Below are positions 1-64,000 of a DNA stretch of 64,000 nucleotides, piece after piece. The notes beneath the pieces are model-generated. The model searched no databases. It was not told the origin of the DNA and worked only from the letters and a program-made list of their open reading frames with translations. A program made the translations under genes and the position numbers. Source of the stretch: Candidatus Peregrinibacteria bacterium GW2011_GWC2_39_14 (GTDB lineage: Bacteria; Patescibacteriota; Gracilibacteria; UBA1369; UBA12463). The DNA lies in assembly GCA_000993595.1 (NCBI GenBank), contig LBWJ01000007.1, positions 32,172 to 96,171 of the forward strand, read 5' to 3'. How positions within the stretch are numbered: position 1 is the stretch's first letter; each line of letters opens with the position of its first letter.

Positions 1-588
1 TTTAGATTTATTGTCCTTAGATTCGACTGGTTTCTTGATTTCTTTTTTTGGTTCTGCTTCAACCTTTGCTTCCGGTGCAACCTGTGTTGGTTTCGCTTGT
101 TTTGCAGGCGCAGCTTGTCTTGCTCTTAATGACTGAAGCGCTTCGATTGTTGCGTATGCATTATTTAATTTATTTGTTGATCCGAAACATTTTGAGAGCA
201 TGTTCTTTATTCCAGCTAGTTCGGCAATTTTTTTCACCGATCCTCCGGCGATAACTCCAGTGCCAGGTCCTGCAGGCATAAGATAGATTCTTGCACTGTT
301 GAATTTTACTTTTACGTCATGTGGGATCGTGTCTTTAAATATTGCGACGTTAAATAAACTCTTTTTTGCTTGTAAAATTGCTTTTTGAATTGCTATTGAG
401 ACTTCAGTTGCTTTTCCAGTTCCAAGTCCGATTCTGCCTTTTCTGTTACCTATTACCACTGTTGCTCTAAATCTCATTCTTCTACCACCGGCAACAACGC
501 GTGTAACACGGCTTAATTCAAGAACTTCTTCTTCAAATTCTTTTACTTCTTGACCGCGTGGTCCCCCTCTATGTGCGTTTCGAGCCAT
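1..588 (-). CDS. rpsE: 30S ribosomal protein S5 (3' end runs off the window; ORF still open at nt 1)
   Basis: My own minus-strand translation from the ATG at 588-586 gives MARNAHRGGPRGQEVKEFEEEVLELSRVTRVVAGGRRMRF...GPGTGVIAGGS. It lies 3' of rplR as in the spc operon. It is absent from the ORF track because no stop lies in the window. A Lys/Ala/Pro-rich tail (..EAEPKKEIKKPVESKDNKSK) extends past the usual S5 length. Confidence 0.9.
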   Translation of the reverse strand, partial: MARNAHRGGPRGQEVKEFEEEVLELSRVTRVVAGGRRMRFRATVVIGNRKGRIGLGTGKATEVSIAIQKAILQAKKSLFNVAIFKDTIPHDVKVKFNSARIYLMPAGPGTGVIAGGSVKKIAELAGIKNMLSKCFGSTNKLNNAYATIEALQSLRARQAAPAKQAKPTQVAPEAKVEAEPKKEIKKPVESKDNKSK

Positions 589-621
589 TTTGTTTAATTA
601 GTTATTGTTAATTATTTGTCG

Positions 622-966
622 CTAAAATTTTAGTCCGCCTTCTCTGGCACCTTCTGCCATTGATTTTACTCTACCGTGATATTTGTATCCAGCTCTATCG
701 AAAACACATTCTGTTATGCCTTTTTCGATTGCTTTTTTTGCGAGTTCCATGCCGACTTTTTTTGCTCCATCAGCTTTTTTTGCTGATTTTTCTTTCATAT
801 TTCCGGCGTTTACGATTGTTTTCTTGCTCTCATCGTCAACGAGTTGAGCATATGTATATTTATTGCTTCTGAATATAACGAGTCTCGGGCATTTTTCCGT
901 ACCTCTAATTTTTTTAGAGATTCTTAGGTGTCTTATTTTTCTTGCTGCAATTTTAGTAGTTGTCAT
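622..966 (-). CDS. rplR: 50S ribosomal protein L18
   Basis: 114 aa. RLVIFRSNKYTYAQLVDD and FDRAGYKYHGRVKSMAEGAREGGLKF are L18 hallmarks. Lies between rplF and rpsE. Confidence 0.95.
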   Translation of the reverse strand: MTTTKIAARKIRHLRISKKIRGTEKCPRLVIFRSNKYTYAQLVDDESKKTIVNAGNMKEKSAKKADGAKKVGMELAKKAIEKGITECVFDRAGYKYHGRVKSMAEGAREGGLKF

Positions 967-984
967 TGTAGTTTATTTATTGAT

Positions 985-1012
985 GTCGCTTCGCGACGTT
1001 TTATTTATATTT
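985..1012 (-). repeat. Intercistronic hairpin element, module B only (rplF to rplR spacer)
   Basis: GTCGC-TTC-GCGAC hairpin (985-997) followed by GTTTTATTTATAT (plus-strand reading). Confidence 0.7.
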
Positions 1013-1019
1013 GCTTGTG

Positions 1020-1577
1020 TTACTTTGCTCCGCCACTTGCGCCAGCAACTGTTTTACCGGCTTTTTTCTTGATGATTTCACCTTCATATCTGATTCCTTT
1101 TCCCTTGTATGGTTCAGGCTTTTTGAGGCTTCTTAGCTTTGCGGCGAATTCACCGACTAATTGCTTATCAAAACCTTTTATCGAAATTATGTTTTTCTTT
1201 TCTTTATCAATGTCAACCACCAGTCCTTCTGGTGTTGTTACATTTACAGGATGAGAGAAGCCAAGGCTTAATTCAAGGTCTTTTCCTTTTAATATAGCCT
1301 TAAAACCAACTCCTTGAACGTCGAGCTTTTTTTCAAATCCTTTCGTGACACCTTCTATCATGTTTGCTAAAAGAGTTCGAATTGTTCCATGAAGATTTTT
1401 GAACGTATCGCTTTTTCTTGTCACCGTGATCACGCCATCTTTCACTTCAAGTTCTATTCCAAATGGAATATTAAGGGAAAGTTCATTTTTTGCTCCTTTA
1501 ATTTTTACGAGTGATCCTGTAACTTGCACTGTTACTCCTTGTGGTACTTGGACTGGTTTTTTTCCTATTCGTGACAT
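1020..1577 (-). CDS. rplF: 50S ribosomal protein L6
   Basis: 185 aa. MSRIGKKPVQVPQGV ... KGKGIRYEGE. Correct operon position. Confidence 0.95.
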   Translation of the reverse strand: MSRIGKKPVQVPQGVTVQVTGSLVKIKGAKNELSLNIPFGIELEVKDGVITVTRKSDTFKNLHGTIRTLLANMIEGVTKGFEKKLDVQGVGFKAILKGKDLELSLGFSHPVNVTTPEGLVVDIDKEKKNIISIKGFDKQLVGEFAAKLRSLKKPEPYKGKGIRYEGEIIKKKAGKTVAGASGGAK

Positions 1578-1620
1578 AATGTTTTTAATTTACAATTTAC
1601 AATATTACAATTTACAAACT

Positions 1621-2004
1621 TTAACGAATTTCACATAATAATTCTCCACCAATGTTAAGTTTTCTGGCTTCTTCGCCGGTCATAACGCCTTTTGACGTTG
1701 ATATGATGGCGATTCCAAAGCCGCTTTTAACTTTTTTAATTTCGTCTTTTCCAACGTATATTCTTTGTCCGAGCTTGCTTACTCTCTTTACTGACAATTC
1801 ATGAGCCCCTTCTTTCAATGTTATTTTGAGCTCAGGAAACTGTTTGTCGGATATTTTTTCCACTTTTTCAACAAAGCCGTGTTTTGCAATGATATTTGCC
1901 ATGTTCTCTTTGATTTTTGAATATGGAACATTTACAGTGCTGTGTCGCGCTTTCATTGCGTTCTTTATTCTAATCAATAAGTCTGCTATTGGGTCTGTGT
2001 GCAT
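1621..2004 (-). CDS. rpsH: 30S ribosomal protein S8
   Basis: 127 aa. TDPIADLLIRIKNA ... STSKGVMTGEEARKLNIGGELLCEI. Confidence 0.95.
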   Translation of the reverse strand: MHTDPIADLLIRIKNAMKARHSTVNVPYSKIKENMANIIAKHGFVEKVEKISDKQFPELKITLKEGAHELSVKRVSKLGQRIYVGKDEIKKVKSGFGIAIISTSKGVMTGEEARKLNIGGELLCEIR

Positions 2005-2023
2005 ATTATTTTATTTATAGTTA

Positions 2024-2038
2024 GGGCCGTTGGCCTGG
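2024..2038 (-). repeat. Intercistronic hairpin element, short module A (rpsN to rpsH spacer)
   Basis: GGGCC-GTT-GGCC, followed on the plus strand by TGG and then the TTA complement of the rpsN stop. The transcript reads UAA-CCAGGCC-AAC-GGCCC. Confidence 0.5.
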
Positions 2039-2263
2039 TTACCAAGATGATTTTTTAATACCTGGGAGTGCTCCTTTGCTGGCGTGTTCTCTAAAGCAAA
2101 TTCTGCACATTTCGAATTTTCCCATATATGAACCTACTCTTCCGCATAATTTGCATCGATTGTATACGCGTGTCGGGAATTTTGGCTTTTTGCCGGCTTC
2201 CAAGGCTTTCATTAACGCCTTTTGTCCTCTTATTGTTTTTACTTTTAGTGCTGTTCTTGCCAT
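2039..2263 (-). CDS. rpsN: 30S ribosomal protein S14, zinc-ribbon form
   Basis: 74 aa. CKLCGR...CRICFRE (CxxC-x12-CxxC), ending GIKKSSW. Lies between rplE and rpsH. Confidence 0.9.
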
Positions 2264-2285
2264 TTTGTTATGTTATTTAGTTGGT

Positions 2286-2343
2286 GTCGCTTCGCGACGT
2301 TTTAATTTATATGGGCCTGTGTTCGCCTTTGGCGAACGGCCTG
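2286..2343 (-). repeat. Intercistronic bipartite hairpin element, full copy (rplE to rpsN spacer)
   Basis: The transcript reads UAA-CAGGCC-GUUCGCC-AAA-GGCGAAC-ACAGGCCC-AUAUAAAUUAAAAC-GUCGC-GAA-GCGAC. Confidence 0.8.
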
Positions 2344-2988
2344 TTATTTTGCCATTTCGGCTCTTTCTCTTCCTGTTAATGCGAGTTCTGTCATTTCTTC
2401 TTTGCCTCCCGCTCCTTTTTTCTTTTTTAATTCAGCGTCTTTCTTGAAAGGGAAGTGCATTGCGTCCAACAATGCTCGTGTGTGTTCTTTATTTTTAGCT
2501 GTTGTCGTTATTGTTATTTGAAGGCCGTGAACTTTTGTAAGGTCTTCTACTCCTATTTCCGGGAATACCGTGTGTTCTTTAAGCCCAAGGTTATAAGCTC
2601 CGCGTTCGTCGAAAGCTGTTGTTGAGATGCCTCGGAAATCGCGTACGCGTGGGAGGGTGATGTTGATTAATTTTGTTAAGAAATCATACATTCTTTTTCC
2701 TCTAAGCGTTACCTTTATTCCAACGACTTGTCCTTGTTTTGTCTTAAAGTTCGAGATTGATTTATTCGTTTTGACAGCAATTGGTTTTTGACCCGTGATA
2801 GCCGCAATATTGTTCATTACGTCTGTGTGGTCTTTTCCGCCTTTTGTCATGTATGAACCAATTCCAACGTTAACTGTTATTTTCGTTATTTTTGGTACGG
2901 CCATAACGTTTTTAATTCCAAGTTTTTCTTTTAATGCCGGAATAACTTCTTTCAAATATCTTGTTTTTAGGTCTTCTGTTGTGCTCAT
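2344..2988 (-). CDS. rplE: 50S ribosomal protein L5 with a charged C-terminal tail
   Basis: 214 aa. The core PKITKITVNVGIG ... NLGLKEHTVFPEI matches L5. About 35 extra Lys/Glu-rich residues follow at the C terminus. Confidence 0.93.
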   Translation of the reverse strand: MSTTEDLKTRYLKEVIPALKEKLGIKNVMAVPKITKITVNVGIGSYMTKGGKDHTDVMNNIAAITGQKPIAVKTNKSISNFKTKQGQVVGIKVTLRGKRMYDFLTKLINITLPRVRDFRGISTTAFDERGAYNLGLKEHTVFPEIGVEDLTKVHGLQITITTTAKNKEHTRALLDAMHFPFKKDAELKKKKGAGGKEEMTELALTGRERAEMAK

Positions 2989-3341
2989 GATTGTTTCTTA
3001 GTTTTTTTAGATTTAATTGCTGAGCTATCGAATTTTTGGTCGACAGACTCTTTGCATAATTTGCATATTCTTGACTTTGTTTTTCCTTCTGTTTTGTATT
3101 CAACGCGAGCTGGCTTTGAGCAGTGTGGGCAGAGGATCATTGCGTTTGATACATCGAAGAATGTTTCATATCTTACCTTGTCACCTTTGCTGGTTTTCGT
3201 TTTCTTGATGTGCTTTGTTATAAGATTTAACTTTTCAACTGCGATTTTTTTGCGTTTTTGATCGACACGGATTACTTTTCCGCTTTTACCGCGATCTTTT
3301 CCTACAATAAGGAGCACGTTGTCTGATATTTTGATTTTCAT
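2985..3341 (-). CDS. rplX: 50S ribosomal protein L24 (Cys4-containing variant)
   Basis: 118 aa. KOW motif [14 protein letters not shown]. 4-nt ATGA overlaps with both rplN and rplE. The C-terminal half carries CPHC-x18-CKLC. Confidence 0.9.
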
Positions 3342-3709
3342 AGTACTTCTGGCGCTAAAGAAATAATTTTTTGAAACGATGGGTTATCGCGTAATTCTCT
3401 TGCAACCGGTCCAAATACGCGAGTTCCCTTTGGCATAAGGTCTTTTCCTATGATAACGATTGCATTATCATCGAATTTTATATATGTGCCGTCCGGTCTT
3501 CTCGTATTGTTTCTTACTCTGATGACGACGGCTCTTTCAACGGATTTCTTTTTTACGATTCCTCTTGGTGAGGCTTGTTTTACTGTAACAACCACTATAT
3601 CTCCAAGTCTTGCCCATCTTTTTCCCGTTCCACCCATTGGCTGGATGCAAGTTGCCATTTTGGCTCCGGTATTATCTGCGACGACTAAATGTGATCTAAG
3701 TTGTATCAT
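3338..3709 (-). CDS. rplN: 50S ribosomal protein L14
   Basis: 123 aa. [17 protein letters not shown] ... FGPVARELR. Confidence 0.96.
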
Positions 3710-3710
3710 G

Positions 3711-3944
3711 TTATTTTGATTGTGGTTTAACGACTGTCCAATTCTTTAATTTGCTTAGCGGACGAGTTTCATAAATTGTTACTTTATCTCCCATTTTGTA
3801 TTGTCCTTCAGGACTGTCGGCATAGAATTTCTTTGATGTTTTATATCTTTTCTTATATTTAGGATGAGCTTTATATGTATCAACTTTTACAACAATTGTT
3901 TTTTGCATCTTATCGCTCACGACTGTTCCTTCTTTTGTTCTCAT
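3711..3944 (-). CDS. rpsQ: 30S ribosomal protein S17
   Basis: 77 aa. [27 protein letters not shown]. Correct operon position. Confidence 0.93.
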
Positions 3945-3965
3945 ATATAATTATTTTAAGTTGTG

Positions 3966-3985
3966 TTTGTCTCCGACAAACGACT
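3966..3985 (-). repeat. Module B-like hairpin (rpmC to rpsQ spacer)
   Basis: TTTGTC-TCC-GACAAA (6-bp stem, 3-nt loop) with the same position and flank (CGACTTTATTTA) as module B elsewhere. Confidence 0.5.
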
Positions 3986-4207
3986 TTATTTAGATGTAGC
4001 TGTTCGCTGTGCTCCAGCTGTGTTAACGTTTTTTAGTATTGTGATGACTCTTGCGACATATTTTTTTGTATCTTCAACTCTTTGATGATTCTTTGATTGT
4101 CCGGTGCGTGATTCAAACCTGTATTTCATCAGGCTTGTTTTGCCTTCTTTTAAGGCTTTTTCAAGCTGTTCCTTCTTCATCTTTTTTAATTCTTCTGTTG
4201 TATACAT
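3986..4207 (-). CDS. rpmC: 50S ribosomal protein L29
   Basis: 73 aa helical protein (ELKKMKKEQLEKALKEGKTSLMKYRF) in the slot between rplP and rpsQ. Confidence 0.85.
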   Translation of the reverse strand: MYTTEELKKMKKEQLEKALKEGKTSLMKYRFESRTGQSKNHQRVEDTKKYVARVITILKNVNTAGAQRTATSK

Positions 4208-4212
4208 ATTGT

Positions 4213-4635
4213 TTAAATGAGCTTGTTCTTATTAATAAATTTGCATTTTACAGGTAGTTTTTGAGTTGCGAGATATATTGCTTCTTTTGCTTCCGCTTCT
4301 GTGATTCCTTCGAGTTCGAATATGATTTTTCCGGCTTGTACTTCAGCGCAGAAGAATTCCGGTGTACCTTTTCCCGCTCCCATTGGGACTTCAGCCGCTT
4401 TCTTTGTGATGATCTTATCCGGGAATATTCTAATCCATATTTTTCCACCTTTTTTCGTGAATCTTGCCATAGCCTTTCTTGCGGCTTCGATTTGTCTTGC
4501 CGAGATTTCACCGGCTGAGATTGCTTTTAGTCCAAATGTTCCAAATGCCATCTTTGTTCCTCTTTGCGCCGGACCCCTAAGGCTTCCGCGATTTCTAAAC
4601 TGTTTTCTATGTTTTGTCTTTTTTGGTTGTAACAC
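4213..4635 (-). CDS. rplP: 50S ribosomal protein L16
   Basis: 140 aa with a GTG start. MLQPKKTKHRKQFRNRG ... GKIWIRIFPDK ... PMGAGKG. Confidence 0.95.
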   Translation of the reverse strand: MLQPKKTKHRKQFRNRGSLRGPAQRGTKMAFGTFGLKAISAGEISARQIEAARKAMARFTKKGGKIWIRIFPDKIITKKAAEVPMGAGKGTPEFFCAEVQAGKIIFELEGITEAEAKEAIYLATQKLPVKCKFINKNKLI

Positions 4636-4636
4636 T

Positions 4637-5293
4637 TTACATTTGGTTAAGTTTCTCTAGGTCTTTCTTGAATATATCTCCTTTGTATACCCAAACTTTT
4701 AATCCGATGATTCCGTATGTTGTTAGGGCAGGGACGTATGCATATTCAATATTTGCTCTGAATGTTTGAAGTGGGAGTTTTCCTTTGATGAAAAGTTCAT
4801 TTCTTGCGATTTCAACTCCATTTAAGCGACCTGAAGCATAAACTTTGACTCCAAGCGCTCCTGCATCCATTGCTTTTTCTAAAGCCATTTTTGCAGCTCT
4901 TCTATATGAAATTCTTTTTTCAACTTGTTGAGCAATCGATTCTGCAATTAAGCGTGCGTCTGTTGCAGGTTGTCTGATTTCTTTTATTTCAATTCCAAAT
5001 TTTTCATTAAATTTCTTTTCAAGTTCTGCGCGGAGTTCTTCGATCATTTCACCTTGATGTCCAATGATTGTGCCCGGTTTTGCCGTATAGATAACAAGTG
5101 TAACTTTTGTTGGGCTTCTCAAGATCTCTATTCTTGAAATAGCGTTTTCCTTAAGCCTTTTTTCGAGGTATTTTTTTACCTCAATGTCTTTGTGGAGCAG
5201 GGTAGAATATGATTTTTTTGTAGCAAACCATTTAGAGTCCCAGCTCTTTGTTATTCCTATTCTAATGATGTTTGGATTTACTTTTTGACCCAT
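4637..5293 (-). CDS. rpsC: 30S ribosomal protein S3
   Basis: 218 aa. MGQKVNPNIIRIGITKSWDSKWF with KH-domain pattern. Confidence 0.96.
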   Translation of the reverse strand: MGQKVNPNIIRIGITKSWDSKWFATKKSYSTLLHKDIEVKKYLEKRLKENAISRIEILRSPTKVTLVIYTAKPGTIIGHQGEMIEELRAELEKKFNEKFGIEIKEIRQPATDARLIAESIAQQVEKRISYRRAAKMALEKAMDAGALGVKVYASGRLNGVEIARNELFIKGKLPLQTFRANIEYAYVPALTTYGIIGLKVWVYKGDIFKKDLEKLNQM

Positions 5294-5294
5294 T

Positions 5295-5708
5295 TTATGT
5301 TGTTACAGTTTTTTTAGTGGTTTTTTTGACGGCTTTTTCCGTTTTTTCTGCTTTTTCAATTTTCTTTTCCGGTGCGGCTGTTTCTCTGACTTTTAATTCG
5401 ATTCTTAAGTGTGACATTTTTTTGATGATCGGATTTGCTCTTCCTCTTGAAGCGGGGATAAATCTTTTGAATTTAGGGCCATCGCTTACATAGATTGAAC
5501 TTATATATAGATTTTCTTTCTTTTGCTTGAGGTTGTTTTCTGCATTTGATGACGCTGATACCAATGATTTTCTGATTAAGTCTGCCGCTTTTTTTGGCAT
5601 GTATTTTAACAATGCGAGTGCTTCAACTACGTTTTTTTCTCTTACTATTCCCGCAACGAGTTCAAGTTTCTTTGGTGCTATTCTGATAAATTTTGTTACT
5701 GACCTCAT
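5295..5708 (-). CDS. rplV: 50S ribosomal protein L22 with a K/E/T-rich tail
   Basis: 137 aa. FIRIAPKKLELVAGIVREKNV ... GRANPIIKKMSHLRIEL, followed by a low-complexity tail. Confidence 0.92.
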   Translation of the reverse strand: MRSVTKFIRIAPKKLELVAGIVREKNVVEALALLKYMPKKAADLIRKSLVSASSNAENNLKQKKENLYISSIYVSDGPKFKRFIPASRGRANPIIKKMSHLRIELKVRETAAPEKKIEKAEKTEKAVKKTTKKTVTT

Positions 5709-5736
5709 TTTTTATTCTTTTAATTGATTGTTTATG

Positions 5737-6045
5737 CTACTTTGCCGCTCCGGTATCTTTACTGTCTGTACCTGTTAATCTTGCGAGTTTACCACCATGT
5801 CCTTTGAATTTTCTTGTAGGAGAGAATTCTCCGAGCTTGTGGCCTACCATTTGTTCTGTGATATATACAGGGATGTGCTGTTTTCCGTTGTGTACTGCGA
5901 TTGTGTGACCTACAAATTCAGGAGAGATGTCGCAGTTTCTTGCCCATGTTTTGATTGGTTTTTTATCTCCAGATGCGTTTATCTTTTCAATCTTTTTCAC
6001 CAGCTTCTGGTCGATAAATGGTCCTTTTTTTAAGCTTCTGCTCAT
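5737..6045 (-). CDS. rpsS: 30S ribosomal protein S19
   Basis: 102 aa. [11 protein letters not shown] ... [33 protein letters not shown]. Confidence 0.96.
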
Positions 6046-6066
6046 AGTGTACTGTTTTTTAGTTGT

Positions 6067-6126
6067 GTTGCCTTCGGCAACGTTTTGTTTATATGGGCCT
6101 TGCGCTTACGGCGCGGCCTGGCGTGG
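6067..6126 (-). repeat. Intercistronic bipartite hairpin element, full copy (rplB to rpsS spacer)
   Basis: Module B GTTGCC-TTC-GGCAAC (6067-6081), linker GTTTTGTTTATAT, and module A GGGCC..GCGC-TTACG-GCGC..GGCC (6095-6118), ending at the rplB stop. Confidence 0.75.
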
Positions 6127-6969
6127 TTATTTATTCCTTGTAGGTCTTTTTTTGATAATCCATTTTGTGCTGTATTTCTTGCGATCTCTTGTTTTGTAAC
6201 CATTGGCTGGCTTGCCCCAAGGTGTGCGTGGGCCTGTAAGACCGATTGGTTGTGCGCCTTCACCACCACCATGTGGATGTTCAACCGGGTTCATGGCTTT
6301 ACCTCTGACGGTTGGTCTCCATCCCATGTGACGCTTTCGTCCGGCTTTTCCAAGGCTTACATTTGAATGGTCGACGTTGGAAACAACTCCGATTGTTGCA
6401 AAACATTCTTTTGGAATCATTCTTACTTCTCCTGAAGGAAGTTGGACTTGTGCCATTTTTCCTTCGAGAGAAACGAGTTTTCCGCTTGAACCTGCTGATT
6501 TGATCATTTGTCCGCCTTTTCCCGGAACTAGTTCAAGGTTGAATATTGAATAACCGATTGGTATGTGGCTTAATGTCATTCTATTTCCGGATTGCACTCT
6601 TGCTTTGATTTTTGTGACGATGACATCGCCGACTTTTGCGCCTTCCGGTGCTAAGTTATAGCGTTTTTCGCCGTCTGTATAACAAACAAGCATAATGAAT
6701 GATGATCTTCCCGGATCATATTCAATCGTTTTGATCGTTGCTGAAATATTCATCTTATCTGTTTGGTTGAAATCAACCATTCTATATTGTTTGATGTAGC
6801 CGCCGCCTTGGTGTCTGATCGTGAGCTTGCCGGAGTTATTGCGACCCGCGTGTTTCTTTAGCCTTTTTAAGAGTCTTTTTACAGGATTGATTGTCGTAAC
6901 TTCCTCATATGTGAGGCCTGTCATGAGTCTTCTTCCCGGGCTTGTCGGTCTGTAGGTTTTAATCGGCAT
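6127..6969 (-). CDS. rplB: 50S ribosomal protein L2
   Basis: 280 aa. MNPVEHPHGGGEGAQPIGLTGPRTPWGKPA. Confidence 0.97.
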   Translation of the reverse strand: MPIKTYRPTSPGRRLMTGLTYEEVTTINPVKRLLKRLKKHAGRNNSGKLTIRHQGGGYIKQYRMVDFNQTDKMNISATIKTIEYDPGRSSFIMLVCYTDGEKRYNLAPEGAKVGDVIVTKIKARVQSGNRMTLSHIPIGYSIFNLELVPGKGGQMIKSAGSSGKLVSLEGKMAQVQLPSGEVRMIPKECFATIGVVSNVDHSNVSLGKAGRKRHMGWRPTVRGKAMNPVEHPHGGGEGAQPIGLTGPRTPWGKPANGYKTRDRKKYSTKWIIKKRPTRNK

Positions 6970-6970
6970 A

Positions 6971-7267
6971 TTAATCTTCTAATTTAAGTTTATTTATATC
7001 TATACCTTTTTTGCTGTTTATTTTAACGATTGCCTTCTTCATTAATGGTCTTTTTGTCATTACTCTTCCTTTTCCGATCAATCTGACTTTTTTGACTACA
7101 TTCATCATGTTTACTGAAACAGGTTTTTCACCATACATTTCTATGAATGCTCTTTTAACATCGATTTTCGTTGTTTTGCTTGATACCCAGAGCGTATATT
7201 GCTTTAATTCGCTTAGTCTTGTGCTTTTTTCTGTTGTGATCGGTCTGATTATTCTTGCGTATTTCAT
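6971..7267 (-). CDS. rplW: 50S ribosomal protein L23
   Basis: 98 aa. IIRPITTEKS ... FIEMYGEKPVSVN. Lies between rplD and rplB. Confidence 0.9.
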   Translation of the reverse strand: MKYARIIRPITTEKSTRLSELKQYTLWVSSKTTKIDVKRAFIEMYGEKPVSVNMMNVVKKVRLIGKGRVMTKRPLMKKAIVKINSKKGIDINKLKLED

Positions 7268-7287
7268 ATTTTATTTATAACTTCGTG

Positions 7288-7917
7288 TTATTTTGTCTTA
7301 AAAATTTCATTCATTTTTCCAAGTGATTCTTCAAGGAAAACGACTGTTTTGTAATTAATTAAATCTGTAATATTCAAATAATTTACCAAAATAGTTTTTA
7401 CACTTGCTATGTTTTTGCTTGATTTTTCGATTAATGCATTTTTTGCAGGAAGAACAAATAGGGCTCTTCTTGGAATTGGGAGTTTGCTGATCATTTCTGC
7501 AAAAAACTTTGTTTTTGCTTCTACTCCTTCGTATTTATCGAGCGCGATTATTTGATTTTCACGAGCTTTGTCTGAAAGAGCGCTTAATAATGCCTGTCTT
7601 CTTTGTCCTCTTGGCATGTTTTTGCTGAAGTTTCTGTCGTTTCTTGGGCCAAATGCAACACCACCACCGACGAAGTGTGGATTGCGGGATGAACCTTGTC
7701 TTGCATTTCCTGTGTGTTTTTGAGCATATGGCTTTTTGCCACCACCTCTGACTTCCGCTTTCGTTTTTGTATGAGCAATTGCTTTGCGAGCGTTTGCTGT
7801 TTGCATTACATGTGCTTGGTGAATCAAATCTTCATTGAATGGTTGTTCAAAATATTCTTTTTGAAGTTCAATTTGTCCTTTCTTTTCACCTTTCTGATTG
7901 TATAAATCGATTTTCAT
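7288..7917 (-). CDS. rplD: 50S ribosomal protein L4
   Basis: 209 aa. GGGKKPYAQKHTGNARQGSSRNPHFVGGGVAFGP. Confidence 0.93.
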   Translation of the reverse strand: MKIDLYNQKGEKKGQIELQKEYFEQPFNEDLIHQAHVMQTANARKAIAHTKTKAEVRGGGKKPYAQKHTGNARQGSSRNPHFVGGGVAFGPRNDRNFSKNMPRGQRRQALLSALSDKARENQIIALDKYEGVEAKTKFFAEMISKLPIPRRALFVLPAKNALIEKSSKNIASVKTILVNYLNITDLINYKTVVFLEESLGKMNEIFKTK

Positions 7918-7918
7918 G

Positions 7919-8509
7919 CTATTTTTTCACCTTTATGATTACGAGACTGTTTTTTGCTCCCGGAACGGCACCTTTTATTGCAAGTAGATTTTTTTCATTA
8001 TCTATGTGCATTATTTTTACATTTTTTATAGTAACTGTGTCGAGACCCATGTGGCCCGGCATCTTTTTACCTTTATTTACTCTACCAGGTTTTGCGCGTG
8101 TACCAATTGAGCCCGGTTCTCTGTGATGATGTGAACCGTGGGACATTGGACCTCTTGAGAAGTTGTGTCTTTTGATTACACCTTGAAAACCTTTACCCTT
8201 TGACACGCCGGTAATTGTGACTTCTTTAGCTTCTTTTAACGTTTCAAGATTTACAAGATCCCCTTTATTGAATTTTGATGTATCTTCTGCGTTGATTTTG
8301 AATTCTCGAAGATGCTCAAATTTTCTTGTCTTTGTTGGTTTCTTGAGCGCGTTAAATCCCAAAACTAACGCCGGATATCCATCTTTTTCAACAGTCTTAA
8401 CTTGTTCAATCGTATTTGGAGTGCAGTAGATAACTGTTACTGGGATCACGCGGCCATCATCTTGGATGATACGTGTCATGCCTAATTTTTTGCCGAGTAT
8501 GCCTACCAT
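7919..8509 (-). CDS. rplC: 50S ribosomal protein L3
   Basis: MVGILGKKLGMTRI ... FQGVIKRHNFSRGPMSHGSHHHREPGSIG. The ORF-track start at 8554 is a TTG that adds 15 non-conserved residues. I prefer the ATG at 8509. Confidence 0.9.
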   Translation of the reverse strand: MVGILGKKLGMTRIIQDDGRVIPVTVIYCTPNTIEQVKTVEKDGYPALVLGFNALKKPTKTRKFEHLREFKINAEDTSKFNKGDLVNLETLKEAKEVTITGVSKGKGFQGVIKRHNFSRGPMSHGSHHHREPGSIGTRAKPGRVNKGKKMPGHMGLDTVTIKNVKIMHIDNEKNLLAIKGAVPGAKNSLVIIKVKK

Positions 8510-8530
8510 ATTTAGTTTGGTTAAGAGGTT

Positions 8531-17820: not shown

Positions 17821-19026
17821 TTATTCTATAATTTTTGCTACAGATCCGGCACCAACTGTTTTGCCACCTTCACGGATAGCAAATTTTGTACCTTGATCAA
17901 GAGCGACAGGAACGCCGAGCGTGACGACCATCTTGATGTTATCACCGGGCATAACCATTTCAACATTGGCTGGAAGTTCAATTGTACCTGTAACATCTGT
18001 TGTTCTGACATAGAACTGAGGTTTGTAACCTTTAAAGAATGGTGTGTGTCTTCCACCTTCTTCTTTATTTAAGATATAAACTTCAGCGTCAAATTTTGTA
18101 TGAGGCGTAATTGAGCCGGGTTTTGCGATAACTTGTCCGCGTTCGATTTCTTCTCTTTCAATACCGCGGAGAAGGAGACCGACATTATCACCTGCACGTC
18201 CTTCGTCTAGTAATTTTCTGAACATTTCAACTCCTGTGACAACGACTTTCTTTGTTGTTTTGATACCGATGATTTCAACTTCTTCGTTGATTTTCACGAT
18301 ACCTTGTTCAATTCTACCTGTTGCGACTGTTCCTCTACCTTTGATAGAGAAGATGTCTTCAACCGGCATAAGGAAAGGCTTATCGAGCGTTCTGACAGGA
18401 TCTGGAATGTAGCTATCGAGAATTTCTGAAAGTTCGATGATTGGGCCACAATTTGGGCATTCTTTCTTTCCGCAACCACAGTTCATAGCTCCAAGAGCTG
18501 AACCTTTTACGAAAGGAGTTGTGTCTCCAGGGAAGCCGTTTTTCTTAAGAATTTCACGTGTTTCAATTTCTGAAAGTTCTGCAATTTCCTTATCGGCGAT
18601 ATCGATTTTGTTCATGAAAACGACGATATAAGGAACGTTAACCTGATTTGCGAGAAGAACGTGTTCACGTGTTTGTGGCATTGGGCCGTCCGCTGCTGAT
18701 ACGACGAGAATTGCGCCATCCATTTGAGCTGCACCTGTGATCATGTTCTTGATGTAATCGGCATGACCAGGACAGTCAACGTGAGCATAGTGTCTTTTTG
18801 GTGTTTCGTATTCCTGATGTGAAGTTGCGATTGTAATACCGCGGGCTTTCTCTTCAGGAGCATTATCGATCTGATCAAAGTTAATAGCTTTGTTATTTCC
18901 GCCGAAAGCGGCTGCTAAAACTTTCGTGATCGCTGATGTAAGAGTTGTCTTACCATGGTCAACGTGGCCGATCGTACCAACGTTAACGTGCGTTTTCGCT
19001 CGATCAAATTTTTCTTTATCCGCCAT
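17821..19026 (-). CDS. tuf: Elongation factor Tu
   Basis: 401 aa. [22 protein letters not shown]. Domains II and III are conserved. Confidence 0.98.
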
Positions 19027-19126
19027 TTTTTGTGTGGTTAATTGTTAATTTTATATATAAATTTTTTTTGCGAACTTGATTTTATCCAAATTTCCGTGCC
19101 AATGCAAGCCCAAATTGATTATTGGT

Positions 19127-19219
19127 GTCGCTTCGCGACAGGTTTATTTATATCGACCTGTGCGTTTATTTTATATAGACCTGTGTTCTGCTTTGCAGAA
19201 CGGTCTGGCGAGCGGTCTG
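19127..19219 (-). repeat. Intercistronic bipartite hairpin element with a partial internal duplication (fusA to tuf spacer)
   Basis: Module B GTCGC-TTC-GCGAC (19127-19139). The linker plus a GACCTGTG fragment occurs twice. Module A AGACC-TGT-GTTCTGC-TTT-GCAGAAC-GGTCT (19187-19206) is followed by an extra GCGAGCGGTCTG before the fusA stop. Confidence 0.75.
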
Positions 19220-21322
19220 TTATTTCGCTTTCACTCCTGTTTTGTCTGCAATGATTTTTTCAGTGACATTGTTTGGAGCTTTGTCATATTTTCCGAATTC
19301 CATTGAGTAGCTTGCGCGACCTTGTGTCATAGAGCGAAGATCTGTTGCATATCCAAACATGGATGCGAGTGGAACGTATGCTCTGATGAATTTTGCCATA
19401 CCGCGATCTCCACTTTCATAGATTTGGCCTCTTCTTGCGCTCAAATCTCCCATTACGTCTCCAAAATATTGCTCAGGAGTGACTGCTTCAACTTTCATGA
19501 TTGGCTCAAGAATGCATGGATTTGCTCTTTTTGCACCGTTTTGAAAGCCAAGAGAAGCGGCGATTTTGAAGGACATTTCAGACGAGTCAACATCGTGGTA
19601 AGAGCCATCGATGAGCTCAACTTTGACATCCACAACAGGGAATCCTGCGAGAATACCTCTATTAAGAGCTTCTTCAACACCTTTTTTGATTGCAGGGACG
19701 AATTCTTTTGGAACTTTTCCACCAACGATGGAATCTTCGAATTCAAATCCTTTACCTGCTTCATTTGGGATGAGCTTGAATACAACGTGACCATATTGAC
19801 CATGACCACCTGTTTGTTTGACGTATTTTTCTTCGTGTTCGATTTCTTTTTGAATTGTTTCTCGGTAAGCAACTTGAGGCGCGCCGACATTAGCTTCGAC
19901 TTTGAATTCACGTCTTAAGCGGTCAACGATGATATCAAGGTGAAGTTCGCCCATACCTCCAATGACTGTTTGAGAAGTTTCTTCATCAAATCTGACCCGG
20001 AACGTTGGATCTTCTTCTGCGAGTTTTTGAAGAGCAAGTGAGATCTTTTCCTGATCGGCTTTTGTTTTTGGCTCAATTGCGATGTGGATAACAGGTTCCG
20101 GGAAGTTGATTGTTTCAAGTCTGATCGGATGAGCTTCATCGCAAAGTGTGTGGCCTGTTAATGTTTTCTTTAAGCCAATAATTGCGGCAATGTCTCCGGC
20201 TTTTGCTTCCTGAATTTCTTCTCTTGTATTTGAGTGCATACGGACTAAGCGGCTGATTCTTTCTTCATCTCTTGTGACCGAGTTGAAAACGCGGCTACCG
20301 GAAGTGATTTTGCCGGAATAAACGCGGAAATATGCGAGTCTTCCAACAAATGGGTCTGTTGCAATTTTGAATACGAGTGATGAAAATGGTTCTGTGTCTT
20401 TTGGTGAACGCAATTCTTCTTGTTCAGTATATGGATTCATGCCTTTCGTAGGAGGAAGCTCAAGAGGGGATGGAAGATATTCGATAACCGCATCAAGCAT
20501 AAGCTGTACGCCCATGTTTTGAAGAGCGCTTCCGCAAAGTACGGGATATAACTTATCCGCAACAGTGCCTTTTCTTAAGCCGAATTTGATTTCTTCATTT
20601 GTTAATTCTTGTCCTTCAATATATTTTTGCATAAGGCCATCATCGCATTCTGAAGCCTTTTCGATCATTGTATGTCTGAATTTTTCAACTTGTTCTTTCA
20701 TGTCATCCGGAATAGGAATTTCTGTTTTGATTTCTCCGTTTTTGCCTTCAAATCTATAAGCTTTTCTTGTGATGAGATCAATGATTCCACTGAATGTGCC
20801 TTCCGCTCCGATTGGGAGTTGGATTGCAACAGCGTCTTTGCTTAATCTTTCGTGAATGGAATCAAGGCTCATATAAAAGTCTCCACCCATTTTATCCATC
20901 TTATTGACGAATGCTAAGCGTGGAACATTGTATTTATCCGCTTGTCTCCAAACCGTTTCAGATTGAGGTTCGACACCTTGTGATCCGTCGAAAACGACGC
21001 ATCCGCCATCAAGAACTCTTAGCGAGCGTTCAACTTCAGCTGTAAAGTCAACGTGGCCGGGAGTATCAATTAAGTTGATACGATAATCATTCCAGAAACA
21101 AGTTGTGGCTGCTGATGTGATCGTGATGCCACGTTCTCGTTCTTGTTCCATCCAGTCCATAGTTGCGGCGCCATCGTGAACTTCACCTATTTTATAGTTT
21201 CTACCTGTATAAAATAAGACGCGTTCTGAAACTGTTGTTTTTCCTGCGTCAATGTGTGCGATGATTCCTATGTTTCTGTATTTATCCAGCGAAACTTGTT
21301 TAAAATCTTCTTGTTGTGCCAT
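19220..21322 (-). CDS. fusA: Elongation factor G
   Basis: 700 aa. [21 protein letters not shown]. The str-operon order rpsL-rpsG-fusA-tuf is kept. Confidence 0.98.
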
Positions 21323-21401
21323 ATTTTGTTGTGTTTAGTTAAAATAAGAAAGTGTAGAAGAGATTCTCTATAAAAGGCATAAATACGAAATAAGAAAGAA
21401 G

Positions 21402-21433
21402 AGAACGTGCGTTCCTTGCGGAACTTCCGTTCT
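21402..21433 (-). repeat. Long nested hairpin directly after the rpsG stop
   Basis: AGAACG-TGC-GTTCC-TTGC-GGAAC-TTC-CGTTCT. Its sequence is unrelated to modules A and B but its placement is the same. Confidence 0.5.
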
Positions 21434-21438
21434 GCTGC

Positions 21439-21894
21439 TTAGAACTTCGCCAAGTGAGCGAACGCTTTATTTGCTTGTGCCATTCTATGTAATTCTTCTT
21501 TTTTCTTGAATGCTGTGCCTTGCTCTGTGAATGCTGCTAAGATTTCTGTTGCGAGTTTTTCAGCGAATCTCCTGCCTTTTGTGTTTCTTGCTGCACCAAT
21601 AATCCATCTGATTGCGAGTGATACTTGTCTTTTTGGATTTACTTCTGATGGGATTTGATAAATTGCACCACCAACTCTTTTTGGTCTGATTTCGAGTTGA
21701 GGCTTGATATTTTCAAGTGCTTTTAAAAATATTTCTTGTGGGTTCTTGCTTTCTTTTTTACCAATTATCTCAAGCATGTCACTAAACAATCTTCTTGCAG
21801 TTGTTTTCTTGCCCTGTTTCATTATGCAGTTTATGAATTTTTCTTGTAACGGGCTTGAATTTTCCGGTATGTAGTAGACTCTTTTCTGTGGCAT
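21439..21894 (-). CDS. rpsG: 30S ribosomal protein S7
   Basis: 151 aa. KFINCIMKQGKKTTA ... LEIRPKRVGGAIYQIP ... NKAFAHLAKF. Confidence 0.95.
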   Translation of the reverse strand: MPQKRVYYIPENSSPLQEKFINCIMKQGKKTTARRLFSDMLEIIGKKESKNPQEIFLKALENIKPQLEIRPKRVGGAIYQIPSEVNPKRQVSLAIRWIIGAARNTKGRRFAEKLATEILAAFTEQGTAFKKKEELHRMAQANKAFAHLAKF

Positions 21895-21927
21895 GTTTGT
21901 TAGAAATTAGTAATTAAAAATTAGAGA

Positions 21928-22341
21928 TTATGCTTTTGGTTTCTTTTGGCCGTATCTTGAGCGGCTTTGTTTTCTGTTTTGTACGCCTTGAGCATCAAGA
22001 CTTCCGCGAACAATGTGATATCCGACACCCGGCAAGTCTTTTACGCGACCTCCGCGGACAAGAACGATTGAGTGTTCCTGAAGATTGTGTCCTTCTCCTG
22101 GAATGTATGCAACAACTTCTGTGCCATTTACCAATCTAACTTTTGCGATTTTACGCAAGGCGGAGTTTGGTTTTTTTGGCGTCATTGTCGTTACCTTGAG
22201 ACAAATGCCTCTTTTAAAAGGCGACATTAAAGGAGTTTTTTTATTCTTCAAGCTATTCCATGTTCCGAATAACGCAGGAGAGCTGCTCCTTTTTGAAGGT
22301 TTTCTTCTTGGCTTCTTTATCAGTTGATTTATTGTTGACAT
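21928..22341 (-). CDS. rpsL: 30S ribosomal protein S12
   Basis: 137 aa. [17 protein letters not shown] ... [30 protein letters not shown]. Confidence 0.97.
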
Positions 22342-22368
22342 TGCTTGGTTTTGTAAAAATGCTTTGAG

Positions 22369-22397
22369 ATTTTAACTAAAATGTTTTGCTAATGCAA
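22369..22397 (-). promoter_or_regulatory. Candidate str-operon (rpsL) promoter
   Basis: Minus strand TTGCAT (22397-22392), 17-nt spacer, TAAAAT (22374-22369). The ATG lies at 22341. Confidence 0.5.
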
Positions 22398-22404
22398 GGG
22401 AAAA

Positions 22405-22593
22405 TTCTGGTTTAATTTTCAAGATTCAATTTACAATTTACATTCAGTTATCAATTTTCAAGATTTTAATTTTCAGTTAATGCTTTGAATTTTCGCTATA
22501 GCTTGACGTTTTTTGGCTTTTTGACTAGGTTTTTGTTAATTGATAATTGTTTATTGAAAATTGATTGTAAATTGAAATATTGTAAATTGTAAA
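22405..22593. repeat. AT-rich degenerate short-repeat spacer (rpoC to rpsL)
   Basis: AATTTTCAAGATT occurs twice (22413, 22452). Also CAATTTACAATTTACATTCAG and TTGTAAATTGAAATATTGTAAATTGTAAATT. Related strings occur at 1586-1620, 8640-8790 and 26563-26666. Confidence 0.6.
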
Positions 22594-25500
22594 TTAGATG
22601 ATTGGATATAATGTTGAGCTTTCGTTGTATTTCTTCAACATTTCAGGATAATTTTCATCATCTTGCAGTGATTTCTTCTTTAAGCCATGCTTTGTTTCGG
22701 TCATGACTTTCTTTTCCATTTCCGCAACGTCTTCAGGATGTTGCTTTCTGTATGTTTCTCCGGCCGGGATCAATTTGCCGATGATAACGTTTTCTTTAAG
22801 ACCGTTTAATGTATCCACTTTTTTTGTTACAGAAGCTTCAACCAAAACTCTGATTGTTTCTTGGAACGACGCGGCGGAAAGCCAGCTTTCTGCATAAAGA
22901 GCAACGCGAGTAAGACCTAGTAAAAGTCTTTCACCTCTGCATGGAGCTTTGTTCTTTTTTGCAAGTTCTCGATTTGTATTGCTATACGTGATGTAATCAA
23001 TAATTTCACCAGGTAAGAATTCGCAATCTCCGGCTTCCATGATTCTAACTTTTGAGAACATTTGTCTTACGATTACTTCAATATGTTTGTCGTTAATCGT
23101 TTGACCATGCATTGCGTAAATGTTTTTTACTTCGTTCAAAATATATTTTTGAACAGCATATAAATCTGTTAAGCGCATAAGTTCGCGAAGGCTTAAGTGG
23201 CCGCTGCAAATAGGTGCTCCTTGTTCAATGAGTTGGCCATTTTTTACTTTCAAAACTTTTCCGAATGGGATTTCGTAAATTTTTTCAACCGGACCCGATG
23301 TTGTTATTTTGATGCCGTTTAATTCAATTGCTGTGACTTTTCCATCGACATCACTTTTAATAACGCTTTTATTTTCTTCGCTTTTTCCAATAGGTTGTCC
23401 GGCCTTTACTTTATCTCCTTTTTTAACCAAAATTTCTGTTTGTGCCGGAGTATAAAATTCTTTTTCAATTGGCTTTTCAGAATCGATAGTTACTTCAAAT
23501 TGGTTTCCTTTATGATGAATTTTAACTTTTCCCGGAATTTCGGCTAATATTGCAGGATTTTTGACTGATCTGGCTTCAAAAAGTTCTTCAACACGCGTGA
23601 GACCTTGTGTAATATCTCCTTCACCGGCGACACCACCCATGTGGAACGTTCGCATGGTGAGCTGAGTTCCCGGTTCACCAATGGATTGAGCTGCAATGAC
23701 ACCGATTGGCGTTCCGATTCTTACAACTTCATTTGTTCCAAGATCTTTGCCATAACATTTCACACATATACCACCTTCTGTTTGGCATGTAATGACTGAT
23801 CGAATATAAACTTCATCGATCTTATGCTTGTCGATTTTTTCCAAAAGATCGCTTTCGATTTCTGTTCCGGCTTCTGCAATAACTTCACCCGTTTTTTCAT
23901 TTACAAGTGGTTTTGTAAGAATTCTTCCATAAAGTCTTGTCAAATATGGTTCACCAATTATTTCGCTTTCTCCTCGTGATATTTTGTGTGCAACCTTTGT
24001 TCCGCAATCGTATTCTTTGATGACTATATTTTGAACAGTATCAATCAAGCGGCGTGTGAGATAACCGGCTTCAGCTGTTTTAAGGGCTGTATCTGATTTA
24101 CCTTTACGTCCACCGTGTGTGGCGATGAAGTACTCAAGAATCGTGAATCCTTCTTTGAGATTGGATTTGATTGGGAGTTCGATTGTTTTACCGGCTGGGT
24201 TTGCAACGAGACCTTTCATACCACAAAGTTGTGTGACCTGTCCCCAGTTACCACGAGCACCTGAGTCAATCATGTAGTGAATGTTGTTTTCATTCTCGAT
24301 TACATTCGTGAGCGTGTTTGTGATTTCTGCTTTTGCTTGCGACCAAACTTTAACAGTGTTCACATATCTTTCATCGTCCGTGATAAGACCATACCAATAT
24401 TTATTGTTGATCTTCTTGATTATTTCATCTTTTGCTTCAATGATTTGTTCCTTTTCTTTTGGAATAATCATGTCTGAACTGGCGATCGAAATACCTGATT
24501 TTGTCGCATAATAATAACCAAGTTTCTTAAGGCTATCTGACAAAATTGTTGTTACTTCGTTGCCATATTTTTCAAATGCTTCTGCAATGAGTTTGCTTAA
24601 TTTTTTCTTGCCCATTGCCTCGTTGATATACATTATTCCTTCCGGAATGAATGAGTTGAAAATGAGTCTTCCAAGGCTTGTTTCAATGATTTCCGGCTTT
24701 CCGTTTTTATTTACATCAACGCGTGCTTTGATTTTCGCTTGGATGTGTAAGTGATCCATTTGATGTGCGATCATCGCTTCTTCAAGGCTTCCGAATACCA
24801 TGCCTTCGCCTGGTTTCTTTTCAACCATTTTTGTTAAATAGTAGCAACCAAGAATAATGTCTTGAGTTGGAGCAATTGTAGGATGTCCATCTGAAGGTTT
24901 AAGAAGATTTTTATTTGCTGCAATAAGTTCTTTTGCTTCGATTTGTGCTTGTTTTGAAAGGGGAATATGGATAGCCATTTGGTCTCCATCAAAGTCGGCG
25001 TTGAAAGCGGCACAAACGAGTGGATGAACTTGGATAGCTTTACCTTCAACAAGTACAGGTTGGAAAGCTTGAATACCAAGTCTGTGAAGTGTTGGAGCAC
25101 GATTGAGAAGAACGTAATGATCTTGCGTTACTTCTTCAAGAATATCCCAAACTTCTTTTCTTCCGTTTTGAATTAATTTTTCAGCATTTTTAATATTGTG
25201 TGCGTGTCCGTCTCTAATGAGTCTTCCGATTACAAATGGTTTGAAAAGTTCAAGTGCCATTGTTTTTGGAACACCGCATTGATTGAGTTTTAATTTTGGA
25301 CCAATAACGATAACCGAGCGACCGGAATAGTCGACACGTTTACCGAGAAGGTTTTGTCTAAAGCGACCTTGTTTACCTTTAAGCATTTCGGAAAGTGAGC
25401 GAAGTTTTCTTTTTTCTCCTGTTGAGAAAACTGTGCGTCCTGTGCGTGCGCTGTTGTTCAAAAGTGCATCGACAGCTTCTTGAAGCATACGTTTTTCATT

Positions 25501-26553
25501 GCGGCAGATAACTTCAGGAGCACCGATTGCGATAAGTCTTTTTAAGCGATTGTTTCTGTTGATGATTCTTCTATAAAGATCATTCAAATCTGATGTTGCG
25601 AAGCGTCCACCATCAAGTTGAACCATTGGGCGAAGATCAGGAGGAAGAACAGGCAAAACTGTCAGAATCATCCATTCCGGTTTGATGTCGTTTTTGAATA
25701 AACCACCGATCAACTTGATTCTTTTTAAAAGTTTTTTCTGTTTTTGGCCACTCGTTTTTTTGGCTTCTATATTTGTTTCTTTCAAGATTTTTTCAAGATC
25801 CAATTTTGCAAGCAAGTTGCGGATTGCTTCTGCGCCTGTTTCCGCTTTGAAGATATGTCCGAATTTAACAGACATATTTCTATATTCCATTTCAATGTAA
25901 ATTTTGCCGACTTTAATGCCGTCCAATTCTTCTTTTGCTATGGAATGTTGATGATCGAGTTCTTCAAGTTTTGTGACGAATTCTTTTTCAACTTCTGAAC
26001 GTTTTTCCAAATCTTCAACTGCTCCAATTGCTTCTTTGGCATCGTCTTGAATGCGTTTTCTGTGTGATTTGTATTCATTCTGAAGTTCCGCTTTTGATGT
26101 TTCTTTGGCTTTTAAGTCAACTTCTGTGGCAATGTATGCCGCAAAATAAATAACCTGTTCAATTGCTTTGATTGGAAGGCCAAGCAATAAACCGACGCGG
26201 CTTGGTGTTGATCTTAAATACCAAATGTGTGAAACAGGAACAGCAAGTTTCAAGTGCCCCATTCTTTCACGTCTGACGCTTGATCTTGTAACTTCAACTC
26301 CACACTTTTCACAGATGACGCCTTTGTATCTGATTCTTTTATATTTGCCACAATAACATTCCCAGTTTTTTGTAGGGCCAAATATTTTTTCACAGAACAA
26401 GCCATCTCTTTCCGGTTTTTGTGTTCTATAGTTGATTGTTTCCGGTTTTTTTACTTCACCATGTGACCACGAAAGTATTGTTTCCGGTGATGCAACCGAT
26501 ACCGTGATGGCATCAAAATTATCAAGAGTTGTTATTTTTGGAGCATTTTCCAT
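22594..26553 (-). CDS. rpoC: DNA-directed RNA polymerase subunit beta'
   Basis: 1319 aa. Zn motif CYCGKYKRIRYKGVICEKCGVEV and catalytic motif NADFDGDQMA. Confidence 0.98.
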   Translation of the reverse strand: MENAPKITTLDNFDAITVSVASPETILSWSHGEVKKPETINYRTQKPERDGLFCEKIFGPTKNWECYCGKYKRIRYKGVICEKCGVEVTRSSVRRERMGHLKLAVPVSHIWYLRSTPSRVGLLLGLPIKAIEQVIYFAAYIATEVDLKAKETSKAELQNEYKSHRKRIQDDAKEAIGAVEDLEKRSEVEKEFVTKLEELDHQHSIAKEELDGIKVGKIYIEMEYRNMSVKFGHIFKAETGAEAIRNLLAKLDLEKILKETNIEAKKTSGQKQKKLLKRIKLIGGLFKNDIKPEWMILTVLPVLPPDLRPMVQLDGGRFATSDLNDLYRRIINRNNRLKRLIAIGAPEVICRNEKRMLQEAVDALLNNSARTGRTVFSTGEKRKLRSLSEMLKGKQGRFRQNLLGKRVDYSGRSVIVIGPKLKLNQCGVPKTMALELFKPFVIGRLIRDGHAHNIKNAEKLIQNGRKEVWDILEEVTQDHYVLLNRAPTLHRLGIQAFQPVLVEGKAIQVHPLVCAAFNADFDGDQMAIHIPLSKQAQIEAKELIAANKNLLKPSDGHPTIAPTQDIILGCYYLTKMVEKKPGEGMVFGSLEEAMIAHQMDHLHIQAKIKARVDVNKNGKPEIIETSLGRLIFNSFIPEGIMYINEAMGKKKLSKLIAEAFEKYGNEVTTILSDSLKKLGYYYATKSGISIASSDMIIPKEKEQIIEAKDEIIKKINNKYWYGLITDDERYVNTVKVWSQAKAEITNTLTNVIENENNIHYMIDSGARGNWGQVTQLCGMKGLVANPAGKTIELPIKSNLKEGFTILEYFIATHGGRKGKSDTALKTAEAGYLTRRLIDTVQNIVIKEYDCGTKVAHKISRGESEIIGEPYLTRLYGRILTKPLVNEKTGEVIAEAGTEIESDLLEKIDKHKIDEVYIRSVITCQTEGGICVKCYGKDLGTNEVVRIGTPIGVIAAQSIGEPGTQLTMRTFHMGGVAGEGDITQGLTRVEELFEARSVKNPAILAEIPGKVKIHHKGNQFEVTIDSEKPIEKEFYTPAQTEILVKKGDKVKAGQPIGKSEENKSVIKSDVDGKVTAIELNGIKITTSGPVEKIYEIPFGKVLKVKNGQLIEQGAPICSGHLSLRELMRLTDLYAVQKYILNEVKNIYAMHGQTINDKHIEVIVRQMFSKVRIMEAGDCEFLPGEIIDYITYSNTNRELAKKNKAPCRGERLLLGLTRVALYAESWLSAASFQETIRVLVEASVTKKVDTLNGLKENVIIGKLIPAGETYRKQHPEDVAEMEKKVMTETKHGLKKKSLQDDENYPEMLKKYNESSTLYPII

Positions 26554-26562
26554 ATGTATATG

Positions 26563-26666
26563 TTTTAAAGTTTACAATTTACGAATTTATAATTTACATT
26601 CAATTTTTAATTTTCAATTATCAAGTTTCAATAGGATCTTTGACAGCATTGCTTATTGATAATTGA
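26563..26666. repeat. AT-rich degenerate short-repeat spacer (rpoB to rpoC)
   Basis: TTTACAATTTACGAATTTATAATTTACATTCAATTTTTAATTTTCAATTATCAAGTTTCAAT. It shares ATTTACATTCAATTTT with 8660-8680. Confidence 0.6.
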
Positions 26667-29600
26667 TTATTTTTCTTCAATTTCCGTCAATGGTTCTTCC
26701 GGCAATCCAACCGCAGTTACAGAGCCTTCAAGTACTTCAAGTTTTTCCGTAACTTCAGGACTGATTCCGCCTGCTGCTGTTTCGATTGCGGCGGTTTCTT
26801 CGCTTAATGTGTATTCTTCTTCATCGCGCTGATCTTCTTCAGGCGCTTTTGTTTGAAGGAGAGTTACATCAAGACACAAACTTTGAAGTTCCTTAATAAG
26901 AACATTGAATCCTTCCGGTGTGCGTGGTTTTTTGATCAATTCACCTTTGATAATGGATTCGTAGGCTTTTGATCTTCCGAAAACATCATCTGATTTGATT
27001 GTCAAAAGTTCTTGCAACATATGTGCGGCGCCATAAGCTTCGAGTGCCCAAACTTCCATTTCTCCGAATCTCTGTCCACCATGCTGAGCTTTTCCTCCAA
27101 GAGGCTGTTGTGTAACGAGAGAGTACGGCCCGATTGATCTTGCATGAATTTTATCTTCAATCAAATGGCTAAGTTTAAGTATGTATGAAATACCAACTGT
27201 TACCGGATGATCGAATTTATCTCCACTTTTTCCGTCATATAAGTTCGTTTTACCATCTTCCGGTAAGCCGGCTTTTTTCAATAAGTTGGAAATTGTTTCA
27301 TGGCTTACTCCATTCAATGCAGGTGTTGCAACTTTTATATCAAGAGTTCTTGCGGCCCATCCAAGATGTGTTTCGAGGATTTGTCCGATGTTCATACGGG
27401 ACGTGACACCAAGTGGGTTTAATACGATATCAACCGGCGTTCCATCTGCCAAGAATGGCATGTCTTCTTCAGGAACAATGATTGAGATGACACCCTTGTT
27501 ACCATGGCGTCCGGCGACTTTGTCACCGATTGAGATTTTTCTTGTCTGAGCAACTGAGACTCTAATTTGTTTGTTAACTCCGTTTGCAAGCTCGTCGCCG
27601 TCTTTTCTTGAGAACATTTGAATGCCGATAACCTTACCTTTTTCTCCACCCGGGAGTCTTAAGGAGCTATCTTTAACATCGCGAGCTTTATCTCCAAAGA
27701 TTGCGCGAAGAAGTCTTTCTTCTGCGGATAATTCGGTTTCACCTTTTGGTGTAATTTTACCAACCAAAATGTCTCCTTCATAGACAGTGGCACCAATTCT
27801 GACGATACCGTCTTCATCGAGATCATTAAGATGAGCTTCGCCAACGTTTGGAATATCACGCGTTATAATTTCAGGCCCGAGCTTTGTATCGCGGACATCA
27901 ATTGTATAAGTTTCGATGTGAATCGAATCATATGTTCCTTTTTTGAGAAGTCTTTCGGAAATAATGACAGCATCCTCAAAGTTATAACCTTCCCATGAGA
28001 GATATGCGACCAAGACGTTTTGTCCAAGCGCAAGCTCTCCATCTTCAATTGATGCGCCTTCTGCTAGAACATCTCCTTTTTTAATTTTTTTGCCGGCTTC
28101 TGTCGTTGTTCTTTGATGTAAGCACGTGGCTTGATTTGATCTTTCGTAAACGTTAATTTCGTATTTTACTTTGCGACCATTGTCATAGAGGACAACGATT
28201 TCATTTGCGTCTGCATATAAAACCGTTCCGGATTCTTCTGCGAAAATGACTTGTCCGGATGATCTTCCGACAACTTCTTCCATACCGGTTCCAACAACAG
28301 GTGCTTCAGGACAGATAAGGGAAACGGCTTGGCGTTGCATGTTTGAACCCATGGATGCTCTTGTATTATCATCGTGTTCCAAGAACGGAATAAGAGCTGT
28401 TGTTTCGGAAATAATTTGTTTTGATGAAACGTCAATGTGCGTAACATCATTAATATGAGCCAATAAAGGATCTCCGCTTTTGCGCGCTGAAACGCGTGTT
28501 ACTGTGAATTCTTTCATTTCATTCAAAGGGGAGTTTGCTTGTGCAATAATAAGTTCGCGTTCTTCATCTGCATCATAATAATCCGCATCGTCTGTTACAT
28601 ATGCGCGAACTGCGACTTCTTTAATTTCGTTTGCGTATTTTGATAATGTATTTGCCGCTGCTTCTGTAATAACTTCACCGGCTGAGAAAATTGGATTTTT
28701 TCCTTTTGGTGGAGTCACAGTTTCTGCAGCCGTTCTTCCAATTAAGCTTTTTGGTTTATTTGGAGCCGTGTGAGCAACAGTTCTGAAAGGAGTTTCAATA
28801 AAACCATATTTGTTGACGCGTGCGTATGTTCCAAGGTGTACAACGAGACCAATGTTTGGTCCTTCGGGAGTGGAGATTGGGCAGATTCTACCATAGTGAG
28901 ATGTGTGTACATCACGAACATCAAAGGATGCACGTTCTCTGGAAAGACCACCCGGGCCCATAGCTGAAAGTCTGCGTTTGTGAGCTAATTCTGCAAGTGG
29001 ATTAATTTGATCCATGAATTGTGACAACTGTGAGCTTGCAAAGAATTCACGAAGAGCCGCTGTGACAGGTCTTGAGTTAACAAGTTGTGTAGGCGTGACT
29101 GTTTCGGAATCCATGACGCTCATGCGGTCTTTTGCGATTCTTTCTGTGCGAAGAAGACCAATTCTGAATTTGTTTTGAACAAGTTCACCAACTGCGCGAA
29201 TACGTCTGTTTGAAAGGTGATCAATATCATCCGGTCCAATCAAACCGTTATTTGCTTTAATTAAGTGTTTCAAAATTTCAACCATGTCTTTTGGTTGGAA
29301 AACGTGATTTTCTTTCACGTTTTTAATGTCCATGCCAAATCTTTTATTTAATTTGTATCTTGCGACAGGGCCCATGTCATATTTTTTGTAATCAAAAAAC
29401 ATTGACTGAATGAGCGATTTTGCATTTTCAGGAGTCGCGAGATCGCCGGGGCGAAGCTTCTTATATATTTGTTGATATGCTTCATCCATTGTTTTTGCAG
29501 GATCTTTTTCAAGCGTTAACAAAATATAATCCGGATTGGAAGGATCTGTTACATCTGCAAAAGCTTCAAGTATTGCTTTATCTGATTCATATCCCATAAT

Positions 29601-30398
29601 TCGGAGCAGGGAAGTGATTGGGATTTTTCTTTTTCTATCGATTTTTACCGACATAACTCCTTTCTTATCCGTTTCAATTTCAAGCCATGCGCCACGTTTT
29701 GGAATTATTTTTGCGATTGAATATTTTGGAAGTGCAGGATTTTTTTGGAAGACAACGCCAGGGGAGCGAACGAGTTGGCTTACTACGATTCTTTCAATAC
29801 CATTAACAATGAATGTGCCTTTGTTTGTCATCAAAGGTATTGATCCAAGGAAAACGTCCTGTTCCTTAATTTCACCCGTTTCCTTATTAATAAGTTGCAC
29901 GTGCACTTTTAAAGGTGCTTCGTATGTAATATTTTTTGATTTTGCTGTTTCCGCATCATATTTTGGTGCGGCAACGCTGTGGTCAATAAAGCGTAATTCG
30001 AGTTTTTTGGCCGAGAAGTCTGTAATTGGATTGATTTCGTCCAAAAGTTCTTTGATTCCTTCATTAATAAACCATTTATAAGAATCAAGCTGAACTTCGA
30101 TCAAATTTGGAATAACAATGTTTTGATCAAATCTAGGCGAAAAATACTCTCTGTGACTGCTTTCTTTCAAAGGTTCGATTCCGGTTTTGAGAGTAGAGGA
30201 TCTGACCAATTCATAATCGAGCTTTTTTTGCTTTGGCTCAATCTTTTTGGACGATTTCGTCGACTTAACCGATTTGGAAGATTTTGAAGACTTTGGGGCG
30301 ACTTTTTTAGGGGTCACCTTTTTAGAAGCCTTGTTTACAGGCTTTTTTGTTGTTTTTTTAGGCATATGAAAAAAATAAGTTGCTAAGTTGTATGCCAT
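26667..30398 (-). CDS. rpoB: DNA-directed RNA polymerase subunit beta, with a Lys/Ser-rich N-terminal extension
   Basis: Conserved blocks include GPGGLSRERA, RDVHTSHYGRICPISTPEGPNIGL and HGNKGVIS. The ORF-track start at 30410 is a TTG. ATG candidates lie at 30398 and 30365, so the start is uncertain. Confidence 0.97.
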   Translation of the reverse strand: MAYNLATYFFHMPKKTTKKPVNKASKKVTPKKVAPKSSKSSKSVKSTKSSKKIEPKQKKLDYELVRSSTLKTGIEPLKESSHREYFSPRFDQNIVIPNLIEVQLDSYKWFINEGIKELLDEINPITDFSAKKLELRFIDHSVAAPKYDAETAKSKNITYEAPLKVHVQLINKETGEIKEQDVFLGSIPLMTNKGTFIVNGIERIVVSQLVRSPGVVFQKNPALPKYSIAKIIPKRGAWLEIETDKKGVMSVKIDRKRKIPITSLLRIMGYESDKAILEAFADVTDPSNPDYILLTLEKDPAKTMDEAYQQIYKKLRPGDLATPENAKSLIQSMFFDYKKYDMGPVARYKLNKRFGMDIKNVKENHVFQPKDMVEILKHLIKANNGLIGPDDIDHLSNRRIRAVGELVQNKFRIGLLRTERIAKDRMSVMDSETVTPTQLVNSRPVTAALREFFASSQLSQFMDQINPLAELAHKRRLSAMGPGGLSRERASFDVRDVHTSHYGRICPISTPEGPNIGLVVHLGTYARVNKYGFIETPFRTVAHTAPNKPKSLIGRTAAETVTPPKGKNPIFSAGEVITEAAANTLSKYANEIKEVAVRAYVTDDADYYDADEERELIIAQANSPLNEMKEFTVTRVSARKSGDPLLAHINDVTHIDVSSKQIISETTALIPFLEHDDNTRASMGSNMQRQAVSLICPEAPVVGTGMEEVVGRSSGQVIFAEESGTVLYADANEIVVLYDNGRKVKYEINVYERSNQATCLHQRTTTEAGKKIKKGDVLAEGASIEDGELALGQNVLVAYLSWEGYNFEDAVIISERLLKKGTYDSIHIETYTIDVRDTKLGPEIITRDIPNVGEAHLNDLDEDGIVRIGATVYEGDILVGKITPKGETELSAEERLLRAIFGDKARDVKDSSLRLPGGEKGKVIGIQMFSRKDGDELANGVNKQIRVSVAQTRKISIGDKVAGRHGNKGVISIIVPEEDMPFLADGTPVDIVLNPLGVTSRMNIGQILETHLGWAARTLDIKVATPALNGVSHETISNLLKKAGLPEDGKTNLYDGKSGDKFDHPVTVGISYILKLSHLIEDKIHARSIGPYSLVTQQPLGGKAQHGGQRFGEMEVWALEAYGAAHMLQELLTIKSDDVFGRSKAYESIIKGELIKKPRTPEGFNVLIKELQSLCLDVTLLQTKAPEEDQRDEEEYTLSEETAAIETAAGGISPEVTEKLEVLEGSVTAVGLPEEPLTEIEEK

Positions 30399-30437
30399 TT
30401 TTTTTCGCAACTCTTCTAAAGATTGATGGCGCTACTA

Positions 30438-30465
30438 ATTATATTCATAAATTAGTTGCTGTCAA
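30438..30465 (-). promoter_or_regulatory. Consensus sigma70 promoter upstream of rpoB
   Basis: Minus strand TTGACA (30465-30460), 16-nt spacer, TATAAT (30443-30438). Confidence 0.6.
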
Positions 30466-30499
30466 ATGATTTTTTGTAACAAGACTTATTGACCGCGTT

Positions 30500-31408
30500 T
30501 TATCTTTCTCCTCTAAAGCCTTGTTCTTTAAGATGGCGTCCAAGTACATTTCTGACTTTAGCTCTAACTGCGCTTTCCGGATATCGCTTGTTCATTTCTC
30601 CTGTTATGCATGTGCGTGCTTTTATTTCATTTGCACGAGCCGATGCTTCTTCTTCTTTTTTCCATCTTGCATTTTCTCTATTTTCTATTCCTATTCTTGT
30701 TTTTTCTAATTCTGATGCTCCTTTTGGAACTTCTTCAGGGTTAAGTTTAAAGGACATATTAAATTCATCCGCGTCTATTAAAGGTACGGTGATTTCTCTT
30801 TTTTTGCCTTGTAGACTGGCGTTTACGAGTTGATCTGGGGCGGGGTCTCCGAAAGTGCCATTTTCCATGTTGTCCATGTCATCATATAGATATCCTGCAA
30901 GCCTATACTGTTCTTCTTTAGGTGATTTTCTGTAGCAGGCCGTTATTATTGCTCTTTCTATCTCTTGTCTTAGTTCGTCACAATCTTTTTGAAGGCCTTT
31001 AAGTTTTTCACTGTCTTCCGCTGTTTCGCCTCCTAAGCCTTCGCCGTGAGCTTGTAGTTTTTTAACTATATCTAAAAAGGTTAAAGCCCTTTGTCCTTTT
31101 CCGGCTTGTTCAAGCTTTTTTGCGTAAGCAGTTATTTTTGATATGTCTGTGTCTTTATATATTGCACCGCATCCGTCTTGCATGACTTCTCGCAATAAAT
31201 CGAGTTCTTCATCATTTAGCTCTTCTTGAGAAATTTCAGGTTTTTTTGGAGCTGGCGCTGCTTTTGCTTTTCCTTTTCCTGCTTTGTGTGGGGCTGTGAC
31301 TGCCGGTCTTTTGGTAGAGCCTTTTGGGCGCGCAAAGCCTTCTGATGCAAGCGTTAATCCTGCTATAAAGGTTAATATTGCGACGCTTCTTGACGATGGT
31401 GTATTCAT
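30500..31408 (-). CDS. Hypothetical secreted protein
   Basis: 302 aa. N-terminal signal-like segment (VAILTFIAGLTLASEGFA), then a Lys/Ala/Pro-rich linker and a charged helical body. A consensus promoter lies upstream. No family recognised. Confidence 0.6.
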   Translation of the reverse strand: MNTPSSRSVAILTFIAGLTLASEGFARPKGSTKRPAVTAPHKAGKGKAKAAPAPKKPEISQEELNDEELDLLREVMQDGCGAIYKDTDISKITAYAKKLEQAGKGQRALTFLDIVKKLQAHGEGLGGETAEDSEKLKGLQKDCDELRQEIERAIITACYRKSPKEEQYRLAGYLYDDMDNMENGTFGDPAPDQLVNASLQGKKREITVPLIDADEFNMSFKLNPEEVPKGASELEKTRIGIENRENARWKKEEEASARANEIKARTCITGEMNKRYPESAVRAKVRNVLGRHLKEQGFRGER

Positions 31409-31442
31409 GTGTTTTTTAGTTAAATTATACTACAGGTATATA

Positions 31443-31470
31443 ATTATACAGATAATATACACTTTGTCAA
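31443..31470 (-). promoter_or_regulatory. Consensus promoter of hypothetical secreted protein gene 30500-31408
   Basis: Minus strand TTGACA (31470-31465), 16-nt spacer, TATAAT (31448-31443). Confidence 0.6.
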
Positions 31471-31524
31471 GAGATTGAAACAAAGGTTGTTGTTAAAGTG
31501 ATTTTTGGCTTTTTGGAGCGATTT

Positions 31525-32790
31525 TTACTCGATTTTTTTCACCCCATTCATATATGGTTGGAGCACTTTTGGAACATTTATTGTGCCGTCCGCGTTTTGA
31601 TACATTTCCATAACGGGGATGAGAATGCGAGGAGATGCGACGCAAGTATTATTAAGCGTGTGACAAAATTGAGTTTTGCCTTGTGCGTCTTTATATCGAA
31701 GATTTAATCTGCGGGCTTGGAAATCATAAAACATTGAACAGGAATGCGTTTCGCCATAGCTTTTGCGTGATGGCATCCATGTTTCGATGTCGTTTTTATA
31801 AACTTGGCCTTGGCCCATTTCGCCGGTGCAGATTGCGACAACGCGATAGGGGAGTTCGAGCGCTTGCAAAACTTCTTCCGCGTTTCCAAGAATCAAATCA
31901 AACATTTTTTGGCTTTCCGCTTCGTCGGCTTTGCAGATTATTACTTGTTCGACTTTTTGAAATTGATGTACGCGATAAAGTCCGCGAGTGTCTTTTCCGT
32001 ATGTTCCGGCCTCGCGCCTGAAGCAAGGTGAAATTCCGGCATATTTTTTTGGAAGATCTTTTTCTGTGAGAATTTCGTCCGCGTGATATGAGGTGACTGC
32101 GACTTCCGAAGTGCCGATTAAATTCAATTTATCTTTATCAATTCGATATGCTTGCTCTTCACCGCCCGGAAAGTATCCTGTGCCAATCATGGCCTTGTCT
32201 TCAACTAAAACGGGTACTGAAAATGGTGTGAATCCTTTTTTTGCGAGTGTATCGAGCGTGAACATAAGGATTGCCATTTCAAGTCTGACTCCGGCATTTT
32301 TTAAGAAATAGTTTCTTGATCCTGCGATTTTTACGCCGCGTTCCGTATCAATCATGTCGAGTTTTTCTCCGAGCGTCATGTGGTCGAGCGGTTCAAAATC
32401 GAATTTTTTTGGCTCGCCCCAAGTTTTTATCAATTTATAATCTTTTTCGTCGTTTCCCGGTGGACATTTTTCAGATGGGATTTGCGGCACCCAAAGAAGT
32501 AAATGATTAAGCTCTTCATCGATTTGTTTCAATTCTTCATCGAGCGATTTTTCCTTTGCGGTAAGCTCTTTCATGCGCTTTAGAATTTCTTCTTTATTTT
32601 CGCCATGCAGTTTTGGAATCTGTTCGCTGGCGCGATTTTTTTCCGCTTTAATGTTTTCAGTTTGTTTTAGGAGTTCACGTTTTTGCTTATCCAGTTCGAG
32701 CAATTTATCAATATCAACTTTGATTTTTTTAAGTTCCGCGGCGCGTTTTACTGCGTCCGGATTTTCTCGTATGAATTTAAGGTCTAACAT
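31525..32790 (-). CDS. serS: Seryl-tRNA synthetase
   Basis: 421 aa. MLDLKFIRENPD, an N-terminal coiled-coil arm, and class II motifs (FRREAG, GEMGQGQ...YKNDIETWMP). Confidence 0.95.
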   Translation of the reverse strand: MLDLKFIRENPDAVKRAAELKKIKVDIDKLLELDKQKRELLKQTENIKAEKNRASEQIPKLHGENKEEILKRMKELTAKEKSLDEELKQIDEELNHLLLWVPQIPSEKCPPGNDEKDYKLIKTWGEPKKFDFEPLDHMTLGEKLDMIDTERGVKIAGSRNYFLKNAGVRLEMAILMFTLDTLAKKGFTPFSVPVLVEDKAMIGTGYFPGGEEQAYRIDKDKLNLIGTSEVAVTSYHADEILTEKDLPKKYAGISPCFRREAGTYGKDTRGLYRVHQFQKVEQVIICKADEAESQKMFDLILGNAEEVLQALELPYRVVAICTGEMGQGQVYKNDIETWMPSRKSYGETHSCSMFYDFQARRLNLRYKDAQGKTQFCHTLNNTCVASPRILIPVMEMYQNADGTINVPKVLQPYMNGVKKIE

Positions 32791-32799
32791 ATTTATATT

Positions 32800-33609
32800 T
32801 TAATAGTTTATTATTTGGTCAGGTTTTCCGTCGCATTTTGTGAGTGATTTTTTGAGTTCGATATTGTTTTTTATAAAATCATAATCATAGTACATTGTTG
32901 CGCGGCAACCTTCTCCGAAAGTTCCTTCCATTTTAATGATTGTGCCTTCGCGTTTTCCGAACGTTTTTGGCCAAACCAAGCATTCTTTAATATTTTTATT
33001 ATTAACAGTCGCTCGTATGAAGTTATTGCTTGAAACGCTGAAATTATAAATTGCGCCGGATATTGTGCAGTCTTTGCTTGGGCTTACTGCATTTATTGTC
33101 AAAATTCCACCGTTTTCAGAAAAGCAGGATTCTGATGTTGGATTTAATACGATTTTTAATTCCGCTGCCGCTGTTTGCAATTTTGGATACCAGATTTTTG
33201 ATGAATAACTTGATAAAATTCCGCAACTTGCAAATTTAACGTCTGCTGCCGGAACCATTGGAGTTACGGTTTTTATTTGTTGAAATTTTGCTTTTTCCGC
33301 GTCTGCCTTGGCTTGTGCTTCGGCTTGCTGCTGCGCTTGGCCGGGGATTGGAGTTACGCCTGCAGTTGGATCAACGATTGTTGCATTTGGATCTTTGTTT
33401 TCATCCAATTGGCTTATTCCTGCGGCAAGTAATGTATTTTGCGCCGCGTTAAGTTGTGTTTTCAAGTCGTCCACTTTTTTCTCAAGTTCTTGTTTTTCTG
33501 TTGCATATGAAGGTTTCATAGAATAAGAAAGTCCACCAGCGATGATTGCGGTGATGACGATCACAGTGACTATTCCAAAAGCGCCCGACTGCCTTTGTCT
33601 CTCAACCAT
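32800..33609 (-). CDS. Hypothetical membrane-anchored protein
   Basis: 269 aa. One N-terminal TM helix (FGIVTVIVITAIIAGGL), a coiled-coil and Q/A-rich linker, and a Cys-containing C-terminal domain. No family recognised. Confidence 0.6.
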   Translation of the reverse strand: MVERQRQSGAFGIVTVIVITAIIAGGLSYSMKPSYATEKQELEKKVDDLKTQLNAAQNTLLAAGISQLDENKDPNATIVDPTAGVTPIPGQAQQQAEAQAKADAEKAKFQQIKTVTPMVPAADVKFASCGILSSYSSKIWYPKLQTAAAELKIVLNPTSESCFSENGGILTINAVSPSKDCTISGAIYNFSVSSNNFIRATVNNKNIKECLVWPKTFGKREGTIIKMEGTFGEGCRATMYYDYDFIKNNIELKKSLTKCDGKPDQIINY

Positions 33610-33725
33610 ATAAAAAGAGGTTAGATTTTTAGACGCTGAATTTTATTAAATTTTCAGAGCCGCGTTTATTGTATATAAAAAAGAGTGAGTTTGTCGAGAG
33701 GAATGTGAATTTGTGCGATCAATTT

Positions 33726-34031
33726 TTATTGGGCTGCCTTTGCATCGCCATCGGTTTTAGATGTATTAGCTGCAAGAAGGGCGAAGTATTCTAATAATAT
33801 TCGCGCCTTATCTTTATCGAGACATGAGTTGCCGTGATCTCTGTCGTAGCAATTTGCGTCTATTGTTAATGCTCCTTTTAATTCATGCGGTTTGTCTCTA
33901 TATCGTTCTTCTATTTCTTCTCTTCTCTTTCCAACTGTTTCCTGCCCAACTCTTTTGAGAGCATGGCAAACATCGCACGCTGTTTCTACTTCGTCTATTT
34001 CTGGTAATTCAAAAATTCCGAATTTTGGCAT
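33726..34031 (-). CDS. Hypothetical small protein with four Cys
   Basis: 101 aa. Contains CDVCH and CYDRDHGNSC. A promoter-like TTGACA-N18-TATTTT lies upstream. No family recognised. Confidence 0.45.
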   Translation of the reverse strand: MPKFGIFELPEIDEVETACDVCHALKRVGQETVGKRREEIEERYRDKPHELKGALTIDANCYDRDHGNSCLDKDKARILLEYFALLAANTSKTDGDAKAAQ

Positions 34032-34130
34032 ATTTTTTAAGTTATTACATTTCTGGTGAGTAAAAATACTGTATATCTATTTTTTTGTCAATGCGCTGTT
34101 TAGTGCGTGTTGTGTGCTGATTTGGCAGGT

Positions 34131-35078
34131 TTATGTTCCTGCGTTTTTCCCTGCGTAGTGCTCTGCCACCCACTTATCTACTTTAAGCCATTTTTCACTG
34201 GTTTTATCCGCTTCAAGTTTTATTTTCCAGTTTTCAGGTGGCTGATTTTCGTTTTCAATCAGGCCTGCGTGAGCGAGTCTTTCATGAGGCTTGCAAAGAG
34301 GAATGAGGGTATCGGGATCATGTGTTTTTGTGAGCGCAAACCTCCATGTGTGATGAAGGTATTTATATTCTTTCGTGCATCCCGGGAATGCGCATGTGTT
34401 GTTTGTTTTAGCGAGTACGTATTTTTCGATTTTTGCAGGTACGTATCTTTTTGCATTTTCTTGCGGAATTGGCTTTTTGGCTTCAACTCGCGCTTGATAG
34501 GCTTGCAGAAGTTTTTGCATGAGTTCGTTCCAATTTCCTTGGCCTTTGAGTTTTTGAAGTTGTTCGGCTGTTTCCGGACTTAAATCCATTGTTATTTGTT
34601 CGACACTTAAATCAGAGAATAAAGTTTGATTTTCGTAATAATTTTTTGAGTCGGCGCAAGGGGAACCAAGCTCAGATTTTTTGTATTCTTTTGCATATGC
34701 TGCCAGCGTGTTTTTACTCATTCCCATAGCTTTTTCCGCCCAAAATGCTGCAGTTTCAGGAGTTGCAATATTTGCGATTGGACGAATTATTTCGATGCCT
34801 TTTTCTTCAACAACGCGTTTTAACTCTGGTTTGTCTTCAATTTTTCGCATTGCCCAAAGAGCGACATTAACCGATGCATTATTTATCCCGGCCAGTTTTG
34901 CTGCGTATTCATAAATACTGCTGAATCCTTTTTTCTCCCAAATTCTATATTTTGCTATTTCCGGCAAAAGGATTGTGCATTTTCTTTTCCATTTGAGTGC
35001 ATTTTTGCCATAAAAAGTAAATTTTTCGTGAAGATCTTTTTCGAGAATTTTTTGTGTGTTTTGCGCTACGTTTGTCAT
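34131..35078 (-). CDS. HNH endonuclease domain protein
   Basis: The C-terminal sequence CAFPGCTKEYKYLHHTWRFALTKTHDPDTLIPLCKPHERLAHAGLI fits the HNH pattern (H-N/H-H with flanking Cys). The ORF-track TTG start at 35120 is replaced by the ATG at 35078 (MTNVAQN). Confidence 0.75.
   Translation of the reverse strand: MTNVAQNTQKILEKDLHEKFTFYGKNALKWKRKCTILLPEIAKYRIWEKKGFSSIYEYAAKLAGINNASVNVALWAMRKIEDKPELKRVVEEKGIEIIRPIANIATPETAAFWAEKAMGMSKNTLAAYAKEYKKSELGSPCADSKNYYENQTLFSDLSVEQITMDLSPETAEQLQKLKGQGNWNELMQKLLQAYQARVEAKKPIPQENAKRYVPAKIEKYVLAKTNNTCAFPGCTKEYKYLHHTWRFALTKTHDPDTLIPLCKPHERLAHAGLIENENQPPENWKIKLEADKTSEKWLKVDKWVAEHYAGKNAGT
34615..34690 (-). repeat. Segment of the HNH gene that has a diverged copy at 44215-44290
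   Basis: TTGATTTTCGTAATAATTTTTTGAGTCGGCGCAAGGGGA..CTCAGATTTT here matches TTGATTTTTGTAATAATTTTTTGAGTTGGCGCAAGGGGA..CTCAGATTTT at the other site. I estimate about 85 percent identity by eye. Confidence 0.75.
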
Positions 35079-35201
35079 ATTTTTTAGATTATGTTGTTGC
35101 TGATATTTTAGCTTAAACAAGCCAAAAAATCCAGCTCAACTAAGAATTTTTTGTTGCGAAAAATAGAGGGGAGTATATACTCACCTTTTGAGCGTGAACT
35201 T

Positions 35202-35230
35202 TTGACAAGTATTCTTTGATTTGTTTTAAT
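35202..35230 (+). promoter_or_regulatory. Promoter of ORF 35237 (predicts a leaderless or near-leaderless mRNA)
   Basis: TTGACA (35202-35207), 17-nt spacer, TTTAAT (35225-35230). The ATG lies at 35237. Confidence 0.45.
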
Positions 35231-35236
35231 TAATTT

Positions 35237-35680
35237 ATGAAAATGTTTGAAGCTTTAAGGATACTACCTGTGGAAGTGTGTAATAGAGTTAAAGAAGATG
35301 ATGTTGTTCGTCAGCTTAGTTTTAATACGTGGAAAACTTGCAATCGTATATTGGAGGAAATTGGAGCCGATAGAGTTGTTAATGGTAGAGAGCCTCCGAT
35401 TCCTTTTGAAAGGGGATTTTGGCTTAGCCCGAAGATGAGTACCCGATCTGTTTTAACTCGTCTTTTAATAAAACAAGTTGTAGAAATAAAATTTAAAGAC
35501 ACCCTTTCTTCCAGTGAGGCTGCTTGGGCTTCTATGTCTGATTCGAATGCGGATCAAAAAGAATATGATACTAGAAATGGGCAACTCGCGTTTTATCGCT
35601 TAAAAACTTCAGGAGGTACGAGAAAGTACGTTGAAGATAGGTTGCCAGAAGGCGCTCCTGAGCCAGTTATTGTGAGATGA
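35237..35680 (+). CDS. Hypothetical protein, probable single-module member of the winged-helix-like paralog family
   Basis: 147 aa. ILPVEVCNRV / NRILEEIGADRVV / SVLTRLLIK / LAFYRLK occur with the same spacing as the module in ORFs 38259-42894. A TTGACA-N17-TTTAAT promoter ends 6 nt before the ATG. Confidence 0.5.
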   Translation: MKMFEALRILPVEVCNRVKEDDVVRQLSFNTWKTCNRILEEIGADRVVNGREPPIPFERGFWLSPKMSTRSVLTRLLIKQVVEIKFKDTLSSSEAAWASMSDSNADQKEYDTRNGQLAFYRLKTSGGTRKYVEDRLPEGAPEPVIVR

Positions 35681-35683
35681 GGT

Positions 35684-36058
35684 CTAAGAATGTGGTCCGC
35701 CAAAAATTCTAGCAAGGTCTCCAGCTGTGCGTGGTCCTGCTGGTTCCCATTTGAAATCTCTGTCTTCTCTCAACGTGTATTGTATTGAATTTCGTGCAAC
35801 TCTTGTTGCTTCCATAATTCCATATGCGTCAATGTAACGCACTACAGCAATTTGTTCCATTATGGGTCTTTCTCTGTCCGTGCCTTGTATATGTGTGTCT
35901 TTTAATCCCGGTACGCCAAATGTAATGATGTCTTGTAAAACTCTTCCATATATTCCTTGTTGAATAAGCTGGTCACGTCGTTGTTCATCAGGAACAAGCA
36001 TTAAAAGCTGTTGATCTATGATTGCTCTTATTGGTGTTTCCGTAGGCGAATGTGCCAT
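35684..36058 (-). CDS. Hypothetical protein immediately downstream of dnaK
   Basis: 124 aa. Starts 21 nt after the dnaK stop on the same strand. No HPD motif and no Cys-rich repeat, so it is not DnaJ-like. Confidence 0.5.
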   Translation of the reverse strand: MAHSPTETPIRAIIDQQLLMLVPDEQRRDQLIQQGIYGRVLQDIITFGVPGLKDTHIQGTDRERPIMEQIAVVRYIDAYGIMEATRVARNSIQYTLREDRDFKWEPAGPRTAGDLARIFGGPHS

Positions 36059-36079
36059 ATTTTATCAATTTAATTTTCC

Positions 36080-38062
36080 CTATTTCACCACTTCCCCTTC
36101 GACCACATCATCCCCACCTTTCTTGTTTTTGTCCGTGACTTTTACGCCGTCGTCGGCGCTGCTTGTGCCGTCCGCGCTTGCAGAAGCGTTATTTGCGCTC
36201 GCTGATTCGCTCGCGCTGTCCCCTCCACCCATGCTCGCACCTTCCGCTTTTGAATTTTCCGCAGCAGCTTTATATAACTCCGTTCCAACTTTTTGAATTT
36301 CCGTGGAAAGTTCGTCGTAGGCTTTTTCGAGGTCTTCTTTTTTGATTTCTTTTTCGGCCATAACCTTTTTGAGAGCTTCGATTTTTTCTTGAACAGGTTT
36401 TTTCAACGAATCGGCAACCTTTTCGCCCGCATCTTTCAAGGTTTTTTCAGATTGCATCATAAGGGATTCGGCTTTGTTTTTGAGGTCAATAAGTTCGCGC
36501 TTTTTCTTGTCTTCTTCGGCGTATTGTTCGGCTTCTTTTTTCATTCGTTCAATATCCGCGTCTTTCATGTGGCCACTGCCTGTGATTGTGATGTGCTGTG
36601 TGCGATTTGTGGCTTTATCAACCGCTTTTACGTTCAAAATGCCGTTTGAATCTATGTCTAAGGAAACTTCAATTTGCGGAATTCCGCGAGGTGCCGGAGG
36701 GATGTTATCCAGAATAAATCTTCCGAGAGATTTGTTGTCCGCCGCCATTGGCCTTTCACCTTGCAAAATGTGAATTTCAACGGAAGTTTGATTGTCTGCC
36801 GCAGTTGAGAAAACTTGAGTTTTTGAAGTTGGAATTGTTGTGTTTCTTTCAATCATCGGAGTTGCAACACTTCCTAGAGTTTCGATCGATAGGGTTAGGG
36901 GAGTGACATCCAAAAGCTGAATATCTTTTATGTCGCCCATCAAAACTCCGCCTTGAATTGCCGCACCAATCGCGACAACTTCATCAGGATTTACACCTTT
37001 GTGTGGTTCTTTTGCAAAGAAATCTTTAACTTTTGCTTGAACGGCAGGCATTCTTGTCATACCTCCAACCAAAATAACTTCATCAATGTTTTCCGCTGTT
37101 AATTTGGCGTCTTTAAGCGCTTTTTTGCATGGCTCAACTGTGCGATCAATCAATTCTTGAACAAGTGATTCGAGTTTTGATCTGCTTAATTTTATTAATA
37201 AATGTTTTGGTCCGTTTGAATCCGAAGAAATATATGGAAGATTGATTTCCGTTTCCGCCATTGTGGAAAGTTCGCACTTTGCTTTTTCCGCTGCATCACG
37301 AACGCGCTGAATTGCGACTTTGTCTTGATACAAATCAATTCCTGTTTCTTTTTTGAATTCGTTAATTAAATGATCTGTGATTTTTGCGTCAAAATCGTCA
37401 CCACCAAGTTGCGTATCGCCGTTTGTGGAAAGTACTTCCAAAACACCTTCTCCAATATCAAGAATCGAGATATCAAAAGTTCCACCACCAAGATCATAAA
37501 TCGCAACTTTTTGCTCGCTTTTTTTATCAAGATGATATGCGAGAGCTGCGGCAGTTGGTTCATTTATAATTCTTTTTACTTCAAGTCCTGCGATTGCGCC
37601 AGCGTCTTTTGTAGCTTGTCTCTGCGAATCATTGAAGTATGCGGGAACTGTGATGACAGCTTCCGTTACTTTTTCTCCAAGAAACGCTTCTGCATCAGCC
37701 TTTAGTTTTTGAAGAACCATTGCCGAGATTTCTGCAGGTTTCTTTTTTTCGCCGTTCAAAATAATCATTGCGTCGCCTTCAGGTCCACGTTCAACTTTAT
37801 ATCCAAGGCGTTTGACGTCTGCGGTTGATTCGTCATATTTGCGACCAATCAAACGTTTTGCGGAATAAATCGTGTTTTCCGAGTTCATAACCGCTTGGCG
37901 TTTTGCTGTGATTCCGACCGTTCGATTTCCGTCTTTTATCGCGACAACCGATGGAGTTGTGCGCATTCCTTCGGAGTTTTCGATGACTGTTGGTTCTCCA
38001 CCTTGCATAACTGCAACGCAAGAGTTTGTTGTACCAAGATCAATTCCTATAATTCTTCCCAT
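36080..38062 (-). CDS. dnaK: Chaperone DnaK (Hsp70)
   Basis: 660 aa. [21 protein letters not shown], and an EEVD-less acidic or Gly/Ser-rich tail. Confidence 0.98.
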
Positions 38063-38073
38063 AGTTTATTTTG

Positions 38074-38114
38074 TTTAATTTATATATAGACCTGTGCTGC
38101 TTCGCAGCGGTCTG
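38074..38114 (-). repeat. Module A hairpin plus AUAUAAAU linker in the dnaK 5' UTR
   Basis: AGACC-TGT-GCTGC-TTC-GCAGC-GGTCT (38088-38113) directly abuts CIRCE. The linker TTTAATTTATATAT lies on the dnaK side. Confidence 0.7.
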
Positions 38115-38141
38115 TTAGCACTCAGAATTATAGAGTGCTAA
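38115..38141 (-). promoter_or_regulatory. CIRCE operator (HrcA binding site) upstream of dnaK
   Basis: TTAGCACTC-N9-GAGTGCTAA, a perfect match to the CIRCE consensus inverted repeat. Confidence 0.9.
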
Positions 38142-38155
38142 ATTTAAGTCGTCAA
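38127..38155 (-). promoter_or_regulatory. dnaK promoter with its -10 box inside the CIRCE loop
   Basis: Minus strand TTGACG (38155-38150), 17-nt spacer, TATAAT (38132-38127). The TATAAT falls within the 9-nt CIRCE spacer. Confidence 0.65.
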
Positions 38156-38258
38156 GAGGAAATGCGGGGACGGAGGTGGTTTTACGCAAAGCTTGATTTT
38201 AAGTTGATTCGTGTGTTAATTTAATCCTCCTGTGTATAGTGATTTTGATTGAATTTAT

Positions 38259-38879
38259 ATGGAGATCAAAGCCTTTAGACATTTTGTTCAGCAAGTTACG
38301 CCTCCAATTATTTTGCGTAAATTTGCCGATGTTTTTGCGGGACTAGAGAAATTTTGTAGGCCAACTTCGGATGCTGTAAGAAATGCTTTGGCCGATGGAG
38401 GAGTTTTTGTTGATGAAGTTGCTCTAAGCGATATTGCTCCTGTAGCTTTTGATGCTTCTGATGTCGTTATTGAAAAAGATCCTGCAGGTCTTGATGAAGA
38501 TGCGGATGATTGTTCTTTGGATGGAGGGCTGACTATTGCTGAGATTACTGCGTTTGAGTTAAGCGGGTTATCCGTTGTGCATGAAGAGGTTGATTCTGCT
38601 CTTGCGTGGGCTTCTAAGTTTGGATGGAAAGGCGAAAAGAATCGTGTTCTTGTATTTCTTGCGCAGAATATTGGAAAGTTTTTTCAAGACAGGGAAGTTA
38701 ATGAGCTTGTTGGCGGAGTTAGTGATTTAGACGATGTTGTTTCTGAGATTTTAAGAGATTATAGATATAAAAATTCTCCTTATGCTATTCAAAAAAGAAT
38801 TGTTAAGGGTAGGCCTGATGCAACCGGTGACGTTGATGTTCGTTACGTTTATCGTTTGACGCTTAGGCATTTGGGCTAG
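38259..38879 (+). CDS. Hypothetical protein: acidic N-terminal region plus a winged-helix-like module
   Basis: 206 aa. The C-terminal ~110 aa (HEEVDSALAWA ... FLAQNIGKFF ... VVSEILRDYRYKNSPYAIQKRIV ... RYVYRLTL) align by eye with modules in 40006, 40659 and 41362. Confidence 0.6.
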   Translation: MEIKAFRHFVQQVTPPIILRKFADVFAGLEKFCRPTSDAVRNALADGGVFVDEVALSDIAPVAFDASDVVIEKDPAGLDEDADDCSLDGGLTIAEITAFELSGLSVVHEEVDSALAWASKFGWKGEKNRVLVFLAQNIGKFFQDREVNELVGGVSDLDDVVSEILRDYRYKNSPYAIQKRIVKGRPDATGDVDVRYVYRLTLRHLG

Positions 38880-38896
38880 GTTTAGGGAACTAGGTT

Positions 38897-39931
38897 CAAT
38901 AAGTAAGTGCAACACTCTGATAAAATCAGAGATATGCAATATACACACATTTCGATAGAAGAAAGAGAGAAGATACAGGAGATGCTTTGGCAGAAAAAAT
39001 CTGTCAGACAAATAGCTAAAGCCTTAAATCGTAGTCCATCTTCGATATCCAGGGAGATTTTTCGTAATCAAAGTCGATTAAAGCAACTATATAGGCCACG
39101 AATAGCCCAAGATAGAGCCGATATGCATAAGAAGTACCGTGGTCGAGAAAAACGTTTAAAAAACGAAATCATTCGTTCATACGTGATAAGCAAGCTAAGA
39201 GAAAGATGGTCTCCGGAACAGATATCCGGAAGACTCAGAATTGATCATCCGGAACAAGCAATCTCACATGAAGCCATATATCAATATGTATATGCTCAAA
39301 TACATCGCGACGGATATGGATATCTGAGGCCTGAATGTGAAGATTTGCGCATCTATTTGCGCCGAAGGAGGAAGCGCCGCGTTCATAAAGGGTATAGAAA
39401 ATGCTCAAGAACTTCGTTGATACGGGGTCGTTCAATTAATGTAAGGCCTGCTGTTGTGAACGAAAGAATAAGAGTTGGTGATTGGGAAGGTGATTCGGTT
39501 GCTTCAGTCAGCAACAAAACGGGAATAAACACTTTAGTGGAGAGAAAAATAGGGTATTTGATGATGACCAAGCTAAAAAACAAAACCGGCAAAGCAACCA
39601 CAAACGTTGTTTCAAAGAGACTGTCAATTTTGCCTGAAAAACTAAGACTCACTTTAACTCTTGATAACGGACCTGAGAATCAAGATTGGCAGACAATAGA
39701 GGAAAGGATAAGGATAACGTGCTATCACGCTAATCCATATCATTCTTGGGAAAGAGGAACCAATGAAAATACCAACAGCTTGATACGCCAATATTTCCCT
39801 AAAAAAACAGACTTTGGTATGATTAGCGATGAACAGATTAAACGAGTAGAAACATTTTTAAACAATCGTCCCAGAAAAAGACTTAACTATAAAACGCCTT
39901 TAGAGGCTATGAGTGTTGCGCTTGAAAGTTG
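38897..39931 (+). mobile_element. IS30-family insertion sequence (~1.0 kb)
   Basis: A single transposase ORF is flanked by imperfect terminal inverted repeats. The left core AAGTGCAACACTC (38905-38917) matches the right core GAGTGTTGCGCTT (39911-39923), 12 of 13 as reverse complement. The outer boundaries are approximate and I could not identify target duplications. Confidence 0.7.
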
Positions 39932-39932
39932 A
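38934..39932 (+). CDS. IS30 family transposase
   Basis: N-terminal HTH (ISIEEREKIQEMLWQKKSVRQIAKALNRSPSSISREI). DDE triad context GDWEGDSV ... TLDNGPEN ... HSWERGTNENTNSLIRQYFPKKTDF. The ORF-track GTG at 38907 lies inside the left inverted repeat, so I prefer the ATG at 38934. Confidence 0.9.
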   Translation: MQYTHISIEEREKIQEMLWQKKSVRQIAKALNRSPSSISREIFRNQSRLKQLYRPRIAQDRADMHKKYRGREKRLKNEIIRSYVISKLRERWSPEQISGRLRIDHPEQAISHEAIYQYVYAQIHRDGYGYLRPECEDLRIYLRRRRKRRVHKGYRKCSRTSLIRGRSINVRPAVVNERIRVGDWEGDSVASVSNKTGINTLVERKIGYLMMTKLKNKTGKATTNVVSKRLSILPEKLRLTLTLDNGPENQDWQTIEERIRITCYHANPYHSWERGTNENTNSLIRQYFPKKTDFGMISDEQIKRVETFLNNRPRKRLNYKTPLEAMSVALES

Positions 39933-39949
39933 ATGTACCGGACTTGCCA

Positions 39950-39977
39950 TTGACAAACGTAAATTATTAGGTACAAT
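39950..39977 (+). promoter_or_regulatory. Promoter of ORF 40006, just outside the IS30 right end
   Basis: TTGACA (39950-39955), 16-nt spacer, TACAAT (39972-39977). Confidence 0.55.
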
Positions 39978-40005
39978 AGTTTGGCGTATTAATTAATAAT
40001 AATTT

Positions 40006-40650
40006 ATGAGCGATAGATTGCCTGTGCTTGTAACGGTTGAGCAGCTTCAAGCCGGTTTAGAGAAGATTGAAGCTATGCGTCGTGAGCTTGCGGAATTATC
40101 GGATTTAGTTAGACGATCATTGGCTGATGTTCAGCAAAGAGAGTCAGATTCGCGGTCACCTGCTTTGGACGCTGCGTTATATAAAAAGAAGTTGCGCAAA
40201 GTGCATCCACAGGGGACGAAAAACATAGACACCACAATTGGATTTGATCCTGCGAGTAGAGCCGTGACCGTTTATCCAAAGCAAGCAATGCAAGTGTTCC
40301 CTTTGCTTGGTGCTGAGATTGAAAATGCTGTGAGATGGATGGCCTCTAATATGATTAAAGGAACGCATAGCCCTATGATTTCTAGGTTTTTTGCAGAAAA
40401 TACAGGCAGAATTATGGATATGAGAGAAGTTGATGCTCATATGAGGACTAGATTTCCAAATTTTTGGGGTTCTCAACTTATTAATCAATTAAGGAATAAG
40501 TTAGCGTCTAAAAAGGCTCCTTATAGAATTTTTGTTATGTACGTTGAAAGTGATTGTGAAAAAAATACTATGCATAATGCTGTTTTTGGTTTATTTCCTG
40601 CGGAAACAAAGGCAGGGGATTTGGAAGAGCGTCTTGCGGATTTTAAATAA
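40006..40650 (+). CDS. Hypothetical protein: coiled-coil N terminus plus a winged-helix-like module
   Basis: 214 aa. VFPLLGAEIENAVRWM ... FFAENTGRIM ... LINQLRNKLASKKAPYRIFVMYV ... AVFGLFP. A TTGACA-N16-TACAAT promoter lies upstream. Confidence 0.6.
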   Translation: MSDRLPVLVTVEQLQAGLEKIEAMRRELAELSDLVRRSLADVQQRESDSRSPALDAALYKKKLRKVHPQGTKNIDTTIGFDPASRAVTVYPKQAMQVFPLLGAEIENAVRWMASNMIKGTHSPMISRFFAENTGRIMDMREVDAHMRTRFPNFWGSQLINQLRNKLASKKAPYRIFVMYVESDCEKNTMHNAVFGLFPAETKAGDLEERLADFK

Positions 40651-40658
40651 AATATATT

Positions 40659-41309
40659 ATGACTAATTTTGTATCACCATCGTTATTGCAAGCCGTAGGG
40701 GAGTTAGACGAATTGTTTGCGGCTAAAGTTCTCGGCGCATTTGATGATATTGATGCCGGAATTGGTAAAATGATGGACGAATTTCGAGCCGGGATTGAGA
40801 GCCTTACTGTTGATGTTGAAGTGCTTGAGGCGGAAGTCAAAAGATTGTGCGCAGATCGCGGTGAAGGTCCTGAGATTGAATTGCCGCCGCATTTTCCACA
40901 AGAAGGGCCGGGTGGAGTTGTGGGAATTGTCAATTTGCTTGATGAGGATGTTTTGCTTGTTGATTCAGATTTTTTAAAAAGATTTGAGATTTTTCCCGGC
41001 GCTGAAGCGGCCGCTTTAGAGATTGAAAAGTTGTTTTGCGGGAATGGTCTTTTGATGACTTCTAAGCGTATTTTTTTAACGACTTTAGCTAAAAAACTTG
41101 GTTGTTTTGTTTTTAGAAAGGACATTGATTCTGGATTAGCAAATGCTGGTATTGACGTGGTAAACAGCCCTTATCCTACTCCACATATATTTAGCAATTT
41201 ATATCTTTTTGGCAGGATAAATGATTTACCTTATGACCTGGAAAGAATTTACGTTTTGGTTGGTTCGAAAAAGAAAGTAGCCTATCGATTGGTGCCAAAG
41301 AGCCTTTGA
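40659..41309 (+). CDS. Hypothetical protein: acidic N terminus plus a winged-helix-like module
   Basis: 216 aa. IFPGAEAAALEIEKLF ... FLTTLAKKLGCFVF ... VVNSPYPTP ... KVAYRLVPK. Starts 8 nt after the previous ORF. Confidence 0.55.
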   Translation: MTNFVSPSLLQAVGELDELFAAKVLGAFDDIDAGIGKMMDEFRAGIESLTVDVEVLEAEVKRLCADRGEGPEIELPPHFPQEGPGGVVGIVNLLDEDVLLVDSDFLKRFEIFPGAEAAALEIEKLFCGNGLLMTSKRIFLTTLAKKLGCFVFRKDIDSGLANAGIDVVNSPYPTPHIFSNLYLFGRINDLPYDLERIYVLVGSKKKVAYRLVPKSL

Positions 41310-41361
41310 TTTGACTTCTTGCAATGTTGTATGCTAGTTTAAATCCCTGTTTTAAAAAATT

Positions 41362-42894
41362 ATGGAAACACGAGATCAACATTTAGAAGGATTACAAGGC
41401 AATGCATTAACGGTTGTCAATCAAGCTTTTGAAGCACTTGCCGCCGTTCTTGAGAAGCTTGGCGCTGATAGAGAAGGTATAAAAATTAGAGTTGAATTGG
41501 TTTATTCCAGCCCTGAATCAGATAAGCCGGCTACTTTGCATGCTCATATGGATGTTGACGTGAATCTTGATTTGTCGCATGTTGATGCAGTTGAGCCTGC
41601 GAATGTTGCTGATGTTATCCCTCCAGTAGACGATGAGCAGATTTTACGACGCACCGGACTTGGACAGTTGGTTGTTTATCCTCCTTCTTATTTGGATCAG
41701 TTCCCCGTTCTTCAAGAAGAGGTCCAGCCTGCTTTGGAGTTTTTTAAAGGTCATCAAAGAAAAAAACATAGTCAAAGTAAAGGTGTTGAGGATATTTTAG
41801 CTACAAATTTTGGCTCATATGTTCCATCAAGCGTTTTAATGAATAGTGTAGAGGACGAGCGTGTAGCTGCGGGTTTGAGTCAAAAGCCTAAGCACACCAT
41901 TGCTCGAATTATTAATACTCTTGTAAATGGTAAATTAAAAAAATCTCCTTATGCAATTGAATCAATTCCAGTGAGTCGTGAGCAACCGGATCTAAAAACC
42001 GGCAGAAGTTTTTATACTGCATATAGAATTATTAGAAAGCCTGGCGTTGACGTTAAGGTTTCTGACCTTGATGGGAAAAAGCCTTCTAAAGGTCGCGAAA
42101 AACCTTCTGAAATTTATGAGCTTGCGCATTTGGATCAATTTCCGCTTATTGAAGACGAAGTTCAACCTGCGCTTGATTGGTTTGATGCTCATCGAAGAGG
42201 GGGGCATTCTGATTCTAAAGTTTTTGAATATTTGTTTAGTGCTAATTTTGGTAAATATATCTTGAGATCTTCTATTGAAAAAGGCGTTCTTCAGCAAAGG
42301 GAAAAATCAAGTCATCCCGCTGATAAGAAATTGGCTACTGTTCAAAGATTATTGGGGACTTTTAAAAATATGAAAATGAAAGATTCGCCTTATATGCTTG
42401 AGAGAATTCCTGTTTATTGTGAGGATGGTCGATTTAACGATGGTGCGCGTAAATATGATTATGCTTATAGAATGGTAAAAAAAGACGTTAAGTCGAAAAA
42501 AGATGAATTACCTGATAGGGAGGAGCTTGCGAATTTGCCTATTCTTGAAGATCATGTTCAGCCTGCGACTAAAGTAGTTGAGGATAATTTCTTGCTAGAC
42601 GGTAAGGGTTCGAAAGGCGTTTCACGAGCCATATTTTTTTTCTTGGCTAAAAATGTAGGGCGTTATTTTGCTCCTAGTAATTCTGATTGGCTTTCATTTG
42701 TAAGTGATCAGGTAAAGGGAGGGAGCGGTAGCGTTAATTCCGGATCTTTTCATGCTACGTTAGTTAGTAGCTCGGGCGTTAGATTAACAGACCTTTTGTC
42801 CAAAATTGAATTAAAGCTTGATAAGCGCACGTGTAAGGGATTGGGGACTCAAAAGTCCTGTATTGCTTTTGGGATTGTGCCGATTGAAAAATAA
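41362..42894 (+). CDS. Hypothetical protein with three tandem winged-helix-like modules
   Basis: 510 aa. Internal repeats lie at about aa 105-226, 250-375 and 385-510 (DQFPVLQEEVQPALEFF / DQFPLIEDEVQPALDWF / NLPILEDHVQPATKVV; KKSPYAIESIPV / KDSPYMLERIPV; YTAYRIIRK / YAYRMVKK). Confidence 0.65.
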   Translation: METRDQHLEGLQGNALTVVNQAFEALAAVLEKLGADREGIKIRVELVYSSPESDKPATLHAHMDVDVNLDLSHVDAVEPANVADVIPPVDDEQILRRTGLGQLVVYPPSYLDQFPVLQEEVQPALEFFKGHQRKKHSQSKGVEDILATNFGSYVPSSVLMNSVEDERVAAGLSQKPKHTIARIINTLVNGKLKKSPYAIESIPVSREQPDLKTGRSFYTAYRIIRKPGVDVKVSDLDGKKPSKGREKPSEIYELAHLDQFPLIEDEVQPALDWFDAHRRGGHSDSKVFEYLFSANFGKYILRSSIEKGVLQQREKSSHPADKKLATVQRLLGTFKNMKMKDSPYMLERIPVYCEDGRFNDGARKYDYAYRMVKKDVKSKKDELPDREELANLPILEDHVQPATKVVEDNFLLDGKGSKGVSRAIFFFLAKNVGRYFAPSNSDWLSFVSDQVKGGSGSVNSGSFHATLVSSSGVRLTDLLSKIELKLDKRTCKGLGTQKSCIAFGIVPIEK

Positions 42895-42899
42895 GAATC

Positions 42900-43403
42900 T
42901 TAAGCTCCGTTTCCAACCTTAACTTTTGCTGGTCTCAAAACTTTATCGCCGATCATATAGCCTTTTTCGATTTCTTCGATGATTGTGCCTTTTTCGCCCG
43001 TGGTTTCTGCAATTGCTTCGTGAAAGTTTGGATCAAATGGATTTCCAAGTGATTCGAAAGATTTTACGTCATATTTTTCAAGAAGGGCTTTGAGCTGGGA
43101 TTGAATTCCGATAATTCCTTTTTTGTGATCTTCGGGGATGTTGTCTGTTTCCATGGCTTTCAATGCACGCTCAAAATTGTCCAAGACCGATAAAAGTTCG
43201 ATTAAAATTTTTGCGCTTCCAAAGCTTGCGAGAGCGAGTTTTTCTTCTTCTGCGCGTTTGCGATAATTTGCAAGATCAGCCATCGTGCGTTTGCATGCTT
43301 CTGTCATGAGTTCGAGTTTTTGTTGAAGCTCTGCGACGGATTCGGCGGATGGGTCTTGAGGTTGTGTGCCATCTTGTTGAGGATTTGTGTTTTCGTCTGC
43401 CAT
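42900..43403 (-). CDS. grpE: Nucleotide exchange factor GrpE
   Basis: 167 aa. RTMADLANYRKRAEEE ... LSVLDNFERAL ... FDPNFHEAI ... GYMIGDKVLRPAKVKV. Confidence 0.93.
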   Translation of the reverse strand: MADENTNPQQDGTQPQDPSAESVAELQQKLELMTEACKRTMADLANYRKRAEEEKLALASFGSAKILIELLSVLDNFERALKAMETDNIPEDHKKGIIGIQSQLKALLEKYDVKSFESLGNPFDPNFHEAIAETTGEKGTIIEEIEKGYMIGDKVLRPAKVKVGNGA

Positions 43404-43405
43404 AT

Positions 43406-44128
43406 TTATTTGTTTCTTAATAATTTTTTTATTTCTTCAACGAGCACCATGTTATACGGATAATCCATTCGCATCGGACCGAGTATGCCAAGAAATCCTT
43501 CAAAACCGTCCAATTCATATTTTGTGACGATTATGCTGCAGCTGTGAATTTGCGGGATTATATTTTCTTGTCCGATAAAAACGTCGGCTTTTTCGCCTAT
43601 TTCAAGCGATTTTAAGATTTTTATAAAATTGTCGTTTTCTTCAAGAACTTCCATAACTTGGCTTGCACTGACAGGATCGTTTATGAATTCCGGTTGTCTT
43701 AAAGCGTTTGAAACTCCCAGATAAAAAGTTCTTTGATTATCCGGCAAAGTTGCAAAACTTACGTTATGCGTTGCGCGTGAAAGAAGGTGAACGGCTTCGT
43801 GAAGTTTTTCTTTTGTTTTTTGTATTTTATATTCTTCACGCATTGGAATTAAGGCTTTCTCAACACGTTTTCTGGCAGAATCATAATCCGCGATTTCTTC
43901 AACATATTTGCGATAACCTTGTTGTGTTGGAACGCGTCCTGCGGAAGTGTGTGGTTGAAAAATAAAACCTTCTTCTTCAAGTTCTGCCATGTCATTTCGA
44001 ACAGTCGCCGGGCTTACGTTCAAGTGATATTGAACGATAATAATGTTTGACCCAACCGGTTCGGCGGTTTCAATGAATCGCTGAACGATTGCTTTTAATA
44101 TGCTGATTTTTCGATTTCCGAAATCCAA
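43406..44128 (-). CDS. hrcA: Heat-inducible transcription repressor HrcA (compact, 240 aa)
   Basis: TTG start. ILKAIVQRFIETAEPVGSNIII...VSPATVRNDMAELEEEGFIFQPHTSAGRVPT is the HrcA wHTH. A CIRCE operator lies directly upstream. Shorter than the usual ~340 aa. Confidence 0.88.
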   Translation of the reverse strand: MDFGNRKISILKAIVQRFIETAEPVGSNIIIVQYHLNVSPATVRNDMAELEEEGFIFQPHTSAGRVPTQQGYRKYVEEIADYDSARKRVEKALIPMREEYKIQKTKEKLHEAVHLLSRATHNVSFATLPDNQRTFYLGVSNALRQPEFINDPVSASQVMEVLEENDNFIKILKSLEIGEKADVFIGQENIIPQIHSCSIIVTKYELDGFEGFLGILGPMRMDYPYNMVLVEEIKKLLRNK

Positions 44129-44152
44129 AGTAGGTGTTTTTAAATGTGCCGG

Positions 44153-44179
44153 TTAGCACTGTAAAGTATATAGTGCTAA
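44153..44179 (-). promoter_or_regulatory. CIRCE operator upstream of hrcA-grpE
   Basis: On the plus strand TTAGCACTG-N9-TAGTGCTAA, with one compensated change from the consensus in each arm. It lies 25 nt upstream of the hrcA start. Confidence 0.85.
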
Positions 44180-44193
44180 TTTGAATATGGCAA
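44165..44193 (-). promoter_or_regulatory. hrcA promoter with its -10 box inside the CIRCE loop
   Basis: Minus strand TTGCCA (44193-44188), 17-nt spacer, TATACT (44170-44165). Confidence 0.55.
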
Positions 44194-44214
44194 GGGAATG
44201 CCAGGTTTTTATTC

Positions 44215-44290
44215 TAGAAAATAAATCTTGATTTTTGTAATAATTTTTTGAGTTGGCGCAAGGGGATCTCCGCTCAGATTTTAATATTCT
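44215..44290 (-). pseudogene. Relic fragment (~75 nt) of an HNH-endonuclease gene paralog
   Basis: Matches an internal part of gene 34131-35078 (see the paired repeat). It lies between the hrcA promoter and the 3' end of ORF 44281-44895 and overlaps that ORF's stop codon. Confidence 0.6.
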
Positions 44291-44895
44291 TCCAAGTCTT
44301 TTAAAATGAAATTTCCCTCTGCGTCGCATAAATATATAAAAGCTCCAGTTGTTTCGTGTTTACCTACTGGCGTTAGTATTTTTGTGCTAAATGCATATTT
44401 TAAAGCTTCCTTTGTGGTCGCTTCTGTTCCATATGTCATTTTACCTGTAGCTTTGAGCGGAAAATGCCATATTTTCTGGCCATTAGGTAGCGTTCTAAGT
44501 GGCATGGTTTCGTCTCTTACAGTTGTGACATCGGAAGCATTTGGTGTTTCGCTTGCACTTGGAAGTGCGTCTGAAGGTGCTTTTGTTTTTGTTCCCGATA
44601 AAATAAGATTGCCTTGTTCGTCGCATAAAACGATTGGCCTTGGATTTTCTTGAGTTTTACCTATTGTGATTAATTTTCCGGTTTGTACTGCTTCAACTTC
44701 TGCAAATCCATGTGTCAAAACTTCCATTGCGCTTGCGTATCTTCCAAAAATTGTTCCGCCTCTTCTTGGATGGTTAAATTTCCAGACCGTACCTTTTCCG
44801 GTTTCTAAAGAAAGTGTTGATTTAGGTTGTACCGGTCCTTGTATTTGTCTGTATTCTTGTGTGCCTTCGTCGTCTAAAAGAAATGCTTTTTCCAT
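44281..44895 (-). CDS. Hypothetical protein, two copies of a (W/F)(K/H)F...CDxxGNxIL module
   Basis: 204 aa. The halves TVWKFNHPRRGG...RPIVLCDEQGNLIL and KIWHFPLKATGK...AFIYLCDAEGNFIL align with each other and with ORF 45021-45278. A consensus promoter lies upstream. Confidence 0.6.
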   Translation of the reverse strand: MEKAFLLDDEGTQEYRQIQGPVQPKSTLSLETGKGTVWKFNHPRRGGTIFGRYASAMEVLTHGFAEVEAVQTGKLITIGKTQENPRPIVLCDEQGNLILSGTKTKAPSDALPSASETPNASDVTTVRDETMPLRTLPNGQKIWHFPLKATGKMTYGTEATTKEALKYAFSTKILTPVGKHETTGAFIYLCDAEGNFILKDLEEY

Positions 44896-44931
44896 GATAT
44901 TTTTGTTAAGTGTATTTTATAAAGGAATATC

Positions 44932-44959
44932 ATTATACATGAGTAGATTTTTTTGTCAA
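44932..44959 (-). promoter_or_regulatory. Consensus promoter of ORF 44281-44895
   Basis: Minus strand TTGACA (44959-44954), 16-nt spacer, TATAAT (44937-44932). Confidence 0.6.
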
Positions 44960-45020
44960 TACTAAACTGCAGATTTTAGTAAATCGATTAAAATAATAAA
45001 GATAATTTTGCTTTCGCGTT

Positions 45021-45278
45021 TTATTGAATGAGTACTCCGTTTGCGTCGCATGAAACTATTGGATGCATGTCTTCGCCTATAGTTAATATTGATATTCCGT
45101 TCGACATTTCGTCTACAATTGCTCTTCGTCCGCAGATTGGTCCTTTTTCTCCCTCTCCAAATTTAAAAACTCTGCCGTGCTCCGTGTCTTTGAATGGAAG
45201 AGTCTCTAGTCTTACTCTGGTGTCACCGATACGTTCCATTGTTTGATCGTCTCCATCTCCCAGATGTGGTGCATTCAT
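45021..45278 (-). CDS. Hypothetical protein, single copy of the same module
   Basis: 85 aa. RVFKFGEGEKGP...HPIVSCDANGVLI. A TTGACG-N16-TATGAT promoter lies upstream. Confidence 0.55.
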   Translation of the reverse strand: MNAPHLGDGDDQTMERIGDTRVRLETLPFKDTEHGRVFKFGEGEKGPICGRRAIVDEMSNGISILTIGEDMHPIVSCDANGVLIQ

Positions 45279-45313
45279 AGTGTTTTGGTTAGGTTATAAA
45301 TAAAACCGACTTT

Positions 45314-45341
45314 ATCATACATAACGGTACGGGTTCGTCAA
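45314..45341 (-). promoter_or_regulatory. Promoter of ORF 45021-45278
   Basis: Minus strand TTGACG (45341-45336), 16-nt spacer, TATGAT (45319-45314). Confidence 0.55.
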
Positions 45342-45349
45342 TGTTGTCC

Positions 45350-45379
45350 TTGACAAAGTGAAATATTTTATTATATAAT
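45350..45379 (+). promoter_or_regulatory. Promoter of ORF 45427, back-to-back with the previous one
   Basis: TTGACA (45350-45355), 18-nt spacer, TATAAT (45374-45379). The two -35 boxes are only 8 nt apart on opposite strands. Confidence 0.55.
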
Positions 45380-45426
45380 TCGATCCAAATTATAATTTTA
45401 ACCAAAATAATACGTCAGATGTAAAA

Positions 45427-46095
45427 GTGATTAGCGCACCAAAAGGTCCTGGGTATTCTGTAGCGGATATAGAGACTGCTGTTATGAATGCAGGCTTGGA
45501 TTCTGGTCTCGGAGCAGAAATTCAACGATTCCTTGAGGACGATGGTTCTGATGATGGGCGTGATTGCTTAGAGGGGGATGATGACGTTAGTGGCACTGCT
45601 CCATCTTCAAGAGATGAAAACGATGGTAGTGGCGATTATGTTGAATTTATAGACGACAGTAGCGCTACTAGTTTATCGAAAATTTTGATGGGCGAACTTA
45701 ATACAATAGTTGACGAGTTATTGCCAAATGAAAATGATCAATTTACCGTTGATGATGATGGTTTTGATGTAGTTCCTGCTGATCGTTATGAAGAAATGTT
45801 GGATGGTGTAACAAGAGCAAAGGCTTTGGTAAAATTTGCCAATGAATTGAGCAAAGTTATTGCTGGCGCAGAAGAATATTCTTTATTTGTTGATTATATG
45901 GGGCAATTTATTCACCAATGCCATGAAGCTTTAGGTGAAGATTCTATGGAATATGAATCAGCAGAAGTTGCTTTAGCTAGATTTGGTTTAAATATGCGTC
46001 CGGATACAACGGTTGCAGATGTTAATAAAAATGCTGCGGCTCGCGCAAGAGGTTGTTGGATGGAAGATGCTCCTAGCGATGAAGATGGTGGATGA
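45427..46095 (+). CDS. Hypothetical acidic protein
   Basis: 222 aa with a GTG start (an in-frame ATG at codon 20 is an alternative). The N-terminal half is Asp/Glu/Gly-rich. A TTGACA-N18-TATAAT promoter lies upstream. No family recognised. Confidence 0.5.
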   Translation: MISAPKGPGYSVADIETAVMNAGLDSGLGAEIQRFLEDDGSDDGRDCLEGDDDVSGTAPSSRDENDGSGDYVEFIDDSSATSLSKILMGELNTIVDELLPNENDQFTVDDDGFDVVPADRYEEMLDGVTRAKALVKFANELSKVIAGAEEYSLFVDYMGQFIHQCHEALGEDSMEYESAEVALARFGLNMRPDTTVADVNKNAAARARGCWMEDAPSDEDGG

Positions 46096-46099
46096 TTTT

Positions 46100-46510
46100 T
46101 TATCTTTGCGCCAAATTCGATTCCGCTCTAATAAAAGTGATTCGGCTTTCATTAAGCTTTACCATTGTTTTTGCTCTGCGGCTTAAAAGTAAGCTGTCCG
46201 CAGATTGTGCACTGGCGAGTTTTCCGCCGATGACGTCGTTTTCGCGAATTAAAGTTTGCCTTTCGGCTTCAAGTTGTTTGACGATGTAGCCTTTTGTGAC
46301 GCCTTTTCCTGCAAAGAAAAGAGTCATCATTGTAATCAATGCGATGAATAATATGAAAGAGGCGATTAATAACCCTGAATTAATTTCAAATTTTATGCTT
46401 GGAATTTCTGTGATACTGGCTTGCAATGGGTTTTGCACTTCTCTTTCTCTGCTTTTTCGTGCGATTTGCCAGTCGTATCTAAGATACTGTTTGTGGGGGG
46501 TTGCGTTCAT
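46100..46510 (-). CDS. ftsL: FtsL-like cell division protein (bitopic)
   Basis: 136 aa. One TM helix (LLIASFILFIALITMMTLFF), then a coiled coil (IVKQLEAERQTLIRENDVIGGKL). It lies directly downstream of rsmH, as in dcw clusters. The assignment rests on position and architecture only. Confidence 0.6.
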   Translation of the reverse strand: MNATPHKQYLRYDWQIARKSREREVQNPLQASITEIPSIKFEINSGLLIASFILFIALITMMTLFFAGKGVTKGYIVKQLEAERQTLIRENDVIGGKLASAQSADSLLLSRRAKTMVKLNESRITFIRAESNLAQR

Positions 46511-46563
46511 TTTACCAATAAATTACGGATTGTATTTGTTTTTCCATTGTATTTCTTGGCGCA

Positions 46564-47541
46564 TTACAGGCGCTCTGCGGCTCTGAGGAGAGCACTTCTT
46601 GATCGAGGATTTTCATTAATTTCATCTTCAGATGGCCGATCAGGTTTTTTTGTGAGAATTTTAAGAGTTGGTTCATGTTTACACTGACAAATTAATATTT
46701 CGATGGGACATATGCATTCTTTTTCTTGGAGTTTTAAGAAATGTTTTACGATTCGATCTTCGAGAGAGTGGTATGAAATGACTACCAATCTTCCGTTTTT
46801 CTTTAGTATATTTACCGTTTGCGGTAAAACATTTTTTAGAACCTCAAGTTCGTCGTTTACGGCTATTCTTAGTGCTTGAAAGATCTGTGTTGCTGGATGA
46901 ATGTGTGAGTGGCGTTCATGTGGGCGAACTTCTTCAATCAAATCTGCGAGCTCTTTTGTTGTTGTAATGGGATTTAATTTTCTTTGGATGGCGATTGCGC
47001 TTGCGATTCTGAATGCATATTTTTCTTCACCATAATTTCGGAAAATATCTGTTAATTCTTGAACTTCTAATCTATTGATAAGGTCTGCGGCTGTTTTTTG
47101 TGTTAAATCAGAGCTAAATCGCATATCCAACGGTTCGTCTTTTCTGAATGAGAATCCGCGATTTTCAAGGTCAAAGTGTGAGGAGCAGAGTCCAAGATCC
47201 ATGAGGATTCCATCTACTTTTGGGAGTTTGTGTTTTTTGAATTCTTGTTCAAGAAATTCAAAATTTTGATGGATATAAGTTATATTTTTATATTTTTTAA
47301 GGTTTTCCTTTGCGATTTTTAAGTTTTGCGCATCTTGTTCAAATGCAATAAGGTGACCTTTTGGTCCAACTTTTTCTAGAATATCGCCGGAATGTCCACC
47401 AAGTCCAAGCGTCAAATCCACTGCAATGTTTCCTTTTTTTAAATTGAGATACTTTTGCACTAATTTTCGAAGAACAGGTGAATGCGTTATTTTGTTATCC
47501 ATATGCTCATTTTTGTCAGCGTTTCTGTTAGGGGTGTTCAA
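46564..47541 (-). CDS. rsmH: 16S rRNA (cytosine1402-N4)-methyltransferase RsmH
   Basis: 325 aa. HSPVLRKLV...VDLTLGLGGHS...DLGLCSSHFD...RGFSFRKDEPLDMR...SYHSLEDRIVK. Confidence 0.93.
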   Translation of the reverse strand: MNTPNRNADKNEHMDNKITHSPVLRKLVQKYLNLKKGNIAVDLTLGLGGHSGDILEKVGPKGHLIAFEQDAQNLKIAKENLKKYKNITYIHQNFEFLEQEFKKHKLPKVDGILMDLGLCSSHFDLENRGFSFRKDEPLDMRFSSDLTQKTAADLINRLEVQELTDIFRNYGEEKYAFRIASAIAIQRKLNPITTTKELADLIEEVRPHERHSHIHPATQIFQALRIAVNDELEVLKNVLPQTVNILKKNGRLVVISYHSLEDRIVKHFLKLQEKECICPIEILICQCKHEPTLKILTKKPDRPSEDEINENPRSRSALLRAAERL

Positions 47542-47590
47542 AACTTGTGTACGAATTGTGTATAACTTTTTTATACGCTACTTCTTGATA

Positions 47591-47619
47591 AATTTATTCC
47601 GAAATCGTGTAGCAGTCAA
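47591..47619 (-). promoter_or_regulatory. Candidate rsmH promoter
   Basis: Minus strand TTGACT (47619-47614), 17-nt spacer, TAAATT (47596-47591). Confidence 0.45.
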
Positions 47620-47759
47620 ACGTATTATTTAAAAGCGGAATAATTTTTGTGTTCATAATCGACTAGTCGTGGTTGATTAGGTCTACCGTAAGCCAGAATA
47701 TGAGTTATAGAAAATTAATTGCGGAACAGGGGAGTTGTTGTATAACTTTTGTGAACAAG

Positions 47760-47788
47760 TTGCACGTTTATAGCGCGTGGATTAAGAT
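47760..47788 (+). promoter_or_regulatory. Candidate promoter of membrane protein gene 47795
   Basis: TTGCAC (47760-47765), 17-nt spacer, TAAGAT (47783-47788). The ATG is 6 nt downstream, which would make the mRNA leaderless. Confidence 0.4.
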
Positions 47789-47794
47789 GTATTT

Positions 47795-48277
47795 ATGCAA
47801 ATGCTTTATCCTTATTTTTGGATATTTTTTGGGTCAATGTTACCTGTTTTGGAGCTCCGTGGCGCGATTCCGATTGGAATAGAGCGCTTTCATTTGCCGA
47901 TTTTTGCGGTTTATATTTTGGCGGTTTTGGGATGTATGGCGCCGATTTTGATTGTTTTAAAAGTCCTTGGGCCGATTAGTGATTTTTTAATGAAAAGAGT
48001 TGGATTTATAAATAAAATTTTGACCGCAATTTTCGATCATACGAGAAAAAAATATGGAAGCAAAATGAATAGTTTTGGTACTGCTTTGGTTTTATTTATC
48101 GCAATTATTCCGGTGCCTTTTATTGGTGGCGCATGGACTGCGGCGCTTATTGCTTTTGTTTTTGGGATTAAGTATTGGCGTTCCGTATTTTTTATTTTTG
48201 TTGGGACGATTATCCAAGGCTTGATTGTGATTGCCGGCATGTATTCTTTTAGCGCGATTTGGCGGTTGTTTTTTTAA
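47795..48277 (+). CDS. Small multi-TM membrane protein (COG2426 / small multidrug export-like family)
   Basis: 160 aa with 4-5 TM helices. The LPVLELRGAIPIG motif near the N terminus is what I recall as typical of the Sm_multidrug_ex family. Recognition is from memory. Confidence 0.55.
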   Translation: MQMLYPYFWIFFGSMLPVLELRGAIPIGIERFHLPIFAVYILAVLGCMAPILIVLKVLGPISDFLMKRVGFINKILTAIFDHTRKKYGSKMNSFGTALVLFIAIIPVPFIGGAWTAALIAFVFGIKYWRSVFFIFVGTIIQGLIVIAGMYSFSAIWRLFF

Positions 48278-48296
48278 ATTCTGAGCTCATTTGCTA

Positions 48297-48325
48297 TTGA
48301 CATACGGTTGATTGTTTGTTTTAAT
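48297..48325 (+). promoter_or_regulatory. Promoter of ORF 48352
   Basis: TTGACA (48297-48302), 17-nt spacer, TTTAAT (48320-48325). Confidence 0.5.
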
Positions 48326-48351
48326 GTATTACCAATAATTAAAATTTAAAA

Positions 48352-49392
48352 ATGGCTGAATTTGAACCAGAACTAAATTTAGATATAGACGTCCTGGGAT
48401 ATAAAGGCAAAAATAGAAGGCATTCTGCAAATGGCCCTGCTGAGGACTTAGCTGGCTTTGTTAATCGCATTGTTCGTGATAGCGTTGTTGCTAATAAAGT
48501 TGGTAAAGAAAGGGATAGGGCAATTGATTTGGCTTCTAGAAATTCAAGCAAGCTTCCGTCAGAGATTGAGCAATTAGCTAGAAAAGATTTTTTGCGTGCT
48601 GTTGATAATTCTTTAAAAAATATGCAAAGCATTGTTGATGCTGAATTTGCTGATGGCGATAGCGATCGCAGTGTTGACGATCTATTCATTGAGAAGAGAA
48701 GATATTTAAGAGCTTTGGCTTTAGCTGTTAAAAGAACAATAGTTTTTGCATTAGATAGGGACGCTGTAGACGCCAAAGGAGATGCGGTTGGCACTTCTTC
48801 AAATGACGTCATTGTAGCAATGCTTTCAAGGACTCCTTATTCTCAGTTTGCAGATGATGCCGGATTTATTAATACCGTTAAGTCTGTAGCTTCCGGTGTT
48901 CGCAGGGCTGCTGATTGCGTTGATGCTCATTATTTTCCGTGTTTAAGCCTTTTTCAAGCGGTTATGGACGATTTTAAATCCGGAAAAAGGCCAAAAGAGG
49001 ATGCGGAACATTTTATACGCGAAATGTTGATGTCAATTTATTTATTTGTTGTTTATGGGCATGACGGGAAAGATAGATGGTCTGCTGATATTAGACATGT
49101 TGTTAGTGATGCTAATGTTAGGGATTTAACTAACGCTCTTCTACGTGCTGATAATTCCACAGTTATATTTAATATATTTTTACCGGGAAATACTACGCAA
49201 GGACTTAAGGCTATTTCGGTTAAATATTCTAATAATCAAGACTCTGGAGTTTCTATTAGTTTAGAGCTTAGGGGAGATTTTGAGCCTGATTTAAGAGCGA
49301 GATTTGATAGGCTTCATGATGAGCCTGCACAGTTTTATAAAAGACCATTACCTGAGAAGAAGATTGTTAGCGCTGATACTCCCGCTTCTTAA
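48352..49392 (+). CDS. Hypothetical protein
   Basis: 346 aa. A TTGACA-N17-TTTAAT promoter lies upstream. Its 3' end overlaps the tsaC 3' end convergently by 45 nt. No family recognised. Confidence 0.55.
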   Translation: MAEFEPELNLDIDVLGYKGKNRRHSANGPAEDLAGFVNRIVRDSVVANKVGKERDRAIDLASRNSSKLPSEIEQLARKDFLRAVDNSLKNMQSIVDAEFADGDSDRSVDDLFIEKRRYLRALALAVKRTIVFALDRDAVDAKGDAVGTSSNDVIVAMLSRTPYSQFADDAGFINTVKSVASGVRRAADCVDAHYFPCLSLFQAVMDDFKSGKRPKEDAEHFIREMLMSIYLFVVYGHDGKDRWSADIRHVVSDANVRDLTNALLRADNSTVIFNIFLPGNTTQGLKAISVKYSNNQDSGVSISLELRGDFEPDLRARFDRLHDEPAQFYKRPLPEKKIVSADTPAS

Positions 49393-50001
49393 AATTTTTA
49401 TTTCATTCTTTTCTATCGCGACGATTGTTGAGGGTTTGCGTTTTGGTATGCTTTCGGAATCAAGAATTGAGTCTGGAAGAAGTGAGTTTTTTGGTGCGGA
49501 TTTTAAGAACGTGTTGACTGAATAAGATTCTTTCTGGCCGGAAATATTTGCGCTTGTTGTGATGAGTGGGAGTTTATATGCGCGCAGAATTTTTTGCGTT
49601 AATTCATGAGCGGGACAGCGGATTCCGATTGTTTCTGAGCTTGGATTGAGGAATTTTGGGAGTGAGGATTTGCGTTGAACGATTATTGTGAGAGGGCCTG
49701 GCCAATATTTTTTTGCGAGTTTTTTGGCGAGAGCGTTGAATTCTCCATATTTTTGCGCTTGAGTTAAATTTGCAACCATTATACTGGAAGGTTTTTTTGC
49801 GTCCATTTTTTTGATTTTGTATAAACGTGAAATGGCTTTTTTGTTTAATGCATCGCACGCAAAGCCATAGCATGTTTCTGTCGCATGCATTATCGTTTCA
49901 CCTTTTTTTAAGGCCGTTATTGTTTTTTGGATGAGGTTTTTGATGTTTTGTCCAGTGATTTTTTCTGTTTTCATATGATTTAAGCCTTGAAAGTTTGGCA
50001 T
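49348..50001 (-). CDS. tsaC: L-threonylcarbamoyladenylate synthase (TsaC/YrdC/Sua5 family)
   Basis: 217 aa. ETCYGFACDA...IKKMDAKKPSSIMV...YWPGPLTIIV...IGIRCPAH...PLITTSANISGQ. Confidence 0.88.
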   Translation of the reverse strand: MPNFQGLNHMKTEKITGQNIKNLIQKTITALKKGETIMHATETCYGFACDALNKKAISRLYKIKKMDAKKPSSIMVANLTQAQKYGEFNALAKKLAKKYWPGPLTIIVQRKSSLPKFLNPSSETIGIRCPAHELTQKILRAYKLPLITTSANISGQKESYSVNTFLKSAPKNSLLPDSILDSESIPKRKPSTIVAIEKNEIKILRSGSISANNLLLR

Positions 50002-50015
50002 CTGCTAGATAGAAT
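49987..50015 (+). promoter_or_regulatory. Candidate gap promoter
   Basis: TTGAAA (49987-49992), 17-nt spacer, TAGAAT (50010-50015). The -35 box lies within the first codons of the divergent tsaC gene. Confidence 0.45.
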
Positions 50016-50030
50016 CTTTGCACAATATAA

Positions 50031-51053
<1,023 letters not shown>

Positions 51054-51164
51054 ATTAGAATACCGAAATCCAAAACAAATCAGAAGTACGAAATTAGAAA
51101 TTAGAAAGAATTCCAAATATCAAATTTCAAACAATAAGCTGATTATTAATTAACAAAATAAAAT
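51054..51164. repeat. Purine-rich, AT-rich short-repeat spacer (gap to aldolase)
   Basis: AAATTAGAATACCGAAATCC...GAAATTAGAAATTAGAAAGAATTCCAAATATCAAATTTCAAAC. Confidence 0.5.
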
Positions 51165-52124
51165 ATGGTGAAAGTAGCACAAGAAAGAGATATGTTACAT
51201 TTCTTTCGAAAACTTCATTTTTCAGCAGGGGAATTAGCCAGAATCAGACAGATCATCAGACCAAGTGGGCGCACGATCTTTTTGCCTTATGATCAATTTA
51301 TTGAACATGATTGTAGACATCTTGACGCGGAATCAGATGCCGGAAACGTTGATTACATCATGAAATTGGCAATCGATGCGAAGTTTAACGGAGTTGCTTT
51401 TCATTATGGAATTTCAAAAAGAAATTGGGAAAAATTTGATGGTGCAATGCCTTTGATTTTGAAATTAAATGGCAAAACATCATTTCCATCACAAGCAAAA
51501 CCACTTAGCTCGTTTACGTGTTTTGTTGAAGACGCTGTTCGATTGGGTGCGGTTGCTGTTGGTTATACGATGTATTATGGCTCGCCAAGACAAGATGAAG
51601 ATTTGCCACAGCTTGCCGGTGTTCGAAAAGAATGCGATAAATATGGAATGCCTTTAATTGTTTGGGCTTATCCACGTGGAGAAGCCGTTGATGCAAAAGG
51701 TGGCCCAAATGCTTCTTATGCTCTTGAATCTGCTGCAAGAATGGCCGCAGAAATGGGCGCGACAGTTATCAAGTCAAATCTTCCAAAAGCTGCAAAGCCA
51801 GAATATATGGAAAATACAGGAATTCCTGAATATTATAGAAAAGTTGAAAAAGAATTGCAGGCGATTAAAGGTTCTTTTGAGCAAAAACGTGAACGCGCAA
51901 AAAGAATTGTTAAGGCTGCAAGTGGCGTGCCGGTGCTATTTTCCGGTGGTGAAGAAATCGATTTGAAATCGCTTCGTGAAAATGCACAAGCATGTTTGGA
52001 CGGTGGATGTTTTGGTTTTATTTTTGGAAGAAATATTTGGAAAAGAGATTATAAGACGGCGATGACGTTGACGGCTGAACTTGCTAAATTATTGGATAAT
52101 ACGCCACTGCCGAAAATTCAATAA
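51165..52124 (+). CDS. fbaB: Class I fructose-bisphosphate aldolase, DhnA/FbaB (DeoC/LacD-like) type
   Basis: 319 aa. LPYDQFIEHD, PLILKLNG, VWAYPRGE, TVIKSNLP (candidate Schiff-base Lys), LFSGGEE, GRNIW. It lies between gap and fbp. Specificity versus related ADH-synthase-type enzymes was not resolved. Confidence 0.7.
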   Translation: MVKVAQERDMLHFFRKLHFSAGELARIRQIIRPSGRTIFLPYDQFIEHDCRHLDAESDAGNVDYIMKLAIDAKFNGVAFHYGISKRNWEKFDGAMPLILKLNGKTSFPSQAKPLSSFTCFVEDAVRLGAVAVGYTMYYGSPRQDEDLPQLAGVRKECDKYGMPLIVWAYPRGEAVDAKGGPNASYALESAARMAAEMGATVIKSNLPKAAKPEYMENTGIPEYYRKVEKELQAIKGSFEQKRERAKRIVKAASGVPVLFSGGEEIDLKSLRENAQACLDGGCFGFIFGRNIWKRDYKTAMTLTAELAKLLDNTPLPKIQ

Positions 52125-52142
52125 TCAATAATCAATTTTCAA

Positions 52143-53051
52143 ATGGAATTATTGGAACATCTAAAACAACTTGGAGTTGAAGAAAGATTGAGCGTACTTA
52201 TTTCTAAGCTTGCGGATGCATGTGCTGATATTTCTTGTGTTGTTGAAGCCGGAAAAATGTGCGATAAAGCCGGAACGTGTAATACGTTTGGAGAAGAACA
52301 GCTTGCGCTTGACGTTGCTTCAGATCGCTTGATTTCCAGTGTTTTGGATAAATGTGAAGATGTTGCTGTTTATGCTTCGGAAGAGCTTGAAGAGGAGGTT
52401 AAAACCGGTCATGATGCGCAGGATAATTTTGGCGTTGCTTATGACCCGCTTGACGGTTCTTCGCTTGTTAACGTGAATCTTGCGGTTGGAAGTATTTTTG
52501 GGATTTATAAGTGTGATTCTTTTATTGGCAAAAAAGGCGATGATCAGGAATGCGCAATGATTGCGATTTATGGTCCGCGTACAACGATTGTTTGCGCGAC
52601 AAAGGCCGGAGTGCATGAATATACTTTTTGTGACTCTAAATTTAATTTAACAAAAGAGAATTTGCAGATTGAAAAAGAAGGTAAAACCTTTGCTCCTGGT
52701 AATTTGCGAGCTTGTTTGTATAATCCCGGCTATAGAAATTTGTTCAATTATTGGCTTGATAATCAGTATACGCTTCGATATTCGGGAGGCATGGTGCCTG
52801 ATATAAACCACATTTTATTAAAAGGAAAAGGACTCTTTACATATCCGGGCTATAAAGACATGCCTGATGGAAAGTTGCGTTTGCTTTACGAATGCGCACC
52901 GATGGCGTATATTGTTGAACACGCGGGCGGTAGAGCCACTGATGGCAAGATTCGATTGCTTGAAAAGGCGATTGAAAGTTTGTCTCAGAGGACGCCGATC
53001 TTCATCGGATCGGAAACCGAAGTTATGACCGCGGAAGAAATGCTTAAATAA
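52143..53051 (+). CDS. fbp: Fructose-1,6-bisphosphatase class 1
   Basis: 302 aa. GEEQLALDV, AYDPLDGSS, LRYSGGMVPDINHILLKGKGLFTYPG, GKLRLLYECAPMAYIVEHAGG. Confidence 0.9.
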   Translation: MELLEHLKQLGVEERLSVLISKLADACADISCVVEAGKMCDKAGTCNTFGEEQLALDVASDRLISSVLDKCEDVAVYASEELEEEVKTGHDAQDNFGVAYDPLDGSSLVNVNLAVGSIFGIYKCDSFIGKKGDDQECAMIAIYGPRTTIVCATKAGVHEYTFCDSKFNLTKENLQIEKEGKTFAPGNLRACLYNPGYRNLFNYWLDNQYTLRYSGGMVPDINHILLKGKGLFTYPGYKDMPDGKLRLLYECAPMAYIVEHAGGRATDGKIRLLEKAIESLSQRTPIFIGSETEVMTAEEMLK

Positions 53052-53056
53052 TACAT

Positions 53057-53620
53057 ATGCCGCAAAGCGACGAATTAAAGAAAGAAATCGAACAGCTTGT
53101 CGTGCGTGCGAAAGATGGCGATTCCGCGTCATTTGGGCGTATTTATGACATTATTGCGGATGATATATATAAATATGTGTTTTTTCGTATTTCACATCAG
53201 CAAGATGCGCAGGATTTGACCGAAATGGTGTTCATGAGAGCGTGGGAAAATCTTAAGCGTTATAAAGAAGCTAAGAATTTTACATCTTGGATTTTTAAAA
53301 TCGCGCACAATGCCGTGATTGATCATTATAGGATGAATAAGCACATAGAAGAGCTTACGGAAGACTATATGGACGATAAGCGTGAGCATAGTCCTTTGCA
53401 TAATGCGGAAAGATCTATGGACAATTCGACTTTGAAATATGCAATTGCCGGTTTGAAAGATAAATATAAGCAAATAATTGTTTTGAAATATATAAATGAA
53501 AAGTCAAACGAAGAAATTGCTGAAATTATGAAAAAGAACGAGGGCGCAGTGCGAGTTTTGCAATTTAGGGCTTTGCAAGAACTTAAGCGCAATCTCAAGG
53601 ATATGGGCGTATCGATGTAA
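53057..53620 (+). CDS. ECF-type RNA polymerase sigma factor (sigma-70 family)
   Basis: 187 aa. Region 2 (DAQDLTEMVFMRAWENLKRY...FTSWIFKIAHNAVIDHYR) and region 4 (IIVLKYINEKSNEEIAEIMKKNEGAVRVLQFRALQELK). Confidence 0.88.
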   Translation: MPQSDELKKEIEQLVVRAKDGDSASFGRIYDIIADDIYKYVFFRISHQQDAQDLTEMVFMRAWENLKRYKEAKNFTSWIFKIAHNAVIDHYRMNKHIEELTEDYMDDKREHSPLHNAERSMDNSTLKYAIAGLKDKYKQIIVLKYINEKSNEEIAEIMKKNEGAVRVLQFRALQELKRNLKDMGVSM

Positions 53621-53648
53621 CAAAAGGCCTTTAATGACGTTTGAATAA

Positions 53649-55490
53649 ATGGATATGTTATCACTATTTACGAAAAAATCAGGGAACAGGGACAATTACG
53701 ACCTGGAGAGAATTCTATTCACTCTGGAAAAACCGGGTTTAAGTAAGTCTGCAAAAAGTGCGATGAAGTCGCATATTTTAGCTAATATTAAGGCGCAAGA
53801 AATGTTGCCTCAGTCTTTGGATAGTTTTGCGCAAAATATTGCAAAAGTATCTGCGACCGTGAAAATGAGTTCATATGTTAAGAATCTTATTAAAAGTCAG
53901 ATTATTGAAAGGATCGAAAGTATCGGAGAATTTAGATGGGCTTATCAATATAAATTCGCTTTTAAAAGAGCTTTAAGTGCTGGTCTTGCGGTTTTGGTTG
54001 TTGTTACGGGTGCTTTTTCATTTATTCCGGGCAAAGAAAATATTGTTTTCGCAAAGCCTTCAACTGTTTTGACAGAGATTACAGGTGACGTTTCAATTGT
54101 GCGTAATGAAAAAGAAATCAAAGCCGAAAACGGCTTTATTTTATATCAAGACGATGTTATTGATGCGCGCATCGGTACGGCAACAATTCAGTATTTCGAT
54201 GGGAGCATAAGCAGATTAAACGAAAATACAAAAATCAAATTTTCAAGACTGGATACGGATGAATTTGGAATAAATACTTCTGTTGAACTCGATGTTGATC
54301 ATGGTCAAATGTGGGCGATGGTTTTTGATCTTTTTGGGAACTCTTTATTTAAAGTTCGTGCAAACAAAACAACTGCCGATGTTGTTGATAGAGCAACTTT
54401 TTCTTTTATTGCAAACAAAAATTCATCTGAGGTTGATGTCTACCATAACGTTGTTGATGTTTCAGTTGGATTAAACGGTTTTTCTGATACAAAAACGGTT
54501 TTGAAAGGATATAAAGCTGTTGTGAATTCAAGTTATGTTTCCCTTGTTTCCAAAAAAACTTTAAAGCAAGGCGAAAAAGAATGGATTAAGGATAATTTGA
54601 AAAAAGATAAGGAATATATTGCGCGTGTTGCGAATGAGCAAACAAAACTTGCTTCAGACCCTGTTTCAGATCTTAAAGAAGATGCATCTCTTTATTTATC
54701 GTTCAGTGATACCGAAACATTACGTTTAAAGCTCAATTTGGCCGATAATAAGATGGCTCTGGCTTCATCTTTGATGAATGCCGGTAAAATTGACGATGCA
54801 AGACAAACTTTGTCTTATTTGAAGGATGTTGTTGCGGAAGCAAAGGTTAAAATAGGCGAACTTAAATTGGTAAATTCTGAAGAGGCGACTAAGATGGAAA
54901 GCCTTGTCAGCGAAAGATTGATGAGATACAAGAAAGACTTGTCATTTGTTACGCCTGATTCTCCTTTGTATGAGGTTAAAGATTCGATTCGCGATATGGA
55001 AATGTCGGTTGCGGATAATGATGAAAGCAAAGTTAAATTGATGTTTGAAAAAGCGTCTTCTAAGCTTCTTGAAGCTCAAGATTTGCTTGATAATCAAAAA
55101 TTTGAAGATGCAAAATCCAATCTTGAAGACTTGAAAGTGATTATTGCCGATATGCAAAAAGCGGATTTTTCAAAAAATCCTGAAATGGCAAAAGAAGTTT
55201 TAAATAAAAATGCGGATATCGTGAAAATGTTAACTCTTATTGAAAACAGCTTGGAATCTTCTGATTTGAAGAAAGAGGTTGCAAGCGTGAAGAATTCTTC
55301 AGTTCAAACGATTATGGATACCGCTGTTCAGGCAAATGGTGAAAAATCAGCTGAAGATGTTAATACATTTGTTAGAATATATGATCAACTTGGCCCTTCA
55401 AATTCTTCTGTTGAAGAAGGGGACGATGTTGATTCCCCAAAGATTAATCTTTTTCATGAATTAGATTCGTCCGACAAATCCAATAATTAA
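53649..55490 (+). CDS. Putative anti-sigma factor: single TM, FecR-like domain, long coiled-coil C terminus
   Basis: 613 aa, starting 29 nt after the sigma gene. TM helix at ALSAGLAVLVVVTGAFSFI. A FecR-like block follows (GDVSIVRNEKEIKAENGFILYQDDVIDARIGTATIQYFDGSISRLNENTKIKF). The anti-sigma role is inferred from position and architecture. Confidence 0.55.
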   Translation: MDMLSLFTKKSGNRDNYDLERILFTLEKPGLSKSAKSAMKSHILANIKAQEMLPQSLDSFAQNIAKVSATVKMSSYVKNLIKSQIIERIESIGEFRWAYQYKFAFKRALSAGLAVLVVVTGAFSFIPGKENIVFAKPSTVLTEITGDVSIVRNEKEIKAENGFILYQDDVIDARIGTATIQYFDGSISRLNENTKIKFSRLDTDEFGINTSVELDVDHGQMWAMVFDLFGNSLFKVRANKTTADVVDRATFSFIANKNSSEVDVYHNVVDVSVGLNGFSDTKTVLKGYKAVVNSSYVSLVSKKTLKQGEKEWIKDNLKKDKEYIARVANEQTKLASDPVSDLKEDASLYLSFSDTETLRLKLNLADNKMALASSLMNAGKIDDARQTLSYLKDVVAEAKVKIGELKLVNSEEATKMESLVSERLMRYKKDLSFVTPDSPLYEVKDSIRDMEMSVADNDESKVKLMFEKASSKLLEAQDLLDNQKFEDAKSNLEDLKVIIADMQKADFSKNPEMAKEVLNKNADIVKMLTLIENSLESSDLKKEVASVKNSSVQTIMDTAVQANGEKSAEDVNTFVRIYDQLGPSNSSVEEGDDVDSPKINLFHELDSSDKSNN

Positions 55491-56516
55491 GCCGACTGCG
55501 GCAATGAATCCGCCGATAATCCAGAATCTCATTACGATGCTTGCTTCGCTCCATCCCATGTGTTCAAAGTGATGGTGGATTGGCGCTATGCTGAAAACCT
55601 TTCTATGAAATAGTTTTTTTGAAGTGAGTTGGATTATTACCGAAAGCATTTCGATGACGAAAACAAGGCCAATGATAGGCAAAATAAGTACTGAATCCGT
55701 TAGCATTGCGATTACGCCAAGCGTACCTCCGAGTGCGAGTGAGCCCGTATCTCCCATATAGAATTTTGCCGGTGGAACATTGAACCATACAAAAGCGAAA
55801 AGCGCGCCTGCTATAACGCCACAGAATGCGGCTAAAATTAATAAACTCTGTGTGTAGGCGATTGCTCCAAAAGCCGTGAAGGCGATGATTAGAAGTCCGC
55901 CTGCGAGTCCATCGAGTCCATCTGTTACGTTGACTGCGTTTGCTGTCCCGACAATTACGAAAATGAATATTGGAATATAAAGCCAGCCGACTCCGATGCT
56001 TCCCATGAACGGAATGTGAATTTGGTTATAATCCAGTTTAAAGAAAAACCAAAGCGCTCCCGCTGCTGCGAATATTAACAGCCATAGCATTTTTGTTTTT
56101 GCACGGATTCCTTTTGAGCCTGTGCCTTTTACGTTAATGTAATCATCAACTAAACCAAGGATTGCCATTGTAACGAGCGTGAAGATTGGTACCCAGGTTT
56201 CTTTTCTATTTAAAAGGGATTTATCTGTTATTCCGAGAGCCGAAGTAAGTCTTGAAAGTGCAACTACGATTAAAATACTGCCCCAAATTATGATTCCGCC
56301 CATTGTTGGTGTGCCTGATTTTTTGGCATGCAATTGATGAAATAACGTTGCTTTTTCTCCACTCATCGCGTCATCACGAATTTGTTTTTTGATTCCATAT
56401 TTTTCAATAAATTTCATGAAAAATGGAGTTAGAATCAGAGCTATGATGAAAGATATTATTTCTGCGCTGAAAATGAACGTTAAATGCCTTATTGTGTCTG
56501 TGTTTATGTATTGCAT
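55461..56516 (-). CDS. mraY: Phospho-N-acetylmuramoyl-pentapeptide transferase MraY
   Basis: GTPTMGG, DDYINV, NAVNVTDGLDGLAGG, MGDTGSLALGG and APIHHHFE motifs. The ATG at 56516 (MQYIN) is preferred over the ORF-track start at 56597, which would overlap the upstream gene. Confidence 0.95.
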   Translation of the reverse strand: MQYINTDTIRHLTFIFSAEIISFIIALILTPFFMKFIEKYGIKKQIRDDAMSGEKATLFHQLHAKKSGTPTMGGIIIWGSILIVVALSRLTSALGITDKSLLNRKETWVPIFTLVTMAILGLVDDYINVKGTGSKGIRAKTKMLWLLIFAAAGALWFFFKLDYNQIHIPFMGSIGVGWLYIPIFIFVIVGTANAVNVTDGLDGLAGGLLIIAFTAFGAIAYTQSLLILAAFCGVIAGALFAFVWFNVPPAKFYMGDTGSLALGGTLGVIAMLTDSVLILPIIGLVFVIEMLSVIIQLTSKKLFHRKVFSIAPIHHHFEHMGWSEASIVMRFWIIGGFIAAVGLIIGFVGRI

Positions 56517-56520
56517 ATTT

Positions 56521-57414
56521 TTACCAGGTAAAGTTATTAAATGTCCAATCAAGTAATGTTTGTGTTTCTTTAAAACGATCCGGGCTGTCCAGTACAACAG
56601 TTATTATATCATTTCCGTATGAATTTTCCGCCGCGCTAACAAAAGAGAATCCGGCTTCCATTGTGTGGCCGGTTTTAAGGCCTTTAATTCTTTTATCTTT
56701 TCCAAGAAGATTATTTGTGCTTTCCAGCTTGTGTTTTATCTTGTTGTCGATTGATGATATTTCCATCTTTGAGGTTGATGCCGCTTGTCTTATAAAAGGT
56801 TTTTTGTATGCGATTCGAGCTAGAATCGCGATGTCTTTTGCGGTGGAGTAGTTGTTTTCATCATCGAATCCGACCGGATTTGAGAATTTTGTTGATTTTA
56901 AGCCGAGCATTTCTGCTTTTCGATTCATCTTTTCTATAAATTTTTCAGCTGAACCGGCGTTGTGTTCCGCGAGTGCGTAAGTCGCATCATTAGCCGAATG
57001 AATTATTGATGCATAAAGGAGGCTTGCAACTGTGATTTTTTCGCTTGGATAAAGCCATATTTTTGATCCGTCGGTTTTTGCCGCTTTATCGCTTACTATA
57101 GCCACTCCGTTTAATGAATTTTCATCAAGAATTATGGAGTCTGTCATGAGTTTTGTGATGCTTCCGATTGGTCGTCTTTCATCTGCGTTTTTTTCATATA
57201 AAATTTTTCCGGTGTTTAGATCCATAACTACAATGGATTTTGCGCCCAGTTCCAGCGGGGTTAGATTTTCTTTTTGATAAGGTTCAGGCAGGATGTTTAT
57301 TATTGAAGAGTACTCCTGGTTGATTGTTTGAGGCGTTTCTTGTGCCGCAAAAATATTAGCCGAAGCTGTGTGTAGTAAGCTTGAGAGGTATAAATTGAGA
57401 AGAGTTAGTACCAT
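56521..57414 (-). CDS. D-alanyl-D-alanine carboxypeptidase (serine-type, peptidase S11 / PBP5-like)
   Basis: 297 aa with a signal-like N terminus. SxxK (GSITKLMT), SxN (HSANDA) and KTG (LKTGHT) motifs are present. Confidence 0.88.
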   Translation of the reverse strand: MVLTLLNLYLSSLLHTASANIFAAQETPQTINQEYSSIINILPEPYQKENLTPLELGAKSIVVMDLNTGKILYEKNADERRPIGSITKLMTDSIILDENSLNGVAIVSDKAAKTDGSKIWLYPSEKITVASLLYASIIHSANDATYALAEHNAGSAEKFIEKMNRKAEMLGLKSTKFSNPVGFDDENNYSTAKDIAILARIAYKKPFIRQAASTSKMEISSIDNKIKHKLESTNNLLGKDKRIKGLKTGHTMEAGFSFVSAAENSYGNDIITVVLDSPDRFKETQTLLDWTFNNFTW

Positions 57415-57431
57415 GTATTTTGTTTAAATCT

Positions 57432-60400
57432 CTACTTTTTTATAGGTTTTGGAGAGATAGTAGGTTTACTTATGGAGTCGCTTTGCGACGTTTTATTCGT
57501 ATTGGCCTGTGCTTCGCTTTGCGCAGCGGCCTGTTCTCGCTGATATAATAGCGCTGCGTATTCATCATAAGGGTCTTTGATTGGATTTTCAAAATAATCA
57601 GTTCCAATTTCAATCAAAATGTCGGCATTGCTTTGGAATGGAGGCTCTGTGTATTCAATAGGAATTGCGTTTGAAGTTTTGCCCGGAATTAATTCTTGCA
57701 AGAGGCTTACAAAATCTTTATCAACAGTATCTTTAATGTAATAAGTGGTTTTTTTGACGGTATTTGTTTTTGCGTTGCCAAACCTAACAACGTTTAAGCA
57801 ATATCTCGTGAAAAGAGATTTTAATTTTGTTGCGGTAGGATAAACCGTACCGTTTAAAATTTGTATTCGATAGTCTTTGTGTGCTAATTTTGCGTTATTT
57901 AAAACCAAATCGACTGTTTTTTGCATGTGTGTATATTTGTTTCCGGCAGGAATCAAAACATACGCGCCTCCATATAATTCTTTGTCGCCCGGAACAAGCC
58001 ATCCACCGCATAATGAAGGGTCGTCGCTGAATTCGTATGATTTAATGACTTGAGTGCTTCCCATCTCTGAAGCGATTTTTACGAGTGTGATTATTTCTCT
58101 TGTAGTTAAGCTTGTTTCTATGTTGTTTTTTAATGATAGAAATATGTCTTCGATTTTACTTTCATCAAAGTTTTCTTTTTTATTTAAGACTTTGTCTTTG
58201 ATGGCGTTTATTATTAATCTTTGTCTTTTATCTCGATCAAAGACGCTTGTTGATTGACGTGATCTTGCGTATTTTAAGGCTAATTCGCCATCCATGTGGT
58301 GCCAGCCAGCATCAACATGTAAAAGTTCATACCCGGTTGTTCCCGCCTTTGGATACATTGGGTCATCAAGGGTTGTATCAACGTAAACATCGATGCCACC
58401 GATTGAATCTATCATTTTCTCAAATCCTGAAAAATCTATTTTTGCATAATAATGGATTGGGATTCCCATAAGCTCTTCAACTGCGGTTTTTGTTATATCC
58501 AAGGCTTTTTCGGAATCTTTATAGTAAGCTTTTGAATACACATAAACTGCATTTACTTTTTCACCCCCAAAGTTATTTCCGATGTCTTTTACTTTTACGA
58601 ATACGTCTCTTGGCAAAGAAAAGAGACTTGTGATTTTGCTCTCTTCGTCAATGCTGGCGATTAACATTGTGTCCGTTAGATCAGCTCCGTCATGCACTCC
58701 GCCGCCAATTCCCATTAATAGTATATTTGTGTGGTTGTATGAATCTGTATCCAGTTTTTCGCCAAAAAAGAAGACGACATTTGTGACACTGACGTTAAAT
58801 ATCAGTTTTAATAAAAAGAAAAATATAAATATTGCCAAAAATATTTTTACTCCTTGTTTGATATAACTTAAAAGGAGAGAGGATTTTTTTTCCATGTGAT
58901 TGTTATTGTAGTTTTTTTTGCTCGTTACGTCAAAATAATTGTTAGCTTTATTTCGCCGAGAGTTGTTATTCGTTATTTGTTTGTTTATATTTTCATTTAG
59001 ATAATTTGTCGTGTTTTGCGAATATATAAATAGCTTGATTGTTTGGCTTGATACAAGCTTTTTAACATCATCTTGAAGTGATTCTCCCGTGTTTGGAGAC
59101 GTGAAGGCCGTGAAGTTGCTTTGCGCCATTTTATCGCTCCATGACGCCGCAATTACAGATAGGTTTGTGTCTGAAATTAAATCTGAAAGTCCGGCGGCTT
59201 GTCTTTTTGTGTTGATGTAAGACAGGAGTTCGTTTGTTAATCGTGGTATGTCTTGTAAAGTTAGTGGGTTTTTTGAGAATTCTTCGGTAATTAAGATTAA
59301 TCCTTGTGCATCTTTTGTGAATCCAAAGCCAACTTTTGTCCAATCGGTATATAAAACATTTTTTCTGTGCGATGGACTGCGCATAAAGCCTTCAAATCCT
59401 TCCGCCAAGCTTGATACACGTGCTATGTTTTCTCCAACTTCAGTTGAAATATTGAGTGCGATTCTTCTGTCATTTGGAGTTTGCCCTTGCAGATTTATAT
59501 GGCTGAAATATGCATTTTTTGCCATGTCGTCCGAGTGTTTTTGTGCGAGTTCATTAAGCTTTGTGTCCACTGAAACAGCTTGTAGTCCAAGATTTTGACG
59601 TGCCGTGTTTGTCCAGTTTATAAATTTATTTTGCGCGTCTGTAATGGTTGTGTCCGGATTTGAATCTATTTTTTCAATATCTGAAAAGTCAGGCAAGAAG
59701 GGGATTCCTGTGCCAATGTAGATTGGAGTATTTATTACTGTTTCGCCTCCAACTTCGCTTATTCCAAGAACATATGTTCCACTTGTGGTTGGCGTGTATG
59801 ACAAGGCATATTGACTACCTTTCTTAAAAGCGTTTTCTCCGTTTACAAGCATTGGGCTTGAAGGAGAGGTTATATTTAAGCTTTCAACTGTTCCATTTGG
59901 TTTTATGATGTGTGCTTCTTCAAGAATGTCTGTGTTTGTTATTCCGGATATTATTATTTGTCGTGCAAAGGGGATGGTTGTTTGCAAGCCGGAAGATGAT
60001 ATTTTCGTTTGATTATTTTTTTCAAAAAGATGGCGTATTGCCAAGAATGTTGTTTCTGAGGCTGTGCCGTTATTATCGATTACCATGCGAACTGTTCCCG
60101 GGCTGAATTTATAAAAATCTTCAAAGAAAATTTCAAAGTTATCTTCTTTTTGTCTGACTATGTAATAAAAAGAATTTGTATTTTGTGAGAATGTGATTTT
60201 CGTGGTGGTTTTTTCGTCTTTATTTAGCGGTATATAGGTTTTATTGCCGGATGAATATATTCTTGGGGCTATTGCTGAACCTGCTTGTTCTCCTGAATTT
60301 ACCGATGGAGTTGAATCTAAAACCGATATGTTTACAACTTTGCTTGATCCTTGAGTTCCGGGGATTATTCCGATTAAATAATTTCCCGGATATCTGAATA

Positions 60401-61316
60401 TAACCGGAATTTCGAAGCTTCCGTTTTCAACTTTTACGCTGAATTCAATGCTTTTGTCGTTATTGTAAGCGTCTTTATATGATAAGAATGCAAAAATTGT
60501 GCTGAATGTGCCGCTTGTTATTGTTCCTTTGAATTTATAAACTTCATTTTTATAAAAGATTGTTTGGAAATCTGAATCCAAAGTTATTCCATCAAAAAAG
60601 TTTTTATTTATTGTTGAAAATGCAACCGGACTTTGCGCTTGCATTTGCGGAATTGTTGGTGTGATTATTGGCTTAAAGACGTCATTTACTGTGGATATTG
60701 TTGTTGGTGTTGTCGGTGCGTTTTGGACTTTTACGATTTTGAATATTTCTTGCTTGGACGTTCTATAAATAATTTCAGAAGTGAGTCCGCGTGTTATTGG
60801 AATATTTGGATTAAAAACATTTTCATCTATTAGATATTTTTGTTGTGCGAAATTTGAATATGGCAAATACCATTCGCCGGACGTGCTTACGATTTTCCAT
60901 TTTTGAGCGATCCCGATTATTTTGAGCGCTTCCGCTTGATTTATGGGTTGTGCGGGTCTGAACGTTCCGTCCTTATATCCCGTAATGATTCCTTCTGAAG
61001 CGGCCTTTTTTACATATGGTGTATACCAAGCATTTTCCGGTACGTCTTTAAATGAAATGCTTGAGGTGGAATTTAAATCATATCCGGAGCTTAGAACTAT
61101 TATTTTCAAGAATTCCGCTCTTGAGACAGGATTATCCGGCTTAAAAGTTCCGTCCTCATATCCTTTAATTATGTTATAAGATTCGAGGTAATTTATTGCA
61201 TCTGAATATGGGTTCGTGGCTTGTATGTCTGCAAAAAATGCATATGTTGTTTGTGGTGCCGTGAATGTGACCAGCAAACAAGCTATCGCTAAAATTATTG
61301 ATGATATTTTGCGCAT
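57432..61316 (-). CDS. Composite envelope protein: signal peptide, SLH repeats, CAP/SCP domain(s), TM helix, LytR-CpsA-Psr (LCP) domain
   Basis: 1294 aa. SLH motifs (FADIQATNPYSDAINYLESYNIIKGYEDGTFKP; FKDVPENAWYTPYVKKAASEGIITGYKDGTFRP). CAP motifs (AQKHSDDMAKNAYFSHIN...FMRSPSHRKNVL). An internal MEKKSSLLLSYIKQGVKIFLAIFIFFFLL TM segment is followed by LCP motifs (NILLMGIGGG...DTMLIASID...FSLPRDVFV). This may be two genes fused; see findings. Confidence 0.8.
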   Translation of the reverse strand: MRKISSIILAIACLLVTFTAPQTTYAFFADIQATNPYSDAINYLESYNIIKGYEDGTFKPDNPVSRAEFLKIIVLSSGYDLNSTSSISFKDVPENAWYTPYVKKAASEGIITGYKDGTFRPAQPINQAEALKIIGIAQKWKIVSTSGEWYLPYSNFAQQKYLIDENVFNPNIPITRGLTSEIIYRTSKQEIFKIVKVQNAPTTPTTISTVNDVFKPIITPTIPQMQAQSPVAFSTINKNFFDGITLDSDFQTIFYKNEVYKFKGTITSGTFSTIFAFLSYKDAYNNDKSIEFSVKVENGSFEIPVIFRYPGNYLIGIIPGTQGSSKVVNISVLDSTPSVNSGEQAGSAIAPRIYSSGNKTYIPLNKDEKTTTKITFSQNTNSFYYIVRQKEDNFEIFFEDFYKFSPGTVRMVIDNNGTASETTFLAIRHLFEKNNQTKISSSGLQTTIPFARQIIISGITNTDILEEAHIIKPNGTVESLNITSPSSPMLVNGENAFKKGSQYALSYTPTTSGTYVLGISEVGGETVINTPIYIGTGIPFLPDFSDIEKIDSNPDTTITDAQNKFINWTNTARQNLGLQAVSVDTKLNELAQKHSDDMAKNAYFSHINLQGQTPNDRRIALNISTEVGENIARVSSLAEGFEGFMRSPSHRKNVLYTDWTKVGFGFTKDAQGLILITEEFSKNPLTLQDIPRLTNELLSYINTKRQAAGLSDLISDTNLSVIAASWSDKMAQSNFTAFTSPNTGESLQDDVKKLVSSQTIKLFIYSQNTTNYLNENINKQITNNNSRRNKANNYFDVTSKKNYNNNHMEKKSSLLLSYIKQGVKIFLAIFIFFFLLKLIFNVSVTNVVFFFGEKLDTDSYNHTNILLMGIGGGVHDGADLTDTMLIASIDEESKITSLFSLPRDVFVKVKDIGNNFGGEKVNAVYVYSKAYYKDSEKALDITKTAVEELMGIPIHYYAKIDFSGFEKMIDSIGGIDVYVDTTLDDPMYPKAGTTGYELLHVDAGWHHMDGELALKYARSRQSTSVFDRDKRQRLIINAIKDKVLNKKENFDESKIEDIFLSLKNNIETSLTTREIITLVKIASEMGSTQVIKSYEFSDDPSLCGGWLVPGDKELYGGAYVLIPAGNKYTHMQKTVDLVLNNAKLAHKDYRIQILNGTVYPTATKLKSLFTRYCLNVVRFGNAKTNTVKKTTYYIKDTVDKDFVSLLQELIPGKTSNAIPIEYTEPPFQSNADILIEIGTDYFENPIKDPYDEYAALLYQREQAAAQSEAQANTNKTSQSDSISKPTISPKPIKK
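57477..57536 (-). repeat. Full bipartite hairpin element embedded in the 3' end of ORF 57432-61316
   Basis: Module B GTCGC-TTT-GCGAC (57477-57489), linker GTTTTATTCGTAT, module A GGCC-TGT-GCTTCGC-TTT-GCGCAGC-GGCC (57504-57531), then CTGTTC where other copies have CTGTTA (the stop complement). Confidence 0.75.
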
Positions 61317-61368
61317 ATAATTATTATACGCTATAATCAGTTAAAATAATTTTTAACTTTTTTTAAAC

Positions 61369-62349
61369 ATGTCTAAAACGAAAATCGCTTCCATTTTAGT
61401 ACTTTTTTTGATGTTTTCAGTCGTTACGGGGTGTAATTTATTCAATAAAGAGCCGGCAAAAACGCCTGAAGAGGTTGTTAGGTCCGCGATGATAAATTCT
61501 CAAAATATCAAAACCGCTACCGTTAATGTTGTAATGAATGGTTCTGTAGTTAATGAAGCCGGTGCCGTTAAACAACAAGTTGATTTGAACCTTAATGTCG
61601 CCGAAAAATTTGATATAAATGACGCTAAAAATCCAAAACTTGATATTGATATGGCCGGTGACGTTACGATTGAAGGCAAGAAATATAATGGAGAAGTTGG
61701 TCTTCGCATGATGAATCGAAAAATGTATTTTAGCATTTTGAAATATCCTGATCCAAAAGAATTTCCTGATATGGCCATGGTTGCGACGTTTGCTGATAAA
61801 TGGTTTTTCCTTTCAATGGATGAGGTTGGGCAAACGGTTCCTTTGATGTCTCTTGATGAAGCTTCAATGACTCCTGAAATGAAACAGATAAAGAAAGAAG
61901 CTCAAAAGACAAATTTTTTCAAAGATTTGAAATATGTAGGAACCGAAGATGCTTCAGGTGAAAGCGCTTATAAATACACAGGATCTATTGATATGGATAA
62001 GGTTTATGCCTTTATTGATAAGATTTCTGAAATAAATAAAAAGACTCAAACTGAAGAAGAAAAAGCTCAGATTAAGAAGGCGTTGTCCGGTTTGAATATT
62101 CCGCTTACGCTTTGGGTTTCAGTTGACGATGAGGTGATGCTTAAAGTTGCAGGTACTATAAATTATAATGATGCAGATACTAAGGTTTCTGCAAAAATTG
62201 ATTTTACTTCAGATGTACTTGGAATTGGTAAGGACGTTGTTATTGAAGAACCAAAAAATCCTGTTGATTTAAAACAGGTTATTTCTTCAATGATGGGTGG
62301 CGCTGCTGCCGGAGCTGATGATGTTGTTCTTCCCGCTCCTACAAAATAA
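61369..62349 (+). CDS. Hypothetical lipoprotein
   Basis: 326 aa. Signal peptide with a lipobox-like VVTGC (MSKTKIASILVLFLMFSVVTGCN). No family recognised. Confidence 0.6.
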   Translation: MSKTKIASILVLFLMFSVVTGCNLFNKEPAKTPEEVVRSAMINSQNIKTATVNVVMNGSVVNEAGAVKQQVDLNLNVAEKFDINDAKNPKLDIDMAGDVTIEGKKYNGEVGLRMMNRKMYFSILKYPDPKEFPDMAMVATFADKWFFLSMDEVGQTVPLMSLDEASMTPEMKQIKKEAQKTNFFKDLKYVGTEDASGESAYKYTGSIDMDKVYAFIDKISEINKKTQTEEEKAQIKKALSGLNIPLTLWVSVDDEVMLKVAGTINYNDADTKVSAKIDFTSDVLGIGKDVVIEEPKNPVDLKQVISSMMGGAAAGADDVVLPAPTK

Positions 62350-63096
62350 TGAAAATTCGTTCCACGTTATATCGAAAAATTTACTGAAAGTTTCGACCGC
62401 CAGCTTGTTGTCGATTAATATTACAGATTCGCTTTTGTGCGATATTATAGACATTTTATCGCCATAGATGTTGATTGTTGAGTTTGGCATAAAATTTTTG
62501 CCTATAAATTTTATTTCGCATAATTCGGATACAAAAAAATGCCGCATTTCATCGACATTTTTTTCGCAAGTCATTATTTTTAAAGGGATTTCTTTTGCGA
62601 TGCGTTTTTTGTTGTATTCTTCGAGGTATTGTTTAATTTTTGGAGTTGGAGGTTCGGAAGACAGGATTGATTTTATAGGCGATTTTTCCATTAACATGCT
62701 TTCATATGCGTAAATTATGCCGTTTTCGCCGGTTATTAAATTTATTTGAGGGGCTATGTGGTATTTTGTTTTTAAATTGTTAAAAACGCTTATATTTTCT
62801 GATAAATAAGCAATTTTTGAGCCAAAATCCAGTTGTTTATATTTTAAATGATTTAGGATTATTTTTGGATCCGTTGCTGTATAAAGTTTTAAATTATCTT
62901 TCTTGAGTTCCATCAAGAAGCCTTTTCTTTTTAGGACTTCGATTATTGAATAGGCGGTTGATCTTTGCGTGTTTGATTCATTTGCTATGACGCTTGCTCT
63001 GTTTGTGCCGATTTTTAAATTAGTCAGGTAAATTACCGCTTCTTTTTCGGTAAATCCGATTTCTTGTAATATGTGCTGTAGGTTATCTTGCAGCAT
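62287..63096 (-). CDS. TrmB-family transcriptional regulator
   Basis: 269 aa. The N-terminal HTH (LQEIGFTEKEAVIYLTNLKIGTNRASVIANESNTQRSTAYSIIEVLKRKGFL) fits the TrmB pattern. Its 3' end overlaps ORF 61369-62349 convergently by 63 nt. Confidence 0.65.
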   Translation of the reverse strand: MLQDNLQHILQEIGFTEKEAVIYLTNLKIGTNRASVIANESNTQRSTAYSIIEVLKRKGFLMELKKDNLKLYTATDPKIILNHLKYKQLDFGSKIAYLSENISVFNNLKTKYHIAPQINLITGENGIIYAYESMLMEKSPIKSILSSEPPTPKIKQYLEEYNKKRIAKEIPLKIMTCEKNVDEMRHFFVSELCEIKFIGKNFMPNSTINIYGDKMSIISHKSESVILIDNKLAVETFSKFFDITWNEFSLFCRSGKNNIISSGSSATHH

Positions 63097-63238
63097 GTTT
63101 TGTTTATATTGGCTTTTTAGGCCGTTATCGGAGGTTAAGAATATTTCATGAGGCTTTTTAATGCAATTATTTGACGTTGATTTGTTTTGACAACATAGGC
63201 TCGTTGTTAATGGCCGTAGTCCGTGATATTGATGCCAT

Positions 63239-64000
63239 ATGTTGATGGTGTCAAAAATTGTATTTTTGGGACTGGGGTGGGCGATTGGAATTGTTTGTTT
63301 TGAAAATTTTTATGCGGCGATTTTGCTGATGTTTTTGTGTGGGTTTTTGTTTTTTAGAACGCGAAAGATCGGAATTGTTTTCATGGTTTTTATCGCTTTT
63401 GTTTGCGGATTTTTGAGAATTTATTTAACGCAAAATAACGGTTTGGCATTGGCGGATTTTGGAAATAAAAATATTACTGTTTATGGCGTTATTTCCGAGG
63501 AAATTGTGAATTATGATTCGTATTCGATGGTGAAAATTGCGGGAGATATGGTTGAATATAACGGCTCGGTTTATAAAATGGATTTTTTGGTTAGCATAAG
63601 GGTAAATTTGCATAGTGAATTTGGACATGGCGATTACATTCGTGCCGTTGGAACTGTGGGAAATTTTAATACAATGAGTTATCCGGATATACGAATTTTG
63701 AAGAAGGGGAGCGCCGGGCCGGTTTTGCTTTTTCGCGCTTATATTATTTCTAAGCTGGAAAGCATTTTTTCCGAACCATATTCAAGCTTTGTTTCCGCGC
63801 TTTTGATTGGCGCAAGGAAGGGGATTCCGAGTGATATTTTGAGCAATTTTAATAAGATTGGTTTAACGCATATTATTGCGGTTTCCGGTTATAATATCAC
63901 AATTGTGATTGCTTGCGTGTTTGCGCTTTTTTCGTTTTTGGGAAGAAAGTTGAAGGTCGCTTTTTCAGTTTTATTTGTGATATTTTTTATGTTTTTGGCG
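63239..64000 (+). CDS. comEC: ComEC/Rec2 family competence channel protein, 5' part (continues past window end)
   Basis: My own translation from the ATG at 63239 (an in-frame TGA lies at 63230) gives MLMVSKIVFLGLGWAIGIVCF...ALLIGARKGIPSDILSNFNKIGLTHIIAVSGYNITIV. N-terminal TM helices, an OB-like insert and the GLTHxxAxSG motif fit ComEC. It is absent from the ORF track because no stop lies in the window. Confidence 0.8.
   Translation, partial: MLMVSKIVFLGLGWAIGIVCFENFYAAILLMFLCGFLFFRTRKIGIVFMVFIAFVCGFLRIYLTQNNGLALADFGNKNITVYGVISEEIVNYDSYSMVKIAGDMVEYNGSVYKMDFLVSIRVNLHSEFGHGDYIRAVGTVGNFNTMSYPDIRILKKGSAGPVLLFRAYIISKLESIFSEPYSSFVSALLIGARKGIPSDILSNFNKIGLTHIIAVSGYNITIVIACVFALFSFLGRKLKVAFSVLFVIFFMFLA

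Follow-up and report, generated by a model that had tools for sequence, protein, structure and literature searches.

The Rickettsia palindromic elements (RPE), reportedly the subject of Ogata et al. in 2000, are selfish palindromic repeats of a small, AT-rich, reduced genome, and some are translated in frame within protein genes; RPE-1, at 100-150 bp, is frequently intragenic. BOX of Streptococcus pneumoniae (boxA-B-C) and Correia/NEMIS of Neisseria measure 100-200 bp and are modular or small non-autonomous repeats, intergenic and co-transcribed, whose stable RNA hairpins can alter the stability or processing of neighboring mRNA. Correia elements have terminal inverted repeats, a TA duplication and both orientations, and we know of no BOX or Correia/NEMIS family that is limited to the sense strand upstream of start codons. 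Hairpins that stabilize mRNA, such as the malE-malF REP, the puf operon hairpins, the ompA 5' stem-loop and the RNase Y-processed gapA leader, are single, locus-specific and conserved with their operon; hairpins around an AU-rich single-stranded segment are the classic setting in which RNase E/Y cuts the transcript and the resulting ends are protected. PATEs (IS200/IS605-derived) and IS1397-type inserters into REP loops combine end hairpins and the absence of inverted terminal repeats with single-stranded sites, including hairpin loops, and a strict strand bias.

Closest to the repeats analyzed here are the REP/BIME sequences, with their GTAG- and CGTC-tagged superfamilies (Di Nocera et al. 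2013, PMC3733652; Nunvar et al. 2010, PMC2817692). A REP is tagged by an unpaired terminal GTAG or CGTC (variants TGTC, CCTC) and has a short CCA-like tail; the CGTC REPs carry a CGTC or TGTC head and a CCA tail, have been reported without a dedicated transposase and include RPE-4 and RPE-6 (PMC3733652). REPs abut or supply stop codons and also occur within ORFs (PMC3733652).

The window, a 64,000-nucleotide stretch of DNA from the uncultivated CPR bacterium Candidatus Peregrinibacteria bacterium GW2011_GWC2_39_14, contains a real family of two-hairpin modular repeats. In module A an outer stem of 4-5 bp encloses an inner stem of 5-7 bp that is capped by a triloop; an ACA bulge lies on the 3' side, and the tail reads YAUAUAAAU. 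Module B has the form (C/U)GUCGC-GAA-GCGAC-ACCA, and the AU-rich linker between the two hairpins reads AUAUAAAU. Units span about 40-65 nt. Eight copies lie in the window, each on the coding strand: four full A+B elements, three that are A-only or A-like and one that consists of module B alone. They are listed here with their scores in two covariance models, R1 for module A and R2 for module B:

978..1022, minus strand: B-only copy between rplF and rplR (R2 E 1e-7), a degenerate ACAAGCAAAUAUAAAU tail followed by GUCGC-GAA-GCGAC-AUCA.
2005..2041, minus strand: minimal A-like hairpin between rpsN and rpsH, missed by R1; CCAGGCC-AAC-GGCCC, then UAACUAUAAAUAAAAU.
2279..2346, minus strand: full A+B element between rplE and rpsN (R1 E 7e-13, R2 E 9e-8; fold -23.5 kcal/mol, z -5.9). 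TAA stop at 2344-2346; GGCC outer stem at 2338-2341 / 2314-2317 with the ACA bulge at 2318-2320; GTTCGCC/GGCGAAC inner stem at 2321-2337, loop AAA; AU-rich linker at 2299-2313; module B hairpin at 2286-2298; ACCA tail at 2282-2285; downstream rpsN ATG at 2263.
3945..3991, minus strand: weak A-like hairpin between rpmC and rpsQ (R1 E 0.8); AAGU-C-GUUUGUC-GGA-GACAAAC-ACA-ACUU, then an AU-rich tail.
6061..6129, minus strand: full A+B element between rplB and rpsS (R1 E 0.06, R2 E 7e-5, fold z -2.65). Its stems are unlike those of 2279..2346 (module A GGCC/GCGC with a CGUAA loop; module B GUUGCC-GAA-GGCAAC with an ACAA tail), and a 5' remnant, CCACGC, abuts the TAA stop at 6127-6129.
19120..19222, minus strand: A+B element 3' of the fusA stop (19220-19222; R1 E 1e-10, R2 E 3e-6), with an additional half-copy on its 5' side, CAGACCGCUCGC, and an ACAGGUC-AUAUAAA tail that is duplicated over 23 nt; the tuf ATG is about 100 nt away.
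38080..38117, minus strand: A-only copy in the dnaK 5' leader (R1 E 5e-6), CAGACC-GCUGC-GAA-GCAGC-ACA-GGUC-UAUAUAUAAAU. The dnaK promoter TTGACG-N17-TATAAT (38127-38155, 11/12 in the promoter scan) overlaps a CIRCE operator; the copy begins 10 nt past its -10 box, and the ATG lies 17 nt beyond the model match.
57470..57539, minus strand: A+B element in the 3' coding tail of ORF 57432..61316 (R1 E 2e-10, R2 E 1e-5), translated as ...EQAAAQSEAQANTNKTSQSD..., with an in-frame GAA in place of the TAA of other copies and one G.A mismatch in the inner stem.

The original prediction had named the four full copies, a module B at 985-1012 and a module A in the dnaK 5' UTR, and all of these were confirmed on the minus (coding) strand. 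R1 matches lie at 2305-2346, 19169-19209, 57495-57536, 38080-38117 and 6087-6122, all minus, and R2 matches at 978-1011, 2279-2313, 6061-6095, 19120-19154 and 57470-57503. The partial internal duplication proposed for 19127-19219 was recovered by Tandem Repeats Finder (period 23, 2.0 copies). Other assignments required revision: 57477-57536 is not a post-stop spacer copy and lies within the ORF, and 3966-3985, thought to be module-B-like, has the architecture of module A (outer stem, 7-bp inner stem, triloop, ACA bulge). The suggested A-like hairpin at 2024-2038 exists in minimal form but escapes R1, while that at 17794-17820 is a separate kind of hairpin detected by neither R1 nor R2. The latter is followed by a boxA-like sequence, TGTTCTTTAACAA; this sole boxA-like sequence is a separate site upstream of rpsJ.

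Similarity among the copies far exceeds the shuffled expectation for both halves of the motif: in the window GTCGCTTCGCGAC has 6 matches with at most 2 mismatches (0.77 expected) and TTTATATGGGCCTGTG has 8 with at most 3 (0.52 expected), counts reached in 0/100 shuffles each. The proposed covariation of the stems also held up. Across 27 distinct copies 92.4% of cells pair, compared with 74.8% in shuffles, double changes occur at nine of the 12 stem pairs, and register-shift controls reduce pairing to 25-42%. Hand-specified structures on gap-free alignments were used because MAFFT with RNAalifold under-called structure on the raw copies; alignment A3 was made gap-free by deleting one T from each of two training sequences. 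RNA folding predicts the two hairpins described originally, and the z-scores of the four full copies are about -2.7 to -5.9. Nearly every loop has 3 nt, and stems are GC-rich and 5-7 bp long; the stems covary, and the unpaired ACA bulge, YAUAUAAAU, GAA loop and ACCA are conserved. Inner hairpins of module A begin CGTY and are followed by ACA. Among 29 copies of module B the head is CGTC in ~11 and TGTC in ~8, its GTC is base-paired with GAC inside the stem, and the 3' end is mostly ACCA or TCCA.

The family extends well beyond the window. About 250 kb of DNA (window plus related loci) yielded 27 module A matches at E<0.05 and 29 module B matches at E<0.01, all extragenic except three, and a metagenome scan returned six loci. 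Modules are seen singly, combined, in tandem and nested, and those at one locus share one orientation, with no inverted pairs seen. One 30-nt core, CACGCC-GTTCGCC-GCA-GGCGAAC-ACAGG, recurs at non-orthologous loci in three genomes. It could be argued that such hairpins are neither mobile nor functional and arise as by-products of slippage or template switching in hypervariable AT-rich spacers, and that they resemble a family only because such processes yield GC-rich hairpins. Spacers in these genomes do tend to be unstable, with period-7 arrays that come and go, and one related locus (L026) carries a perfect 41-nt tandem duplication of a hairpin. This explanation is nonetheless scarcely credible, as dozens of copies at non-orthologous loci, in at least six assemblies and metagenomes, have the unpaired sequences and the 30-nt core in common, and local slippage could not generate the orientation bias described below.

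The family is undescribed. The entire window gave no match to Rfam 15 at gathering score, a relaxed search of 900-6200 (E up to 5) returned only a spurious lncRNA match (E=3), and the literature searched contains no report of this element family, as the original prediction had supposed. The family is confined to one clade of Peregrinibacteria together with related CPR bacteria from groundwater, and it behaves like interspersed mosaic repeats of REP/BIME type. Like REP/BIME, whose palindromic unit measures 20-40 bp, it is built from short, GC-rich palindromes that are numerous, transcribed and for the most part extragenic; both form mosaics of units and linkers that abut or supply stop codons, and both come in species- or genome-specific families. 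Occasional in-frame intragenic copies, which encode 20-30 amino acids in REP/BIME, are found here too. The CGTC/TGTC head and CCA-type tail that most copies of module B have recall those of CGTC REPs, but here the tag is base-paired, and the stems are 5-7 bp with triloops whereas those of CGTC REPs are 8-9 bp, open with A/T pairs and have loops of 4-5. The repeats contain no GTAG. In GTAG REPs the repeats flank a RAYT (Y1 transposase) gene, and no RAYT was found in the window ORFs and genome fragments searched. REP units are commonly head-to-head and alternate in BIMEs; the units here are always direct and sense, and a conserved AU-rich linker joins two different hairpin types.

Other identities fit less well. 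The combination of hairpin B with ACCA recalls a tRNA or tRNA-like structure, but ARAGORN finds 0 tRNAs in the window and the tail varies (ACCA, UCCA, AUCA, ACAA). A terminator or attenuator on the coding strand is rejected by the lack of a U-tract after either hairpin. Neither an integron attC-like nor a nut-like site fits, and a phage origin found no match in viral contigs. A MITE would not have these ends, since ACAGGCC... and ...GCGACACCA are not inverted repeats and there is no consistent duplication; nor are the elements MITEs of the IS30 copy in the window, whose inverted repeats are unrelated.

The elements lie on the coding strand of transcribed non-coding DNA, directly upstream of a start codon. 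In a survey of 25 copies from about 250 kb of related Peregrinibacteria DNA, a same-strand start codon follows shortly downstream in 24/25. It usually lies 4-45 nt past the element (range 4 to about 140 nt); the gap between tail and ATG is 4-22 nt in module-A-only copies, and several relatives have 4-10 nt between the end of module B and the AUG. Seventeen copies are between co-directional genes, seven in divergent, promoter-to-gene regions and none between convergent genes (27/184 of the sampled intergenic regions are convergent). REPs, in contrast, are mainly downstream of ORFs, in co-directional or convergent regions. The elements had been thought to stand right after the stop codons of highly expressed genes and possibly to target the stop-codon context, but the first idea reflects a by-product of tiny spacers and the second is not supported as stated: the dnaK copy follows a promoter, copies in relatives sit after promoters or a tRNA and before ordinary genes, and the flanking genes are ordinary housekeeping genes. 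What is constant is the same-strand start codon downstream, seven copies being in promoter-to-ATG leaders without an upstream stop. Copies between cistrons touch the preceding stop codon owing to the very short spacers there, and others lie between a sigma-70 promoter and the ATG. Three copies, at two loci, are translated within the low-complexity C-terminal tails of ORFs; the orthologue of 57470..57539 in a 96% relative (L034) is in frame, translated and has a perfect stem, and in an 80% relative (L035) the ORF has a tail of similar length without the element.

In a promoter scan, canonical promoters terminate 8-18 nt upstream of three copies, and several copies lie directly downstream of a canonical promoter and are thus transcribed. 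This arrangement also bears on whether the element could itself be a compact promoter cassette, with YATATAAAT as the -10, a start at the first G of module B and hairpin A replacing or insulating the -35. TATAAA(T) is a good -10 hexamer, it keeps a fixed spacing of 6-7 nt to that G, and the element is always aimed at a gene. However, this -10-like TATAAA is the only promoter-like feature: there is no TGn extension and no -35, which a sigma-70 promoter would have 16-18 nt from its -10, the scan calls no promoter within the elements, and the evident promoters of the organism are canonical TTGACx-N17-TATAAT. The short tail-to-ATG distance of A-only copies and the copies within ORFs also conflict with a promoter, which is therefore very unlikely.

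Module B with its tail, when reversed, resembles an intrinsic terminator. The terminator-like calls are all on the opposite strand; in the window these plus-strand calls coincide with module B at 982-1000, 2283-2301, 6065-6083 and 19126-19140 and with module A at 2320-2338, and the three non-Watson-Crick pairs of module B are all C.A in the sense strand and G.U in the antisense strand. The functional strand might be the opposite one, on which module B with its U-rich tail, and to a lesser degree module A, would terminate antisense transcription into essential operons. Yet three against none is not significant and module A points the opposite way, with two U.G pairs on the sense strand; the non-canonical pairs are too few to assign RNA versus DNA strand. 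Such a role gives no reason for siting before start codons, for nesting or for translation, copies are missing between convergent genes, where they would be useful, and ordinary terminators exist elsewhere, for example after ORF 8791. Antisense termination as the function of the family is highly improbable.

Comparison of orthologous spacers, suggested originally, shows that elements are gained, lost, swapped and nested between near-identical genomes, and that a whole module found in one genome can be missing from another whose EF-G is 99% identical. About 72 nt of the fusA-tuf element are missing in L031 (EF-G 99% identical), where the adjoining 98 nt are 94% identical, and the hairpin of the tuf-rpsJ spacer is replaced between genomes with 99% identical EF-G. 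L025, whose differences count as turnover at the same level of identity, has another module A and no module B in its rplB-rpsS spacer and a 6-nt rpmC-rpsQ spacer without the hairpin. The rplE-rpsN element is missing in L029 (L5 84% identical); the A-like hairpin of rpsN-rpsH is also absent there and has larger loops in L028 and L030. In both L026 and L030, resident hairpins carry complete A+B units within their triloops, and in L030 two units do so in tandem. Comparison of filled and empty sites gave no consistent target-site duplication. Being gained, lost and nested between near-identical genomes, the elements behave like selfish repeats of REP/BIME type rather than fixed regulatory sites.

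Against this background it is rather unlikely that the elements are a host-selected cis leader motif, one that would serve numerous cistrons at their 5' ends, in organisms without Shine-Dalgarno sequences, as a Shine-Dalgarno-independent initiation or standby platform, or as a site for a dedicated RNA-binding protein or RNase. Much would fit: no Shine-Dalgarno motif precedes any window gene and leaders are A-rich, the copies are sense to the downstream gene and close to its start codon, and unpaired nucleotides are conserved while stems covary, with genome-specific tail and loop variants (UAUGGAAAU and an AAA loop in L030). Such a motif would, however, be dispensable locus by locus, being absent or replaced at 99% identical EF-G and in the 84% L5 relative; the loci of two relatives (L027, L033) have no elements. 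The variable distance to the ATG, the copies translated within ORFs, and nested and tandem copies without obvious leader purpose also speak against it.

We give an even chance to the explanation that these are undescribed mosaic repeats of a REP/BIME-like kind, which transcribed spacers tolerate in no orientation but sense and which probably have side effects as mRNA hairpins. The original prediction had offered a REP-like or mobile repeat among three options, and presence or absence of modules, nesting, copies in ORFs and a core at non-orthologous loci make it the best supported of them. Several observations count against it. No transposase or RAYT was found among 30 window ORFs (Pfam), nor a Y1 transposase by an exploratory tblastn search in 346 kb of genome fragments; terminal inverted repeats and consistent target-site duplications are lacking. 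Modules never form inverted pairs, as most REPs do, and they sit at 5' ends, whereas classic REPs are at 3' ends in co-directional or convergent regions. A host-selected RNA motif would account just as well for conserved unpaired nucleotides with covarying stems and for tail and loop variants particular to one genome, recombination or template switching could yield nested and mosaic structures without transposition, and the RNA-level effects are wholly deduced.

As REP/BIME-like repeats, the elements could multiply through insertion or ectopic recombination wherever a triplet is exposed as single strand: the triplet ending in A that follows a stop codon, or the triloop of a hairpin already in place. 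Like PATEs and IS1397, they have a hairpin near each end, short conserved outer nucleotides, no inverted terminal repeats, loop sites and a strand bias. Unlike PATEs, they come with no detected Y1 transposase, the unit is far smaller, and the triplets on their flanks (TAA, GCA, GAA, CCA) do not amount to a single target motif. Inside transcription units only sense-oriented copies would survive, because reversed copies would terminate transcription. The A-rich tail may keep a Shine-Dalgarno-less initiation region usable, so that insertions could be tolerated.

In the mRNA, two stable hairpins would stand on either side of a conserved single-stranded AU-rich linker. If the linker is cut, hairpin A would guard the new 3' end of the upstream product and hairpin B the new 5' end of the downstream one, and promoter-proximal copies would place a 5'-proximal hairpin on the mRNA. 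The RNA-stabilizing and processing roles offered originally would be of this kind and are putative. Like stabilizer hairpins, the elements are predicted to be stable, have no U-tract, lie between cistrons or 5'-terminally and flank an AU-rich segment; unlike them, they form a repeated, sequence-related, fast-turnover family. They likewise appear to share with BOX and Correia/NEMIS the small modular build, the intergenic, co-transcribed positions and the stable RNA hairpins, but are shorter, sense-only and placed upstream of start codons. Compared by description only, they resemble RPEs in their in-frame translated copies (two loci) and differ from RPE-1 in that just three copies, at those two loci, are intragenic, the others being in leaders and spacers.

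A bolder version, distinctly doubtful at present, holds that the unit is a mini mobile element of ~60 nt that integrates into single-stranded triplets (triloops, post-stop) without inverted repeats or a recognizable transposase. Its cargo would be a portable leader in which an end-protecting hairpin is joined to an AU-rich initiation region independent of Shine-Dalgarno sequences, and it would so rewire operons. If true, its spread would turn the operons of ~1 Mb CPR genomes into separately stabilized, separately initiated cistrons.

Few known genomes are as small and streamlined as those of CPR bacteria. Here their most conserved operons (S10, spc, str) are colonized and remodeled by proliferating hairpin repeats, faster than 1% protein divergence. 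The repeats mislead gene callers through C-terminal extensions and are useful as strain-level markers in groundwater metagenomes. With filled and empty sites in close relatives and copies in the loops of other copies, they offer a natural experiment on the spread of REP-like repeats without a known transposase, and they bear on how polycistronic mRNAs are expressed in bacteria that do not use Shine-Dalgarno sequences.

The repeat family is built from two hairpins, designated modules A and B. The sequences of the four full copies in the window proved to be exactly those of the original prediction and lie as follows.

2279..2346, minus strand: full copy between rplE and rpsN
6061..6129, minus strand: full copy between rplB and rpsS
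19120..19222, minus strand: full copy between fusA and tuf
57470..57539, minus strand: full copy within an open reading frame

Module A follows the layout (N)NA-CA-[outer 4-5 bp]-[inner 5-7 bp, triloop AAA/GCA/GAA]-ACA-[outer]-Y-AUAUAAAU, and module B reads (C/U)GUCGC-GAA-GCGAC-A/U-C-C-A with a stem close to invariant. Several assignments changed on closer inspection: the copy at 57477-57536, first placed in an intercistronic spacer, sits within an ORF; 3966-3985, first called module-B-like, has the architecture of module A; and 17794-17820, first called module-A-like, proved to be a hairpin of another kind, with a boxA-like sequence after it. The latter, TGTTCTTTAACAA at 17781-17793 (minus), lies just upstream of rpsJ (S10/NusE), is preceded by the GC-rich hairpin at 17794-17817 and agrees with E. 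coli rrn boxA in 12 of 13 positions; a role as a Nus-factor site is possible.

The window contains 6 matches to the module B core where 0.77 are expected, and 8 to the linker plus module A edge where 0.52 are; neither number was attained in any shuffle. A covariance model of module A (R1) was trained on nine gap-free copies with the structure set by hand, one T being deleted from each of two training sequences to keep the alignment gap-free, and a second model (R2) covers the linker plus module B. Across ~250 kb of window and related loci, R1 finds 27 module A copies at E<0.05 and R2 29 module B copies at E<0.01, with all window matches on the coding strand. The proposed stem covariation is borne out: pairing is seen in 92.4% of cells across the 27 distinct copies of module A, versus 74.8% in column shuffles and only 25-42% in a register-slid control, and both-side changes occur at 9/12 pairs. 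ViennaRNA folds every spacer into exactly the described hairpins, with Z-scores of -2.7 to -5.9 for the four full copies.

No Rfam family matches the elements, and a literature search returned no report of them in Peregrinibacteria or other CPR bacteria, in keeping with the view that the family is undescribed. They are not sense-strand terminators, because neither hairpin is trailed by a U-tract. On the opposite strand, module B and its tail (GUCGCUUCGCGAC-GUUUUAUUUAUAU) are called terminator-like at every copy, which favors reading the elements as antisense terminators; this reading is considered less likely than that of a host-selected leader motif, and counts of G.U versus A.C do not discriminate the strand of action. 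A promoter reading is also less likely, as the elements contain no -35 box or TGn extension. Terminal inverted repeats are absent, and a relation to the IS30 copy at 38907-39932 was rejected. That copy is a transposase gene of the IS30 family (NCBIfam NF033563, E 2e-74) adjoining the dnaK promoter region; its 13-nt inverted repeats lie at 38905-38917 and 39911-39923. The DNA examined showed no Y1 transposase, a weak negative given that only fragments of each genome were covered.

On sequence grounds, the source organism is an uncultivated CPR bacterium. Among named organisms, its L5, EF-G and other proteins have their nearest relatives in Candidatus Peregrinibacteria or 'Gracilibacteria' MAGs, and groundwater metagenome contigs carry genes identical to its EF-Tu. 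The window DNA has 35-41% G+C. Its minus strand carries rpoB-rpoC, rpsL-rpsG-fusA-tuf-rpsJ and a 2810-aa ORF, followed by the S10-spc ribosomal cluster. This ORF (8791-17223) contains internal repeats of 141 and 69 nt and, lying between rpsJ and rplC, splits the S10 operon; in a close relative the same split is made by a 2847-aa protein with NHL and TSP3 repeats. Many gene pairs overlap (ATGA) or are spaced 1 nt apart, A-rich leaders precede start codons throughout, and no Shine-Dalgarno sequence lies upstream of any gene in the whole window. Evident promoters are canonical TTGACx-N17-TATAAT.

Scanned once for a 20-base pattern, the GTDB representative genomes gave 15 loci, most from Peregrinibacteria MAGs (LBUS01, JACRIA01) and the 'Gracilibacteria' MAG JBAYGM01, whose gyrA leader (L018) is almost identical to that of LBUS01 (L015); a JGI metagenome scan added six further loci. 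Module-B-like cores, UAUAUAAAA-N5-6-CGUCGCGAAGCGAC-ACC followed by period-7/8 repeats, occur at L004 6242-6276, L006 2056-2089 and L017 1880-1913, on contigs labeled Bdellovibrionales, Moraniibacteriota and Erysipelotrichaceae; these could be true distant relatives, CPR contigs binned wrongly, or matches by chance. The Bdellovibrionales-labeled copy adjoins, in antisense, what we take to be a 23S rRNA 3' end.

Scored against greedy ORF calls, 24 of 25 module A copies have a same-strand downstream gene. The upstream gene is co-directional for 17 and divergent for 7, and no copy lies between convergent genes, though 27/184 sampled intergenic regions are convergent. Three copies (window dnaK, L023, L009) start 8-18 nt past the -10 box of a strong canonical promoter and one directly abuts a tRNA 3' end. 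The dnaK promoter at 38127-38155 (TTGACG-N17-TATAAT, 11/12 matches) overlaps a perfect CIRCE inverted repeat, TTAGCACTC-N9-GAGTGCTAA; hrcA lies at 43406-44128, grpE at 42900-43403, and a 67-nt direct repeat of 87% identity (34614-34680 and 44216-44282) has one copy upstream of hrcA. The expectation that elements follow highly expressed genes fails, as the downstream genes, which we assigned by reading translations, include nusA, gyrA, gatB, rpmE, a proA-like and a beta-CASP RNase-like gene, a TrmB-type regulator and membrane proteins. A PBP gene is also among them. Placement after stop codons, likewise, is a by-product of very short spacers; in related loci elements frequently have no preceding stop codon.

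Comparison of the orthologous S10-spc and str clusters of relatives revealed rapid turnover. On contig Ga0172379_10004188 (L025/L031) EF-G is 99% identical to that of the window, yet five spacers differ. Its fusA-tuf spacer misses ~72 nt of the element, the next 98 nt being 94% identical and including a TTGCAT-N17-TAAAAT -35/-10-like pair that was read by eye and falls below the promoter-scan threshold. In tuf-rpsJ the hairpin is replaced and the boxA-like part retained; the rpsG-fusA hairpin carries a 34-nt indel; rplB-rpsS lacks module B and its module A has different stems; and rpmC-rpsQ is 6 nt versus 41 in the window. The rplE-rpsN element is wholly absent from a relative with 84% identical L5 (L029), and no modules occur in L027 (L5 69% identical) or L033 (EF-G 74% identical), where spacers are compact or hold unrelated hairpins. 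The window rpsG-fusA spacer (21323-21438) itself contains a two-tier hairpin, AGAACG / GUUCC-GCAA-GGAAC / GCA bulge / CGUUCU, then a U-rich run, and looks like an attenuator or terminator.

In JACRIA01 (L026), nearly all cluster spacers are filled by A/B modules or period-7 (CATTCTT)n arrays, the latter in at least 12 ribosomal-cluster intercistronic spacers (for instance 2807-2874, 3669-3723 and 4385-4424). The window also has AT-rich period-7 tandem arrays, (AATTTAC)n, (TTAGAAA)n or (ATTGTAA)n, in non-coding spacers at 1587-1617, 8644-8707, 21900-21930, 22533-22595 and 26571-26632, between cistrons or just upstream of -35 boxes. Some 183 nt of period-7 repeats upstream of the rpsL promoter are missing in the genome with 99% identical EF-G. 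In L032 (JACRIA010000041, 3439-3807), (TTCTTCA)n-type repeats flank an antisense gene with bAvd / 23S-rRNA-IVP domains between rpsG and fusA.

The elements are also nested in one another. A complete module A in L026 carries, exactly within its GCA triloop, a complete A+B unit, and two tandem A+B units lie within the triloop of a UUCGCC-GCA-GGCGAA hairpin in L030; both enclosing helices appear in minimum-free-energy folds, and the window fusA-tuf element compared with L031 shows the same nested logic. At several loci a 5' half-module stops at the loop and a fresh copy comes next, and the 30-nt core CACGCC-GTTCGCC-GCA-GGCGAAC-ACAGG recurs at non-orthologous loci in three genomes. Three copies are translated: window 57470-57536 and its orthologue in a 96% relative contribute to the C-terminal tail of a protein of the LytR_cpsA_psr family (in an 80% relative the tail is similarly long but lacks the element), and in L028 the C terminus of L22 is extended by an A+B unit. 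In the rplC-rplD spacer of L026 (856-939), a 41-nt tandem duplication of a GACCCC-GAA-GGGGUC hairpin with an ACCA-like tail is perfect (100%), which points to a very recent event.

Taken together, the repeated sequence, the mosaic build of the modules, their fast change in presence or absence among near-identical genomes, loop nesting and tolerated in-frame copies indicate that the family behaves like REP/BIME-type or RPE-type selfish palindromic repeats, unlike locus-specific regulators; of the options first raised, that of a REP-like, small mobile palindromic repeat is thereby favored. REPs can abut or supply stop codons, also occur inside ORFs, and include a CGTC superfamily with a CGTC/TGTC head and CCA tail (Di Nocera et al., PMC3733652). 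Module B resembles these in head and tail, although its GTC is base-paired within the stem. The stems here, however, are 5-7 bp with triloops, inverted pairs are never formed, and the elements lie on the 5' rather than 3' side of genes and are absent from convergent regions. Since several REP hallmarks are missing, the family is best set beside REPs as a variant, not a member. Selection is the simplest explanation of why the family keeps strictly to the sense orientation, because a reversed copy would terminate the operon. A leader motif selected by the host is a serious rival, albeit a less probable one. Judging from their anatomy, the elements would endow mRNA with a cleavable AU-rich linker flanked by hairpins that protect the ends, promoter-proximal copies would place a 5'-proximal hairpin on the transcript, and the A-rich tail would be compatible with Shine-Dalgarno-less initiation.
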